Positions 1-64,000 of a stretch of DNA of 64,000 bases are shown one piece after another. The notes beneath the pieces were generated by a model. It was not told where the DNA came from and made no database searches. It worked only from the letters and a program-made list of their open reading frames with translations. The stretch is from Marsupella aquatica (Eukaryota; Plantae; Marchantiophyta). The stretch lies in contig OZ316893.1 of NCBI GenBank assembly GCA_973895155.1, forward strand, positions 620,860 through 684,859, given 5' to 3'. Positions within the stretch are counted from its first letter, which is position 1. Each line of letters starts with the position of its first letter. Position numbers and translations under genes: made by a program.

Positions 1-1812
1 TCCAGAAAAAGCTTACTGGAGAGAAACCCACAAAAGAGGAGGTTGTGGCAGAAATCAAAAGGGTAAAGTGTGATGAAGGTAGCATTGGATCTAAACAGGT
101 AATTTAGGAGCATTATTGATGGACAATCTGTTATACAGTCCTTCTTCAGATGTACAGTACTGTCAGCCCTTATGCAATTGTAAAATTGCTGAGAAGAGCC
201 GTTTGGTTGGTGTATGTGATATATAGCAGGGAGCAGTGTCTACCCTTACAGAGATATCAGACCGGTTGAAGACTGTGGAGAACGCTTGGCCATCAGTAGA
301 ACTGAGATCAAGAGTCAATTCAAGGACATAGCTAGTCTTCTTCAAAGCCAAGGATCAACCTTAAGGGAAGTACAAGCTGAACTACGTGAGTTGCGGGCGA
401 TGCACATTGCTGGCAGGGTTGAGCACCCAATTGTACATCCATATGAAGAGCCTGCAAATATTGTGAAAGTTGTGCCTACAAAGAAGAGTGGTACGTGTCA
501 TCTGAAATCATGTTTAGTGTAGTGTGACTTTACGTAGGAATTTGAGGTTCATGGATGCAGGATGGTTCAGGTTCAGGTTCTAGACCCTGAAGGTTTGTTA
601 CATTGTGTATCAGGTGATCAGATTGCAGTGGCTGCAGCAGATCCAAAGATCATCAAACCTGGTACAACTGTCATTGAGAGTAAGTAAATGTTGGTTTGAA
701 GACTCTGTCTGGCCTGTTAATGTGGTTGAGTATCTATGCCATGTACGTTTAATTAGTGCAAACTTGATGGTTTGTTGACAGCTTTAGTGCCTATATGCTT
801 AGTTGTAAATGAAGGAATTTGTGGCTGCTATTGAGATACAGAGCCAGCACAAGAGGAGGTGCGCATACCAAATCCAGCAGGCAGGAAGAGGAGATGAAAC
901 TTAGAGGCTACCAAATTTTCAGATTCACAGGAGAAGCAGAGTGATGACAATGATGTGATTTTCATAGACTCTCAGCCTCCCCTAGGTATTGGAGATGAGT
1001 TTTCTCAATCCCCACCACTGATGAACATGGGAAAGATGAGGACCAAAAACAGTGGGAAGGAGACTTTGCCTTACAAGGCACCAAAGAAGAAGAGAAATAA
1101 CACTTCTCCAAAAGGGACAGCAGTGAGCATTGTAGCACAGTCTTCTAGGCTAATGGCAACTGATAATTCTGGTGTTTGTGTTGGGCAAGGCATACTTCAA
1201 ATTGAAGCAAGTACTTTCCATGGAAAGAAGGTACTTGCTGATCATGTTGTGCTGTTGTTGACTGCTATCAGTAAGCCCAAATATCTTGTACCCTTTCCAA
1301 ACAAGGGAGATGATCCGCCACACATCCATCTTGTGGATGCTGTGGAATCATTTGTGATGTGGCCTGAGAAATTTGTAGAGTGTTAGGTACCAAGTACAAT
1401 TTGAGACTCAAAATGTGAAGGATTGTTTCAATATATGACCACAATTTGGAGTACATGATGTTGGGTAATACTCTTTTTTTATGGATTGCTCATATTTTGA
1501 GTTATTATCATGCCATTGTTAGTTGGATTGGTGCTTTTGTGACATTAATCACTCACGGAAAACCCCATATGACTCGAACTAAGTCATTCTAAACACTTAT
1601 GTTTGACTGATGTATGGTTCCAAATACTTGACCCTCTAGTCACTAAAATGACTAATGACACTAGTCAATAATATGACTAAGTTAATCCAAGTCACCACTT
1701 TTACGACTACTAGTTGCAAGAACGACGTCAGTGATTTTCAGTCATACATGACCGGTTTTAGTCATAGTCAGTCGTATTTTATGGTAAAAAATAGGGGGTA
1801 TTTCTAGTAGTG
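1..1812 (+). mobile_element. Right arm of a CACTA/EnSpm DNA transposon (left part lies outside the window)
   Basis: Ends in TTTCTAGTAGTG (1801-1812), the reverse complement of CACTACTAGAAA. Short GACTA/TAGTC/ATGAC subterminal repeats lie at about 1560-1780, and spliced coding remnants lie upstream. Confidence 0.8.
955..1386 (+). CDS. Last exon of a CACTA TnpA/Tnp1-like accessory protein
   Basis: The C-terminal ...CVGQGIL..STFHGKKVLADHVVL..VPFPNKGDDPPHIHLVDAVESFVMWP resembles the En/Spm Tnp1-type C-terminal domain, and it lies just inside the CACTA end. Upstream fragments (for example the 286-522 coiled coil) carry GT/AG sites. Confidence 0.6.
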   Translation: MIFIDSQPPLGIGDEFSQSPPLMNMGKMRTKNSGKETLPYKAPKKKRNNTSPKGTAVSIVAQSSRLMATDNSGVCVGQGILQIEASTFHGKKVLADHVVLLLTAISKPKYLVPFPNKGDDPPHIHLVDAVESFVMWPEKFVEC

Positions 1813-1825
1813 ATTGGTGCTCACT

Positions 1826-2230
1826 ATTTGGGAGAGGCTCTCTGAGATCCATGCTACCTATCTCAAAGAGACTATCCCAGATGGATCCTAAGTATCTGAA
1901 AGAGGCTCTCCAAGATTGATGCTACCTATCTTAGAGAGCCTCTCCGAGATGGATCCCACCTATCTCAGAGAAGTTCTCCGAGATCCAAGCTACCTAGCTA
2001 TCTCAGAGAGACTCTCCGAGATTCATGCTACCTATCTTAGAGAGGCTCTCCAAGATGGATCTTCCCTATCTTAGAGAGCCTCTCCAAGGTGGATCCTACC
2101 TATCTTAGAGAGGCTCTCCAAGATCCAACATAGGTATCTTCAAGAGGCTCTTTGAGATGGATCTTCCCTATCTTGGAGAGGCTCTCCCAGATATGTAGGA
2201 TTTGGGATAGGATCTTTGAGATTGATCCTA
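1826..2230. repeat. Tandem array of ~34-bp units with palindromic core ATCTCGGAGAGGCTCTCCGAGAT
   Basis: Repeated gagaggctctccgagat+ggatcctacctatct, about 11 degenerate copies. Confidence 0.9.
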
Positions 2231-2472
2231 CCTTACAAGCCAACTTCAAATTCTTACAAGCCAACTTCAATTTCTTACATTAATCCCGGAATTCCCTCAT
2301 GAATGGAGGGAGAGGCAACTTTCCCGTGGTTGGCTCATATTTGTCCTTCAGCCAAGAAGAACACTTTAGTAAGGTCATATGATCTTTTGCATGGCAAAAT
2401 CGGAGGGCCGAGGTACTCCAAGAATTTTGCAAAGATCATCCTCCCAAAGAAGCGGGGCTTCTGTTGAAACTG

Positions 2473-3330
2473 CACTAGTAGAAACCGGGCTATATTTAGA
2501 CCCTATTAAATGACTATTCAGCACTGTTTAGGACTAGCAACCAAATGGGTGGGACTACAGTCCTTTATAGGACTGTGAGTTGTATATTTTGTTACTAGAA
2601 TCTATTGAGTCCTTTATAGAACTGCATGATCAGTCTTTTAATAGACTGGATTTTCAGTATGTATGTGTTGCTTTGGCGAGTCATTTTCAGTCTTTTATGG
2701 GCTGTGGTGGTGAGTCGTTGGGAAAGACTACAAAGGTTGTGGTTGGTAGTCTTTAAGAATACTTTGTGGGTTTATAAAACAACTAAAGGAGATACTTTGT
2801 GGGGTATGTATAAGTCTTTCATGTCAACTGGAAATGAGTGATGAAGACTCCGCTATACTTCTTAGAATGACCTCATTCTTGTGCACAAATAATACATTCC
2901 ATTCATGTTCTTTTGTGTATACTCACTCTATAAACTCACCATTCACCATGTTAGCATTAGAACACATAGAGTTTTAGAAAGCCTTCTTCTATACCATGTA
3001 CACTAATATGAAAGGACAGATTCAAACATCATAGACCAGCACGATAGGTCACAAAGCATTCTTCTATACCATACACACTAATCTGAAATGATACAAAACA
3101 AATTCAAGTATCATAGACAATCACCATAGAGCCATAGTTTGACATCAATCACTTGTTTCATACATACACACCGAATTCAGAAATATACATGTCACACATA
3201 ATGACAACAGCTCCTTCATCCTCTTTACCAAATTCAAAATTGGTACATGTGTTTCTTGGATCTTTCCAAGGCAATGTCAAAATGTAACACAATTCACATG
3301 ATTCTATCTACATTTGCATTCAGTCACTAT
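2473..3330. mobile_element. Terminus of a second CACTA element
   Basis: Starts CACTAGTAGAAA at 2473, followed by subterminal gacta/agtcttt repeats to about 2820. The inner boundary is approximate, where the LINE begins. Confidence 0.65.
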
Positions 3331-6300
3331 GGGAGACAAACACACTCTGATGTGTATGCAGCTCGTAGAGAACTGACCCGAACCACTCATTTTGCCCCTT
3401 CATCGGCAGAAATCAAAATGCTGGAAGAGCTTCCCTCTGCAAGAGAGCTACAGGAGACACTAATGATGCTACCCAATGACAAGGCTCCTGGAATCGACGG
3501 AATGACAGCAGAAGTGTTCAGAGCTTGTTGGAACTTCATGGAAGCCGATTTTCATGACATGATTTCTGACTTCTGGAGGATAGGACAACTTGCCTCCTGT
3601 ATCCGTGATGGTGTGATTCGGTTTATTCTGAAGAAAACGGATAAATGCCGTTTGGGAGATTGGAGAGCTTTGACCATGCTAACCACTACCTATAAACTCA
3701 TTGCTAAACTGTTGGCCCTCAGGTTAAAAATACTACTGCCCAGTATGATTAGCCCGCAACAGACTGGCTTTATCCCTGGTAGGCACATACTGGAAAACAT
3801 CTCCCTCACCTGGCTGGCCAATGACTAGATTAATTGTACCTGGACGCCATCTCTTTTCTTAAAACTGGACTTTGAAAAAGTTTTTGACAAAGTAGATCAT
3901 TCCTACATCTGGGAAACGATGTACTTGTTAGGGATAGGATCCCACTTTATTTTTCTTGTCAAATCGTTGATTGGTGGTGCTACCTCCAGGGCTCTGGTTA
4001 ATGGCCTCTGGACCGCTGATGTGAGGATGTGCAGAGGGGTATGACAAGGCTGCCCGCTTTCCCCTTTGCTTTTTGTTCTATCTACTCAACCGCTCATGGA
4101 TTTTTTCAAGGCTGAAATTGAGGCAGGTCGACTACAGGGTATACAGGTGTCTTTAGACTCTTTGCTGATGACCTTGGGATGTTCATTCCTGCCACAGCGG
4201 AGTCTTTTGAACAGGCTAGATGTGCTATTAATTGCTGCGAGCGTGCAACGGGTGCTAAATTAAATCTAAGCAAATTGGTAGTGGTGCCTATTGCATTAGA
4301 TGACATCCCTGGTTGGCTTAGGGAGACTGACTGCCTGATCAATGCGGAAGGAGTTGTCCAAAAATACCTCGAGGCACCCTTTGGATACGGTCTCTCCAAG
4401 GCACAATTGCATGGTTTTTGTCTTGACAGGATCAGTGCCCGGCTCTCATCTTGGTCTACTCGGTTTCTTTCATTCACTGATCGGGTGCTACTGGTCAAGC
4501 ATGTCCTACAGGCTATCCCCCCCGGCTATCCCGGTCTACCACATGATGTTTCTCAGGTCACCTAGTTCCTTGGCTAAGAGACTGATTGCCTTGAGTCGGG
4601 TCTTTCTATGGGGGATGAATAAATAGGGAGGGAAGCGGACCCCCCTGGTCCAAGTTATGTCGACCCAAGATGGAAGGCAGTCTGGGCTTTAAAGAATTTT
4701 GCAGTCATTCTGATGCCCTCTTGAGCCGGTGGTTTACTGGAGCACTGAATCATCCAGGGTCGGAGTGGGCTCTAATGTATGCTGAGAATTTACTGTTGAC
4801 AAAGTGGAGAAACTTTAAGACTGTCCGTAGGAACCGCTACTCCATGCAGGACAAGATTCTTTTAAGCACACCTCGTTTTTTTGGTCATTACACAGGACAG
4901 ATTTGGAGTGCTTAGATGCAGGTGAGAGTGAATCTGATCTTCTGCCCTGGCACCGACTCAATTCCAGGTCATTGGGGGATCAAAAATCTTCTCTGATGCT
5001 TACATGGATACTACGACTTGCAGGAGGACATCAGCCCATTGTTAAGATTTGTGGGAAACTGGGGATCAGGAAAGTATGTGACTTTTGGTCCTCTGCTGTC
5101 CACAAGTGGAAGGACTTACATGTTAAGATGCATCGCATTTGTGGGCTCCCTAAGGATCTCAAGAGAAATTGCTTTGCTCTTCTGGATACAATCCATTTGA
5201 CTACCTTCCAGGGAAGTAACGTGGACTCCCCTGCTAGACAATGGCGTTGGCTTGACCTTGCTTCACATCCCAAGCTATTTGTTTTGTCTAATCAGAGGCC
5301 TTATGATATGCTCCGCACTAAGGGATCTGATTACATTCGGCTAAACAGGATCTGGGATGTCATGCTTTCAGAGAAAGAATGGAGTGATGTCTGGTAGATT
5401 TCTTGGAAATCTGATCTGTCCACCAGGGCTAAAACCTTTGTATGGCGTGTTCTTGCCTAGGGCCTGTTCTCTGGATCCAGGGCCTTGCGGATTTTGAAGT
5501 CTGATGGCTGTTGTGAGCTCTGCCGTGGGTGATTGAGACTATCCCACGCCTTTTCTTTCATTGCCGACATGCACAGAGCTGCTGGAGCAAGACAAGTGGC
5601 TGGTTGAATGGACAGATTATCCCAGGACTTTAGCATTTTTGATCTCCTACTTTCTTGCCGAGTGAAGTCCCCACTGAGCACACAGTACCAGATCCTCTGG
5701 AATATCTGGACTGCCCGGAATGGACAGATCTTTGACTTGACAAAGACCACGAAACGCAACTTTGATCAAATAGCTGTTAATTCTGAGACGCTTGATCATC
5801 TTTCAGGGGTGACAATCACATCTGGAAAAAGCAAGAAACATGATTGTCTGATGAGTGCTACTGCTATACTGGACAGAGAAAGGAGCAAGATTTTAGGTGG
5901 TAGAATTAGACGTATTGAATCTTCATGAAAGTAATGCCCCTCTGCTAGACTCTGGATGGATAGGACTATACAAGATTTGCATGTTTTGATGTATCGATGT
6001 AAGTTAAGCTGAAGGTTCATGAGGGTGTGACCAATTGCTTATAAATTGTCTGGCTTAAGCAGGATATGTATAGTCCACTGCCTTTGGCGTGCGCTCCGGG
6101 TCTGCTTTTTTTTAGATATGTTGCTTTTGGCTTGCCGAGAGCCTAGTGTTAAAAAGATACCATGTTCCTTACTGGACTCTTTGGTCTTGGAGCTTGTACC
6201 CACTGCCCTTTTGGCACTGTTGCCTTTTGGCCTGCTTGGTCCCCTCATCCGTGGGGTTCACGCGGAATAAAATTCAAATTAAAATAAAAAATTAAAAAAT
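3330..6300 (+). mobile_element. 5'-truncated, decayed L1-clade LINE (ORF2 reverse transcriptase and C-terminal zinc-binding region)
   Basis: RT motifs KAPGIDG, WRALTMLTTTYKLIAK, QQTGFIPGR, LKLDFEK, GV*QGCPLSPLLF, FADDL and GAKLN..K are present, with several stops and frameshifts. An A-rich tail (aataaaattcaaattaaaataaaaaattaaaaa) lies at about 6266-6299. Confidence 0.9.
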
Positions 6301-6744
6301 CCTTGGGTTTGTGTAGCCAAATTTTGTTCCCTATAGCGTCGGGCGCTAGTATAAATGTACTTGAGGACCGCTTGAGGTCCAATATAATGTGAAATTGCTT
6401 TTTGCGCAACAAGTTTTTTATGAAAGAGTATGCTCATTATTGGACAAACTTTGCGTAAGGTGCAAAATAAAAGCTTGACTTTAGGGTTTGAATGATATTT
6501 GGTATATATATTGTTATCATTTAGTGTCATTTTTTTGTTGCACATTTGCTGGTATGAGTTTCGTTGTTTGTTGTAACTTGCTGTTTACTATTTGCTGTTT
6601 GCTGTCACGGTGAGATCCCCCATTAGCAAGGTTAGAAAACTGGTGTCAGATGTAGCAAGCTCAGGGTGAATGCATCTCAAAGATGTTTAGTGTTAGTGGG
6701 TAGAACGATCTAATTTTGTATCCTTTCATAATAATAAATGTTCA

Positions 6745-7290
6745 AGATTCCAAATGATGTTGATCCCATCTCGGGGAGGCTCTTCCCATCTCGGAGAGGC
6801 TCTATGAGATTCCAACCCAATGTTGATCCCATCTCAGAGAGCCTCTCCAAGATTCCAACCTTAAATGATCTCATCTCGGAGAGGCTTTTCGAGATTCCAA
6901 CCCAATGTTGATCCCATCTTGGGGAGGCTCTCCGAGATTCTAACCTTAAATGATCTCATCTTGGAGAGGCTCTCCGAGATTCCAACCCAGTGTTGATCCC
7001 ATCTCGGAGAGCCTCTCCAAGATTCCATCCCAGTGTTGATCCCATTTTGGAGAGGCTCTCCGAGATTCCAACCTTAAATGATCCCATCTTGGAGAGGCTC
7101 TCTGAGATTCCAACCCAGTGTTCATCCCAACTCAGAGAGGCTCTATGAGATTCCAACAATTCTTGGAGACTTTGTTGACCAATCTAGGAGAGGCCTCCAA
7201 GATTGACACAAAATAGGACGTCAATCTCGAAGAGGCCTCCGAGATTGATTAAAAAAAAGGGTCAATCTTGGAGAGGTCTCTGAGACTGTC
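6745..7290. repeat. Tandem array of ~41-43-bp units with palindromic core ATCTCGGAGAGGCTCTCCGAGAT
   Basis: gatcccatctcggagaggctctccgagattccaacc(caatgtt/ttaaat) is repeated about 12 times. Confidence 0.92.
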
Positions 7291-7300
7291 CAGAAAAATG

Positions 7301-7347
7301 TTAGTGACTGATATCAGTCACTAATAACTGATGAAATTGCTCCTCTC
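7301..7347 (-). mobile_element. Terminus of a non-autonomous relative of the 39-58 kb Mutator-like element
   Basis: Contains the perfect 24-bp palindrome TTAGTGACTGATATCAGTCACTAA (7301-7324). The reverse complement GAGAGGAGCAATTTCATCAGTTATTAGTGACTGATATCAGTC matches the large element's left end GGGGTCGTGTACTTCATCAGTTATCAGTGA...GTGACTGATATCAGTC at the same 12-nt offset. Confidence 0.7.
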
Positions 7348-10300
7348 TAAGAGGGCTAAGGTTGGTTTTAGTGCCTCCAGACAAATTTCTCTTCATGACC
7401 CCCATATTTGGTTTATTCTGGAGCATCGGTTTATTTCAATCACTATTGGGTGGGGCCTTAAATCAACCTTAACCCATAGTTCCTTTGTGGCCTCGAGAGC
7501 CTTGTGAACAGATTTTTTGGCTCTTTGGTCCTCCAAGGGGTTTCCCTTGTTTGGCAATGTTTAGTGGGTCTCTTGCCTTTTGGATCCTGTCTCCCAAATT
7601 AGCCCATTTTGTTCTTTTGGCAATTTGAGATATGTGTATACAACAAGAGGTGTTGTGTGAATGTGGGTTAATTTGATTTGTTTTTCATGATACCATGTGT
7701 GCTTCTTTCGTAATCAAAATACCCTTATTTTATGAAAATAGGATTGAAATTACTTATTTTACTTTATCACAAATATGCATTACAGAATATTGTATGTTTT
7801 GTGTTGTAAACACTTTATGTTACTTCCTATCTTACTATAAAAGCGCAAACTAAAGCCTACTCTTAAAGGCCTAGGTCTAAAGTGAACCTCTAGACCATAA
7901 CTCAACAAAAGTGATAATGAGTTCAATAAGGACAAAACTTAAAATGAGGATAGACAAAGTGATATACTCTGAATAAAGACAAAACTGAAATGAGGGTAAA
8001 CTAACAACAAGGATGGAGCAAAGATAAATGGAAATAGCATAGAGATTTTATTGTGAAAGACTTTTTTCTTCAAATCTATTTACAGTCAAATAGCAGGTAA
8101 TCGAGCTAGTGTTTTATAAAACTTTGTCAGAATCATAGGAGTAGAATTAGACAGTTTTGGAGGGTACTAAGTATAGTCAAGACCTTACTGAGTGGAGTTG
8201 ACAGCTTGTTGATAGTAAGGGAGACACTCAGTATGACCAGTATTACTGGGATGTCATTGAGAATCTGAGTGTGCTGTGGTTTTTTGGGCCTCTTGGCCTG
8301 ACTAGTGTGATGTGATTTGCCAGGCCTTCCGGCCCTGGGGCATTGGGCTTGTCAGTTCCTTGCGTGTTAGTGGTGGCCCCCGCGCCTTTTTGGGGAAAAA
8401 AACCTTTGTCATAATATATAGATCATTGTACATATTTTGGATCGCAAGTAGCGCCTACTATTTTGGGGAGCTTACCCTCCAGTTGACCTCACAAGATCTG
8501 AATAAAGCTTGGTATGGATCCATCCCAGAATATTTCTTAACATTGAGGTCTATGAGATATGAGAACTTCAATTATCTTCACTTGTCTTTGCAAATGAATT
8601 GATTTTTTGTTTGTAATATCATTCACTCATGCATTCTTTTCAGTACCATTTTGCCCTAGGCCCCAAAGCAAGTATAAAGTAAGGAAACCTATGTGTGAAG
8701 GGACCCCCTTAGTACCCCTTATTAAAAAAATTATAATTAAAATTCCTCTTGTTATTTCTAAAAACACTTTGGCCGAATACAAAAACTGCTTTGGGTTATT
8801 ATAATACACATCATGGTGCCCTTTAATCTCCATTGCGATTCATCTTTATCTTGAAATCACTTACAAATATGCTCCAGGATGCACATCAATAAAATGTAAT
8901 AATTAAATGCGCCATCCTCCGAGGTTTGGAGACACTTAAGTTAAAAACAAGTACTCAAACACAACATGCACATTTGCACCATCTAACCCACACACAAGTA
9001 ATCAATAGAAGGGATATGTGATTCACCTCACTAGATGCTAAGTCCACATGAACACACAAGAAAACTTTATTGAACTCTTGGTCCATTGGCCGTAGCAAGC
9101 AAGTCTCCGAAGACTAAGTTCCCTCTATCTCTTAGATGGCGCAGTAACATAAGCCTAAATTCCAATCATAAATTAAGTCATGTTGGTGAATATTATAGTA
9201 GTAGCACATCTAACAATCTAGGACATAACTACAACTAGATAAACTTTGGTCAACAAGCAATTCTAGACCCAAGAGTAAATGCCTAACTCATACTGAATAT
9301 CTTCAGAGAGCCTTTGCTAACAATACCCATCTTAAACTCTCAACATACAAAATTGTGCTCCAAAATATCACAATTTGTTCTTTGACACAACAGTTCTATC
9401 AATTCAATGGGACAAATCTAATGCTAGATAGATACATTCTTCTCAATCCTTAGCATTTGAAGCAGGATTCAATGACAATAGACTGAAAAAAATTCAACTG
9501 AAAATGATGAGCTCTTCTTCGCTTTGCTTGTTTTGGGCATCTTCACCTGATTTGGACAACACATTTATCTTGCTCCAAGCTCAACTATCAATTACTTACT
9601 TGGTCAAACTCCATGCATATTCGTCAAGCTTGAGTTCTCATCACATGTTCAGTGAACTTTTAACATTGGTCCATGCTTGGCTAATTTGAGCATGGGTCCA
9701 TCTTAGTTATAAAGCGCCAACTACACGCTAGATTTGGGACCTAGGATTCTAGAGTGAAGCCTCTAGACTGCAACTCCATAGCCGATCATGTGTATATGAA
9801 AATTCATGGCTATAATGTATGTCAATTGTTTTATCATGATTTCTATTTACATTCAAAAAATGGGTTCTATGGCCCCACCATAAGTAACATATGTGCATAG
9901 AAAGAGGGATGTGCTTAGAAAGGAGGATGGTAGATTATGTGTGATTATTAAAATGATGACATGCATGATGGGTTTTTTATCACATCATTAACCTTCAAAG
10001 AATGTGAATAGGGTTACATTGGTGACACTTTCATTGTACTCTCTGCTATTCACGTTCAAAGAATGGGTAGTCGGGGCTAGTGCTTAGCTAAGTTTAGCAT
10101 GGGTCCATGTTCTGGCTGGAGATCATAGATCTTATGAAGTCAAGCTATGATTGGTTTTTCTTTGAAGCCACTGACTGGCTACAAGAGAATGGAGCCTCAA
10201 ACTACTATAGTGTGCATGCCAAAGACATGGGTCATGAGCAAGTAGTAGGCAAAGTATGGCATAATATTACTCAGGGAGGTTTGATTTTAACACACTCCAG

Positions 10301-13300
10301 AGCCCCACAATAGATTTGAGATCTATGGCTCCATTCTGATCATTAAATTAAACAAAATCATATGCTTTGAACGGGGCTTTGAATATCTTGTAATATTTTT
10401 AACGAGACAAATGATCTAATCAACTACACATAACCTGATTACATTTTTGTAAATTGGTGATAGTAGAAGTACAAGAGTAGTGAACTTTACAAAAGACTCC
10501 ACAAACTCATTTTTCAGAAAATTTCTTCAAAGTACTAAAATTTGCACAATCAAACAAAACATTAATTTGCATGTGGTTTCATTAACGAATATCATAGTAG
10601 TCCCTAATGCAATGATGTCAATTAAGCTCCATTAGTACAGTCTGCAACTTTAAAAGAGTGTTTTTAGTTTACATTTACAAAGCAAAACTGGGTCTTCTAT
10701 CCATTTTATGTCCAGTTTGTACGATGCATACACTGATGCCTAACTGATTCCATCCAGGTATGCTAGACAACCTTAGATGCTATGGGAGCACTATTCTCCC
10801 AGATTTGAATGTTTGAAATGGCTTGCGCAGGCATTGGGACTTTCAAGGAAACTTACAATTCTCCCTGAATTTCAATGGAAAGAAGCACTAAAGCATCCAG
10901 GAAATCTCAGAATACAATTATGTTTTCGCCATCTTGGTTGACATATGGGGTTATTATTGCCAACATTCTTCAAGAATATTTGATTGGAGAGGCCTTGGCA
11001 TGCTACTCACCTTGCTGCAAGGGCAACCCTGTTGGAATTGGCGATGGTATTACTATAGGAATTGCTTTAGCAGGTGATCTAAGCCGTTGGTATAACAACT
11101 CAGACACAGGATCAAATTTGCTCTCTCCTTGTGGCACAGACTTGGCTCATGTTAGTTCTTTGACCTGATTTTTGTCTTACTTGGTGATTGCTTGTTTTGG
11201 GGTTTCTTTCAACTTTGTATTCATGTTTTATTTGACATTTTTATTGATTTAATTATTGTAAGACACATACATAAGAATTACTTTGATAGTGCGTCACATA
11301 CAAAACTTATTTGTTTAATTGTCTTCCATGAAACTTTGTGTGATCGTTTAGAGCCTCAGTTAATCACCTAAAATGGATCTTGAAAACCTTATGTCATACA
11401 TATCTCACATCCACTCCACACTCGCACAAGCAAGGTCAAAGAAATATTGTCTTCCCTAAATTTACATGTATTTAGGATGACTGTTGTGATTATAAAACTC
11501 ACTAGAGATCAGCTTCATATCACAAATTGAAAGCACAACCAAAGATAAACTTTGAATTGTTGTAGAAATGTGAACTCCATTAAGCATATCCATCAAAGAT
11601 TGAGATTTGATTGTGTCCAATTAGATGATCAACGTTTTACATTGCTTGATTCTAAGCTAAGAATATGCATTACCCTTATGGCTTCTTCTTTTGTAAGTAA
11701 GTATAATGTTCACTGTTTTGGTTGTCAAAGAGCACTTGGTCCACTATAATCTCAAAGTCAAAACTTGTGGCATATCCTAACATCCCTTTTGATGGAAATT
11801 CAAGGGAAGTAGAAAAGTACAATGGGCCTTTATTGTTTCTTGCCCTAAGTATACTTTTGAAACAAATGCACTTATTGTTTCTTTGAGAAATATCCCAGAT
11901 TCCCGACAAAACCTGATGAAATGGGACCCTCTTTTCTTAGTTTTCAAGCTTAAGTTTCTTCACTAGACCATCCTTCTACTATTTACAGAAAGTTGCATAT
12001 ATTATTCTAGTTTTTACATGCATTTACAAATGCACTTTTCTGCTATCAACCTGACGTATGATTAAACTGAATTGTCAAAAATGTTTGGCTGTAACAGTAG
12101 CTTTTTCCCTGTCACCATTTTGTCCCTCCTTTAGTCTGCGCGCCTGTCACCCCTTGCTTCTCCCTGCAGATAGACAGATGAATGGAGGAACTATTGTATG
12201 TCTAGAGCCCTCACTAGGACGGAACCCACTGTGGCTAGTAAGTATCCCACTGAAGAGAAACTAACATTATTTGGACTATATTGTGTTTCTACATTCACAG
12301 GCTTAATTAGTGTTTTTCCCCTTTAATAAACAATAACATGATCGGGAACATGATCAGTACCAAGATAATGGCTAGAGCACCATCATAAATTCATAGAGAA
12401 ATTATTATCACAAATAATATGTGATCAATGGAGCTTCTTTACCAGAAAATTCTAGCTGACTTTGACCCCATTTATGCAGGTTTTAATCAAAGGCAGTGTA
12501 GCAATTTTTGTACCACAAGTTGACCAGTTAAGCCTGTTTGCACTGACCAATTCAAGTCTTCTTCAACTTTCACAAAATGTGGGTACAATCACTCATGAAA
12601 ACTCTGGTTATCAATAGTATACTATTACTACCAGGCAACTTTAGCGGCAATATAATTAAAAACTGCTCATAAGATATAGAAATAACTAATTTTTTTATAA
12701 AGAATTTCATAAATTTGATATCCCAACTATAACATTCACATTAAAAACTATCCACAATGATGACTTTTTCACAACCACTACTAAATACACTAAAATCTTG
12801 AACTAAGAGCTTAACATTCATAATTCCTACTTGGTGCAATGTCAAGCTCCTCAACCACCTGAGTGGGGCACTAGTGGTCAGCTAAGGTCACCCAAGATGA
12901 CTTGTGATCAGAAAATCTCAAGTTTAGTCCCTTTAATAGAGTTATACTCTAGGTTTTTCTTGTGTACATAATATGGGCTCTGTTTCAGACTGGCTTTGGA
13001 CAGATCAAATGTGTTAAAAGTATAGGCATTTCTCATCGTCGTCTAAATTTAAGGAAATTTAAAATATATCAACCAGGTTTTCCCTGCTTGCAGACTAGTT
13101 GCACACCTTGTTCTATGCTAAGGTGGTTTCCCATTATCTAGAAAACTAAGTCAACCTCTTGAATTATGGCATGTTCATCTTGGAACATGTCTCTTTTTTT
13201 GTCTTGTAGTGATATGCAATTTTATGATAAAAGAAGTAGGTAACTAGGTACATGTAAAGTATATGCCAATAAATAAATATCTCTTAATTAAGAGCGAGTG

Positions 13301-16300
13301 ACATAACACACAAAACAAAAGTACAAAGGTACTAAAGAGTTGTGCACATATAATACATATTTTCACTTGCTTCTAGATAATGACAGTTAACTCAATTAAA
13401 ACCATAAATTTTTGTAAAGGAACCACTAGGGGAACTTAGTACACCACATGTGCACATTGTTCAAATTCATTTATCTCACTCTCATGAGAAAAAAAGTGAA
13501 TTCACCAAGGAGTGAATGAAAGATTAAATATTCAAATACATTCAAAATACTATAAGTTCACTAAAATTGAAAGGGGTCCAAAAGTTAATTCAAAATCAAA
13601 TTAATACAAATGATTTGCTTTGTTAAGGCACATTAAAATCAAAATACTAGGCACAAAATATGAATAAGACAAAATGTGAAAGGTAGATTCACCAGTTTGG
13701 CTTTGAATGATCACTGTCAAACCTAATAACTCAATTGATCAGATCTGGTATCTGTACTTATCAAACTCTAGGCTTAAAAGCCCGTCCCCAGTTCCAACTA
13801 TGCCTAGAGCTAGTCATAATTGAGTGCCTTCTCGTTAGATGGTGGGCCATTATTCTACTCTACCCCATCGGCATGGTCGTCACTCTTCTAGAAATTTTTC
13901 TTAACCAAGCTTTAGATCTTGTTTTATTAAATAGATTGATTATTTAGGTCATCAAGTGTGACACTGTATACTGCTTTTTAAAACTCATTTTGACAATTTC
14001 ATATGAGTAGGCTTGATCAAGGCAAAGTTCTAAACCGGCAAATTCATAGTGTCATTTACAACTCATTTCAACAATTTAATATGATTACCTTGACGGAGGT
14101 AACTTGTACACCGTGAGTGGGTTGAGGAGCTAGATGTGCACTCTTCCTTGTTAAAAAAAATATTAGAAATAATGCACATGCAGAATTTTATTTATCCTTG
14201 GAGAGTTCAAATATGGGAAAGTTTGATGATTCCATACGGGTTATCATCAAAAACCCTTATGGAATAACTGTTTAACTGTGAATTTGGTTATCATCAAATA
14301 AATAACTGTGACAATATAGCCAAATGTCCATCCGGGCTTTAGTTTGGGAAAAGTAGCTAAAAGCTGTACATTTAATATCATGTTATAGTTTTTCAACAAG
14401 TAAATTGATAAGATTATAAACCCAGTTTCCCCCTAAGATGGTATAAAAAGCATTAGAAAGGATCAGTTCTTTTGATTCTTGGGGCAGCCCAAAGTGTAAC
14501 CAACTCAGTAAAACCATGATCTTGAATTCCACTGGCAGAGTCTTAGATCTAGTGATCGACAACTAATTAGATACAACTTACCTGAACACAGTACTCATGT
14601 AACTATAAACTATTACTCTTCCCTTATCCCTTGCAATCTGTTGTTACAACTGGCAAGTGAACAACAATTGAAACAAAATGCTACATGCATATGAGAACAT
14701 AAAGCAATGCACTTAAAAATATGCAGCCCAGGTTGATCCTTATCATCTTAACAACCTCATTTCACCAGTTCAATAACACAATATCCAACTAGTTAAATAA
14801 CTATACCAGTTGTGCAGCAAAATCATGATCTAAATTAGCCAGTAACATCTACTGTAGACAACTCACAACATGTGCAGCAAACCCATGTTTGCCTATTTGT
14901 TGTAGACCCATGCGTGACTAATTCAGTTTAGGGTTTTAGCATTGGACCCTAAACCCTTTAGCAAGACCATGCTTAGCTTATTTTAGCATTGGACCCATGC
15001 TCTACTAATTTTTTTCTGTGACCTTGGCTAATTTTAGTAATGCACCCATGCTCCACACATGTGAGATCGTAGACCGTAACCCCTACTATGCATGTTTAGG
15101 GTGTAGGGTTTGTCATAGAGAGAAAACACTCATATATATTATATTATATTATATATACAGAACATTTCATAGATTTAGGTAAATGTGCTTGCATTACATA
15201 TTTATTACACACATGATACATCTCTTGATACTTACAGGTAGACCTTGACCCTTAACAATGCTAGTATCCTTAATGTTTTGACGGAGCAGCTATTGTGTAA
15301 TCACTTTCTGATCAGTTTACTTGAATTGTGTTAGTTCCAAAACACTGTAAGTATGATTGCTTATTCTCAAGGACAACATAATATCATCACCAGTGCACCC
15401 CGATATGTCATGCAACCTACTGTAAGTCATTGCTTTGAACTGAACATAAATTAAACTAGATCATTTGGATAAAAGCAGTTAGTTGCAAATTATATGTAAC
15501 TCAATAGAGCACATGTTCTCTCTCTATAAGTGTTTGTACATGCATGCGATTTTATCAGGTGATCTAGAGTCCTGAAGATCCTTAAACATTGGTATATTTG
15601 GGTTAAGTGAAACAAACAGACTTGCAGATAAACCTCATATATTACTAATATTTTGATTGACTGTGCCAAAGCAGGTAAATCTTCTTTCCCTCACATTGGT
15701 GGTGGAGTTCAACAACGGAGATATCTCAGATTTGATCTGGTAACATTTTCTCTTTGTTATCAATCAGCATGAAGAAGCAATCAACAATATATGTACTTTC
15801 AGCTACAAAGTGCATATTAAGCTAGCTGATCTAATGGTACTTATAGACAAATGCATTCAAGATTCTCGTGATCTTATGTTAAAATTCTGGCCAAATACGG
15901 TAAGGAATTGATGTCATTTGAGCTGACAACTAAACATACACTGAAGAATTTTGTTATAAGACTAATGTGTTTCAAAACCGTAGATGGTACTTGTTGAGAA
16001 GTACCTACCAATTCAAATGAGTGCTACCTGCCATCCCAAACTAGAATGCTTTTGACCACATAATCATGTAGGATTTCCACTGTAGCCAAAAAGTATCCAG
16101 GTGATTTAGATTGGGAACTTGAAGATTACTTAGACATACTCAACAAAATCCTCATTTAAAAGTTTCATTTGGCCAATCATTCAATAGGAAAGATGATAAT
16201 TGTCTAAGTTGTGGAAGCGAGAGTATTCTTTGCCTTGACAATAACTGTGGGGTCTCCTCCGATGTTTGTAACTTGACTGTTACATCATTCAACGACTCAT

Positions 16301-17066
16301 GTAATTTTGGGGTAAGTGACAAGCTTAGTAAGCTGTCTCTCCTTCAATTTCATTTCTTCAATGTAGCACGTAATCAGGTGCACAACCAATGGTCACTGTT
16401 GATTAATTTTAGTGAATCACTACAACATTTATTTAGAGAAAATCTAGAGAATAGGATAAACAATGTTCACCTACCACAAAATTTTGGACATGACTGATTT
16501 AGGACTTAAAGTTGGAACCTCATAATATGATTTGGTCAAAAGAATAAATAATTTTGAGGTGCAGCCGTGAAGTTTTTGGAATATTTGTTGTAGTTAGTAT
16601 CAAGAATAAAGGATAAGTCATTGGTTCCACACCTTTAAAAGCCAACCTCTTGGGCTCTTTGCTCCCTTAATTTGGTTTCCAGGAGCATCTTTGGGGCCTG
16701 CCCCTGGAGAAAATTTTGGTCTCTCAGTAATAGCTCGTACGCTTTAATAGTAAATCACAAAATAGATGTGGAAAGTCACGATATGGATGTACGGTTTTAG
16801 AACTCCTTTTATGAGCATTTACTTGGACCCTCTTTTGTTTGTTATCCTCTTTTGTTTGTTCTTTTGTATTCTGTTTGGTGTTTTTCTGTACATTTTCTTT
16901 TAATTTATTTGGAGGCCGCATTTTAGGGTTATGTCCCCTTAGCTATATGCAATATTATTTTATTTTTAATGAAATCTTTCAAGGCTAAAGAAACCCAACC
17001 ATGGCGTGCCAGGTAATCTTTGTCTACCCTCATCTGGTTTATATTTTAAAACAATTTATTCACTGT

Positions 17067-17090
17067 GGGGGGGGGGGGGGGGGGGGGGGG
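17067..17090. repeat. Poly-G tract (24 nt)
   Basis: Read directly from the sequence. Confidence 0.95.
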
Positions 17091-18544
17091 AGGCCATTGG
17101 AAACCCCACCTAGGACAGGCAGCCAGGTATAATATGTTTCCTTTTCTTTGGATGTGCAACCAAATTTTGTTTAGATTAGCCAAGATTTATTTGGTTGTTT
17201 TAAGGACCAGTCTGCACCAGTAGTAGCTTCAAAATTGTTCAACTCCAAATGGAACACATAGTTTAAGCCGAGGTTTAAGCATGGAAACTGATGATCTGGG
17301 CTTCAACTTCCACCATATTTACAGCTCTGACTCAGTTGATAAGCAGCACATGTTTGTATCTGGATACAGAGAAGCAGCTACAATGTAATCAAACAAAAAT
17401 CCCTTGCAGAGAGAGGCTCTAGACTGACAAAAATGCTGTGTTTACTTCCGTCTAACTGTCCATCCTCCCATACATGATGCCGTTGCACACTGCTGAGGAT
17501 GACTTGGGGTCATGTTCATGAGTCTTAATTCTCATTGGTTAGTGAAAGGGACTGTAGGGTCTAGAATGTTTGGCTCAGAAAGCAATGTAAGAGAGTAAAC
17601 AACAGATGACCTCATATCAAATTTACACCTATAATACTCAATCTCGCCCAATTTCATCTTTGGCCCCTTTATGAATTCACATTTGGGGGGATTGATTCTA
17701 GATTGTTGGGTCATTTCATGACATTTTGCTGAGGAAAAATGGGGTGAGTCTTGAGCCTTGCACTTACTAGGCCCATGCCTTGGCTGTACACTCCAGGCCA
17801 GGAGTACAGTTTGCCATCCACCGGTAGCAAGGACTGTAACCTTTGCCACAGGCTAGCCCTAATATTTATTCCACCGATAGCAAGGACTGTACCCCTTGCC
17901 ATAGGCTAGCCCTGTATTCTCTGTTGCCACCTTGCCCTGCCACCTCACAAGGACAGTACCTAGCTGTACACTCTCCTTGCATTTGGAATTCCTGTACAAT
18001 ATATATACTGCCCTAAATGAGTAGCAGGGCACATGGAAGCAAAGGATGAGGCTGGAGGAGAGAAGAAATTAAAGTGTAAATTTGACCAAAGTTGTAAATT
18101 CTATATTTTTCAATTCGCATGTTACATTGATCTATGCATAGTTGTATTTTTATTATGGGTGCAAACCAACTACTTACTTTACCTAGATAGAGTGAAGTAA
18201 AATTGCTATTTGAATAGTTCAAATGAAGAAATCAATATTCTCATAAAACACTTTTTAATGAATTAATAAACCAAATTACTATTTAAAATTAGCTTGGCAG
18301 TTTTTTTAATGGCTGGAAAATGCATTTATCTACTTCTGTATTATGCAATGCCGCCAAAAAGTACTTTTGTATGCTTACAATATTGAAAATGGAGGGAATC
18401 AACCTGAGGCATTGGATTTTTAAAGAGTTTTTTTTATGTACTCTTGGATTGATTGACCAGGAGTGTCAATTAAATGATATACTTCTCTTTATAATAGATA
18501 GTGAGTACATGAGATGATTCCTAGATGATATCACCTAAAATGTG

Positions 18545-18900
18545 AGCTCACATTGATATCTTTTGTTCTCCTTGACATATTTTCTCTCCTTGAAATCTTT
18601 TTCTCCTTTCAACATTTTCTCCACTACATTATTTGCTCACCTCAACATCTTTTCTCTCCTCAACCTTTTCTAACACCTCAATATTTTTTGCTCACCTCTA
18701 CATCTTTTCTCTCCGACCTCGACATGTTTTATCACCTTGACATCTTTCGTTCACCTCAATATCTTTTTTTTCTCTCTTTGACACCTTTTATCACCTCAAC
18801 ATCTTTTGCTCTCCTTGACAACTTTTATCACCTCAACATCTTTTGCTCACTTTGACATCATTTTTCTCCTCGACATCTTTTATCACCTTAACATCTTTCG
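18545..18900. repeat. Degenerate pyrimidine-rich minisatellite (~19/38-bp unit tcacctcaacatcttttgctctccttgacatcttt)
   Basis: Many imperfect copies of cacctcaacatcttt and ctccttgacatcttt. Confidence 0.8.
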
Positions 18901-19759
18901 TGCAACGCACGTGTGGGCCAATCCCTCATTATTCCCTATATGGGGTCCTTGCTTATTAATTTTCCATATTACTATTCCACAATTAGTTGCCTTGTTAATG
19001 TTGTTTTCATGGATCCTAATTAGTCTATTTATTTCCCTCTTTAGTCAATGAAGAAGTGGTATTGTATTCCTTTTTGTCATAGTCAACCAATGAGGGCCCC
19101 CTTTTACACATACTTGCCAGGTCTAAAGTTGAACTGCATTATACCATTTATGTATTTGTATTATTAAACATGAAAGTAAACTAGTGAGTGGCTCCATAAC
19201 TCAAAAGCCTTGGCTGGCTTTACTTGCGCTAGACAAACGGTTGTCTCCAGCCTTTCCTTTTTTTATTTAAATGAGGAGTTGTCAGGACTCTCCCCTCCTT
19301 GTTTTGTTGCCGCATCTTTCCTTTACTGTCCTTCCACTTCACTGCCACCCTCATCGTAGTTTCCAATGTTAGCAAATATCCCCAAATCTCAATCTTGCAT
19401 ACTTGTCCAGGCTTCAATTCAAGAAACTTTTGATTTATTGACTCTTATTAAAACTTTTTGTGGTGTAGGAATTCAAGTAGTAGATGGCAATTGTAACGAA
19501 GTTTTCTGTGTTTCTGGCAGGTAAATGTTGCGTTTGCAGGAACAGACAAGAACCAAAAATCACTTCAGTCATGGTACCAAGTTGCCAACACACAAAAATT
19601 TTCACTATCAGAAATCTATGCAAGCATATCAAGTAGGATTACAAATAACATTAATGCAATAAACAATGCAGTAGACGGAGGCACTCCTCCACCATTGTGG
19701 TACTAACAAAAACTGAAAGCATGATCTAGCATGATAGTTTCAAAGAGTGTATATATGTA

Positions 19760-20099
19760 TGTTGAGCAATGGACCACTCATAGATAGCATGCTCATGTGA
19801 AATCTCCAACAAGGAGCTAGTCAACACAAGAGATTTGTGGTTCACGTTTTTGAGAGGCTACATTCATGGGGACACACAAGAGAGTTACACTGTACTATAA
19901 TAAGGCCCATTGGCCATACCAAGTCTCAACAGCATAATTTTCCTACCTCTCAGGCAACTCACCAATGAGCTTAAATTCACTCACAAGTCAACTCTTGCTT
20001 TTGCATATACTAAGTAACATATCTGATCTTTATCAAGTACTTGACTATGACTAAATATGTTTACATTATAACTCTAGACCCAAGAGAAAATGCCTAACA
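19760..20099. mobile_element. Putative solo LTR
   Basis: Has TGTT...AACA termini and is flanked on both sides by ATATGTA. The end motif ctagacccaagagaaaatgcctaaca recurs at about 9262 and 20377. Confidence 0.45.
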
Positions 20100-23000
20100 A
20101 TATGTATAGGTATGGGCAAATTGGGATTTATAAGGCTTAGTACTCTGAAACATTTTTCTCCCTTAACTTTCCCTGAGACTTGATTCGGAGAAAGGATTTG
20201 TAAATGGCCAGCAAATGCTGCTTAAGCTTGACCCTTGGCGGGGGAATCAATGGGAGTAAAACTTCTAAAACACCTATGAACAAACTGTCCCAAGTAGTAC
20301 AGTTTGTCCAGTGCATTCCTTTCCTTTTCCAGTTAAATGAGTATATTTAGACTAACTACCATTATTGGCATTGATTCTAGACCCAAGAACAAATGCCCAA
20401 CAGACTCATCCTAGTAGTCCATGGTCAATGGATAGTCACTAATTCCAAATTTCTGTCTTTCATTCTGAACCCCCGGGTGCAGGATAGGGAGCACCATTTA
20501 GGATAGGATGGCCATGTGTGGGTTGGAAAATTAAACCCAATCCTTAATATGGGAGGGTACTTTGTCATTTTTAAATCACTTAGTTGGGTTGTTTCTTTTA
20601 ATGGCCATTTTGGTTTTCACTAGTTCAGGGGCCTCACCTTGATAGTGACATTGACATTGTTTTCTTTTAATGGCCAAAGGCCGTTTTTGTTTTCACTAGT
20701 TCATGGGCCTCACCATGTGAATGACATTTTGTTTTTTTAATAATTTTCCTTGTGAATGACATTGACAATGATCCGTTTGGGATCAGTGCTATGTCAACTT
20801 CTGGTTTGGAATGATTTGGATGGCCCTTGGCCAGGTATGGGAAAATTGAAAGGCCATCCTCTCCTAAAGTATCTTGAAGTAGTGGCACTAGCTCAATCTC
20901 TTAGGGTGGCTTTCTAAGCATTCGATGCACTGGTAATTTTTTTCACCAAAGCAAAGTGGAGGGTCACTTTTCGTGAATGGGCAAATTCCAGACCCAAAAA
21001 TCTTTTTCAATGAAGGAGCCAAGCAGTGGAGACGATCACTGCCTTCTTGTGGCTATTGAGAATCCTCAGGATATCATAGTGCAGTCGGATCTCTCCTTTT
21101 ACCTCACGTCAATCGTATCAGCGGCAACACTGTTTTGTACGACGGGAGGCAATCAATGCCCACTCGAATCGCAGTGCTCAGCTGCCTCAGCTCGTCTCAC
21201 TTAGCTGGGCTCAGTCCAGCTGAATTTAAGTGGCAAGCTGAAGGTTTGTGAGAGAAAACTCGAGTGACAGATCAGGGTTTAACAGTGCCGCCTTCTCACG
21301 GTTTGTCCTCCTCGCCACCAAGTACCCTACATGAATCCAACGAGATCCCCGGTAGCTATCCCGAATCCCGGGCTGTCACATGCTAACAATGCTTGTAGCA
21401 TTCACAATCAGCTAATAATTACTCGTCGTAGCTCATAAGTTCATTTGCTTTAGTTGCTATTTATGGGAGCTGGTACCGAGCTGTATGTAGCTGCATGCTG
21501 ACAAATCCAGCGATCCCTGTGGGGTTCGCACTTTTACACGGCCTCTCGCGGTCTTTGGGCAGAGAATTCCTACTAAGGCCATGGCTATATTCGATGTTTT
21601 TCTGCGTTTCAACCCTAAATGCTGGGCAACAATACTTCTCAAGTCGTAGTCCCCAAGGAAGCGGGACAGAATCTCTTTTTCAGCCCGGGATACTTTTTCG
21701 CCCTGCTCAATTCTTGGATAATGTGTTTTGCTACTACTATGCTTCCAGGGGTAAACTCCAACTGCTACGTTGAGCTGAGATTCCTCTGCTCGGGTAAGGT
21801 TTCCCCACAGGGCCTTCGCCTAGTGAATTACCTTTCCTTAGTCCAAGGGGAAGGAAAGATGAGACTTGAAATTGAGGGCTCTGCAAAATTCCACTACTTA
21901 GACTGATTCGAACGTTTGTCAAACCGGTAAGCTCTCTATTCCGGGCACGGGAACGGAGCTGAGTCGATGGAAATTTTGGATATGGACCGTTTTCGGCAAC
22001 ACCCGACAGCCAGGTATGTCTCATTTTCTATGCTTGTCATTTTGTTGGATTATGATATGACCAAACGACCTCGAATACATTCTCAACAAAGACGTTTGAT
22101 TTGCAGAGTTCATCCTTCGTCTTCCGGTTTGATTGGTAATGGCATCAGCCATTGTTCTTGTACAAGGCCTTCAGGTAATAAGACTGAAGACCGATTTGAA
22201 CTTTGTGATTTCGTACTTTTAATCAAAAACCCTTCTTCCAGCACCATGGTGTGACACTTCTAGTTGCATGAATTTCCTGCTATGAGGCTGATGTTGAAGA
22301 CTTGACTTGCACTTCAAGTTGTGATCCTTTATTCATCTCCCAGGAACAACAGAGGAGGGGCGGGGGGTGTCACATTCATGTCATTTGTCTTCTCCAGCCG
22401 ATTTAAAGAATGCTGGATAGGATTTATCTCTGAATTGTAGGGGAGGGAGCGGAGCGCTTTCATTTTCATGTCATCCTTGTCTAATCATATTGGATTCTGT
22501 CGAGCCAAATTATAGATTCTGGCTAGGCTTTATTTCTGAATTGTAGTCTCTTTACAAAAACCTGAGATTCTGGATTGCGTATAGCATAGAAAGGACAGTG
22601 TAGGCAACTTGCAAATGAACGCCATTCAAGGTTCCTGAAGGGTCAATTGTGTATGCAACTTCAGGATAACACGTCACTGCTTGATGTAATTTTTAGTGCC
22701 AATTTGATCGGCTCTTGACTCTGTCCTTTCTATGGTTACACTGATATTCCAGAGTATGAACGAGCTTAGTGATACTTGGGGTTATCACATTTATTTCAGT
22801 TTTGTATTCTAACATCATGCAATTCTTGACAGACAGCCGTTCCTCTCAATTGAAAAGGAGTCATATAACTTTTGCAAGTTATGTTTATCAAAGATCACAG
22901 CAGAGCAAGGGATTCAAGAAAATATGTCTATCGACGGAGGTAGGCATGCATCCTACCCGTGAAACTCGATACTTACCGGTCTGCTATCTATTTCTGAACG

Positions 23001-23158
23001 ATTATTGTAGAATGATCATTGAGAAACATAGTCCTCAAGAAATAAGTACAAATGTATTGCACCTCGTGGAATATCCTGGATTTTGTCCTGGTACCATATC
23101 TGATTGTGGGTTGTGGTGCTGACAGAGGAAGCCCAGTGGACCTAAATTGAATCATCAG

Positions 23159-26100
23159 ATGACAAGGAAAGCACTTTGGGTCGATGAATGGTCAACTCCA
23201 GCATGGGTTAAGGCAAGGATGAATTTGATTACTCAGTACAGACCTCTATGTCATGTCACTTGTTGCACGAGAGACTGGTCTCAAGTCACTGAACAAGGGA
23301 GTGGCAGTAGGCATATGCATAATGCTGGTACCACGCGTGAAACAATTGCTGTTTTGAAAGATCGTCTACAACGAGGCATTACCATACCCTCCTATACATA
23401 TGTGAAAGTTCTGCAAATGTGCTTGCAACAAAAAGACCTTTCAGCAGCCAAGCAAATTCATGATTGCATCATCGAGAGTGGAATTGATAAGAGTCCTTAT
23501 GTGGCCATCACGCTCGTGAATGTGTACATCAAATGCGGAGGATTGTCTCATGCACGTAAAGTTTTTGATCAACTCCAGAAGAAGGGTGTTATTACTTGGA
23601 CCAACATGATTGCAGGATATGCTAAGAATGATCAGGTTCAACCTGCATTCGAACTTTTAAATCAGATGTGCCAAGAAGGCGTGCAGCCTAATGAGATCAC
23701 ATATCTGACCATTCTGAAAGGATGTGCCAGCCCATTAGCCCTAACATGCGGAAAAGAAATTCATGAGCGTATTCGAATCGCCGGATTTGAATCAGACGTG
23801 CGTGTAGGGACTTCCCTCGTACTGATGTACGCAAAATGTGGGTGCATCACCGAGGCAAGGGAAGTTTTTGAAAAGTTGACCAATCGAAATGTCGTTACAT
23901 GGAATGTTTTGATTGGAGGATATGCAGAACGTGGTGATGGTGTGGAAGCATATCGACTGTTTCTCCGAATGAGACGGGAAGGTTTAGAACCGGATGCATT
24001 CACTTACGCGAGCATCCTGAAAGCACCTGCAAGTGAGGGGGCTTTAGAATGGGTGAAGGACGTTCATAGCCAGGCTAGCAAAGCGGGACTCGAGTCAGAT
24101 TTGCGTGTAGGTAATGCACTGGTCCACATGTATGCAGAGAGTGGCAGTATAGATGATGCCCGACTAGTGTTTGACAAATTGGAGAGACGCGATGTAGTTA
24201 CTTGGACTGCTATGATCGGTGGACTTGCAAAACATGGATGTGGGCATGAAGCATATCGAATGTTTCTCCAAATGAGACGCGAAGGCTTCGAACCACATGC
24301 AATCACGTATCTGAGCATCCTGAATGCCTCTGCAAATTCGGGGGCCTTGGAATGGGTGAAGGAGATTCATGGCCATGCTGCCAAAGCGGGACTGGAGTCA
24401 GATTTGCGTGTGGGAAATGCAATTGTTCACATGTATGCAGAGAGTGGCAGTATAAATGACGCCCGAGTTGTTTTTGACAGAATGGAGAAACGCGATGTAG
24501 TGACATGGAATGTAATGATCGGTGGACTTGCACAACATGGATGTGGGCATGAAGCATATCGACTGTTTCTCAAAATGAGGCGTGACGGCTTCGAACCAAA
24601 TGCAATCACTTATGTGAGCATCCTGAATGCATCTGCAAGTGCGGGGGCTTTGGAGTGGGTGAAGGAGATTCATGGCCATGCTATCAACGATGGACTGGAG
24701 TCAGATTTGCGTGTGGGCAATGCATTCGTTCACTTGTATGCAGAGAGTGGTAGTATATGTGACGCCCGACTTGTTTTTGACAGACTGGAGAAACGCAATG
24801 TAGTGACATGGAATGTTATGATCGGTGGACTTGCACAACATGGATGTGGGCATGAAGCCTATCAACTGTTTCTCCAAATGAGACGGGAAGGTGTCGAACC
24901 AGATGCATTCACTTACGCGAGCATCCTGAATGCATCTGCAAGTGAGGGGGCTTTGGTGTGGGTGATGGACGTTGACGCCCAGGCATGCAGAGCGGGACTG
25001 GGGTCCGATTTGCGTGTAGGCAATGCACTGGTTCACATGTATGCAGAGAGTGGCAGTATCGATGATGCCCGACGAGTGTTTGACAGAATGGAGAAACGCG
25101 ATGTAGTGACATGGAATGTAATAATCGGTGGACTTGCACAGCATGGATGTGGACATGAAGCATATCGACGTTTTCTCCAAATGAGACGTGAAGGGTACGA
25201 ACCAAATGCGATTTCTTATTTGAGTATCCTGAATGCATCTGCAAGTGACGGGGCTTTGGAATGGGTGAAAGACGTTCATGGCCAGGCCAGCAAAGCGGGA
25301 CTGGAGTCAGATTTGCGTGTATGTAATGCACTGGTTCACATGTATGCAGAGAGTGGCAGTATAGATGATGCCCGACTGCTGTTTGACAAAATGGAGAAAC
25401 GCGATGTAGTCACGTGGAATGTAATGATCGGTGCACTGTCACAACATGGATGTGGGCATGAAGCACATCGACTGTTTCTCCAAATGAGATGCGATGGCTT
25501 CGAAGCAAATGCAATCACTTATGTGAGTATCCTAAATCCCTCTGCAAGTGAGGGGGCTTTGGAATGGATGAAAGACGTTCATGGGCAGGCTAGCAAAGTG
25601 GGACTCGAGTCAGATTTGCGTGTAGGCAATGCACTGGTGCACATGTATGCGGAGAGTGGCAGTATAAATGACGCCCGACTTGTTTTCGACAGAATGGAGA
25701 AAAGGGATGTAGTCACATGGACTGTAATGATTGGTGGACTTTCGCAACATGGATGTGGGCATGAAGCATATCGACTGTTTCTCGAAATGAGACGCGAAGG
25801 CTTCGAACCAAATGCAATCACTTATCTGAGCATCCTGAATACATCTGCGAGTGCGGGGGCTTTGGAATGGTTGAAAGATATTCATGGCCATGCTACGAAA
25901 GCGGGACTGGATTTAGATTTGCGTGTGGGCAATGCACTGGTTCACATGTATGCCAAGAGTGGGAGTATTGGTGACGCCCGACTTGTTTTTGACAGAATGG
26001 AGAAACGCGATGTAGTGACATGGAATGTTATGATTGGTGGTCTTGCACAACATGGGTGTGGGAATGAAGCCCTGGAGCTATTCAGAAAAATGACCGCAAA

Positions 26101-26935
26101 CGGTGTGAAGCCCAACGTGTATTCATTCGTGGGGGTGTTGTCAGCCTGTTGTCACGGAGGCCTTGTTGATGACGGCCGTAGAGTGTTTTTAGCTATGACG
26201 CAGGATTATGGCGTCGAGCCTGGTATTGTGCATTATAACTGCATGGTTGACCTTCTTGGGCGGGCTGGACATTTGGAGGAAGCGAAGGTGTTCATTAGGG
26301 ACATGCGAGTTGAACCAGATGAAGTCACTTGGAAAACGTTGCTTGGAGCGTGTAGAACTTACGGTAATGTGGAGTTGGGCGAAGTTGCTGCTAAAGAGCT
26401 TCTGAAGTTGGGTCCCAATGATGCTTCTGCGTATGTGCTCCTGTCTAACATCTATGCTGGAGCTGGCAAATGGGAGAAGAAGTCATTGGTGCGCACCATG
26501 ATGCAAAAGCGACGTGTTTGGAAGGTGCCAGGACGTAGCTGGATTGAAGTTGACAATAAGATCCATGAATTTCTTGTGGGGGATAGATCTCACCCAGAAG
26601 CGAAGGCAATATATACTGAGCTCAATAAATTGACTGAAAAACTGAAGGCTGAAGGCTACATTCCGGATACCCGACTTGTGTTGCATGATATGAAGGAGGC
26701 GGATAAAGAACTAGCTCTTTGCTCTCATAGTGAGAAGTTGGCTATTGCTTACGGACTTATGCACATACCTCAGGGGAAACCAATTCGGATATGGAAGAAC
26801 CTTCGGGTGTGTTCAGATTGCCATACCGCAACCAAGTTTATCTCTAGGGTGACTGGACGCGAGATTGTAGCCAGGGATGCCAATCGCTTTCACCATTTTA
26901 AAGCTGGCATATGTTCTTGTGGAGATTACTGGTGA
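23159..26935 (+). CDS. PLS-class pentatricopeptide repeat protein with E1/E2 and DYW deaminase domain (organellar C-to-U RNA-editing factor)
   Basis: Open ORF of about 1260 aa with P-L-S triplets, PG box (PGRSWIEV), HSEKLA, CSDCH and terminal CSCGDYW. The first in-frame ATG is at 23159. A probable 5'UTR intron runs from a donor near 22014 to an acceptor near 23125. Confidence 0.97.
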   Translation: MTRKALWVDEWSTPAWVKARMNLITQYRPLCHVTCCTRDWSQVTEQGSGSRHMHNAGTTRETIAVLKDRLQRGITIPSYTYVKVLQMCLQQKDLSAAKQIHDCIIESGIDKSPYVAITLVNVYIKCGGLSHARKVFDQLQKKGVITWTNMIAGYAKNDQVQPAFELLNQMCQEGVQPNEITYLTILKGCASPLALTCGKEIHERIRIAGFESDVRVGTSLVLMYAKCGCITEAREVFEKLTNRNVVTWNVLIGGYAERGDGVEAYRLFLRMRREGLEPDAFTYASILKAPASEGALEWVKDVHSQASKAGLESDLRVGNALVHMYAESGSIDDARLVFDKLERRDVVTWTAMIGGLAKHGCGHEAYRMFLQMRREGFEPHAITYLSILNASANSGALEWVKEIHGHAAKAGLESDLRVGNAIVHMYAESGSINDARVVFDRMEKRDVVTWNVMIGGLAQHGCGHEAYRLFLKMRRDGFEPNAITYVSILNASASAGALEWVKEIHGHAINDGLESDLRVGNAFVHLYAESGSICDARLVFDRLEKRNVVTWNVMIGGLAQHGCGHEAYQLFLQMRREGVEPDAFTYASILNASASEGALVWVMDVDAQACRAGLGSDLRVGNALVHMYAESGSIDDARRVFDRMEKRDVVTWNVIIGGLAQHGCGHEAYRRFLQMRREGYEPNAISYLSILNASASDGALEWVKDVHGQASKAGLESDLRVCNALVHMYAESGSIDDARLLFDKMEKRDVVTWNVMIGALSQHGCGHEAHRLFLQMRCDGFEANAITYVSILNPSASEGALEWMKDVHGQASKVGLESDLRVGNALVHMYAESGSINDARLVFDRMEKRDVVTWTVMIGGLSQHGCGHEAYRLFLEMRREGFEPNAITYLSILNTSASAGALEWLKDIHGHATKAGLDLDLRVGNALVHMYAKSGSIGDARLVFDRMEKRDVVTWNVMIGGLAQHGCGNEALELFRKMTANGVKPNVYSFVGVLSACCHGGLVDDGRRVFLAMTQDYGVEPGIVHYNCMVDLLGRAGHLEEAKVFIRDMRVEPDEVTWKTLLGACRTYGNVELGEVAAKELLKLGPNDASAYVLLSNIYAGAGKWEKKSLVRTMMQKRRVWKVPGRSWIEVDNKIHEFLVGDRSHPEAKAIYTELNKLTEKLKAEGYIPDTRLVLHDMKEADKELALCSHSEKLAIAYGLMHIPQGKPIRIWKNLRVCSDCHTATKFISRVTGREIVARDANRFHHFKAGICSCGDYW

Positions 26936-27884
26936 CCAGATTGAAAGTTATGGTCGTAAGTTACTCTAAACTAAAATTTTCTTCCTGTTCCAATGCGTGT
27001 GTGATGTCTGATGCTTCATAAGACAGATAAGGCAAACGGAATTGTTCCCTCTGACGCAAATTTACTCCAGATCAAAGTCAAGCGAATAATACTTTTAAGC
27101 ACATATAGTGAGGAAAATCTGAATGATTCGGAAGTCAGATGTGCGAAGGGATATATACGAAGGGAGCTGCCCGCTTTAGGTTAGTGGATTTTCGTACCCG
27201 TGCATCAATTTCCCAAGAATATCGAGAGTGGCAGCATTAGTTGCGTGGTTTTTTCTAACCAGTGGTCATAATTTGAAGGCGCTATAAGAACTGAATCTTT
27301 TGGTAAGTGATAATTTGTTCAGTTACAGTCTAAAATTTAATTCAAGTAAACGATGTGATTCGAGGTTCTCTATTTCTATCATTTACAATTTAATTGATAT
27401 TCAGGTTTGCTCCCAGAGCATTCTACCGTGTCAGATACCCTTTGCACATGCTTTCTGAATATGTGGAATTGGTAGCCTCTTTACATTTCTGATTGAAATG
27501 TGACCTGTAATTGGGCTTGTGATTGGTTGCATTTAGTTTCCATTAATATATGGGGTGTAGCTAGTTTCCATTAATATATGTGATGGTAAGTCACAGCTCA
27601 TGTGCAAACTGCAGAGGGCATCCTTCACCAAAGTCAAATGGCATTTCCCAAAATGATAAGTCGCTGCTTGTGCTGGAACTACTCAGGGCAGAAATATCCT
27701 ATGACAATCTGTTTGTCATATTTGATTATTTTTGCCCTCATCTGTACAGGATCATTTGGAACTACCCAAGGCAGAAATCTCCGATCACAAACTGTTTGTC
27801 ATATTTGATCATTTTTGCCCTCATCCGTAAAGGATCAAATGATCGGATAACATTTGAAACATTGTCAGGTAATAGAGTGGACAT

Positions 27885-28060
27885 GAAATACCATGTTGGT
27901 GCTTAAATTGAAATCTAAAAGCAAATAAATACACAAGTCTGCTGAAATACCATGTTGGTGCTTAAATTGAAATTTAAAAGCAAATAAATACACAAGTCTG
28001 CTGAAATACCATGTTGGTGCTTAAATTGAAATTTAAAAGCAAATAAATACACAAGTCTGC
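27885..28060. repeat. Three tandem copies of a ~59-bp unit
   Basis: gaaataccatgttggtgcttaaattgaaat(c/t)taaaagcaaataaatacacaagtctg occurs three times. Confidence 0.9.
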
Positions 28061-29069
28061 CAAAACCAACATTTTACGAGTTGCCTGGAAACTTACTTGG
28101 GGAGTCATTCTCCAAGATAAACCATCATTCAAAACAGTTGGTAAGTTTGAATTTTGTGTAGCAACATGTGTCTGAGTCCATGGGATGGGCAAAGCAAACT
28201 CTTTGGTCCATACGGTGTTCGGATGATCGTGTTTTTTTGGTAAGAACGTGTTAGTTCTGACTTATAAAATTAATCTTGCATGCTATTAGGTTTACCCTAA
28301 AATCAAAATAATAATTCTATTGATAAGTGTAGCGGGTATTATAAAAGGTTCAGGTGAAGTTAGTATACTACTAAAATGTTCTTCACTTACCATGTTTGCG
28401 GACCAACATCTCTCAGCTATTAACTATTCTCGACATCCTAATATATCCAAGAGAAAAGGAAATAGGAAGATCTCTCGAGCTCCTATTTAGATCTATGATG
28501 TTAGTAGAGGACAAAAATATTGCACTCTCACTCTTCACAATATAACACCACTGGGTATATTATTGGTTCATTGGAATCCATGACGACTGTTGCAAATCGG
28601 GCTACAAAATGATAGATCCTTAGATAAATCAAGTGTTGTCTCATAGATAGTTTGTCTAAAAGATGAACTCTAATCAAAAATGAATTACGGAATGGAAGCT
28701 ATAGGATATCTATCTCTCCTAGATTCATGATGTATTTTCTATTTATTTGCTATCCAGGCCAAAAGCGCCCCAACTTATGTTCATAAAGAGAATTTATTCC
28801 GTAAAGTCCTATCAATAAGTCTATCATTCATTCTTTTGCTATCTAAACCGAAATACGCCCCACTATTATGGTCAAGGCAAAACAAGCTCCACAATCTTGA
28901 ATGATAACTATTAAATGAGGGGAGTGTGCCCCCTTCCCACTTTATTTATAGTGTTTATTAAGTGGACATGGATCAAACCCAAACACTTGGATAAAACCCA
29001 AGACAGTGACAAACATCTAAGGTACATACATGTGTTAATACTTTAGCCAAAAGATAGTGGACGTAGTAT

Positions 29070-29730
29070 ATACTCTCTATTGTAGCTAGTAAAATCATTG
29101 TAGTTCGTACACTATAGCTATTGTAGTCCGTACACTATAGTTAGTGGTAACCACTATAGCTCGTACACTATAGCTAGAGGAGTTACTGTTAGCAATTTAT
29201 ACACTATAGCTAGTGGAGCCACAGACTATAGATCGTACATTATAGCTAGTGGAATTATTTATTGTAGTTTGTACACTATAGCTAGTGAAGCTACTATAAT
29301 CCAAATGTTGGTGCTAGTGGAGCCAATGTAGTTTCTACACTGTAGCTAGTAGAGCGACTGTAGTGCGTATACTATAGCTAGTAGAGCAACTGTAGTGTGT
29401 ACACTATAGCTAGTGGAGCGACTATAGTGCATACATTGTAGCTAGTAAAGCTAGTGTAGTCCATATACGTACTGTAGCTAGTGGAGCTACTATAGATCGT
29501 AAACTATAGCTAGTGGAGCCACTCTAGTGCGTACACTATAGCTAGTGGAGCTATTGTAGTCCGTACACCATAGCTAATGGAGCCACTATAGATTGTACAT
29601 TGTAGCTAGCCGAAGCTACTATATATCATAAAATAAAGCTAGTGGAGCCTGAGAATGGAGCTACTATAGTTCATACACTGTAACTAGTGGAGCTACTACT
29701 GACAATCCATACACTATAGCTAGTGAACTT
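29070..29730. repeat. Tandem minisatellite, ~33-bp unit gtacactatagctagtggagccactatagt
   Basis: About 19 degenerate copies rich in short palindromes (CTATAG, CTAG, AGCT). Confidence 0.9.
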
Positions 29731-29779
29731 AGCTGTTAAAATCTAAATTTTATAATCTAATTAATTGGTGGTGGTTCTC

Positions 29780-30950
29780 AATGGTGGACTTAGCCACCCA
29801 ATGTCCTCACCAATCCCAACACCCTCGACTAAGTGCTCTTGGTACCCGAACGCCTACACAAAATTCTTTGAGCAAGCAACTTGGTACCTATAGCACCTTC
29901 GGCGGCAACTCCCATAGGAAGCCGCATTTGCTCCCTAACACGACTGTCGCTCCACGGTCCTCATTGTTTGTGCACACAACCAAACACCTTGATAAGTAAC
30001 CACGTAGGACCTAGGATCTCCAAGACTAGTGTCTTGACTCAAGCTCAATAGACATTGGCATTAAGTAGGTGAGTGAATAGAATCTCCCGGGCCCGCATGT
30101 GCCATAAGCTGAAGCGAGAGCCGACACCCATTGTCTGTCTAGAACAACCCCTCTATGGGTGCCGCTCGTGCTTCCCCATTTCCTGTTTGTCATTGGCTGA
30201 CCACCCTTCCGCCCTGTCCCCCAGGGCATGCTCATGGCCCCAAAAAACTAGCTTGTCCCAAAACTTGTCCCAAGCTTGGCTTCAACATAGGGACCTCCAT
30301 AAGTGGAGTGCCTTAGCTCATTGTAATTGGGCCGACCTAGTGCTCATACCTAGGCCCTCAAAACCCGTCATCAGTTGGGGGTCCCAGATGGCCACACCTG
30401 GGCCGCACCGTATCTCATGCACCAAATGTCTGTTGCGCACAAAGTAAACTTCTTTAGCCTTGGGCCCAAGAGAAGTTCTCACTCAAGCCCTCAAAACTCA
30501 AAGTCCGTTTGGGGGTATGGACGGTTGACCCTAAGCCATGCCCTTCCCATGACCCAACCAGCTCCCAACTAGTCTAAGTCCTTAGTTTGAGTGATGGACC
30601 TAGCCACCCAGCGCCCTCACCAATCCCAACATCCCGCGCCTAAGTGCCCCTATGCCCAAATGCCTCCACAAAACTCCTTGAGCAAGCAACTTGATGCCCC
30701 TAGCACGGCTTGCGACCCCTCCTATACGAAGTTGCACTTGCTCCCGAACACAATCGTTACTCAACGGTCCTAACAATCTACACAAGCAACCAAATACCTC
30801 GGTAAGGAACCCAACATGATCTAGATTTCCCAAGTCTAGCATCTAACTCAAACCCAGTAGACATTTGGTAAGTAGGTCAGCGATAGGTCCTCCCGTTGCC
30901 ATAAGCCAAAACCAAAGCCGACACCCACGTACTGTTCGTTGTCGCGATCA
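29780..30950 (-). repeat. Two diverged tandem copies (~810-bp period) of a decayed element, with a third partial copy at ~35590-35950
   Basis: 29781 atggtggacttagccacccaatg is similar to 30591 gtgatggacctagccacccagcg. The minus strand gives EQMRLPMG/EQVQLRIGG, weakly reminiscent of a non-LTR RT C-terminal region. Confidence 0.55.
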
Positions 30951-31069
30951 CCGTGGCTCACGACTTCCGTTGAGCATTTTTCAGTCTCAAGGGGATTGTC
31001 AACTTGGGAGTAGCAGAGCAGGTTTTGGATGCGCTCTACTGGTGTTACAGATCGTCCATTGGTGAGCTT

Positions 31070-34000
31070 GAGGCCTACTGAGATAGTAGTGGCCACAGCT
31101 GGGGGCGAGTAGACAATCCATGGACCTATGGCAGGATTGGCAAGGCTGGACATATTGTTGAGCAAGAAGAGTTTGCTCAAACTATTGCTAAATAGCAATC
31201 ATCGGCTATTACTCCTACTCTACAAAAAAATATTAAGGATTTGGTGGAGAGTTGGGAGCCACAAATTGGTCCTAAGTTGCAGGGAAGGAGAGACGTCGTA
31301 TGCATCGATTCCTAAAGAGTTATTGGAATTGTTTTGCATTTAGCATAAAGAATTTGGGGACATTGAAGGGCCCTGGTGTTCAGATTGAATTGGCTAGTGA
31401 TGTGCTTATCTTTCGTAGACCATATCATTATAGTGACATGGAGAGAGCTTTGATTTGGAGTAGAACTCAGGATTCATTGGAGGCTGGTTTGGTGGAGATC
31501 TCATACGGGGAGTATGCATTTGCCACAGTGATGCCAGACAAGAAGGATGTGCATGGCAATTACACAGATAGGCGCATGTGTGGTGACTGTACCGACCTAT
31601 TAATCATTAGACAAAATCTGATTAATATGCCATGCCCACACCTAAGGAGATCTTTGATGTAGTGGGGCATGCAAAGATTTTTAGTTCATTGGATCTGAGG
31701 ACAGGGTACCATCAGCTTCCAATCAAACATTCTGATAGGTCCAAAATAGCATCTTGGGGAATTGATTTGCATGGCAAGGATCGTTTGTATCAGTGGTTGT
31801 TCTTACCATTTGGGTTGAAGAATACACCAGCTGAATTCCAGAGAGTCATGGATCAAATTCTTGCACGTTTGGATTTTGTCAGATGTTACATTGATGATAT
31901 TTTGGTCTATTCTTCCACTATGGAAGAACATCAACCAACACTTGCATATTGTGTTGGAGAGATTGAGAGAACATGGGTTGAAACTCCATCCTAGCAAGTG
32001 TAAGTTCTTCCAAGACCAGATTGAGTATTTGGGCCACACTATCTATCCAGGGGGATTGGGTGTGCACCAGACTAAGGTGGAGGCCATTACATAGATTCTT
32101 TGTCCTACTAATGTGAGTAGAGTTTGTGCGTTCTTGGGATTGGCGAGCTACTATAGGAGGTACGTTAAAGGATTTAGCCAGCTTGCTAAACCTTTAACCA
32201 TATCTTTAATCATACTCACTAAGTTGGATCAGGAGTGGATTTGGGGTTATAACCAAGAGCATGCCTTTCAGGAGTTGAAAGAAAGATTGGCATCATCCCC
32301 TATTTTAAGAGGACCTATTTCAGGGAGACCATTTCAGCTACACACTGATTGGAGTGGAGTAGGACTTGGAGCAGTGCTGACTCGGAAGGATGATGAGGGG
32401 AATGAGTTTATTGTGGCATATGCCAGTAGATCAAAAAATTCAGCAGAAGCTAAGTATAGCTCTTATGAGGGAGAGTTTTTGGCAGCAGTGTGGGTTGTTG
32501 TATACTTTTGTTGCTACTTGTTTGGTAACCCCTCCACCTTGATCGCTGATCATTAGCCTCTCAAGTGGTTAATGGAGTCTGACAAGCTTATAGGGAAGCT
32601 TGCACGATGGGCATTGTTGTTACAGGAGTATGATTTCCAGGTTGTGCATAGGCCTGGAAAAGTGAACTTGGACGTAGATGGATTGAACCGTAATCCATGT
32701 GCCAGTCAAGAGGATGAGATTGGAGCCAGATGGCATGATGAGTCAGATACGGAGATGGTGCTAGGATGCCTTCCTTTGTTGGGTTCTAGTATGTAGTGGA
32801 TCTGTGGACTCTCCCGGGTATGCAACTCCCCTTTTTATAAAACAAGTTTTTAATTCCTTATAATGACCTTATATTCTTAGACCATCTTAGATTTCATTTT
32901 AGTTTACTAAAGTCTTGTACGGTCTCTCAACTCAAGGAATCCAAAAATGTAACTTAAAAAAAAACCTAATATGTTTTGATGTATAAAAAGTTGACCAAAA
33001 CCAAATTATATGACTTTTTTTTAATATAGGGATCTACAGCCAAACTAGCTAGCTATTTAGGATTTTTATTAAAATTTAAAAGTTTTTTAATAAAAACTAC
33101 AACATGTATAGGAATATTTTTTAATTTCATATGGAAAAAGAAGAGAACCAAACCTTTTCTATGACTTGAAAATTTTTAAAAGTGGAAAACCCAGGTTTTT
33201 TCAAATTTTAATAGTTTTATAACCAACTTTTTAGTCCATATAAAAATGTAGACACCTACCTATTATACAAGAGTTGCGTACCTTGGTGGACTCTACTTCA
33301 TTGGATGAAGTAGATGATGACTCGTCTACCATTATGGATGTTGGTGAGGTTGTGGTTGGACAGCAGGATATTCACAACGATGAGTGTTGGAATACCTACG
33401 CACTAGTTCTATTGGTGGCAGTGTTGATGCCAAGGAGCATGACAGGGTTTTGCAAAGTGCCAAGAGGTTTTGATGGGAAGGAAACCATCTTTTGAGAGTA
33501 CTACGTGATGGTAAGGTATTGGTGGTACCAAAACCATCACAACGAGTACATTTGGTGCGACATGCACACAAGGAGTTGGGTCACTTTGGTGTGAAGCGCA
33601 CTTATAGCTTGTTGTAGACACAGTATGGTGGCGTGGTATGCACACTCATGTCCAGAAACTGATAGCTAAGTGTGTGGTATGTGATCGAGTGAGGGCATCA
33701 TTTAATGCTCCCACTCCCCAGTTGCATCCATTGCCGATCATGGGTTTGGGGTATAGATGGAGTTTGGACTTTGCTGGTCCATTGCCCCTCACCCAACGGC
33801 ATAATTGTTATGTTTTGGTTATGGTGGAATATTTTTCCAAGTGGATTGAGCTAGTGGCATTGCCAGATAAAGCTAGTGGAGGAGTTGCTACCACATTTTT
33901 GGATCGTGTACTTAGTCATTTTGGAGCACCAGCTAAGGTGTTGACTAATCAGGGAAGTGAGCTCCATGGAGAGTTTGAGAGTTTGTGTGAGCAAGCTCTG

Positions 34001-35335
34001 ATTGATCATTGTACTACTTCTCGTGATCATCCTGAGGCAAATGGATTGGCTAAAAGAGTAGTGCAAACTATGAAGAGAGGATTGCGCAAGTATGGCTTGC
34101 AAGTTGGTCATCTGGGAGATTGGGATCTCCAATTACCTTGGTTAGCTATGGGCTACCATTTCAGTCGATAAGCATCACTTGCATCCTTCTCACCTTATTT
34201 CTTGCTCTACAGTGGAGAGCCAGATTTACCAGCAGCTATTTGTCATGATACTGCATCAGTTGTGAACTTGGATAATCTTGATATTTGGGTCAAGGTTTGT
34301 TCAAAGAGGGCACAAATTTTTGAGAGAGTCATGTCCATGGCCTTTGACAACCTGCCATTGCCCAACATCATGATACTTTACAGTATGCCACAATTTGTGG
34401 AGGAGGTTATCGTGCGAGGATTCAACGATTTCATCTTAGTGATTAATATGTTTATTTGCAGCAGACAGCACCAACAACACTTGATGTGACTGCAGGTCAG
34501 ACCATTTTACGTGTGCGTGAAGTGCTACCTTCTGGTGTCCTAATGTTGGAGGGACGTGATGGTATGGTTTGGAAGGATCATGTGCGCAACTTTGCACCAT
34601 GTCATCTTTCAAACATTGATACAGTGGAGCCAAGCTTAGCACATGTTCATGTTGGCTTGTAGTGTATGTTAGGTGGATCTACTCAGGGAGCAGCTACTAT
34701 GTTGATTTGTGATAAGTGTTCTAGAGAATGGCACAATCATGTCGTATTTGACACCACCATTGCAGGTGATTCCTAGTGGATCATGGTTGTGTCCTTAGTG
34801 TTGGTGAAGCCGACTATTTATTAGTTGTGTTCTCTTGGAAGATATGGATTGCAGGTAGGTGATCGATGGGGTCACTTGCACCCGGCCTCCTGATCTTCAC
34901 ACCTGAAAAGGTGTATATCAACCTTGTAGAACTCATGGCTAGCTAGAGTTAGGGGACCTTACTCCTATCTAGGGGAGCAATTATGGGTTTTGGACATGTG
35001 TGGACATGAGTTCCACTTGTATTCTATTCTCTTGTGTTTGTGATGTGGTAGTGTGACTATGTCTGGATGTATGTGACAAACGATGTATGTTGTGTAGTGA
35101 TGTGTATGTGCACGATAGTTGTCACATCATTCTAGGTAGGGTTAGAGTGTATTGTACTATCTAGATCTGTATGTTTGCTATGTGTGCTATATGAGCCAAT
35201 AAGGCTCTATTAGGTTTGTGTGAGAGGGTAGTTCTCTCTTGTGAGGCATCAAAAGGTTATCTTTCGATGTTGAGCCTTGGAGAGGAGAGCTTGTGTGATG
35301 GCTATGGTGGCTAAGAGCTCGATCTCTATATAACG
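31070..35335 (+). mobile_element. Decayed Ty3/gypsy LTR retrotransposon (RT-RNaseH-integrase-PHD, 3' LTR)
   Basis: RT: FSSLDLRTGYHQ, PFGLKN, YIDDILVYS. RNase H: LHTDWS..GLGAVL, YASR, YSSYEGE. Integrase: H..GHFG..C..C, WSLDF, E.FSKW, HPEANGLAKR. A polypurine tract aggggagcaa precedes the LTR at about 34982. There are many stops and frameshifts. Confidence 0.93.
32813..33286. mobile_element. 474-bp hAT-like MITE inserted into the gypsy pol region
   Basis: Imperfect 16-bp TIRs CCCGGGTATGCAACTC and GAGTTGCGTACCTTGG. 8-bp TSD TGGACTCT at 32805-32812 and 33287-33294. The interior is AT-rich. Confidence 0.85.
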
Positions 35336-35580
35336 TGGATTCCTTGAGTGCAAGGTGCGTTAGCTCGACATATATATGTGTGTGATCGGATCGAACAGGA
35401 TTGAGTGCATGTTGGTGTCGATTGTGGTTTGATTCTATTCAAATTATTGTGGGTTTTGGACATGTGTGGACATGAATTCCACTTGTATTCTATTCTCTTG
35501 TGTTTGTGATGTGGTAGTGTGACTATGTCTGAATGTATGTGACAAGCGATGTATGTTGTGTAGCGATGTGTATGCACACA
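34982..35580 (+). repeat. LTR start duplicated as a direct repeat (34982-35110 and 35448-35577)
   Basis: tgggttttggacatgtgtggacatga.ttccacttgtattctattctcttgtgtttgtgatgtgg... occurs twice. Confidence 0.85.
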
Positions 35581-36769
35581 ACATTTGTGACTACCCTTGA
35601 AAGAAGTTGCACTTGCCCTTGTCAGCACGATTGTCGCTCAACAATCTCTACTGTCTACACAAGCAACCCATTAATCGATAAATAACCTCTTTTGATCTTG
35701 GAACCAAGCTTGCAACTCCCAAGACCATTATTTTGCATCAAGCTCAATAGTTGTTATTAAGTAGGCCAGCGGATAGTAAGAGCCTCTCAGGCCTTGCCAT
35801 AAATAGATGTTAAGGTCGACATCATTGTTAGTCCAAAACAACCTATCTACTAGATGCCGCTCAAGCTTCCTCACTTTCTACCCATCAATGGCTAACCGCC
35901 TTGCCTCCAGGAAATGCCATGGCCCAAAGTTTAGTTTGTCACAAGCTTATAGTAACACGTCAAGAAGATGATAAACAACTATAGTTGGGAATTCTTCACA
36001 CCACAGGTGGTTGCATGGCTTTCGGCTTACCCCAAGGTAGATTGGTAAAGTGGAGATCTAGATCTATGAGGACAACAAGGCATTCAGGTTGTTTCATGTG
36101 CCATCCACAAGGAACGGCTTCATACACACTACATCACAAAACTGAAATTTTGTTTGTTTTGTATCTATTGGACATAAGAGTGATTGCTACAAATGGCTAT
36201 GTCCAATTTATGTTTTATGCATGACACCATGCCATCTTAATATACTATAACAAATTCATCTATTTTATATCCGTATGATGTCTATGCAATGCTGAAAGTT
36301 TATTTAATTACATTATGAAACATATATACTTTTGATGTAGATTTGCTATTGACATTTTAATTTATTTGATATAAACCTTATGTTCCATCTATAATTGGTG
36401 TGTAAACTACACATATATAACTATCATAAATTTTTGACCAAATAAGCTTAAAAAACTTTTGAATTCAAAAACTTTGGAGGAAATATTTAACCAAAATAAG
36501 CAGTGAAAGATTTCCACAAAATTTTCATAGATATTAAAGTAAGGAGAAAGGGAAAACTTTATTTCAATAAACTTTGTTCCTCTAAACTACATAGTATTTC
36601 CCAGAGTAGTGCTTTGTCAGCCAGTTTTGTTTGACTGTTTCTAGAGATAACCTAATTCCATTAAAGTGTCAACATGTGAGATACCACAGCCAGTTGGAGA
36701 CATTCACCGGTGGTAACCTTTGAAAGACCTCACTGCCAGAACATATTTGCAACTAACTACCCTTTTGCT

Positions 36770-39123
36770 CAGTCTGAAGACAAAAAATTGTCAGCTGGTA
36801 CAGGCCGCTCCACAGAAACCTCAACATGAGCATATTCATCTATTCGAAGGCCAAGAGCAAAAGCTGTTGCACGGCTCTTTCCTATCACTTGCACAGAAAG
36901 AGGACTGGCCTTGAGTTGCTTCTTGACGCTAACTCCATCCTGTGAACCCAACAATTATGTGAGAAAAGCAAATCACACGTGAAGACTCAATTACCTCTCC
37001 TGTTAATGAATCCAGATCAAAAATTATCAACAACATACACCTGGCAGGCTGACTCAAAACACAAATAAACAGAAGCGATATATAAAGGCTACAAGATATA
37101 GTACCTGCATTGCATGGTCCACCATTAAAGTTTGAATCTGTTTTCAAAATATGTGTCAACTTGAGCAAAATTAGGGACACAATGAATCACTTTAGCAATG
37201 TTTGCTACCTCCACAACAATATAAGGCACTTTGGATCTTTTGTAAAGTGCTTTTCAGCTTGTAGAGGCTGTCGTGTCTTCATCAACCCATTGGAGCTTTG
37301 TGCAGTGCAATAACTTCCAATCTCCATCCCTTGGCAGCTTTTCCATCATTCTAACAAATGCTAGATGCTTCATGATCTTATTGCCACCCTCATCAATGAC
37401 TTCACAAGAAATCAGCAACCTCAGTTGACCATAAGATGTTACAGGATCAACGCCAGCTTCTTCCATCTGAAGAAAGACGAATCCAAACCATTCTTTACCA
37501 TGGAAATTTCTGCAAGCACGGGTGTACATTGGCCAATCTCCAAATCGAATGCCTTCCCCAGCAGGCACTGCTAAGCTTTTCCAAATTTGTATTATCTCAG
37601 GAACTACACAGTTCTCATCATTCAAGTGCATAACAAAGGCTTCTCTCAGGTGCAGTTGTATTTCTGGTTGACACTGAAATAGTTCACTCACTTCTACAGG
37701 CACAAAGTCATTGTTACTTGCATCAAGCCAACTCAATGTCAACCTTATATCCTTTCCAGATAGGGTGATCTGTCCTGTCAATACAGCCTGCACATATCAA
37801 ATCATAAAGCACATGCATAAGTGCCTACAAGACATCCTTTGTAAAGTGACATGTGTTGCTACACAGAAAGTACAAATTGAAAGTGTAGCAGAAGTGGGAG
37901 GGAGGTAAGGGGAATAGTACTCGGTCCAGTGCAGTAACATCTTCTGCATGCACTCTTAAGTCTTCTTGACAGCTCACTTCGTCTAGTAAAATTCTAGTCC
38001 TCTGGCTATGCCTTGCTATTTGCCCCATGAAATTCCTCTTGTTGCTATGTCTGTATGGAACCTTCATGAGGGCAATGTGAAGATGTTCGAATATACCTGT
38101 GTCATATTCTAAAGGCAACCCACATCGTTTGATACAATCTTTCAGGTGACTCATGGCATGGACTTTTACAATGTTGAAACTTGACTTCTACCAAGTTTTA
38201 GCGTGTTTTATCATCGATCCTACTGCTTTTTTCATTAACTGATCCATTTGATTCAAGGACCTCTCAGAATGTTGTTTACTCTGGAATGCTAGCAAATACC
38301 AATCTATGAAGTCCACAAAAACTCAATGAGCAAATTTGGAATGATGCCAAGCAAACAAAATACCACAACCTGCATAACAAATTTATGCTCGAATCCATGA
38401 AAGTTAGCATTGCTTTGAAAGTAACCACTTTGGTTACTCCCAGGCAATCTAAAGGAAGCATAACGACATTCCTTGTGTATTTTCTGGAGTCTTCTATCAA
38501 GTTCTTGCATAGGTTTTTTCACAAGGCTCTGGGAAGCAGCAGCCGATCTCACAATGCCCACTAGAGTCTTAAATACACCTAGTATGGACTGATGAAGACC
38601 GTCTAATTGTATGCATCGATAGGGATTTCCATACAGCAAATCACCTCCACAAAATCCCCATAGAGCACACTGCAAGACATCACAAGAAAAAAAATCACTC
38701 ACAGTTGACAAAGAGAAGAATAACTGAACTCATTCAAAACTCCCTTTGCACAATCAATGCTCATCTCAGTAAGAAGTGCTTACCTGTACTGGATAAATTG
38801 ACTGCTCCTTAGACATCTGTTTCTGATCTTGCACAGAAGACTGCCGCATCTCTTCTAAGATTGCTTCCATTCCCTTCTCATCCCTGTAAGAAAACCTTCT
38901 TGCAACATTGTTGAGGGATTCTTTTGGACAGAAACAACAACTGCATGGATAATTTGACTTGTTTGTATCAAATGTGCATGTGATTCTACTCCCCTCTGTC
39001 TGGTCACAGATATACAGACATAGTCTTGGAAAGACCCACTGGGATTGACCAAATGGGTCTTTCATGTGAACTCCTGTATGACTTGTAGCCTTCAATGGTG
39101 CCAAAACAATCTCCTCACATTTG
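36770..39123 (-). pseudogene. Plavaka-type (EnSpm-related) transposase, 3' part, multi-exon and disrupted
   Basis: Motifs IVLAPL..GVHMKDPFG...VFPRLCLYICDQTEG..CSCCFCPK, NPYRCIQLDGLHQSILGVFK, ELDRRL and FNIVKVHAMSHLKDCIKRCGLPLEYDTGIFEHLHIALMKVPYRHSNKRNF match the Plavaka transposase pattern. GT-AG introns are present. The 3' boundary is approximate. Confidence 0.82.
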
Positions 39124-39689
39124 GGGGTCGTGTACTTCATCAGTTATCAGTGAGTTTCATCAGTGACTGATATCAGTCCAACACCGGAACTCAGCAAATC
39201 AGCTGAGATGAATTCTTCTGGGGCACAACCCAATCGCAGTCCGCGCCATTGTCGGCGCCTCTTTGAGGTTGGATCGGGTACTTTACTTCGACCATTTCTT
39301 ATGTCGGCTGCCTCTCTGACATTAAAGGAGAATATAAAGTTTCAATCTTGGCGGCCTCTCTGAGATTTCCTCGAAGTTCAGTTGAATCTCAGCGAGCCCC
39401 GCCGAGATTCAACTGAAATTCGAGGAAAAAAAAAACTTCTCACACAGGGTCTTCGATATATCATGGGGTGTCGCTACTAAATCTCAAAAAGGATCCATAC
39501 AACACATCGTACAACAGAGTCCATACTCATCTCAAAGACCCTCGCCGACTTATCCAGGAGAACAACACGGGGTCCAGCGTAGAAAGTAACCTTTGGAGGA
39601 AATTTTTATTTTACTTCGTATACAACATGTTGCTCTGTTGTGAAATATTCACAAATTGAATTCACAAAGGCAATCCATCGATCCTCTAT

Positions 39690-40945
39690 CTACAAACTGA
39701 TCGTCTGGCAGATTAGGTCTACAATAATCTTTTGTCGTATAAGCAGTACATGTTTAGGGTCAACCGCCAATACAGAGCCTCTAGAAAGACGCTCCATGTA
39801 CATTATGACATATACTCCACAATTGTAACTATCGGGTTGGGCTGGAATATCGTCGCGGACGATGCGTTGCCATTGTAATGGCGATAAGTGGGGACAACTG
39901 CGCAAGCGGGACAGGTCATGGAGAAACCGACCGACATTCACCAAATCGTCGCATTCCGATGCTTCGCCTCCAATGGGATCGAGCAAATGTAGTTGCTGCA
40001 AAGTAAAATCGACCACAGCTAGTACCCAATGTTTTGGCCTGTGGATGGGGATTATAATGAGGTCGAATGAAAAGACGTCAATGCCCTTCACAAATGCCAA
40101 CGCTGCGTTGAAGCTGTACGCAGGATGCGTCAAGACATTGTAAAAATGTGTGGGCAAAAGCATGCATTTGGGTTTTGCAATGACCTCTGCTCTACGCTCC
40201 AATAGAGGAATGTAAGCATTGATGATGTCACAAGTGAGCCATTTTTTTGCCCTCAAGCATTTGAAATCTTTTCTCTTCAATTTTAAGTCGCCGAGGCTGA
40301 CTAGGACTTCATCTTGGTCCCTGTTGGAGTCCAATGCTTCTTTGACTATGGTCGCAAGTATGGCGGGTTGATGTCGTTGTGCAGGCACCCCCTGATTCGG
40401 TCGTTGGTGCACAGGCACCCCCTGATCGACTCCTTGCTGGGCAGTCACTACCTCGTCGACTGGTTGTTGTGGCTCAGTTTGCTTCTGAGCTGCAATGAAG
40501 GTAAATTCACCCAAAAATTACTCTTCGGAATTGGAGCTTGACAAACTTATGCTTGCATGGTGAGTTTGGAGACTATCACTATCACTTCCTACCGAGCTAC
40601 TCTCATCCGATTCAGTCTCTTCTGCCCTATCATCGACAAATTTGAGAGTCTTCCTTGTTCTCTCTTTCACAAAATGAGCAACTCTTTCTTCATGATACGT
40701 ATCAGCGTAGCACGGTAGGCTTGACTTCTCCGGAGAGAATAATGCCAAAGCTTCCTCCCAAGCGAGCTTCACAAGTCGTCTGTCCTGTGTGTCCCATTCC
40801 TCGGTTGCCGACTCGGTGGTCCTGTCGGGAACTGCTACTAAGTTATACTTAAATCGAATCATGTATTGCGCCGGAATAGACGGATCACAAGAACGAATTT
40901 GTGAGGCGATGTGGACACCCCAGATAATCCATTGAGTCGCCTTTT
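39690..40945 (-). pseudogene. Ulp1/SENP-like C48 cysteine protease
   Basis: WLTCDIINAY, THFY, IIPIHRPKHWVL, LLDP and QPDSYNCGVYV give an intact His/Asp/Gln/Cys set. ORFs 40518-40862 and 39690-40514 are in frame across one TAA. The 5' boundary is uncertain, and this may be the last exon of the upstream gene. Confidence 0.9.
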
Positions 40946-41059
40946 GAGATAGATCTCAGAGAGGCTAGCCAAGATGTATTTTTGTCCCTCCAGACGCATC
41001 TAAGGCCCTACGTGGACTTGCCAGTAGAAGTTGACGTGGCCAGGCCACCCGGGATTCAT

Positions 41060-41500
41060 TTGTGCGAGGCCCGCCGACATGCATCTCAGAGAGGCCCGCT
41101 GAGATGGACTTGCCTGGAAATCTGAATATGCCCGGGCCAGATGCGATTCCTCTCGGCGAGGCCCACCGACATGCATCTCGGAGAGGCCAGCCGAGATGGA
41201 CTTGCCTGGAAATCTGAATATGCCCGGGCCAGATGCGATTCCTCTCAGCGAGGCCCGCCGATGTGCATCTCGGAGAGGCCAGCCGAGATGGACTTGCCTG
41301 GAAATCTGAATATGCCCGGGCCAGATGCGATTCCTCTCGGCAAGGCCCGCCGACATGCATCTCGGAGAGGCCAGCTGAGAGGGACTTTCCAGCAAATCTC
41401 AAAGTGCCCGGGCCAGATGCGATCCTCTCGGCTAGGCCGGCCGACATGCATCTCGGAGAGATCAGCCGAGATGGATTTGCCCAGATGGAGAGCCATCTCG
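41060..41500. repeat. ~5 copies of a 92-bp tandem unit with palindromic motifs
   Basis: gcatctcggagaggcc recurs at 41081, 41173, 41265, 41357 and about 41447. Confidence 0.92.
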
Positions 41501-41565
41501 GAGAGTCCACTGAAATACTATGGGACAATATTAAAATCATTGAAGGGAAACGGTAGTAAACTCAC

Positions 41566-44500
41566 ATGAAGGCTTTTTATTCTTGCGCTTTTCTGGATTG
41601 GATTTTCGACGATCCACTGCCTCCTCTTGCTCCGTTAGAGGCACTCCAACGAACTCTGTCATCGTGTCTTCCGCATAAGATTTGAAGTACGGATAGGATT
41701 CGGTCCCAAAGACCATCCGCCCACAGTTCTCACCAGCCTTAAAGATAGCCCCGAAGTGTGCATTGAACGTGACAACAGTTCCCCCTGGCTTAGTTGTATA
41801 TTCTATTATACATTGGAGTGTAGCTGGAGACAAGGTGCCACCAAAATCATCAATGGTCTCATTCTGACCCGTTGTATAGTTAGTTAGCCCGTTCCTCAAC
41901 TTCATATCAAGCTCGACACTGATTGGCTTCACGTCATCCTTTGGGCATACCTCGGCAGACGATTTAAATCCCCAAAGGTCTAGCTTGAGATATTCACTCT
42001 AGACGTACAGAACAAAGTCAGTGATGAGTCTTTCTGAGTACAAGTCACCGAAAGAACATAAGACAAGAATGGAGTTAAATCTATTAGACTTACCCGCTTT
42101 CGAGTCGTGAAGTCGAAGGTGGGTGTGGCGTTCCAGATGAAAAAGGTGTCTTTCAGCACCCAATTGGTCTCTTCGTAATTGAGACTGTCACAAAGTACTG
42201 CGGGGTGGGCAACCGAAGCACTATGCACTATGCCAAACAATCCCTCATCATCGAGGAAAACTCGCACAAAATCCTCAACCCGACTGAGGTCGTCTGGCCG
42301 GAACAAATTCCACAATGGGATGTTCCCATCCGCGTGCATGCGGGTGTCTGATCCCATTTGAATCAGAATCAGATTTGCACCAGACCTTGCAGGCTTCCCG
42401 TTCTTTAGCCAGCCTTCTGCAGCCAAACCACCCCGCCTAAGCTTTCTGCACCAGTCTCTAAAACGGAGTACCACAGCCGGTTCTTTACTGTCATTGGCAG
42501 CGTCAAAGTAAGTTTTGAAAAGATACGGAGACCATTTAAAATAACAATGCCTGAGCGGGGAAGAAAAGTTATCGGCGCTTGAACGCCGAACTCCAACCAC
42601 TTCTGTGCCATCCGACTTCGGTTTGCCTTCAACGTCCTCTTCGTAATTTGGGCCATCCGTTGGGGCCTCATGTTGGATTGTCGTGGGTGGAACCTCTATT
42701 GGGCTGGGCGGGGGTTGTGGTATGGTGCTAGGCGGGGGTTGCTCTATGGGGCTGGGCGGAATGTCTTCAAGCTCAGTGTCACGTGCTTTTGCGCGGTGAG
42801 GTTTGGGCCTCGTTGTTTTGGTCTTTTTTGCAGCCTTTGTCTTTGGCCTTGAGGATAATGGCATCCGTTTTGGCGCCGGAGTATCAGACTCACGCCCCTC
42901 TTGTTTGTCTTCTCCTTCGTCCTCTACCCGTTCGTCTTCTCCTTTGTCCTCTACCCGTTCATCTTCTCCTTCGTTATCTACCCGTACGTCATCTGAATGA
43001 TCCCCTCCTTGGGTTGCGTTCTCTCCCTGGGATGCGTCATGCTCTTGTTCCTGCTCGCTTTGTTGGTCCAGAGGCTGGTCTACCATTGGCTCTGTCGAAG
43101 GCTGCACGGTTTGTTGCTCCACTTGCTGGTTGCCTTGTTGTAGTGTAGCCGGCTCTATCGTTGGTTCTGCAGTTGGTTCTGTAGCCGACTCTATTGTTGG
43201 CTGTGGAGCCTTCTCTATAATTGGCTTTGAAGCCACTTCTACAGCCTTGCTTTTTACAGAACCTGGTTCCTCCGGTATCTCCTTCATACCTGGATAGATT
43301 GCAAAGCAATGGGGTTATTGATCCCAAGCTTCTCCGCGAGCCTCGCCGACATGACATCCAGACACTTGACATTATACTTCATCTGCAAAGGTCCGGACGA
43401 CATTTGGCTATTCTTCTCAGCGAGCCTCGCCGAGATGAGATCCAAGGGTTCGGACGAGATGCGACTGAAACTTGTTTGTTCTCAACGAGCCTCGCCGAGA
43501 TGAGATGCAGTCTATCTCAACGACCCCAAAATTGGTTCAGTACTATGTTAGCAAACCCAGCCAAGATGTAGTTCCAAATGAAACCACTATGCAGTGCGAA
43601 AGGAATCGAGTAATACCTGATGTTTTTCTTGGACTGGTTAGCGAGTCAGACTGACTGATGTCGCTCGATGGTTCCTTCTCAACCTTCCGTTCACCTTCTT
43701 TTCTGGCCTTCTTCCCGTCATAGGCAGGGTCAGTTGGGATAAGGGTCTCCACCTCTGTTGCCTCCGTTACTGAATCTGACAGTTGTCGCAACTTTGTTAT
43801 ATCGTAGTAATTACTAGGTTCCTGTGCTTCTTTGAGCAGGTCTGCACTATCCTTCTCGACAACCTCGAGAAAAGTGTTCCAATTGTCATACTCCATGTAC
43901 CATGGGCAGTTCCTCCGTTCCCAATCCGAGAATACTCTGCCATGAGGCATGCGACCATCACATGGATACATGCTAAGGCTACCTGTAGCCTCCATCCAAG
44001 ATCTAATCGCCAATGGTAGTTGTTTCAACATCGTTGCATTCATGTTCTCCTGATGTATGAGAAATCTTGTCACGCACCGCTTTGTTCGCTTAATCCACGC
44101 TTCCCGAAACGCCAATTTGGTATTCCCTTCATTCCAAATGTCACCGCCTACTTTTAAGGATTTCTCTTGCACATAAGATCGGTAAAGCTTTCTATAAAGC
44201 TCAGCAAATTCCTCTCGCGTTCCGCTAAAATTGCCAGGCTGGTAGGCCTTCTCAGCAAAATTGGTCAACAAGATACAACCAACATAGTCGATGTTACACT
44301 ACATTGACCACACTGCTAGCCATGATCTAACCACTGAATCACTATTGCTACGTGGATGGTGATACCTACTCCTATCTTCCTCCGTTCCAAAATGAGCCTT
44401 CAAGAGTTTTAATCTGCACTCTGCAGTTAACCAAGCCCCAGAAAACAAGCGGATCCGATCCAATCCAACCTGCACATTCATGACACCCTGCTTGGCCTCC

Positions 44501-45776
44501 TTTGCCAACTTGTGATAGAGCTGTCGATATGCCGGGATGAATTCCAAACCATTGGCTGGATTCACGCAGGCTGCGAGCTTGGGGAACTTAGTGTCCCAGC
44601 TCTTGCACGCAGCAGTAATCATTGCCTCAGTCTCATGCTCAAGTCTCTTGGCATTCCACGGGTGCCCATGACCTGCGTCTTGTGCCATTCCTTCGAAATA
44701 TTGATTCGCCCCGCTTCAATGTTTGACCAGCTCATGATGTACACAGCTGCCTCTTTTGTCATGTTCTTGGAGTACCAAGTCTTCCCGTGGCCACAATTTC
44801 GAGCCTTGAGGAAACCCTCCAACGTCTCCTTGGACATAAGCGAACTGTACTCCTCCAATGGAGTGTTCAACAGCTTCGCCACCCAATCGGCGTCATTGAA
44901 CCATGACGTCCTCATGACAGTCGCGCTTATCCTGGACACGGCAAAGAATGTTCTTAGGTCTAACATTCAAACAGGGCAATCTTTGACAGATTGCCAATAG
45001 GGTATTCACACAAGGGAAACGATATTGTATACCTGTTGTTGCAAAATATGAGTTACTTACGAGTTCAGAGCGTGCATTGCTTGCTCAACCTTCTTGAATC
45101 CGTCCTTTCCAGCGTTCAAAAGAGAGAATCTGACACACGGATGGTACTGCGGTTGATCTGGAAACTCCTCCGCAACTGCAGACCAAGCTGTGTACCTATG
45201 GTTTCCGTCAAAAACCCAAAACATCTTGTCCTTGAGCATTTTGAAGTCCTCTGACACATCGCACTCTTGCTCAAACTGCTCATTGATTTCAGTCCACAGC
45301 GAGTCCCAATAGGGCTTGAACTCTGCCACTGTCCTCGTCTCCCCTGCTTCATTGAACTCAATGATGTGGAACTCGCTGAGCTTTACAACATAGCCGCTCT
45401 CTCTGAATCCTTTTTTTAGTTTGACCACTGACTCATCATGAAGATTCCTGACGGCCTCCATTGGCATGAGCCGGCATAAGGGGATCCGGGGAGGATCCTT
45501 TTCAAACTTCGTCTCATACTTGGAGACGATCGACTCCCAAGCTCCCTTCTCTACAATATCTGCTAATTCCACTGCTCCTATTGGCTCGAACGATATTTGC
45601 TTTGGCTCAAACTTCCTCCTTGAGTCCACTGACTCCACAAGGGGACCACCTTGTGAGCGTGTTAGTCGAGATGTCACTGGCAAAGGGGACAAAGACCGTT
45701 GTTTCTTACTCCGCTGAGAAGTTCCGCTATCAACAGGTCCAGCGACAGAACCAGCCGAGTCTTTCCTCTTCGCCAT
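41566..45776 (-). pseudogene. Spliced gene: ParB/Srx-like N-terminal domain, helical region, acidic/Pro-rich linker and beta-class N6A/N4C DNA methyltransferase-like domain
   Basis: Phase-compatible exons 45776-45061, 44931-43617, 43289-42094 and 41998-41566. ParB-like: IPLCRL..VR..VVKLKKGF..GY...FWVFDGNHRYTAW. MTase-like: ANLILIQMG (motif IV position), FLDDEG, SEYLKL, LSPATLQCIIEYTTKPGGTVVTFNAHFGAIFKAGENCGRMVFGTESYPYF (motifs X/I/II). There is one frameshift near 44710 and a TAG at 44299-44301. Confidence 0.72.
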
Positions 45777-46324
45777 TGTGATCTAAGATTACATGAGAAA
45801 ACATTCAAGAATTACTTCACAATAACCATACATCTCGGTGAGCCCCGCCGAGCAAAAGTTTTGACATGTCGAGCTTGCAACATACATTCAAATCGTGTAG
45901 ACAGTCATGCAGTGAACAAAAGATCCAACCTCAGAGATGGGTGAAGCGCCGCGCTTGAAACTACAACCCGCTAAGAGTGATTCGACCACCGCCGACTGAG
46001 ACCTTCAAATCACCCTTTGCAGCACAAAGCTTGAAACTTCGAGAGTCGACCGCTGCCAAGCTCAAACCAAACTGAGACCTTCAAATCACCTTTGCCAACC
46101 AGCACAGAGCTTGAAACTACGAGACTCGACCGCCGCCAAGGTGAAGCCTTCAAAACACCTTCGCAAACCAGGGCACACGACCACACTTGCCGAGAATAAG
46201 TGGAAGAGAGGAAAGCCAACGTGATTGGAAGACTGGGACGAAGAGCGGAGGGGACCTAGGAAGAGCGAGGATGCGTGAGGAATAACGGGGAGTGAATGAG
46301 ACGGGGAGTGAATGATGAAGAGTG

Positions 46325-46710
46325 AGGAAGCGCAGGGATAAGTGAGAACGACGTTGAAAGCCCTAACGAAGCGTGAAGAGCAAGAGTGACGAGGAAGAGT
46401 AAGGAAGAAGGACCCTCGTACCGCACGTACCGCACCGGTGACGAGGAAGAGTAAGGAAGGACCCTCGTACTGCACGTACCGCACTGCACGGAAGTACTCC
46501 ATGGATACGAGAGATCCCCGGTACCGCACCGCACACAAGTACATGGATACGGGAGATCCAAACTATACTAGAGAATGTACATCTTGTTAATTAACGGGCC
46601 AAACAAGAAAGTACGCGGCCAAACAAGAAAGTACGTAAGGTTCTAGGGTTTACGGCCCAGTACGGGGGTATGAGATTTAGGGTCCAAATCTCAAAGACCC
46701 TCGCCAACAA
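46325..46710 (-). promoter_or_regulatory. Promoter/5'UTR block upstream of the ParB-MTase gene, duplicated in inverted orientation at 53760-54057
   Basis: aagcgcagggataagtgagaa...gtaccgcacgtaccgcac...catggatacggga...aaacaagaaagtacg...tacggcccagta matches the reverse complement of 53760-54057. It contains telobox-like (TAGGGTTT) and site II-like (GGCCCA) motifs. Confidence 0.65.
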
Positions 46711-47620
46711 TTAATTGCGGCCCATACTGAGACGTGTCAACATCTTAGAGCCTCGTCCCAAAGAGGGAATGGGGGCCCACAATACGAGTCCAAATCTCAA
46801 AGACCCTCGCTGAGAATGGATAGCGGGCCAATACTGAGACGTGTCAACATCTCGGAGCCTCGTCCCAAAGAGGGAATGGGGGCCCATAATACGAGTCCAA
46901 ATCTCAAAGACCCTCGCCGAGAATGGATAGCGGGATTGACAAAGACCTCTAAACCCTAAACCTATATACCCTTGGGTGGGGTATACAAAGCTGCAGTGAG
47001 ACAGCACCGATAGATCTCGGAGACCCTCTCCGAGATGGCGTGGTGTGCCACATCTGGCAGTCATCCTATTTTGAGACACTCGCAAAAGAGGATTGTGGAC
47101 AAGGAAGTTGACAATCTAAATCCAAAAGACCCCTGCTCCATGTCAGAGACCCTCACCGACATAGAAAGGCGTGCCCCAAATGTCTTCACTTTATCTAGGA
47201 GATGAAGAACTTCAGACACCTTGTACTCTCGGAGACCCTCTTTGAGAAGGAGTAGTGTGCATGAAATGGCAATGCCTCTAAACTCTTGGACCATATCACG
47301 GGAGGAAAGGTAAGGCAGATCAGGCATCGTGTCTCTCAGAGACCCTCTCCGAGATGGAATTGAGAGGCACTAGTCCCCCACCGTGGGACCCAAGATGTCG
47401 GAGACCCTCGCCGAAATGGGACTATGGAACTAGAAATACTTCTCCGTACCATAAATCCATAAACTTTTTACAATTATCCGTACAAAATGACTCGGCAACT
47501 CCAAATTGGGCATTTTTTCCTCTACAATGCTCGAATATATCTCGGAGACCCTCGCCCAAATGGGATTATGGAACTAGAAACGCTTCTCCGTACCATGAAT
47601 CCAATTTTTTTTGCAAATAT
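46680..47620. repeat. Short tandem duplications (~107-bp and ~144-bp units) carrying the GACCCTCGCCGA motif
   Basis: gtccaaatctcaaagaccctcgc at 46682, 46788 and 46895. cggagaccctcgcc.aaatggga.tatggaactagaaa at about 47398 and 47543. Confidence 0.8.
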
Positions 47621-47769
47621 CCGTACATACCGGCGTTTTCTCTCTTTTACAATGCTCGAATATATCTCAGAGAGGCTCGCCGAGTATGATATGCACTCCA
47701 AACAACCGACACCAAACTCTGAAGTAGACCTGCGCCAAGGAGGCAATCTGGGAATCCTACATCCAAATC

Positions 47770-48440
47770 CATCTCAGAGACCCTCGCCGAGTAAGAGACG
47801 GAATCAAAAGTCGATGATGCTCCGACTCGGAGAGTCGATGTTGAACAGTCAATGTTGCAAAAACAACAAATCTTCTACTGAGAAACTCTCGCTTGCACAA
47901 GAGTGTGGGCCCCAGGTGTCCCGAATAGATCTCAGAGACCCTCGCCGAGTAGGAGTAGGGATAAAAAGTCGATGATGCTCCAACTCGGAGAGTCGATGTT
48001 GAACAGTCAATGTTGCAAAAACAACAAATCTCCTATTGAGAAACTCTCGCTTGCACAGGAGTGTGGGCCCCAGGTGTCCTGAATAGATCTCAGAGACCCT
48101 CGCCGAGTAGGAGTAGGGATAAAAAGTCGATGATGCTCCGACTCGGAGAGTCAATGTTGAACAGTCAATGTTGAAAAGTCAACAAATTTCCTACTGTGAA
48201 ACTCGAGCTTGCACAGGAGTGTGGGCCCCAGGAGTCCCAAATAGATCTCAGAGACCCTCGCCGAGTAGGAGTAGGGATAAAAAGTCGATGATGCTCCGAC
48301 TCGGAGAGTCGATGTTGAACAGTCAATGTTGAAAAGTCAACAAATTTCCTACTGTGAAACTCAAGCTTGCACAGGAGTGTGGGCCCCAAGAGTCCCGAAT
48401 AGATCTCAGAGACCCTCGCCGAGTAGTATGGATAAAAAGT
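47770..48440. repeat. ~4.3 copies of a 158-bp tandem unit
   Basis: atctcagagaccctcgccgagta at 47771, 47929, about 48087, 48244 and 48402. Confidence 0.92.
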
Positions 48441-48715
48441 TGATGTAGGGCAAAGAGGGGATCGGGCCCGCACGAGGGATTGTGGGCCCGCACGATGGGA
48501 CTTTCAAGACCACGACGTGCAGAATGTACCACATCCACACATTGCAGAAATGTACCTTCTTGGCGGCTGCTGGCAATTAGGTACCTTCTTTGTGGTACAA
48601 TTCTCGTCGTTGCGGGTCATATGCTCGTTCTACGCACGTTGTATCGTTATAAGTAGCGTTCCGGGTCATACGATTTCTCTACGCACGTTGTCCAGAACGG
48701 TATTCTTGGCCGTAA

Positions 48716-51700
48716 TTGGTACGTACAGGTGCGTTAACGCTGAGCCTCAAAGTTTGTCGTTTTAAGGGATGTCAGATCATTCCCTATGTGGATTCGGGAA
48801 ACATGGCCTCTCTTGTGATTATCACATCTTTAACGGGGGATGTAGTTGTTTTTCATAATTCTAACGTTGACATTGTCCGAGTGACTAAGGAACATGAAGT
48901 AGCGAGCCGTTTTGGTTTGAAGGTAGGGGATTTCATGATTTATGAGGAGAGCGAGGACGGGTTGTCCACGTCTGCTGAATCCAAAGGAGATGGAGATGAG
49001 CGAGAGTGGTACCTGAAGTATGGCGCGTGTTATATTCTCTGTAGAAAGACGGGGTGCATACCAAGTGCACACCATGTCAAAGAGGGTCTCCGACATGAAG
49101 AACCTTCTCGGACGAGTACCCCTCGGTCGAATTCATTTCGAATGTGGGAGGATCGCGGAGATGGTGATACTCCACCAAAGGAGACACCTCGATCCAGTGG
49201 GATTCATGTCAGAGGGGGTCTTCGAGATGGTGAACCTTCACCAATGAATACACCTCAGTCAAACACATCCCAATTCTGGGAGGATCGTGGAGCTTGTTAT
49301 CGTCAACCAAAGGAGACACCTCGTTCAAAGGCATCCATCCTCCGTGAGGGTCTCCAAGATGGTGATTCGGTATGGAAGGATGAGTTCCTTGTCAGTGTTG
49401 TTCATGCCATGTTGCACGGAAAAGGGACCTCTCGTTGTGTACAAGCTGCTCGTAAGATTTTGAGCATGAAATTGCCCGAGAGAGTTCTACGATTGCCAGA
49501 ATTCTATGATGGAGACCATATTTTTGAGTTGCCACCCTTTACTGGTCCATACTCTAAGGGTTGTTTCTTCTTTGGGATGGAGCGCAAGAACGATTGTTAC
49601 ATGTGGAGCCGGTTAATTGAGATGGGAGCAAACATTGGCCCAAAGCTGAACAACAATAGTCACTCGTACAAGATCCAAAGCGTCAAGTGTTTGGGTTCTC
49701 TGCGATGTCTGCATGAGGATTGTGAAAATTTTCAACAACGACAAGAGCACAATTCTGCAAAGTGGACCCAAGATCGAGCAGGCACAAATGAGCTACCTTT
49801 CCCTGTTGGACGCGATGTTCCCCCGTCGAGTGTAATTTGTACGTACTGCAAGAGGCCTCCCAGGTGTATAGCTCGATGCCCAAGTGAGATGTACTATATC
49901 ACTCCAACCAAGGATGACGTGAATTATTGTCACAAGTCTCGTGTTGCGATGCATATAGGAAATCACACCCATCCTGCAATGTTCACGCATAACAAGGATC
50001 AACGATCAGTTGTGCACAATCTTGTGGAGGTGGAGCTGAAGAGGAGTCCGACTGCTATGCCGTCTGTTATCAAGGGCGAGGCAATACAGAAACTTAAAGA
50101 TATCCTTGAAGACCCAGTGGCTGAAATGGTGACATCTGAGGAGGCAAGAGACCTTAATGAAATGTTGTCCATCCTCGGTGATGAATCCATTTTTCGCTCT
50201 ATGATCAGGAGCATCAAGAAGTACAGTCATGTGTCGTCTGATCTTAACATGATACTGGAGATGCGGAAGGTGACTGCCTTTTCGTTTATCCAAAGTGTTT
50301 TGTTCCCATCCCAGAACGTGGGAACAGACGAGCGACCACACATTTTTAAAATGAGTACAGAAGGTCCTGGTTCCGGGGTGGACCTTGTTCGAAGAATGCA
50401 GCCAGGCGGGGATCTCGAGCATTCATGGGTGATGTCTGATGTGATGCATCGTATACTTGACAACAAATGGTGCACCATGTCAGCACACGTGTATGACCAT
50501 TTCTATCGGGGCCTGTGCACAATCTTTGTTTGTGAGTTGGTTTCAGAAGATAGTGCGGCATTACAAACTGCATGGAAGGTCATGAGGAGGGTGTGTGGAG
50601 AACATGGGCTTATCAATGTTGAATTTTGTGGCCTTATGGCTGATAATGCTGCTGCTGGGTGGAATGCAATCTGCAATGAATTTTGGGATGGAAAGGTAAA
50701 TACCCATAGAGAGAGGTCTGATGCATTTCACTGGGCCCAATCAGTGGAGAGGGTGCAGAAGCACATTGTCCCACAGAAGAGATTTGAGCATAAGGAAATT
50801 CTAGATTTGCTTCGACATGCCGACAACATAGTTCTCGCATTTCGAGTTTTTGAGAAGCTTAAGACGTGGTGGAGCGAGGGCAACGCGCTACCCGGAAAAG
50901 CGAAGGAGCTCACAACGTGGATGTCTTGGTGGATTGTTCGGTTTTCTCAATGGGGAAATTTTTTGAGACTCGTAAGTGTCTAACGCTTTTCCTCTATATG
51001 CATGAAATCCGTCAAATCTCGGCGAAGCTTGCTGACATGGGGTCAGTTGAAGGGATGTTCAATTGGACGACCTCTATCTGTAACGCTTTCTGTCAAATAT
51101 CGGCAGCGGTCGCCGAGATATGTTTCCAATTGTATTGACATTCTTCTTGGAAATTGTAGGAGATGGACAGAGAAAAGGCTGCGCTGATGCCTAACCACAG
51201 CGGGGCAGAGTCGGTGCATGCGGTCATGCGGAAATGGTCCTCTAATAGAAAGGTTGGGTTAGTACAGTCCTGTAACTTAGATGCAACTTGAGCATTGAGC
51301 CAGGTTGCATCTTTGGAGCACTACCAACACAGTGGGAGGAAAGGGCGGGGACCGAGCCTATTTGAACTCCGACTTCGAGACGCTACTGCTGTTGGGAATG
51401 TGGAATCTTTCTTTTCAAAATTGAACACAGTTATAACTCAACCAGAATTGCGTAAGTTCTCGTCAGCGGACCCACTTAGCGGAGATGTAGAAACGGTTTC
51501 TATGAAGCGCGGGAAGGCCGTATCTGGCGCTCATATGGTAGTAGAAGATTCACACAGGCCTGACATTGTTCTGGTAACGAGACCAAAGAAGAGGAAGTTC
51601 AAGGGGGTTGCAAACAGGGACGCAACCTTAAAAAGCACAGATCCTGAAGTTGTGGATCTGTCTTCTGATGGGGGTAGTGGCTCGGGCGAGCCTGAAGTTG

Positions 51701-52638
51701 TCATTGTGGAACCTCTCCAACGGACGACAAGGTCAACCCCACGTCCGGAGCCCGTCAGAAGACATGTTTAGGAAACTGATTTGGTGCCAGGGACGTTATT
51801 TCTGGCCCGCATCTCAACATGTCGTAAGAGTCCCGGTTGTAGAGGTGCGTTCAAAGGCAAGGAACGGGGAGTATGTGCTCGATTTATTAGAGAGGCAGGA
51901 TTGAAAGTGAGCGGATTGGGTGTTGTTGGTATTTGTTGGCTGGCGGGGAGTAAATTTAATGAACCAGGTGTTCCATATCCGTATTGGTTTTGTCCGAACA
52001 ACCAGTGTTGCAGAAAATCCTCTTTGCCTTTCATTACCGGCGTGCTACCACCACTGCCTTCAAAGTTTCCGGTCTCTCGTGGTACTAATCTTACAGAAGC
52101 AGAGGTTATTTTCCTGCACAACAATGGAGTGGATGTCATTTCTGGTGGTGATGTTATGAATGAGGTAGTGAGTGCTGGCGACATCATCATGGATTTGAAC
52201 ACATACCCAGAGCGGCCAGATCCTACAAGGCCTGACGATCGTGGTACTCGCCGCAATGGCCAGGCAAGGCGAAGGAGGTCAGACCCCCCCAAGGATGCAT
52301 TAGCACGTATCCAAAATGCTAAGACCGAGGCCATTGTGTGCACGTCAATGAGGAGAATTGAAACAGGGAATGCTACCGGCATAAGGCTCATGGTGAACAA
52401 CACTAGCAGGGGGCGAACTTCAGTACATTGCGTCCAGATCTGTGTCTTCCCAAGTTGCTCCTGCAAGGATTTCATGTATAGGGAGTCGATGGGAAGAGCC
52501 TACTTCCCGTGCAAGCACTTGTACTGGTGCTTTGCAAACATCTGTAAAAGGGACATTGACACGGATCAATGTGTAAACCAACCTATCTTGACTCTAACTG
52601 AGGTCCGCGGCCTTGTAGCAAATACCAATATCGTCTGA
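48716..52638 (+). pseudogene. Mutator-like transposase: GCM/WRKY-like zinc domain, MULE DDE core and SWIM zinc finger
   Basis: KCLGSLRC..C...CTYC..C...HIGNHTHP (GCM-like). WVMSD, FCGLMADNAAAGWNA, FHWAQS and, after a phase-0 intron at 50972-51159, GAESVHA (third catalytic E). SWIM: CSCKDF...CKHL. In-frame stops TGA at 51289 and TAG at 51769. The real start may be the ATG near 48803. Confidence 0.85.
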
Positions 52639-52644
52639 CATTGT

Positions 52645-52802
52645 ATGTCGGCGACCCTCGCTAACATTGTCTCCTTCTTCAGGAGATCATCTTGGCGACC
52701 CTCGCCGTGTCATCTAATCTTGGCGACCCTCACCGAGTCATCTAATCTTGGCGACCCTCGCCGACGTAACTCCTGAGTCATCTTGGTGACCCTTGCCGAC
52801 AT
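52645..52802. repeat. Cluster of ~5 TCTTGGCGACCCTCGCCGA palindromes just after the transposase stop
   Basis: Read directly from the sequence. Confidence 0.85.
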
Positions 52803-52880
52803 GGACTTCAGGGTTGCGGGCCTAGGGTTAGGGGGTTAGGGTTTATAATATGACCGTTATAAGTATAGAATTACGGATTT

Positions 52881-53610
52881 ATGTTGGCGAGGCTCAGATT
52901 CGACCCTAAACCCGCTTGGGTCCTTGGGATGAGGGTTGTTGCTTTGTTCGAAACTATGGATCCTAGTGCAGGCGGACGTGAGATGGTGATTGATAGGACA
53001 CAAGAAAGGCTTACATCGGAATTGCAGACGCTTCTTGCTAGTAAAGAACAAGACCGTGCTCGCATCTGGAATCTCCCCTCCTCTCGTTATCCCCTACGAT
53101 GTCGCCCTCCAGCCGGTAACTTGATTCCGGGATTGCCTGATGATCTTGTGGAGTTGCACATATGGCCCCGGATCCGATCAATGTTGGAAGATGTTGTGCT
53201 TGTGGATGCTCCAGTGAGGAATATGTGCCTGATGGTGCGGTCTGTTGCGCATATCAACAGGAAATGGAGATATTTGATAACAAACTCCATAGCATGGGCT
53301 GCAATGACTACTGCTATGATATTTTGTGCCACGAGATGACCTGAATTGACACCTCACTTCTTTCGTGAGTCAATGAGAGCGTTCCCCACCGATTGATGTT
53401 TGGGCTCGGTTGGCTGATGATATCTTAAATAAGAGGATCAATTCCTGGTTATTATGTGATTCGGAGGAAGTGGACTGTTATCTGTCGATATGGTGTTCAG
53501 CAAGAACGAGTAGATGCTTGGAAAAGGACTCGTCTTGATAATTGGTACATTGAGCAGGTTCAGGAAAGACTTGATCAAGGTGTAAGTGTCAATCGTGACA
53601 ACTTTTAGGT
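52881..53610 (+). pseudogene. F-box-like protein 1 (disrupted)
   Basis: LIPGLPDDLVELHIWPRI...VAHINRKWRYLI resembles a plant F-box motif. Stops appear after 53339. Confidence 0.6.
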
Positions 53611-54158
53611 GCACTTCATGTCATTATCGGTTTAGTGTATAGAATACGCAGGAGTACGCCACACCTGGTTCAGATTTAGAGATCATGGACTAATTTTGTA
53701 CGACTTTTTTGAGTAATAAATACTTGGCGACATGAGATCCTTCCTATCTTTCACTATCAATTCTCGGCAAGGGTCTTTGACATTTGGACCGTTTAGGGTT
53801 TACCCTAAACCCTAAACACGTACCCCCTATACTGGGCCGTAAATCCTAGACCCTTGCATACTTCCCTTGCGTACTTTCTTGTTTGGTCCGTTAACAAGAT
53901 GTACGTTGTCAAGTATAGTTGGGATGTCCCGTATCCATGACATAGTTTTGTGCGGTGCGGTACGTGCGGTACGTGCTCCCTTCTTCCTTACTCTTCCTCT
54001 TCCTCTTCACTCTTTGTTAGGGTTTTCAACGTCCTTCTCACTTATCCCTGCGCTTGGTTGAATTTCTACACTTTGACATTCATCGCACTGGGCAGAAATG
54101 ACATCGCTGTTCATTTCTTAGGGAGAGCCTCCCCACGAAGGCAGACGTTCTACGCCCG

Positions 54159-55100
54159 TTGCTCGACCGGCGCGCAGCCCCTACAAGGTCAAGATCAACC
54201 CGCAGACTTTGCAGGTGGAGACCGTCGAAACCAATATGTCAATATCGCTGTCGTTATAAAGAGGAGGGCACTTTCTCTATTCTTCATCCGCTTGTTTGGT
54301 TGGTTGGTTGTTGTGTTCAATCTGTTGGGTGTCATCTTCATCTCACGGGTGCTTCAAGCGGCTAAACTTGCTTCAAGCGGCTCTCCAACATGGAAGGATC
54401 ATACACGAAGAGGCGTTATCATGAAAAGTGCGCTACACGCCTTGATAAGTTTACGGCGACAATTATTGAGCTGAAATTGAAAGCTAATTTTGATCGGCTC
54501 TCAATATGGGGGACTGTTGGGGAGCCTATTCCGGAGGAAGCAGAAGAAGCAAAAAAGCAGAGTCTCATCCCTGGCCTCCCGGATATGCTGACAGGGGGAC
54601 ATGTTTGGCCTCTACTTAGAAATGCATTTGAGTCTGCAAATGCACATGGCACTGATGATGATGCTACCTTCAAGACGATCGACAATATGCGCATATTGTC
54701 CAGAGTTAGTAGGAAATGGAGATTCCTTGTGACTCACTCCAAGGGATGGGCAGCGTTAAAAGTGGTGAAGGACGTCATTGAAAACATGGATGACAACCGA
54801 CATTGGAATTGTCACTCAACCGCGTGTACGTTCCGTGTTCTCTTACGATAAATTCCGCCTATTGATGCCCTCTCTATGATGTCAGTTACATCACTCAAGT
54901 CTTGGGTGGCAAACTACGTCTGGAGGACGGAGATATATGAGAGGGATCTGTATGATAAGTTCTTCGATGGAGATGTGCTAGGAAGAGTCCAGGACTGGGT
55001 GGAGAACAGGTTAACCCCAATCTTATGGTGTGACAATGTAGAAAAATTGCCGAGCAACAATCCGGACAGTGGCTACGGGCTTTATTCTAGTGATATTTGA
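54159..55100 (+). pseudogene. F-box-like protein 2 (paralog of gene 1)
   Basis: LIPGLPDMLTGGHVWPLL...LSRVSRKWRFLV..SKGWAAL. ORFs starting at 54159, 54390 and 54876 share one frame, separated by single TAA stops. Confidence 0.6.
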
Positions 55101-55403
55101 CTGTGAAGGCACAGGAGGTCATCGCGGATAGCATTGTCGATAGGGTCCACTAGCCACTAGGTCATGTCATGACTTGAACTCATCACGTAGTAATGAGGTT
55201 AGGGGTAGCATCATGGACTAATTTTGTACGACATTTTTCAATAATAAAAAAGCTTACGTTATCGTACTATTGGTATGGTCTTTTTTCCCTCCCGGCGGCC
55301 TCGCCGACATCCAAACGGCACCGTTGGAATTCGGCAAGGGTCTCCAAGATGTAGTGTTCATGAACGCTACTCACCTTGGAGACATTCGCCATTTGTCGGA
55401 TCT

Positions 55404-56180
55404 GAGCGACCCTCGCCGAAATGGCACTGAAACCGGATGTCAGCGACCCTCGCCGGAATGGGACTGAAACCAGATGTCAGCGACCCTCGCCAAAATGGCA
55501 CTGAAACCAGATGTCAGCGACCCTCGCCGAAATGGCACTAAAACCGGATGTCAACGACCCTCGCCGAAATGGCACTGAAACCGGATGTCAGCGACCCTCG
55601 CCGAAATGGCACTGAAACCGGATGTCAGCGACCCTCGCCAAAATGGCACTGAAACCGGATGTCAGCGACCCTCGCCGGAATGGGACTGAAACCAGATGTC
55701 AGTGACCCTCACCGGAATGGCACTAAAACCGGATGTCAACGACCCTCACCGAAATGGCACTGAAACTGGATGTTAGCGACCCTCGCCGAAATGGCACTGA
55801 AACCGGATGTCAGCGACCCTCGCCGAAATGGCACTGAAACCGGATGTCAGCGACCCTCGCCGGAATGGGACTGAAACCAGATGTCAGTGACCCTCGCCGA
55901 AATGGCACTGAAACCGGATGTCAGCGACCCTCGCCGGAATGGCACTAAAACCGGATGTCAACGACCCTCGCCGAAATGGCACTGAAACCGGATGTCAGCG
56001 ACGCTCGCCGAAATGGCACTGAAACCAGATGTAGTGACCCTCGCCGGAATGGAACTTCGCAGGAATGAAACTTTGTCGGAATGGAACTTCCCAACCGGAT
56101 GTCTGCGATCCTCGCCGAAATTGCACTTACCAAGAAAAAGTAAGAAACCGGATCTCAGAGACCCTCGCCGAAATGGAACT
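55404..56180. repeat. ~17-18 near-identical copies of a 37-bp unit GTCAGCGACCCTCGCCGAAATGGCACTGAAACCGGAT plus degenerate copies
   Basis: The period is 37 bp (for example 55441 to 55478). Confidence 0.95.
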
Positions 56181-56591
56181 TAGGATCATAATTTTGATCG
56201 TTGCCGAGTGAGAGAACCACCAGATCTCGGAGACCCTCTCCGAGATCTACTTACACCCTAAACTCTTTGTCGTCAAACTAACAAAGAAGTCGCTGGCCTC
56301 TGATCTCAGAGATCCTTGCCGAAATGGGATTACGTAGTAACTGTGGAATCATACGCTCATACAGTGCCAAAAACTAATCCTGACAGTCAACCGTTGTAGG
56401 TCAAATCAACATTAACTCATTTGTTGGCCAAACCTGGAGTGTGTGTGAAAAGACATGTACCCGTTATTACGAGCGGACGTTGTTGTCCCTTCAACCGTCT
56501 AGGGATAGGATACCAATAATTGCTGGATTTTTAGTGGCAATGATGATGATTGTCTTGTACGTTGCAGGTCACCACAACACGGACTAGATAG

Positions 56592-57470
56592 ATGGAGGTG
56601 AAGGCAATGTGGCAGTGCGGTGCGCCCTACAATTTTTCACCTTCTTTCTCATCAGGGCAGAGCACCATGGCCAGAGTGGAGTCTGTGATCGGTGTCCAAG
56701 ACAGGCACACACCCACTGTCTCCGCCGTTTTGGACGTCGTCCCGCAGAAGAGGAAACGAGGTCGGCCGAGGAAGCATCCCATCATAATATCGATAGCGTT
56801 ACCTGATAATGAAGCTCCTCGGCTCTTGACAGAGAAGAGGAAACGAGGTCGGCCAAGGAAGCATCCCATCGTAATGTCGATCGCGTTACCTGATAATGAA
56901 GCTCCTCGGCTCTTGACAGAGAAGAGGAAACGAGGTCGGCCGAGGAAGCATCCCATCGTAATGTCAATCGCGTTACCTGATAATGAAGCTCCTCGGCTCT
57001 TGGCAGAGAAGAGGAAACGAGGTCGCCCCAGGAAGCATCCTATTGCAATGGCTACCACACTGCCAGACGGTGATGGTGAAGCTCCTCGTCTGTTGAGATC
57101 TACAGATAATCGCAAGGCTGTTGGTGATTCAAACAGAATGAACTAGACGTTGAAGATGCCCGTAGACGGTGCAGCTAAGTTTCGCGGTCGTGACAACACA
57201 ACCAGCCACAAGGACTCGCCTAGTGCCGAGTGTTCAAAATATGCTGATGTTGACTTCGTGTTTGCTAAAGAGTTGCTGAAGAGTTTGGATGCAGAGATCG
57301 CGGACAGCAAGTCAGACTTCCAGAAGCTTATGAGCCTTCATGTAGATGTGCAGGCTAGGCTATCTGAGATGTGTGACAACGTCCAGAATCTATGGGTAAA
57401 AATGAATGACCTCCTCTCAGCAAGAGCTGAATTGGGGGCGTTCACTGGAGTGAATGTACAAAAAACATGA
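56592..57470 (+). pseudogene. AT-hook repeat protein with C-terminal coiled coil
   Basis: Four KRKRGRPRKHP AT-hooks sit in 87-bp (29-aa) tandem repeats. ORF 57150-57470 continues in frame after the TAG at 57144-57146. Confidence 0.8.
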
Positions 57471-58250
57471 ATTTCGTGTACACATTTACTTGTAGGAAAT
57501 AGCGGAACGTTGTAGCCTCAAAGTTTTGATACATTTTGGTAGTTACTGAATCGTTCGTCGGTAATGATTTTATGGAGTGTCAAATTAAACTGGACGATGA
57601 TAGTAGAAATCCATCTAATCGGCTGTGTAATCCAGATCTTATGAAACATTTTGTGCAGATTAGGCAGTTTAGTTATACATTACTGAATCTATCGTGGTAA
57701 AGTCGGCGACCCTCGCCGAGAGCATTTTCCTCGGCTTGACAAGTAGGAGTAGCAGTCTCTTGACGATGTCTTCTCGGCGAGCATCGCCAAGGAATGACAA
57801 TGAATTCATGCTACCTTTTCTTATAAGCTCTCTTATTGGGCAAACATCTTGATCTTCTGGTGATCGCAACTGATCCCAAGGATTCTACACTGCATCACAA
57901 TTCTCGTTGATTACTTCTTTCAAGGCTGGCATCACCAGCAGCCTAGTAGTAGTATCTCGATGATGTCTTCTCGGCGAGCATCACCGACGAATTACAATAT
58001 ATGGGTTGTAAAATGTTTTTCTAGTAAACATCATGTCGACCTTATGTCGGCGACCTCTTTGACATTCTGGCTATGGTCGCCTAAAATTGTACGGACACCG
58101 CCTTTATGCTTATTGCTTTGCGTTTCAAGACCGTAAACCCTGAATCAGAGATGTTTGCGAGTTTGCCGAGATCCCCGGGCCAATCTGAGCACAGTCGCCG
58201 ACATGCAGGTAAGTGTTAAGCGCGACGAGCAATGACTGATACCTTTACTC

Positions 58251-59366
58251 TCACATTTGTGAAACAGTTCCAATTTGACTGTACTAGGAACCTCTGTCTC
58301 CAATATACCTACAGCAAAAGAAATTAGTGTAAGTATTTCGAAATGAATATAAAGGTTGTAAGTGTTGGACTTTTTAACATCCTGGGAATATCTACACAGA
58401 CAAAGAGCAGTTAAATTCAACTGGAGGGGAGTAATTGCAGTTTAAATCTCACCTAGATCATTCGGACCAATAACAGGAAGAATAGCCAGCAAAGCGTGAC
58501 CTTCTGGCAAACTTCTAAGACTGCAATTAATATTGCCAATTGTCATGACTAAAGGCCAACCCTGAGTTCTCTTGTTGTGAGACAAGGCAGTCTGATCAGA
58601 ATACAAAATGATGGGTGCAATCACTCCTCCTTTGCAAGTAGATTCAACGTCTTGCTCCATTTCCCTCCACCACTCAGCGGATTGTAAAGTAGTGTATAAT
58701 CTCTCACTGTTCTCTCACTGCCCTCTATAGCAACTGAAGAGTGAAGTGCAAACTCTTCTTTATTTTTAGGAGAAGAAAATAGATCTTCCAAAACACGTAA
58801 TGGATCACGATGCAACAAATGAACTGGAGCACTTTTAGTCTCCTCGCGGACTTCAACCTTTTCCCAATTTTGGTCACCCCTCTCACTTGTTAAACTTTCC
58901 TCATATTTACAAACCTCAGCAGCAGTATGAACCTGGACTTTTTTGGTATCGAATTGAGGGTGGTGCAGCAGCCGAAATAATCTGTTCATATCTTTGTGAG
59001 ATAATCCTCCTCCATTGTGGCATTGTCTCATAAAGAAGACAAGTTGAAAGGTAACATCAATTTTTTATTACAGTGGGCAGGAGATGTGAATTCATTCTCA
59101 AACAGGTCCATGAATTCCTCAGAGGATTGCTCTCCAACTGTCTCAACATTGGCCTGTATAGATTCCGGTATACATGTGTTCCCAACGTTTACACTCGTAC
59201 GAAACCCTTCATGCTCTGCCTCCATCACATGATCAGTCTGTTTAGCCCTTTGCACAGCTCTCTATTTTGCTAAGCAAAGTCCATTTTGTCCTTGGTGGGT
59301 CCGCAAAGCTGTATAATCCAGAAATCCCAAAGCTCCACAAAAATTACACTTAAAGTTTGAAGCCAT
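58251..59366 (-). pseudogene. Plavaka-type transposase, 5' part
   Basis: ATG at 59366 begins MASNFKCNFCG..LRTHQ (zinc-finger-like). Further motifs are HRDPLRVLEDLF and IAPIILYSDQTALS...GWPLVMTIGNI. An intron spans about 58452-58309, and exon GILETEVPSTVKLELFHKC is cut by the MULE TSD. Confidence 0.85.
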
Positions 59367-62300
59367 CAAAAATCCTGTTGTCCCTACACAGTATAAAATC
59401 AATAGTGTATTAAAACCACTACTAAGCACATCGTTACTTATTGTTGATTACATTCATTTGAAGCTCATAAAATATTCATGGCTCTCTTTCACCAAGACTT
59501 CCTTTTTCTAAATTTCTTCTGACCTTCCACTATTCAGTAACTACTTTTGTTGAACTGAGAAACTGCTGCTGTTGAACTGAATACAAAATTGGAAATGTTT
59601 CAATGAATTACTTACGGAGTCACCTTAAGTCACCTGATGATGCACCTGAGTCCGCGATGTGACTAATTATAGACCAATCCTTTGGTTGCACTAATAAATC
59701 ACATCACATACCCACCTTCTGATCTCCGCCTCTGCAGAAAAAGCAACGTCTATCTATCACTAATTGAACAGTGTCATACATTGCACGGAAGCAAATTGGC
59801 CATCGGTATCATGCACGAGTGTTGTTCTCGCTGTTGTGTTGATGTAGTAGCGTTACTTCTCGTTGTGCTCACTCTTTGGAAGCGCTCGTTGGATTAGTCA
59901 ATTTGTTCGCACCTACAGTAGGACGCATAGTTATGTGCGCATTGGTGCAATAGCGGTGTCTCTCGCTGAGTATGTAGTAGCGTTACCTGTCGTTGTGCTC
60001 ACTATTTGGGAGCCCTCGTTTCATTCGTCAATTCGTTCACAATTGCAGGTTGTTAAAGCTCCGCGCAATCTGAGCTCTATTAAACACTCTATCTCGTTCT
60101 CAAGTTGTTCGCAGCCAGGTCAAAGCATTTTTGCAAGCTCCCGAAAATAAATCTTAGCTACACGACTACATGCTCTCTCATTTTGTTCGCTACTACATCT
60201 AATTGAAGCATTCTATCAAGGCGAAGCACAAAAATCTTAGCTTTATGACCTCTGAGTCTGTGCAACGCAATTTTCAAGCATTAAGTGATTTCTGAATTTG
60301 AATTACTAAAATTTCTAGAATGATGGCTTTGTAGTGTAGTGGAACGTTTCTGCGACAATCGGAACTCCCGGCTATCATGGCAATTGAAAAAGGTAAGAAT
60401 CTCGCCCGGTTTCTTCCCTATCCCGTGTGATTTCTCCCTGCGGACGGACGGACAATGATTTTGCTAGGGAGAGCCCTGACTTCACTCGGGAATGAACATT
60501 CTGAAAGTGAGGATATTCACCTGCTACATTCCATGATTCGTAGCTGAACAGGATTGAACGATGGCTGAAATCTTCTCTAGCTCTTACAGCAATGAGCTGG
60601 CGTGTGAAGCTGACAATCCACCTGCACTAGAGGTTCGTTGTCATTCAAAGCGGCCTGGTTCAATCTCTATGCATTCAATTCGACGAGCACTCTGAGATAA
60701 ATACTATAGAGAGTCCATGCTCATCCTGAAAATGCCAACGATTTATGTTTTTGCAAATTGATTCGGTCGTATGGTCACCAAAAACGATCCGTCCACTCTA
60801 TGGTTGTTGGAAGTTAGACTTGCCGATGGTGTAAGTGGCCTTTATTTGACCTTTGTTCAAATGTTCCTTCTCGTCTTGAAGTCAAGATCTCCGACCATGA
60901 CTGTTGTCCGCAAGCCCCTATCAGAGGCATCTACAGACTTGGCACATGTAGGCTAAAATAAGCTTGTTATGAAATCTGGTTTCTCCTCTGATATGGTGAA
61001 TGTTAGCTCATGATAGATTCTCATCGTCTATCGCTATCAAACTACGCTAGCTACCGTGGTTGTAACCTATGAACTTTAAGTCGTCTTGTGTCCTCAAAGT
61101 ATATGTTGCTCATCGAGTTGAGACAGAGACTAGAAAGCACCCCTTCAATCAACGCCCGATGCCTTGACAATTGCATACACACCGACTGAGTATGCAACGC
61201 AAGGATTAACCGGTCCCCTCCCCTCCCCTCCAATTTCATTCACCGGGAATCATCAGCCGCAGCAGCTGGAGCAACAATACTGGCAAGAAGGGACCCTATC
61301 GCTTACGCAACCTTCCCACAAGAGAATTAAAGAAAGCAAATTAGCCAACCATTCAGATTCAAGGGAGGCACAACGACACGATAAGCCTGTCATCTCAGTC
61401 AGACAAGTCAAGCAAAGAAGAACCTCATTGGCCGAGACGTACCTCACAAACCAAATTACAGGACCCGTGAATCCGCAAGGCCGTCCCCATGCACCCACCC
61501 TAAATTTCTCCCTGCCGTATAATTATACAATTATATCCTCCCTTCTATCCTCCATCCTCAAAATTCAACCCCGCAGCAGCTTACAGTAGCATCAAGTTAC
61601 CTGCAATGAAGACCTAAATATCTAACAATCAATTAGATGTCTCCCGGAAAATCAAAGCAGAGCAATCAATCAAAATCCTCCAAGAAAATTGAAAGAGAGC
61701 GCTCAAATCCAAAACTATGATATGCCCCCCTTGGAAAGTGTTGAGGAACATTCTCTATCGCTCACCATTCATACGACCGACAACCTGGCGATAACAATAC
61801 GTGTCACAAATATATTATTTTCTAAGCTACATTACAGCCTGTGTTCTCCAAGTTCTCCAAGTGGCCGAAGTGGTGGTCGAAGTAGTCAAAGTAGTTGAAC
61901 TCCTTGTCCTCCTCTGCCCCGCCCTTCCTCCTTCCCTTCCTCATCGTCGTCTTTGTACTAGTACTGAGGTTGTTGCTGCTGCACAAGTTCTAAACCCATC
62001 GGCTCATCCATTTTGACACTGCTCCTCCTTGTGCTGCATTTTTCCTTCCTCATCCTTGCAGCTTCTCCTCCTCCTCCTCCAGCCAACTTCCTCTCCACGT
62101 TGCCGTCGTCGTGTGGCCCTCAACTCCAATTCCCCTAAACTCCTTGCTTCGCCCCTTCCTCCTCCTCCCCCTCCCCCTCCTCCTCCTACGACAAAGAGTG
62201 CAGCCCCGTCGGCCGCCCCCAACGGGCGTCTTGTGTGGTACGTCCCATGGCTCCCTGAACCCAAGAAACCCCCCAGCTCAAGCCGATTCCCGCAGGTTTC

Positions 62301-63141
62301 GCACTTGGCGAGGCCGTTTCAGCGGCTTAGCGGCATGGGACGCTGCTAACCTCCTTCTACTACTACTATTAACATTTTACACACATATACTGGACAGATC
62401 CTTCATCGGGTCATGAGATACGTAGCCGGCCTAATCTAGGCCTTCCCTTGTCTTCCCCTTCGTCTTGTTAGGTATGTTTGGATTCCGCCGCCGGAATGAT
62501 CCCCAATAGGCTTGGTTAAGCCGCTAAGATCTCTCTCAGCTTGACACATCCAACTCTCACTCCCCTGCTTACTTTCCTTCTTCTATTAGTTGATGTGGGC
62601 ACTCTTCACACAAGTTAATGCGACACACAAATAGCAAAATGACTCCTTCTGACTGAGTCATACCATGCACTTGCCATACAAACAGTACATCTCATACACA
62701 AGCCCTGCGAACTAAGCCGTGAGGCCAACTCTATTCAGCTCTTAGGCATGAGGAAACATGAATATACACAAGGGTCACTGTATGACTAACCGAGAGCTTC
62801 TCTTACTACTTGATCCCAGCCCGGCTGGTGCAAACTAAAAACTTGCTAAAGAAGAGGCCCTGAGCTCCCCGCTGCCCAGGTATTTATCCTGGCAGTGGAT
62901 CTGTCCAGAACTTGCTGCGTAAGCTTAATCTATCCTACCTGTAATCTACCTAACTATACAGCGAGGCAGGAGCACAAGTGTTGCTCCTGCCAGTGGAACC
63001 GCAATCCCACTAAGCTAAGTGTCAGGGCCGCCTCCTGGTCCTGATCCTAATCCTAAACTTGGAGATCAGCGCCCGCCCTGCCCACTCACGCCTCCTACCT
63101 CCACGTCCGCCCTTCCTAAAAGGAACGGCGCCCTTGCACCG

Positions 63142-64000
63142 TCACGACACCGGTGGTGGATCTTCAATGGACGCCCCCAACGCTTCCTCCTCAGCCATTG
63201 TCGTAGGTTCATTCTCTGACAGATTACCTGCCCTTGACTGAGTCAACTCTCCATCGGCCTGACTGGGTCTACCATCGGCATCGGCGTCGGCTCGGGAATC
63301 ATTCTCGGCTACGGCCTCAGCCTCGGCTATGGTCTCCCCGGCCTGCTCAAGAGGCGGATCTGGGATACCGGCCTCATTATTGAGTAGTTCGGCTTGGGCC
63401 GCGCCATCCCCACCCTTGGTGATAGCGGGATCTATTGTCGTGTTCATGCCAGAGGTTGGTGCTGGGTCTACCTCCTTGGTCACCACGGCCAGTGGAGTCG
63501 TATTACTCCTTGACCCTGAAGGTTTCCGCTTCTTCTTCTTTTCTGGTTCGGCAGCTGGTCCCTTCCCCTTCCCACTTACTTCCGTCACTGGTGCAGGTGG
63601 TGCGGCTTGTTCTTCGGCCAGTACCACACCTGGTAACTTGGTTGCCCCAATTGGAGTTGGGCCTGATGAAGACAAGCACTTAAATACTGCAGCTTGTTTC
63701 TTCAGCCGCTTTGTTTGGTTGTCGGCCCGCCGCTGTAGGTTCTCCATCTTCCTCGTGATTTCCTCCAACTCCTCCTGGGTCTCATCCAGGTCCTTGCGCG
63801 CCTCTTCTAGCTCGTTTTTAGCTTCCTCCAATTTCCTATGGACTTCCTCCAATTCCTTCTTGGTGGTAGCCCTCTCCTCCGGGGTTGCTCTTAGCTCCTT
63901 GTCGAGCTCTGCAATGATGACAGACTCCATCTGGTTCATCTTGGCGTAAGTCTGATCGAGCATCTCGTCCTTCTCCCTTAGGTCGGCCTTGAAGCTGGCC
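63142..64000 (-). CDS. Coiled-coil, low-complexity ORF running off the window edge, probably retroelement-derived
   Basis: Open for at least 273 aa with heptad repeats (ELEEVHRKLEEAKNELEEARK) and GKGKG/KKKKRK. No diagnostic domain is visible. Confidence 0.4.
   Translation of the reverse strand, partial: ASFKADLREKDEMLDQTYAKMNQMESVIIAELDKELRATPEERATTKKELEEVHRKLEEAKNELEEARKDLDETQEELEEITRKMENLQRRADNQTKRLKKQAAVFKCLSSSGPTPIGATKLPGVVLAEEQAAPPAPVTEVSGKGKGPAAEPEKKKKRKPSGSRSNTTPLAVVTKEVDPAPTSGMNTTIDPAITKGGDGAAQAELLNNEAGIPDPPLEQAGETIAEAEAVAENDSRADADADGRPSQADGELTQSRAGNLSENEPTTMAEEEALGASIEDPPPVS

What the first reader, a model, noticed from the sequence alone, without database searches (positions are those of the whole stretch)
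39124..58250. Giant TIR-less Mutator-like transposon carrying a multi-gene chromatin and protein-modification toolkit
Seen: a 19,127-bp insertion bounded by an exact 9-bp TSD (TCACATTTG). Its ends (GGGGTCGTGTACTTCATCAG... and ...CTGATACCTTTACTC) are not inverted repeats. It encodes a GCM-like/MULE/SWIM transposase, a divergently transcribed ParB-MTase-like gene, a Ulp1 protease, two F-box-like genes and an AT-hook gene, separated by motif-bearing tandem arrays. Established: TSDs of about 9 bp, SWIM fingers and Ulp1 cargo are MULE traits. Arabidopsis VANDAL MULEs lack long TIRs and encode a sequence-specific anti-silencing protein (VANC) that binds motifs in their own tandem repeats. Inference: this is a convergent VANDAL-like self-protecting system in a non-seed plant, with a cargo set I do not recognise as described.
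Basis: partly seen in the sequence, partly recalled or inferred. Interest (0 to 1): 0.92.

Follow-up and report, generated by a model that had tools for sequence, protein, structure and literature searches.

The report
Giant moss transposon with ParB palindromes
A 19-kb jumping gene, probably from a moss, carries dozens of copies of one palindromic DNA motif and a gene for a protein shaped like the bacterial DNA clamp ParB, likely joined to a dead DNA methylase, which would let it recognise its own DNA and possibly escape silencing, an idea raised for algal transposons but not yet tested.

Summary
The insertion is real. It spans 19,127 bp, has an exact 9-bp TSD, and splits a Plavaka transposase exon that reopens when it is removed. 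The empty site is in 4 of 4 read sets, which also cover the whole element, cargo included. Related copies start at the same left base.

It is a non-TIR Mutator-like element. This copy is damaged. The divergent gene has a confirmed ParB/Sulfiredoxin fold and an N4/N6-methylase-like domain with decayed catalytic motifs; the Ulp1 exon may be fused to it. The array motif is a 25-bp palindrome at 68 sites, 64 of them non-coding. It recurs in intron 1 of two relatives that are 46-50% identical. CpG is not depleted (o/e 0.82, against 0.22-0.35 in the host Plavaka).

It is not a VANDAL: no VANC domain was found and the motif is of another type. The closest known cases are the ParB-methylase accessory genes of giant algal transposons (Ectocarpus Sola1-1, red-algal Plavaka/Mutator). 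The best model, untested, is a ParB/parS-like self-recognition system that protects the element. New here are the land-plant host, the MULE carrier, the pseudo-methylase and the Ulp1/F-box/AT-hook cargo.

The parts
39115..39123 (.). left copy of the 9-bp target-site duplication
58251..58259 (.). right copy of the 9-bp target-site duplication
39124..58250 (.). whole non-TIR Mutator-like element, 19,127 bp, inserted in a Plavaka transposase exon
39124..39180 (+). left terminus with four ATCAGT words; start base shared by other copies
58226..58250 (-). right terminus with one ATCAGTCA word; no long inverted repeat to the left end
39690..40484 (-). Ulp1/C48 SUMO-protease exon; His, Asp, Gln and Cys of the active site present; no Met before the domain, so it needs an upstream exon
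   Evidence: (PF02902 7e-22)
40593..40831 (-). predicted linker exon that could join the methylase-like exon to the Ulp1 exon in frame (no RNA evidence)
   Evidence: inference
41064..41481 (.). 92-bp tandem array, about two palindrome copies per unit, in the predicted intron 4
41566..43289 (-). exons 3-4 (43289-42094, 41998-41566): acidic linker and beta-class N4/N6-methylase-like domain; DPPY-type motif reads QMGS and the SAM-binding DxFxGxG-type motif is decayed (canonical motifs recalled)
43617..44931 (-). exon 2: helical region of unknown fold, 41% identical to a Calypogeia fissa protein; frameshift at 44687 and stop at 44299-44301 in this copy
45061..45776 (-). exon 1: ParB/Sulfiredoxin-fold domain with invariant DGNHR and a downstream Asn
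46328..46930 (-). promoter-like region of the ParB gene, duplicated in inverted form at 53754-54055; no TSD around the pair
46682..48445 (.). 107-bp and 158-bp tandem arrays plus dispersed palindrome copies between the divergent genes
48803..52638 (+). MULE-type transposase, two exons (48803-50971, 51160-52638), about 1215 aa: Cys/His-rich N-part, D-D-(DAFH)-E core, C-terminal SWIM; stops at 51289-51291 and 51769-51771 in this copy
52881..53560 (+). F-box-like gene 1 (no Pfam hit); other copies differ by indels at 53384 and 53487
53754..54055 (+). inverted duplicate of the ParB-gene promoter region, in front of F-box-like gene 2
54390..55097 (+). F-box-like gene 2 (PF00646 E 0.02-0.035), 31% identical to gene 1 over 106 aa; in-frame stop at 54849-54851
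55397..56056 (.). 37-bp tandem array, about 18 units, one palindrome copy per unit
56595..57467 (+). gene with four AT-hook repeats at 87-bp period and a coiled-coil-like tail; in-frame stop at 57144-57146
39387..57989 (.). 68 copies (up to 3 mismatches) of the palindrome, consensus CATCTCGGCGA-N3-TCGCCGAGATG; 64 of 68 outside coding exons

Best explanation
This is a damaged copy of a recently mobile 19-kb non-TIR Mutator-like transposon whose ParB-fold accessory protein likely binds the element's own palindromes, as ParB binds parS, and would thereby help keep the element from being silenced. Shown: the unit moved with a 9-bp TSD; its cargo is present in other copies; the accessory gene has a ParB fold and a methylase-like domain with decayed catalytic motifs; the palindrome fills introns, promoters and arrays of the element; the element keeps its CpG. 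Inferred: the accessory protein loads as a dimer on the palindromes and perhaps spreads as a nucleotide-gated clamp. Its methylase-like domain probably binds or shields DNA rather than methylating it. It brings the Ulp1 SUMO protease (fused or separate) to remove SUMO from silencing factors on the element, while the F-box-like and AT-hook proteins act as helpers. The transposase probably uses the short terminal ATCAGT words for cutting.
For: The ParB fold is firm: model pLDDT 79 from 17 sequences; 33 of the 34 Foldseek rows shown are ParB/Sulfiredoxin-type chains (ParB, Noc, KorB, PadC, Srx, serine kinase, SbnI; grouping them as one fold family is recalled), top CDP-bound ParB 6sdk at prob 1.00 but E 0.017; VIA top KorB Z 7.3, rmsd 2.7, 90 aligned. 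G159-N160-H161-R162 and N206 are invariant in 17 of 17 sequences, at the places of ParB's nucleotide-binding GxxR and EN motifs (recalled). The palindrome has 56 sites at up to 2 mismatches, against 0 in 10 simulations, 0 in 7400-39100 and 0 in 58260-64000; 64 of 68 sites are non-coding although exons make up 10.6 of 19.1 kb. It travels with the ParB gene: it lies in intron 1 of the 2 closest of 6 metagenome loci (L001, L002; 46-50% aa) and in none of the 4 distant ones. One distant locus (L004) instead has 8 copies of another palindrome with the same TCGG/CCGA half-sites (pattern chosen after seeing it). CpG o/e is 0.82 in the element and 0.76 in the host PPR gene, against 0.22-0.35 in the Plavaka it sits in, whose sisters in run X1 differ by only 6 letters in about 840, so copy age alone does not explain it. 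The same gene type and hypothesis are in print for algae.
Against: No binding, expression or methylation data exist for it. The site is 25 bp with a 3-bp spacer, longer than the 16-bp parS (recalled), and no helix-turn-helix was tested behind the ParB domain. A MULE transposase alone can bind its motifs and cause hypomethylation (AtMu1), and L001/L002 are too short to show which other genes lie beside the motif. High CpG could also come from recent horizontal arrival or from insertion in unmethylated DNA. Of 24 hand-picked sites where this copy has T/A and other copies C/G, 9 are in CG context (38% against 20% background), a weak hint that this copy has been methylated. A motif shared across 50%-diverged relatives differs from the fast arms-race pattern of VANC. 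The roles of Ulp1, F-box and AT-hook are guesses from domain names.
Confidence: 0.45

Rival explanations
1. The palindromes are binding sites for the transposase (through its Cys/His-rich N-terminal domain), which activates and synapses its own element; the ParB-methylase gene has another job.
For: AtMu1 transposase alone binds motifs and induces hypomethylation (10.64898/2026.08.24.746577, section 7). Three motif copies lie inside transposase exon 1.
Against: AtMu1 binds at its TIRs, whereas these sites are spread through introns and promoters of all genes, and a different short word (ATCAGT) marks the ends. The motif type changes with ParB divergence (L001/L002 against L004).
Confidence: 0.22
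2. The ParB-fold protein binds the palindromes, but as a transposition helper: it coats and condenses the 19-kb element so that two ends without long TIRs can be brought together. It has no anti-silencing role.
For: ParB bridges and condenses DNA around parS (recalled). The element is very long and lacks TIRs. Sites cover the whole length.
Against: It does not explain the retained methylase-like domain (60% identical in P0004), the SUMO protease, or the undepleted CpG.
Confidence: 0.2
3. The methylase domain is active after all and writes 4mC or 6mA on the element as a self mark, as proposed for algal elements.
For: The family belongs to the N4/N6 methylases (P0018: PF01555 E 3e-5, phrog_67 E 8e-9). 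4mC occurs in Marchantia sperm.
Against: The DPPY/SPPY-type motif reads QMGS here and is degenerate in 7 of the 8 aligned sequences, the best being DPPT. The SAM-binding motif is also decayed.
Confidence: 0.08
4. The cargo is passive or nested: a 7.7-kb core MULE bounded by the inner inverted repeats (46328-46930 / 53754-54055) sits among unrelated captured genes.
For: An inner inverted repeat of 66-89% identity flanks the transposase.
Against: No 7-10-bp duplication at its outer ends. No such joint among the 15 of 70 joints shown. One motif runs through all parts. X1 contigs over Ulp1, methylase, spacer and F-box 1 have similar depth (127-172).
Confidence: 0.05

Closest known systems
Sola1-1_Ec32 of Ectocarpus (PMC12477816; passages read)
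   Same: Giant (21.5 kb) DNA transposon with one accessory gene on the strand opposite the transposase, encoding a 1104-aa ParB-like + N4/N6 methyltransferase protein, proposed to bind and modify its own element. Here about 1220 aa to the end of the methylase-like exon.
   Different: Brown alga and Sola superfamily, against land plant and MULE. No palindrome array, Ulp1, F-box or AT-hook is mentioned in the passages read. The methylase motifs are decayed here. Direct homology was not tested.
Plavaka accessory genes PAG2/PAG3 of Bostrychia and other red algae, also on Chondrus Mutator elements (10.1101/2025.02.11.637652; section 8 and passages read)
   Same: 17-19-kb elements; ParB-domain gene with adjacent arrays of inverted repeats; PF01555 methylase gene; the genes move between transposon superfamilies, including giant Mutators; same self-binding hypothesis, untested.
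   Different: There ParB is fused to a 2OG oxygenase and the methylase to SET, in separate genes. Here ParB and a pseudo-methylase share one gene, possibly with Ulp1, and the palindrome is dispersed over the whole element.
VANDAL/VANC of Arabidopsis, including Ulp1-bearing KAONASHI (PMC5735166, PMC10398659, PMC13317346; passages read)
   Same: Non-TIR MULE, 9-bp TSD, multi-gene, Ulp1 cargo, motif in non-coding tandem arrays and introns.
   Different: VANC has DUF1985/DUF287 and binds a 9-bp non-palindromic, family-specific motif. Neither domain was found here, and the motif is a palindrome shared by 50%-diverged relatives.
Bacterial ParB/parS, Noc and KorB (structures 6sdk, 7ng0, 8qa8; mechanism recalled)
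   Same: Same N-terminal fold and placed motif residues; many palindromic sites on the replicon that encodes the protein.
   Different: Eukaryotic intron-containing transposon gene, no ParA, an insertion in the fold, a longer site; clamp activity not shown.
MpDN4MT1a/b of Marchantia (10.1101/2021.02.12.428880; passages read)
   Same: Bryophyte protein of the N4/N6 methylase class.
   Different: Host gene with an intact TSPPY motif and no extra domains (PMC8885841 passage); relationship to this family not tested.

Membership tests
Mutator/MULE superfamily | 8-11-bp target-site duplication | tested here: met
   exact 9 bp; range from PMC6446971
Mutator/MULE superfamily | MULE-type DDE transposase | tested here: met
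   Atlas best cluster 0.94, PF10551 on 61% of members, and all ten best named hits share the family or clan; D, D, DAFH, E motifs in order; Pfam itself gave no hit
Mutator/MULE superfamily | SWIM zinc finger | tested here: met
   CxC...CxH at 52456-52520; PF04434 only E 0.3
Mutator/MULE superfamily | long terminal inverted repeats (absent in non-TIR MULEs) | tested here: not met
   5 of 30 terminal bases match; fits the non-TIR type
Mutator/MULE superfamily | WRKY/GCM1-type N-terminal DNA-binding domain | tested here: inconclusive
   Cys/His pattern present; no Pfam or PDB hit; not folded
Mutator/MULE superfamily | placement in a MULE phylogeny | not testable with these tools
   no reference MULE sequences on hand; only 3 homologs found
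VANDAL | VANC anti-silencing protein with DUF1985/DUF287 | tested here: not met
   no such hit in 23 ORFs at E up to 0.05; domains named in PMC5735166
VANDAL | motif enriched in non-coding tandem arrays and introns | tested here: met
   64 of 68 sites non-coding
VANDAL | short non-palindromic motif specific to one family | tested here: not met
   25-bp palindrome, shared by L001 and L002
VANDAL | sequence-specific hypomethylation in trans | not testable with these tools
   needs a transgenic assay; only CpG o/e as a proxy
ParB-methylase accessory genes of giant algal transposons | N-terminal ParB-like domain | tested here: met
ParB-methylase accessory genes of giant algal transposons | N4/N6 methylase domain in the same gene | tested here: met
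   both halves match P0018 (E 5e-9, 4e-6), which hits PF01555; exon order supported by L002, P0006 and weakly L006; no RNA
ParB-methylase accessory genes of giant algal transposons | catalytic motifs of an active methylase | tested here: not met
   QMGS in place of the DPPY-type motif; SAM motif decayed (canonical motifs recalled)
ParB-methylase accessory genes of giant algal transposons | opposite strand to the transposase; inverted repeats beside the gene | tested here: met
ParB-methylase accessory genes of giant algal transposons | common descent with the algal proteins | not tested
   algal sequences were not among the hits and were not fetched
ParB/parS clamp systems | nucleotide-binding motifs in the N-domain | tested here: inconclusive
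   G, R and N invariant at the expected places (motif assignment recalled); no assay
ParB/parS clamp systems | dimer with a helix-turn-helix that reads the palindrome | not tested
Ulp1-carrying MULEs (KAONASHI type) | C48 protease domain with intact triad inside a non-TIR MULE | tested here: met
   PF02902 E 7e-22, His/Asp/Cys visible; common origin with KAONASHI not tested

The most novel reading that the evidence does not exclude
Bryophyte Mutator elements run a bacterial-style ParB/parS site-and-clamp system inside plant chromatin: a nucleotide-gated clamp loads on dozens of 25-bp palindromes, spreads over the 19-kb element, and carries a dead methylase and a SUMO protease to block silencing. 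This would be a second, unrelated origin of sequence-specific anti-silencing in land plants and a programmable epigenetic tool.
Probability: 0.25. Interest if true: 0.9.

Novelty: new variant of a known kind. Interest (0 to 1): 0.63.

Why it matters
VANDAL is described as the only transposon known to bind and modify its own sequence. ParB-type accessory genes on giant algal transposons are a published guess with no test. This element puts such a gene in a land plant that has CG methylation and transformable relatives (Physcomitrium, Marchantia). It gives a sharply defined 25-bp site that changes with the protein's divergence, and a sequence signature (undepleted CpG) that fits protection. The hypothesis becomes directly testable by one binding assay and one transgene. 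A pseudo-methylase and a possible Ulp1 fusion suggest a shielding or de-SUMOylating mechanism, not the DNA-writing one proposed for algae.

Tried and rejected
No whole genome is held, so full-length copies and their TSDs could not be listed. No RNA holder was listed, so splice models are untested. The transposase alignment found no relative in metagenome or viral contigs. The ParB alignment found none in viral contigs; its one hit in prokaryote genomes (L007) overlaps a PAS-kinase-like gene in another frame and was rejected. A search for longer ParB-exon homologs gave 0 of 755 candidates (weak evidence). The single-sequence ParB model was poor (pLDDT 42) and its fold search gave nothing. Profile searches of the PDB with the ParB, methylase and transposase alignments gave no significant hit. 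The palindrome matched 5 viral contigs, none with a related protein and mostly as single sites in GC-rich DNA: taken as chance. No Rfam family lies in the element. The nested TIR core was rejected (no TSD). A link to MpDN4MT1 was considered but not testable. Complex prediction of a ParB dimer was not available. Runs X5 and X6 hold only small shares (0.12, 0.07) and were laid on the left end only.


Full report
OBSERVATION. The 9-mer TCACATTTG flanks 39124-58250 exactly and occurs only once more in 64 kb. The flanks on both sides hit the Plavaka transposase family (PF18759). Removing the element and one TSD copy gives one open exon behind a GT-AG intron. The empty junction is in 4 of 4 runs laid. 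It may come from paralogous Plavaka copies, but in X1, X2 and X4 the contig runs 147-255 bases past the junction on its shorter side without a branch, so those samples show no filled site there. The ends are not inverted repeats (5 of 30 bases). Both begin with G and carry a short ATCAGT word.

OTHER COPIES. All 30 bins of the element are covered in each of 4 runs (2 studies). In X1, contigs of 450-1300 bases at about 99% identity cover Ulp1, the methylase part, exon 2, the spacer and F-box gene 1 at depths 127-172. One of them bridges the transposase end, F-box gene 1 and the next promoter. At the left end, 7 of the 28 piece rows shown (84 more hidden) start at 39123-39125, in X1, X3 and X5. 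By their record coordinates, six of these run on 23-3448 bases into other flanks. Their depths of 16-23 in X1, against 165-190 for the near-identical family, suggest roughly 8-10 close copies. This is an inference, since the tool warns that depth is no copy number. This copy is damaged. Other copies have an extra base at 44687 (3 of 4 runs) and no stop at 51769 (4 of 4 runs), and a liverwort homolog has Trp at the stop at 44299. Further stops lie at 51289, 54849 and 57144.

TRANSPOSASE. Two exons give about 1215 aa. Only 3 homologs were found, 58-67% identical and unnamed. Pfam is silent. The Atlas places residues 190-722 with MULE clusters (0.94), and the D, D, DAFH, E order and a SWIM pattern are visible. 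The 'GCM-like' label is not confirmed.

ACCESSORY GENE. Exon 1 has 16 homologs of 35-88% identity that all end at the same intron. Its model from 17 sequences (pLDDT 79) matches ParB, Noc, KorB and sulfiredoxin, although no Foldseek row reaches E 0.001 and the best Z is 7.3. The Atlas agrees (0.95) and also lists a fungal DUF3723 cluster (0.93, family on 31% of members). The methylase-like part has 16 hits among the representatives. These include proteins of the liverworts Riccia sorocarpa and Calypogeia fissa. One of them, P0018, hits PF01555 (E 3e-5), PHROG and PADLOC methylases and matches both window exons. The catalytic motif is QMGS here and is degenerate in 7 of 8 aligned sequences, so the domain is probably a pseudo-enzyme. 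L002 supports intron 1 and P0006 links exon 2 to the methylase part. L006 weakly shows ParB and methylase-like motifs on one strand (E 0.02-0.06). A six-exon GT-AG model that adds Ulp1 stays in frame (1564 codons), but the last two joints have no support beyond that.

THE MOTIF. The arrays of 28, 37, 92, 107 and 158 bp share one palindrome, consensus CATCTCGGCGA-N3-TCGCCGAGATG. It has 68 sites in the element, 64 of them non-coding (pattern drawn up by eye from the element). A strict pattern gives 42 matches in the window, 37 of them in the element, and 0 in 100 shuffles. The other sites lie in two arrays at 1827-2190 and 6789-7150, beside a second end with the same terminal words, likely a decayed sister element. 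Of 6 metagenome loci with ParB-exon homologs, the 2 closest carry the same palindrome in intron 1 and the 4 distant ones do not. L004 carries 8 copies of a shorter palindrome with the same outer half-sites (300 simulations: mean 1.1, max 4; pattern chosen after the fact).

METHYLATION PROXY. CpG o/e is 0.82 over the element and 0.70-0.83 in its genes, close to the host PPR gene (0.76). It is 0.22-0.35 in the Plavaka and 0.24-0.38 in other repeats. Against protection of this copy: 9 of 24 hand-picked C-to-T-type differences are at CG (background 20%), picked from the few rows shown of more than 1000.

MECHANISM. The best reading is a ParB/parS-like self-recognition system with an anti-silencing outcome (0.45). 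The rivals are transposase binding (0.22), a ParB helper for synapsis (0.2), an active methylase (0.08) and passive or nested cargo (0.05). Binding, activity and every cargo role are inferred.

HOST. It is a land plant, by its PLS-DYW PPR gene. It is probably a moss or other bryophyte, from the liverwort homologs and a recalled likeness of the PPR to moss proteins.

WHAT IS KNOWN. Ectocarpus Sola1-1_Ec32 has a ParB + N4/N6 methylase gene on the opposite strand (PMC12477816, passages). Red-algal Plavaka, and Chondrus Mutator elements, carry ParB and methylase accessory genes, with inverted-repeat arrays beside PAG3 (10.1101/2025.02.11.637652, section 8 and passages). VANDAL/VANC features come from passages of PMC5735166, PMC10398659, PMC13317346 and PMC6446971. 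AtMu1 comes from the abstract and section 7 of 10.64898/2026.08.24.746577. Passages of PMC4738411, PMC8885841, PMC5982333, PMC12973397, PMC6431247 and 10.1101/2021.02.12.428880 added no bryophyte case. Ten library searches found no land-plant transposon with a ParB gene. The library lacks most subscription papers, and Repbase and Dfam were not available. I opened no supplements; those of the two algal papers may list more hosts. Earlier AI notes of this scan report ParB-plus-palindrome transposons in other eukaryotes (27 findings in at least 8 genomes, 8 shown). They are unchecked leads, but they suggest the theme is recurrent, which lowers the surprise of this one case.

VERDICT. It is a new variant of a known but untested kind; interest 0.63.

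Noticed in passing
window 6789-7347 and 1827-2370: Likely decayed sister element: an end with the same terminal words as the main left end, arrays of the same palindrome with C-to-T decay, and a faint relic of the methylase-like gene (tblastn E 0.06), broken by CACTA-like ends at about 1801-1812 and 2474 and a LINE at 3205-5900.
   Followed up: partly
window 46328-46930 and 53754-54055: Inverted duplication of a promoter-like region with telobox and GGCCCA words (motif names recalled) that drives the ParB gene one way and F-box-like gene 2 the other.
   Followed up: partly
L004:1526-2234: Eight copies of a different 12-bp palindrome downstream of a distant ParB-like gene, sharing the TCGG/CCGA half-sites with another spacing.
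   Followed up: partly
window 49073-49360: Three palindrome copies inside a 132-bp repeat in transposase exon 1: the motif has entered coding DNA.
   Followed up: no
window 37254-39114 and 58260-59900: The host Plavaka element is itself young (near-identical sisters in the read sets) yet strongly CpG-depleted.
   Followed up: partly
window 39134-39137: Loose ends in runs X3 and X5 show sister families whose left ends begin differently, one like this element's right end, so the ends may be relics of a short inverted repeat.
   Followed up: no
window 23123-26935: Intact 1270-aa PLS-DYW PPR gene with seven 303-bp repeats, a likely organelle RNA-editing factor.
   Followed up: no
window 29097-29649: Tandem array of a 32-bp unit rich in CTATAG/GCTAG palindromes, unexplained.
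   Followed up: no
window 45061-45776: An Atlas neighbour of the ParB exon is a fungal DUF3723 cluster; DUF3723 is recalled as common cargo of giant Starship elements. One paper search for DUF3723 with ParB found nothing.
   Followed up: partly

Follow-up and report, generated by a model that had tools for sequence, protein, structure and literature searches.

The window analysed here, a stretch of 64,000 nucleotides, contains a Mutator-like transposon without terminal inverted repeats. The element has five predicted genes and 11 non-coding intervals, and 57% of it is predicted exon. Its limits and genes, in window coordinates, are as follows.

39115..39123, + strand: left target-site duplication TCACATTTG in a 9-bp reading (a 10-bp reading also fits the sequence)
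39124..58250, unstranded: Mutator-like DNA transposon of 19.1 kb, ends G...C
39690..45776, - strand: gene 1, predicted, five exons
48803..52638, + strand: transposase gene with two exons; this copy is disrupted near 51223 and at 51769
52955..55105, + strand: two decayed F-box-like ORFs (only the second matches F-box, E=0.035; the first looks similar by eye)
56592..57470, + strand: AT-hook repeat ORF (AT_hook, 21.5 bits, cut-off 17.4)
58251..58259, + strand: right target-site duplication TCACATTTG

The element is inserted in a Plavaka transposase ORF, with Plavaka matches on both flanks. The target-site duplication rests on a 10-mer shared at 39114 and 58250, and the joint of the empty site (39113 to 58250) was seen in 4/4 runs. 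These ends replace the span 39340..58200 given in an earlier note on this DNA. A 9-bp duplication is that of Mutator/MULE elements, the 10-bp reading being possible. Comparison of the outer 60 bases revealed no long terminal inverted repeats (13/60 bases identical, at best 23/60 with an offset), which non-TIR members of Mutator/MULE likewise lack.

The transposase has 389 relatives and combines a GCM-like domain, a D546/D614/H643 pattern and a C-terminal SWIM-like motif. In the relatives' rows covering each position, D546 is present in 19/20, D614 in 13/16 and H643 in 14/18. Neither this protein nor 21 relatives matched a MULE family in Pfam. The structural model (pLDDT 84) predicts an N-terminal domain of the WRKY-GCM1 fold. 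In a Foldseek search with this domain, 1odh (GCM-DNA) ranked first (E=0.074, probability 0.75) and the top matches were GCM and NAC domains, none with E<0.001; the GCM-like domain suggested previously is thus supported by the model.

In this copy gene 1 is disrupted: it has a frameshift near 44687, where other copies show an indel, and in-frame stops near 44299 and 40519. The predicted product has, in order, a ParB/Srx-like N-terminal domain, a helical region, a degenerate N6/N4-methyltransferase-like domain and a Ulp1 protease (Peptidase_C48, E=7e-22). The ParB fold is weakly supported by modelling: the domain model (pLDDT 52) had no match in Foldseek, its best structural match is sulfiredoxin (Z 2.5, rmsd 4.4, 66 aligned), a PDB profile search returned nothing relevant, and the Atlas leads are mostly DUF3723 (0.94-0.95), with ParB_N (0.91) in one cluster, at 11%. 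The motif DGNHRxxAW is invariant in 17/17 aligned gene-1-type proteins, and these carry GNHRxxA in place of the CTP-binding motif GERRxRA, keeping only the G, one R and the A. No ParA-type partner was matched among the scanned ORFs of the element. The proposed likeness to ParB/parS may hold for palindromes lying by a ParB/Srx-like gene, and less well for the fold and the CTP-binding motif. The N6_N4_Mtase fold of the methyltransferase-like domain was recognised with the C-terminal half (PF01555 in all 7 Atlas rows listed, score 0.93-0.94; best PDB match M.RsrI, E=0.24); the N-terminal half had no match. In one copy, the SAM-binding motif is degenerate (VVTFNAHFG aligned to VLDFFAGSG of M.RsrI) and no (D/N/S)PP(Y/F) catalytic motif was seen by eye in the translation. 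The domain recognised earlier is thus supported in its fold, and from its motifs looks catalytically degenerate.

The motif described earlier is confirmed: the element is rich in a palindrome with the consensus ATSTCGGMGA-NNN-TCKCCGASAT, a 23-mer with a 3-bp spacer. About 75 palindrome copies of 22–23 bases were counted in the element, nearly all of them intronic, upstream of genes or at the ends. The 23-bp form is distributed as follows.

39386..39551: downstream region of gene 1, two 23-bp sites (39386, 39529)
40941..41565: gene 1 intron containing the 92-bp array, each unit of which has two sites; the 23-bp sites number 11, with one 22-bp site in addition
43290..43617: gene 1 intron, four dispersed 23-bp sites (43330, 43414, 43479, 43545)
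45777..48802: intergenic region from which gene 1 and the transposase gene diverge, 16 23-bp sites; it contains the 107-bp array (46682-46934), a perfect palindrome (47014), a 144/125-bp duplication and the 158-bp array (47771-48445)
49074, 49206, 49338: three exonic copies in a transposase coding repeat with a 132-bp unit
50973..51159: transposase intron, two 23-bp sites (51016, 51097)
52645..52802: the 28-bp array and its surroundings, with four scored 23-bp sites that precede the first F-box-like ORF by 153-288 bp
53761: single 23-bp site between the two F-box-like ORFs
55289..56325: 37-bp array (17.9 copies) and its neighbours, 22 23-bp sites and one 22-bp site, including a perfect palindrome (56224)

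At up to 4, 5 and 6 mismatches the element holds 59, 67 and 71 sites, compared with 0.03, 0.29 and 2.0 expected from 100 dinucleotide shuffles (maxima 1, 2 and 8), an enrichment that is partly circular, although not to the observed extent, because the consensus was derived from the sequence that was scored. The remaining 39,340 bp of the window contain no site at <=5 mismatches and one at <=6. The intronic copies, the perfect palindromes at 47014 and 56224 and the scarcity in exons noted earlier are borne out: 3/71 sites lie in predicted exons, or 3/36 independent sites with five arrays collapsed (binomial p=1e-9). The 23-bp motif is found in 9/11 non-coding intervals, and the nearest site upstream of the five predicted gene starts lies at 56, 378, 153, 604 and 267 bp.

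The information content of 31 independent sites is 0.5-1.7 bits at positions 1-23 and <=0.39 bits in the 25-bp flanks. A matrix scan of the whole window gave 88 sites with a 3-bp and 11 with a 2-bp spacer, at most 3 with any other spacer from 0 to 8 bp, and 9 solitary half-sites. The arms are complementary at about 7/10 positions, with 2/31 independent sites perfect, and do not covary (7.16 vs 7.12 complementary positions, p=0.42), which points to recognition by a protein dimer rather than to a hairpin. Extra conservation of the motif across copies was not seen among the best 40 of 82 rows (6/39 variant places listed vs 8.9 expected, p=0.19). Sharp 23-bp borders, fixed spacing, arms without covariation and retention of the motif in 2/2 homologous loci at about 50% protein identity lend support to the protein-binding site of the earlier note.

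Array periods of 92, 107, 158, 28 (previously about 30) and 37 bp were confirmed with the motif, whereas the supposed array of about 144 bp is an imperfect duplication with spacings of 144 and 125. Not all arrays carry the motif: in the Tandem Repeats Finder list for the element, only 5/11 distinct non-coding arrays contain it in full, and the full motif was found neither in six short duplications of 2–3 copies (five at 45995–46635, one at 56041) nor in 5 coding repeats. The different arrays are otherwise unrelated, as had been stated (linker comparison p<0.05 in 1/36 pairs). Within arrays the motif is no more conserved than the linkers (16/104 vs 30/228 non-CpG positions, p=0.6). Moreover, a motif lies within 6 bp of the start of 7/8 arrays, and the overhangs of the four long-unit arrays sum to 1, 17, 22 and 42 bases, compared with linkers of 135, 83, 69 and 121. 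Since the arrays are bounded by motif copies, recombination between existing sites would suffice and selection would not be required; the idea of a motif both selected and repeatedly amplified is thus half supported. Dispersed sites would have come first, with arrays arising later where two sites already present underwent recombination or slippage.

The motif also occurs outside the 19.1-kb copy, with 21 further sites in two arrays at 1826–2222 and 6788–7151.

1826..2222: 34-bp array outside the element, 12 decayed 23-bp sites
6788..7347: 43-bp array outside the element with 9 23-bp sites, followed by three 22-bp sites and an end

This last end resembles the left end of the element (35/60 bases), and no further DNA or protein similarity to the element was found in 6788..7347. 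From its sequence, this region is likely a relic or a non-autonomous relative of the element. In addition, we compared the only two homologous loci available, L001 and L002 (each about 1.2 kb), whose proteins are 48% and 51% identical to that of the ParB-like gene. Intron 1 of this gene carries the same 23-mer in two copies in L001 and one in L002, within otherwise unrelated intron sequence; intron 1 in the present copy has no scored palindrome site. In all runs there were contigs whose common sequence is limited to the motif plus some 10 bases beside it (depth spikes, loose ends).

A second form, a 22-bp palindrome with a 2-bp spacer, is a new finding. Within 250 bp of the element ends lie 5/7 of the 22-mers vs 0/29 of the 23-mers.

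39139..39177: five ATCAGT/ACTGAT hexamers at the extreme left end, a candidate transposase end signal
39188..39366: left subterminal 22-bp palindromes at 39188, 39301 and 39345 (matrix scan), and one copy at 39249 whose spacer is 1 bp
58044..58204: 22-bp palindromes near the right end, at 58044 and 58151, with a weaker copy at 58183 under the score threshold

Copies of the 22-bp form are grouped at 62-222 bp from three ends, and this switch of spacer at three separate ends has p=6e-5, calculated post hoc. The hexamer recurs at 58235 in the right end and three times at 7307-7332, and 6/14 of its occurrences in the element lie within the outer 60 bp of the ends; it could serve the transposase as a terminal signal distinct from the palindrome. 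The two spacer classes suggest a way for a TIR-less element to mark its ends, where the 22-bp form would provide a second binding geometry that helps to hold them.

The CpG observed/expected ratio is 0.82 in the element and 0.93 in its non-coding DNA outside arrays, compared with 0.24 in a neighbouring CACTA element, 0.41 in a LINE and 0.23-0.35 in the Plavaka flanks. The homologous loci have 0.67 (L001) and 0.78 (L002). Other CpG-rich parts of the window are a PPR gene (0.80) and 59600-64000 (0.73). Decay of the core CpG of the motif is symmetric in the relic arrays (CA 11, TG 11) and asymmetric in the element (CA 43, TG 10; independent set 18 vs 6, p=0.02).

We propose, with a probability a little under one half (about 0.48), that the 23-bp pseudo-palindrome is the landing site of a dimer encoded by the element, likeliest the gene-1 product, in a VANC-like anti-silencing system. 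This reading draws on the fixed spacing, the exon avoidance, the sites upstream of five genes, the conservation in relatives and the high CpG content, although the last could instead reflect a young or horizontally acquired family. One subunit would read each 10-bp arm; the bound protein would keep the promoters of the element active and under-methylated, as VANC does for VANDAL. The methyltransferase-like domain would no longer methylate and would only grip DNA, and Ulp1 would strip SUMO from silencing proteins. By analogy, the length and conservation of the palindrome speak against a VANC-like system, whose motifs are short and fast-diverging. Of the two proteins, moreover, it is the transposase whose model supports a DNA-binding domain.

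It is possible, if doubtful, that the GCM-like domain of the transposase reads the half-site, the 22-mers replacing terminal inverted repeats in end pairing and the internal 23-mers serving self-activation, as with the AtMu1 transposase and Spm TnpA. This domain alone has a DNA-bound structural relative in the models (1odh), and the ends without inverted repeats have the 22-bp form nearby. However, a different hexamer occupies the outer 60 bp, about the distance at which Mutator transposases bind, and 67 strong internal sites would suit end-specific cutting poorly. GCM1, moreover, binds a short, non-palindromic site as a monomer, unlike the palindrome seen here. A precedent is the AtMu1 transposase, which, in the available text of 10.64898/2026.08.24.746577, binds a motif and hypomethylates cognate copies.

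By analogy with bacteria, gene 1 might be a captured ParB-methyltransferase gene acting as a nucleotide-gated clamp that loads at parS-like 23-mers, spreads and shields the element, with the 22-mer gathering the ends. The clamp would drag a dead methyltransferase and a SUMO protease along the 19-kb element against host silencing. We consider this unlikely; if true, Shigella VirB would have a counterpart in eukaryotes.

Quite improbable is a host transcription factor, for whose binding the element family would have gathered sites to drive its own transcription. A host protein that evolves slowly would fit the retention of the motif at about 50% protein divergence; the sites upstream of all five genes also favour this reading, as do the contigs noted above, which are alike only in the motif and about 10 adjoining bases. 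On the other side, 39 kb including host genes has 0 sites (<=5 mismatches). Most plant factors read fewer than the 20 positions constrained here, and a spacer change specific to the ends points to a function of the element. We give still less weight to the motif being an old small repeat with no binding role that spread in the element and now seeds duplications by microhomology, its exon avoidance reflecting purifying selection on proteins. The array starts, the small overhangs and the lack of extra conservation within arrays fit such a history, but it leaves unexplained the identical 23-mers in unrelated introns of L001 and L002, the flat flanks, the fixed spacer, and the 2-bp-spacer switch at three ends. 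That the palindromes act as DNA cruciforms or RNA hairpins is scarcely credible, since despite the partly complementary arms and two perfect copies there is no covariation, the spacer is fixed, the arm sequence is conserved and Rfam returned no match.

What is known of transposons that counter silencing in a sequence-specific way comes mainly from Arabidopsis VANDAL, Spm and AtMu1. From a different plant lineage, the present element would add a second candidate that looks independent. Its site is long, conserved and sharply bounded, and the candidate binders number only three or four, few enough for a handful of EMSAs.

As in VANDAL/VANC, a large Mutator-like element concentrates one motif between genes and in introns, frequently within tandem repeats; VANC motifs are located in non-coding tandem repeats according to the available text of PMC5735166. 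In both cases the motif is shared with unrelated non-autonomous elements, AT9TSD1 there and the 1826-7347 relic here. VANC motifs are described in parts of PMC5735166 and PMC10398659 as 8-9 bp long, non-palindromic, co-oriented and changing between families, whereas here an identical 23-bp palindrome is kept in 2/2 relatives at 48-51% identity. No VANC-type Pfam domain was found among 15 element ORFs scanned; here the domains are ParB-like and methyltransferase-like in the accessory gene and GCM-like in the transposase. The clustering of motifs near the ends recalls Spm TnpA and the AtMu1 transposase, whose motifs are, in the text available, bound by element-encoded protein with local hypomethylation (10.64898/2026.08.24.746577). 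Those motifs are terminal, whereas here 67/74 sites are internal 23-mers and the ends are marked by a separate 22-bp form.

An N6_N4_Mtase-like domain in a eukaryote is shared with the beta-class N4/N6 methyltransferases of bacterial origin, such as Marchantia DN4MT1 (10.1101/2021.02.12.428880). PMC4738411 describes ParB-linked methyltransferases and also inactive ones in transposons, the latter carried by DIRS1 elements. The domain here differs in its Mutator-like carrier, its degenerate SAM-binding motif and, by eye, its lack of an SPPY/DPPY-type motif; the available portions of these two sources do not describe the gene-1 architecture. With bacterial ParB/parS and with VirB, a ParB-family protein whose loading at a palindrome acts as an anti-silencer, the element shares a palindrome repeated close to a gene whose product has a ParB/Srx-like N-terminal domain (PMC10786196, PMC10653881, as far as their available text goes). 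It keeps GERRxRA in part within the invariant DGNHRxxAW, and differs in lacking ParA, in its 23-bp site with a spacer, in the fusion of the ParB-like protein to methyltransferase-like and Ulp1 domains, and in being a eukaryotic transposon. If the ParB-like protein is the binder, a palindrome-loading protein of the ParB type would be active in a eukaryotic nucleus, and might offer a tool to keep a marked locus unmethylated.

A 23-bp palindrome, ATSTCGGMGA-NNN-TCKCCGASAT (the motif), recurs throughout the 19.1-kb Mutator-like transposon analyzed here (the element) and is a real and, judging from the sequence comparisons, probably functional cis-motif. With the element ends shifted one base left, 59, 67 and 71 sites were counted in the element at up to 4, 5 and 6 mismatches, respectively, as compared to 0.03, 0.29 and 2.0 over 100 shuffles, and 0, 0 and 1 in 39,340 bp elsewhere in the window. 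This within-window comparison, which uses the 39 kb outside the two elements in place of a genome-wide test, bears out the enrichment proposed in the earlier note (67 versus 0 at up to 5 mismatches). The proposed scarcity of the motif in exons also holds: although predicted exon models make up 57% of the element, 3 of the 71 sites are exonic, or 3 of 36 with five arrays collapsed (p = 1e-9). All three fall within one 132-bp repeat in the transposase coding sequence. The genes concerned are as follows.

45776-39690, minus strand: gene 1, encoding an N-terminal domain, a methyltransferase-like domain and a Ulp1 protease
48803-52638, plus strand: transposase, with 389 relatives
downstream of the transposase: two F-box-like ORFs, then an AT-hook ORF

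The coding repeat (49074-49360) belongs to the variable N-terminal part of the transposase, and its three decayed palindrome copies translate to EGL[RQ][HD]; the homologous protein P0002 has one similar peptide. Elsewhere, sites occupy 9 of the 11 non-coding intervals of the element, and each of the five predicted gene starts has a site 56-604 bp upstream. Over 31 independent sites, the information content was 0.5-1.7 bits inside the motif, values that are partly circular, and at most 0.39 bits outside. Matrix scanning of the window found a 3-bp spacer at 88 sites, a 2-bp spacer (the 22-bp form) at 11 and any other given spacer at no more than 3. A LEAFY-type site was dropped as a candidate, given that wider spacers showed no enrichment. 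Two single matches to the motif pattern in viral contigs, in DNA of 68-69% GC with no similarity to the window, were attributed to chance, and a search of Rfam gave no match.

The earlier note also held that all arrays carry the motif in otherwise different sequence. The second half stood, since the linkers, compared across nine repeats, show no relationship (p < 0.05 in 1 of 36 pairs), indicating that the arrays did not descend from one unit, whereas the full motif was found in 5 of the 11 non-coding arrays of the element. In seven of eight arrays the start is no more than 6 bp from a motif, and long-unit arrays contain n motifs and about n-1 linkers; this structure is the product expected of duplication between two existing sites. 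Variation in motif versus linker within six arrays (the 107-bp array, with too few complete units, was excluded) was 16/104 versus 30/228 for non-CpG and 15/36 versus 10/24 for CpG. A first significant test for extra motif conservation proved to be an artefact of incomplete last units and was lost once corrected. Motif-bounded arrays lacking extra conservation suggest that the dispersed sites are primary and that arrays alone are no proof of selection. The claim that the motif was selected and repeatedly amplified is thus retained in part, with the evidence of constraint coming from outside the arrays, including two homologous loci and the spacer.

These loci, L001 and L002, were the only two homologous loci found (48% and 51% identity), and carry two and one copies of the 23-mer, respectively, in the intron following the ParB-like exon. 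In comparison of this intron to the window, the motif alone aligns; the corresponding intron of the window copy has no scored site. Decay of the core CpG is even in the relic arrays outside the element (CA 11, TG 11 in 42 half-sites) and uneven in the element, both overall (CA 43, TG 10 in 134 half-sites, counts inflated by arrays) and at independent sites (CA 18 versus TG 6, p = 0.02). Among contig variants at 46990-47800, taken from the 40 best of 82, 6 of 39 listed places fall in motifs versus 8.9 expected, with motif depth inflated by contigs matching there alone; three of the six change toward the consensus.

The element ends were located by one 10-mer present at both 39114 and 58250, and by contigs in all four sequencing runs that join 39113 to 58250, as in an empty site. 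Together these set the element at 39124-58250; its ends read G...C and the target duplication spans 9 bp, although 10 bp would fit as well. The insertion splits a Plavaka transposase ORF, which breaks off at LFHKC and picks up again at KCEEIV; Plavaka sequences are themselves repeated, so other Plavaka copies may be the source of the empty site. The host ORF is of Plavaka type, on the minus strand (36000-39114 and 58260-59500), and the host element is multi-copy with near-identical empty sites, but strongly CpG-depleted. The ends of the element agree with each other at 13 of 60 bases and thus are not inverted repeats, and 1075-3055 contigs per run map to this multi-copy family.

Of the seven 22-bp sites in the element, five are at distances of 65-222 bp from an end, as against none of the 29 independent sites of the 23-bp form (p = 6e-5 by Fisher's test, for a pattern noticed post hoc). 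The hexamer ATCAGT/ACTGAT, which differs from the motif, has 6 of its 14 element copies within 60 bp of the element termini. The element is therefore three-layered, with terminal hexamers, subterminal 22-mers and internal 23-mers. Arms of 29 bp (39366-39428) form a near-perfect inverted repeat that surrounds the 39386 site of the 23-bp form. Another element end (7347) matches the left end at 35 of 60 bases. Three 22-bp sites lie inward of it, at 62-145 bp, with a 43-bp array of 23-mers before them, and a search for a target duplication at this end came up empty. A 34-bp motif array occupies 1826-2222, and neither array stretch nor the end at 7347 has anything else in common with the element. 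Contigs in four runs pile up on the motif and then diverge into other sequence, indicating that other motif contexts exist. The 34-bp array is bracketed by a CACTA-type end (1812) and a CACTA-type start (2473), and a LINE-like fragment was recognised by eye at about 3300-6300. An unrelated 32/64-bp tandem array (29097-29649) is built on the short palindromic core CTATAGCTAG.

Stops and frameshifts disrupt both gene 1 and the transposase in the window copy; other copies lack some of these lesions. The Ulp1 protease of gene 1 was matched at E = 7e-22, and DGNHRxxAW in its N-terminal domain is invariant in 17 of 17 aligned proteins. Assignment of this domain to ParB/Srx is weak: an Atlas search with the homologous protein P0012 gave DUF3723 (0.94-0.95) and, in one cluster, ParB_N (0.91), and the best wide structural match of the domain model (pLDDT 52) was sulfiredoxin (Z 2.5). 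Foldseek with this low-confidence model and searches of prokaryote genomes and viral contigs gave no match, and PDB profile searches by sequence matched neither ParB nor GCM. GERRxRA, the CTP motif of ParB in sections of PMC10786196, is partially retained. N6_N4_Mtase clusters match the C-terminal half of the gene-1 methyltransferase-like domain, as does M.RsrI (E = 0.24); this domain is likely inactive, as its SAM-binding motif is altered relative to M.RsrI and no catalytic PPY motif was seen by eye. The transposase has conserved D, D and H residues and a SWIM-like end, and its N-terminal domain model (pLDDT 84) has DNA-bound GCM (E = 0.074) and NAC domains as top structural matches. Pfam assigned no family to it or to 21 relatives, and a search for the transposase in metagenome contigs gave no match. 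A separate 'longer' protein search also found none. An 87-bp coding repeat (56746-57040) yields four AT-hook motifs. An inverted duplication (46328-46930 and 53754-54055, 80-92% identity in pieces) places a module of AAACCCTA repeats plus one palindrome site before gene 1 (minus) and the second F-box-like ORF (plus), so that one promoter may be reused for both.

We infer binding, the binder and anti-silencing as parts of one reading, in which a dimer encoded by the element would dock at the palindrome and sustain the element's activity. This reading follows a VANDAL-like layout: in passages of PMC5735166 and PMC10398659, VANC proteins are described as binding to motifs within non-coding tandem repeats and lifting silencing. 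The gene-1 product is the tentatively favoured binder (probability roughly 0.48), since ParB-family proteins load on palindromes, VirB of this family does so and counters silencing (in excerpts of PMC10653881), and the transposase has its own candidate terminal signal. The main rival, that the GCM domain of the transposase reads the palindrome, has precedents in AtMu1 and TnpA (in portions of 10.64898/2026.08.24.746577), but is unlikely given the separate candidate signal at the extreme ends. Binding of the palindrome by a host factor is improbable, and a palindrome that is a functionless recombination seed is marginally more so. Action as a hairpin is scarcely credible, since no covariation was seen between the arms (p = 0.42), which, with perfect palindromes at 2 of 31 sites, is expected if each arm is matched by a protein rather than by the opposite arm.

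The CpG ratio of the element is 0.82 (0.93 in non-coding DNA minus arrays), as compared to 0.23-0.41 in neighbouring CACTA, LINE and Plavaka sequences; L001 and L002 have ratios of 0.67 and 0.78. Youth or horizontal arrival could alternatively explain this CpG retention, and two other window stretches are also CpG-rich. The region 59600-64000 (0.73), which carries an open coiled-coil-like frame of 285 residues where the window ends, is possibly another mobile element. A PPR gene (23945-26070) contains seven repeats of 303 bp, the triplet length in plant PLS-class PPRs; it marks the window as land-plant DNA, and the repeat sequence may suggest a host of moss type.

Among the open-access papers searched by title and abstract, we found neither a GCM-type Mutator element carrying a ParB-like/methyltransferase-like/Ulp1 gene nor a description of the palindrome; passages of PMC4738411 and PMC1702500 deal with related domains without describing the present architecture. 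The transposon lineage is apparently undescribed. The element is not a ParABS system, as no ParA was found among the element ORFs scanned and the CTP motif is altered. In proposed function it resembles VANDAL/VANC, although it is not a member and no VANC-type protein was found among these ORFs; its motif, by contrast, is long, palindromic and conserved.
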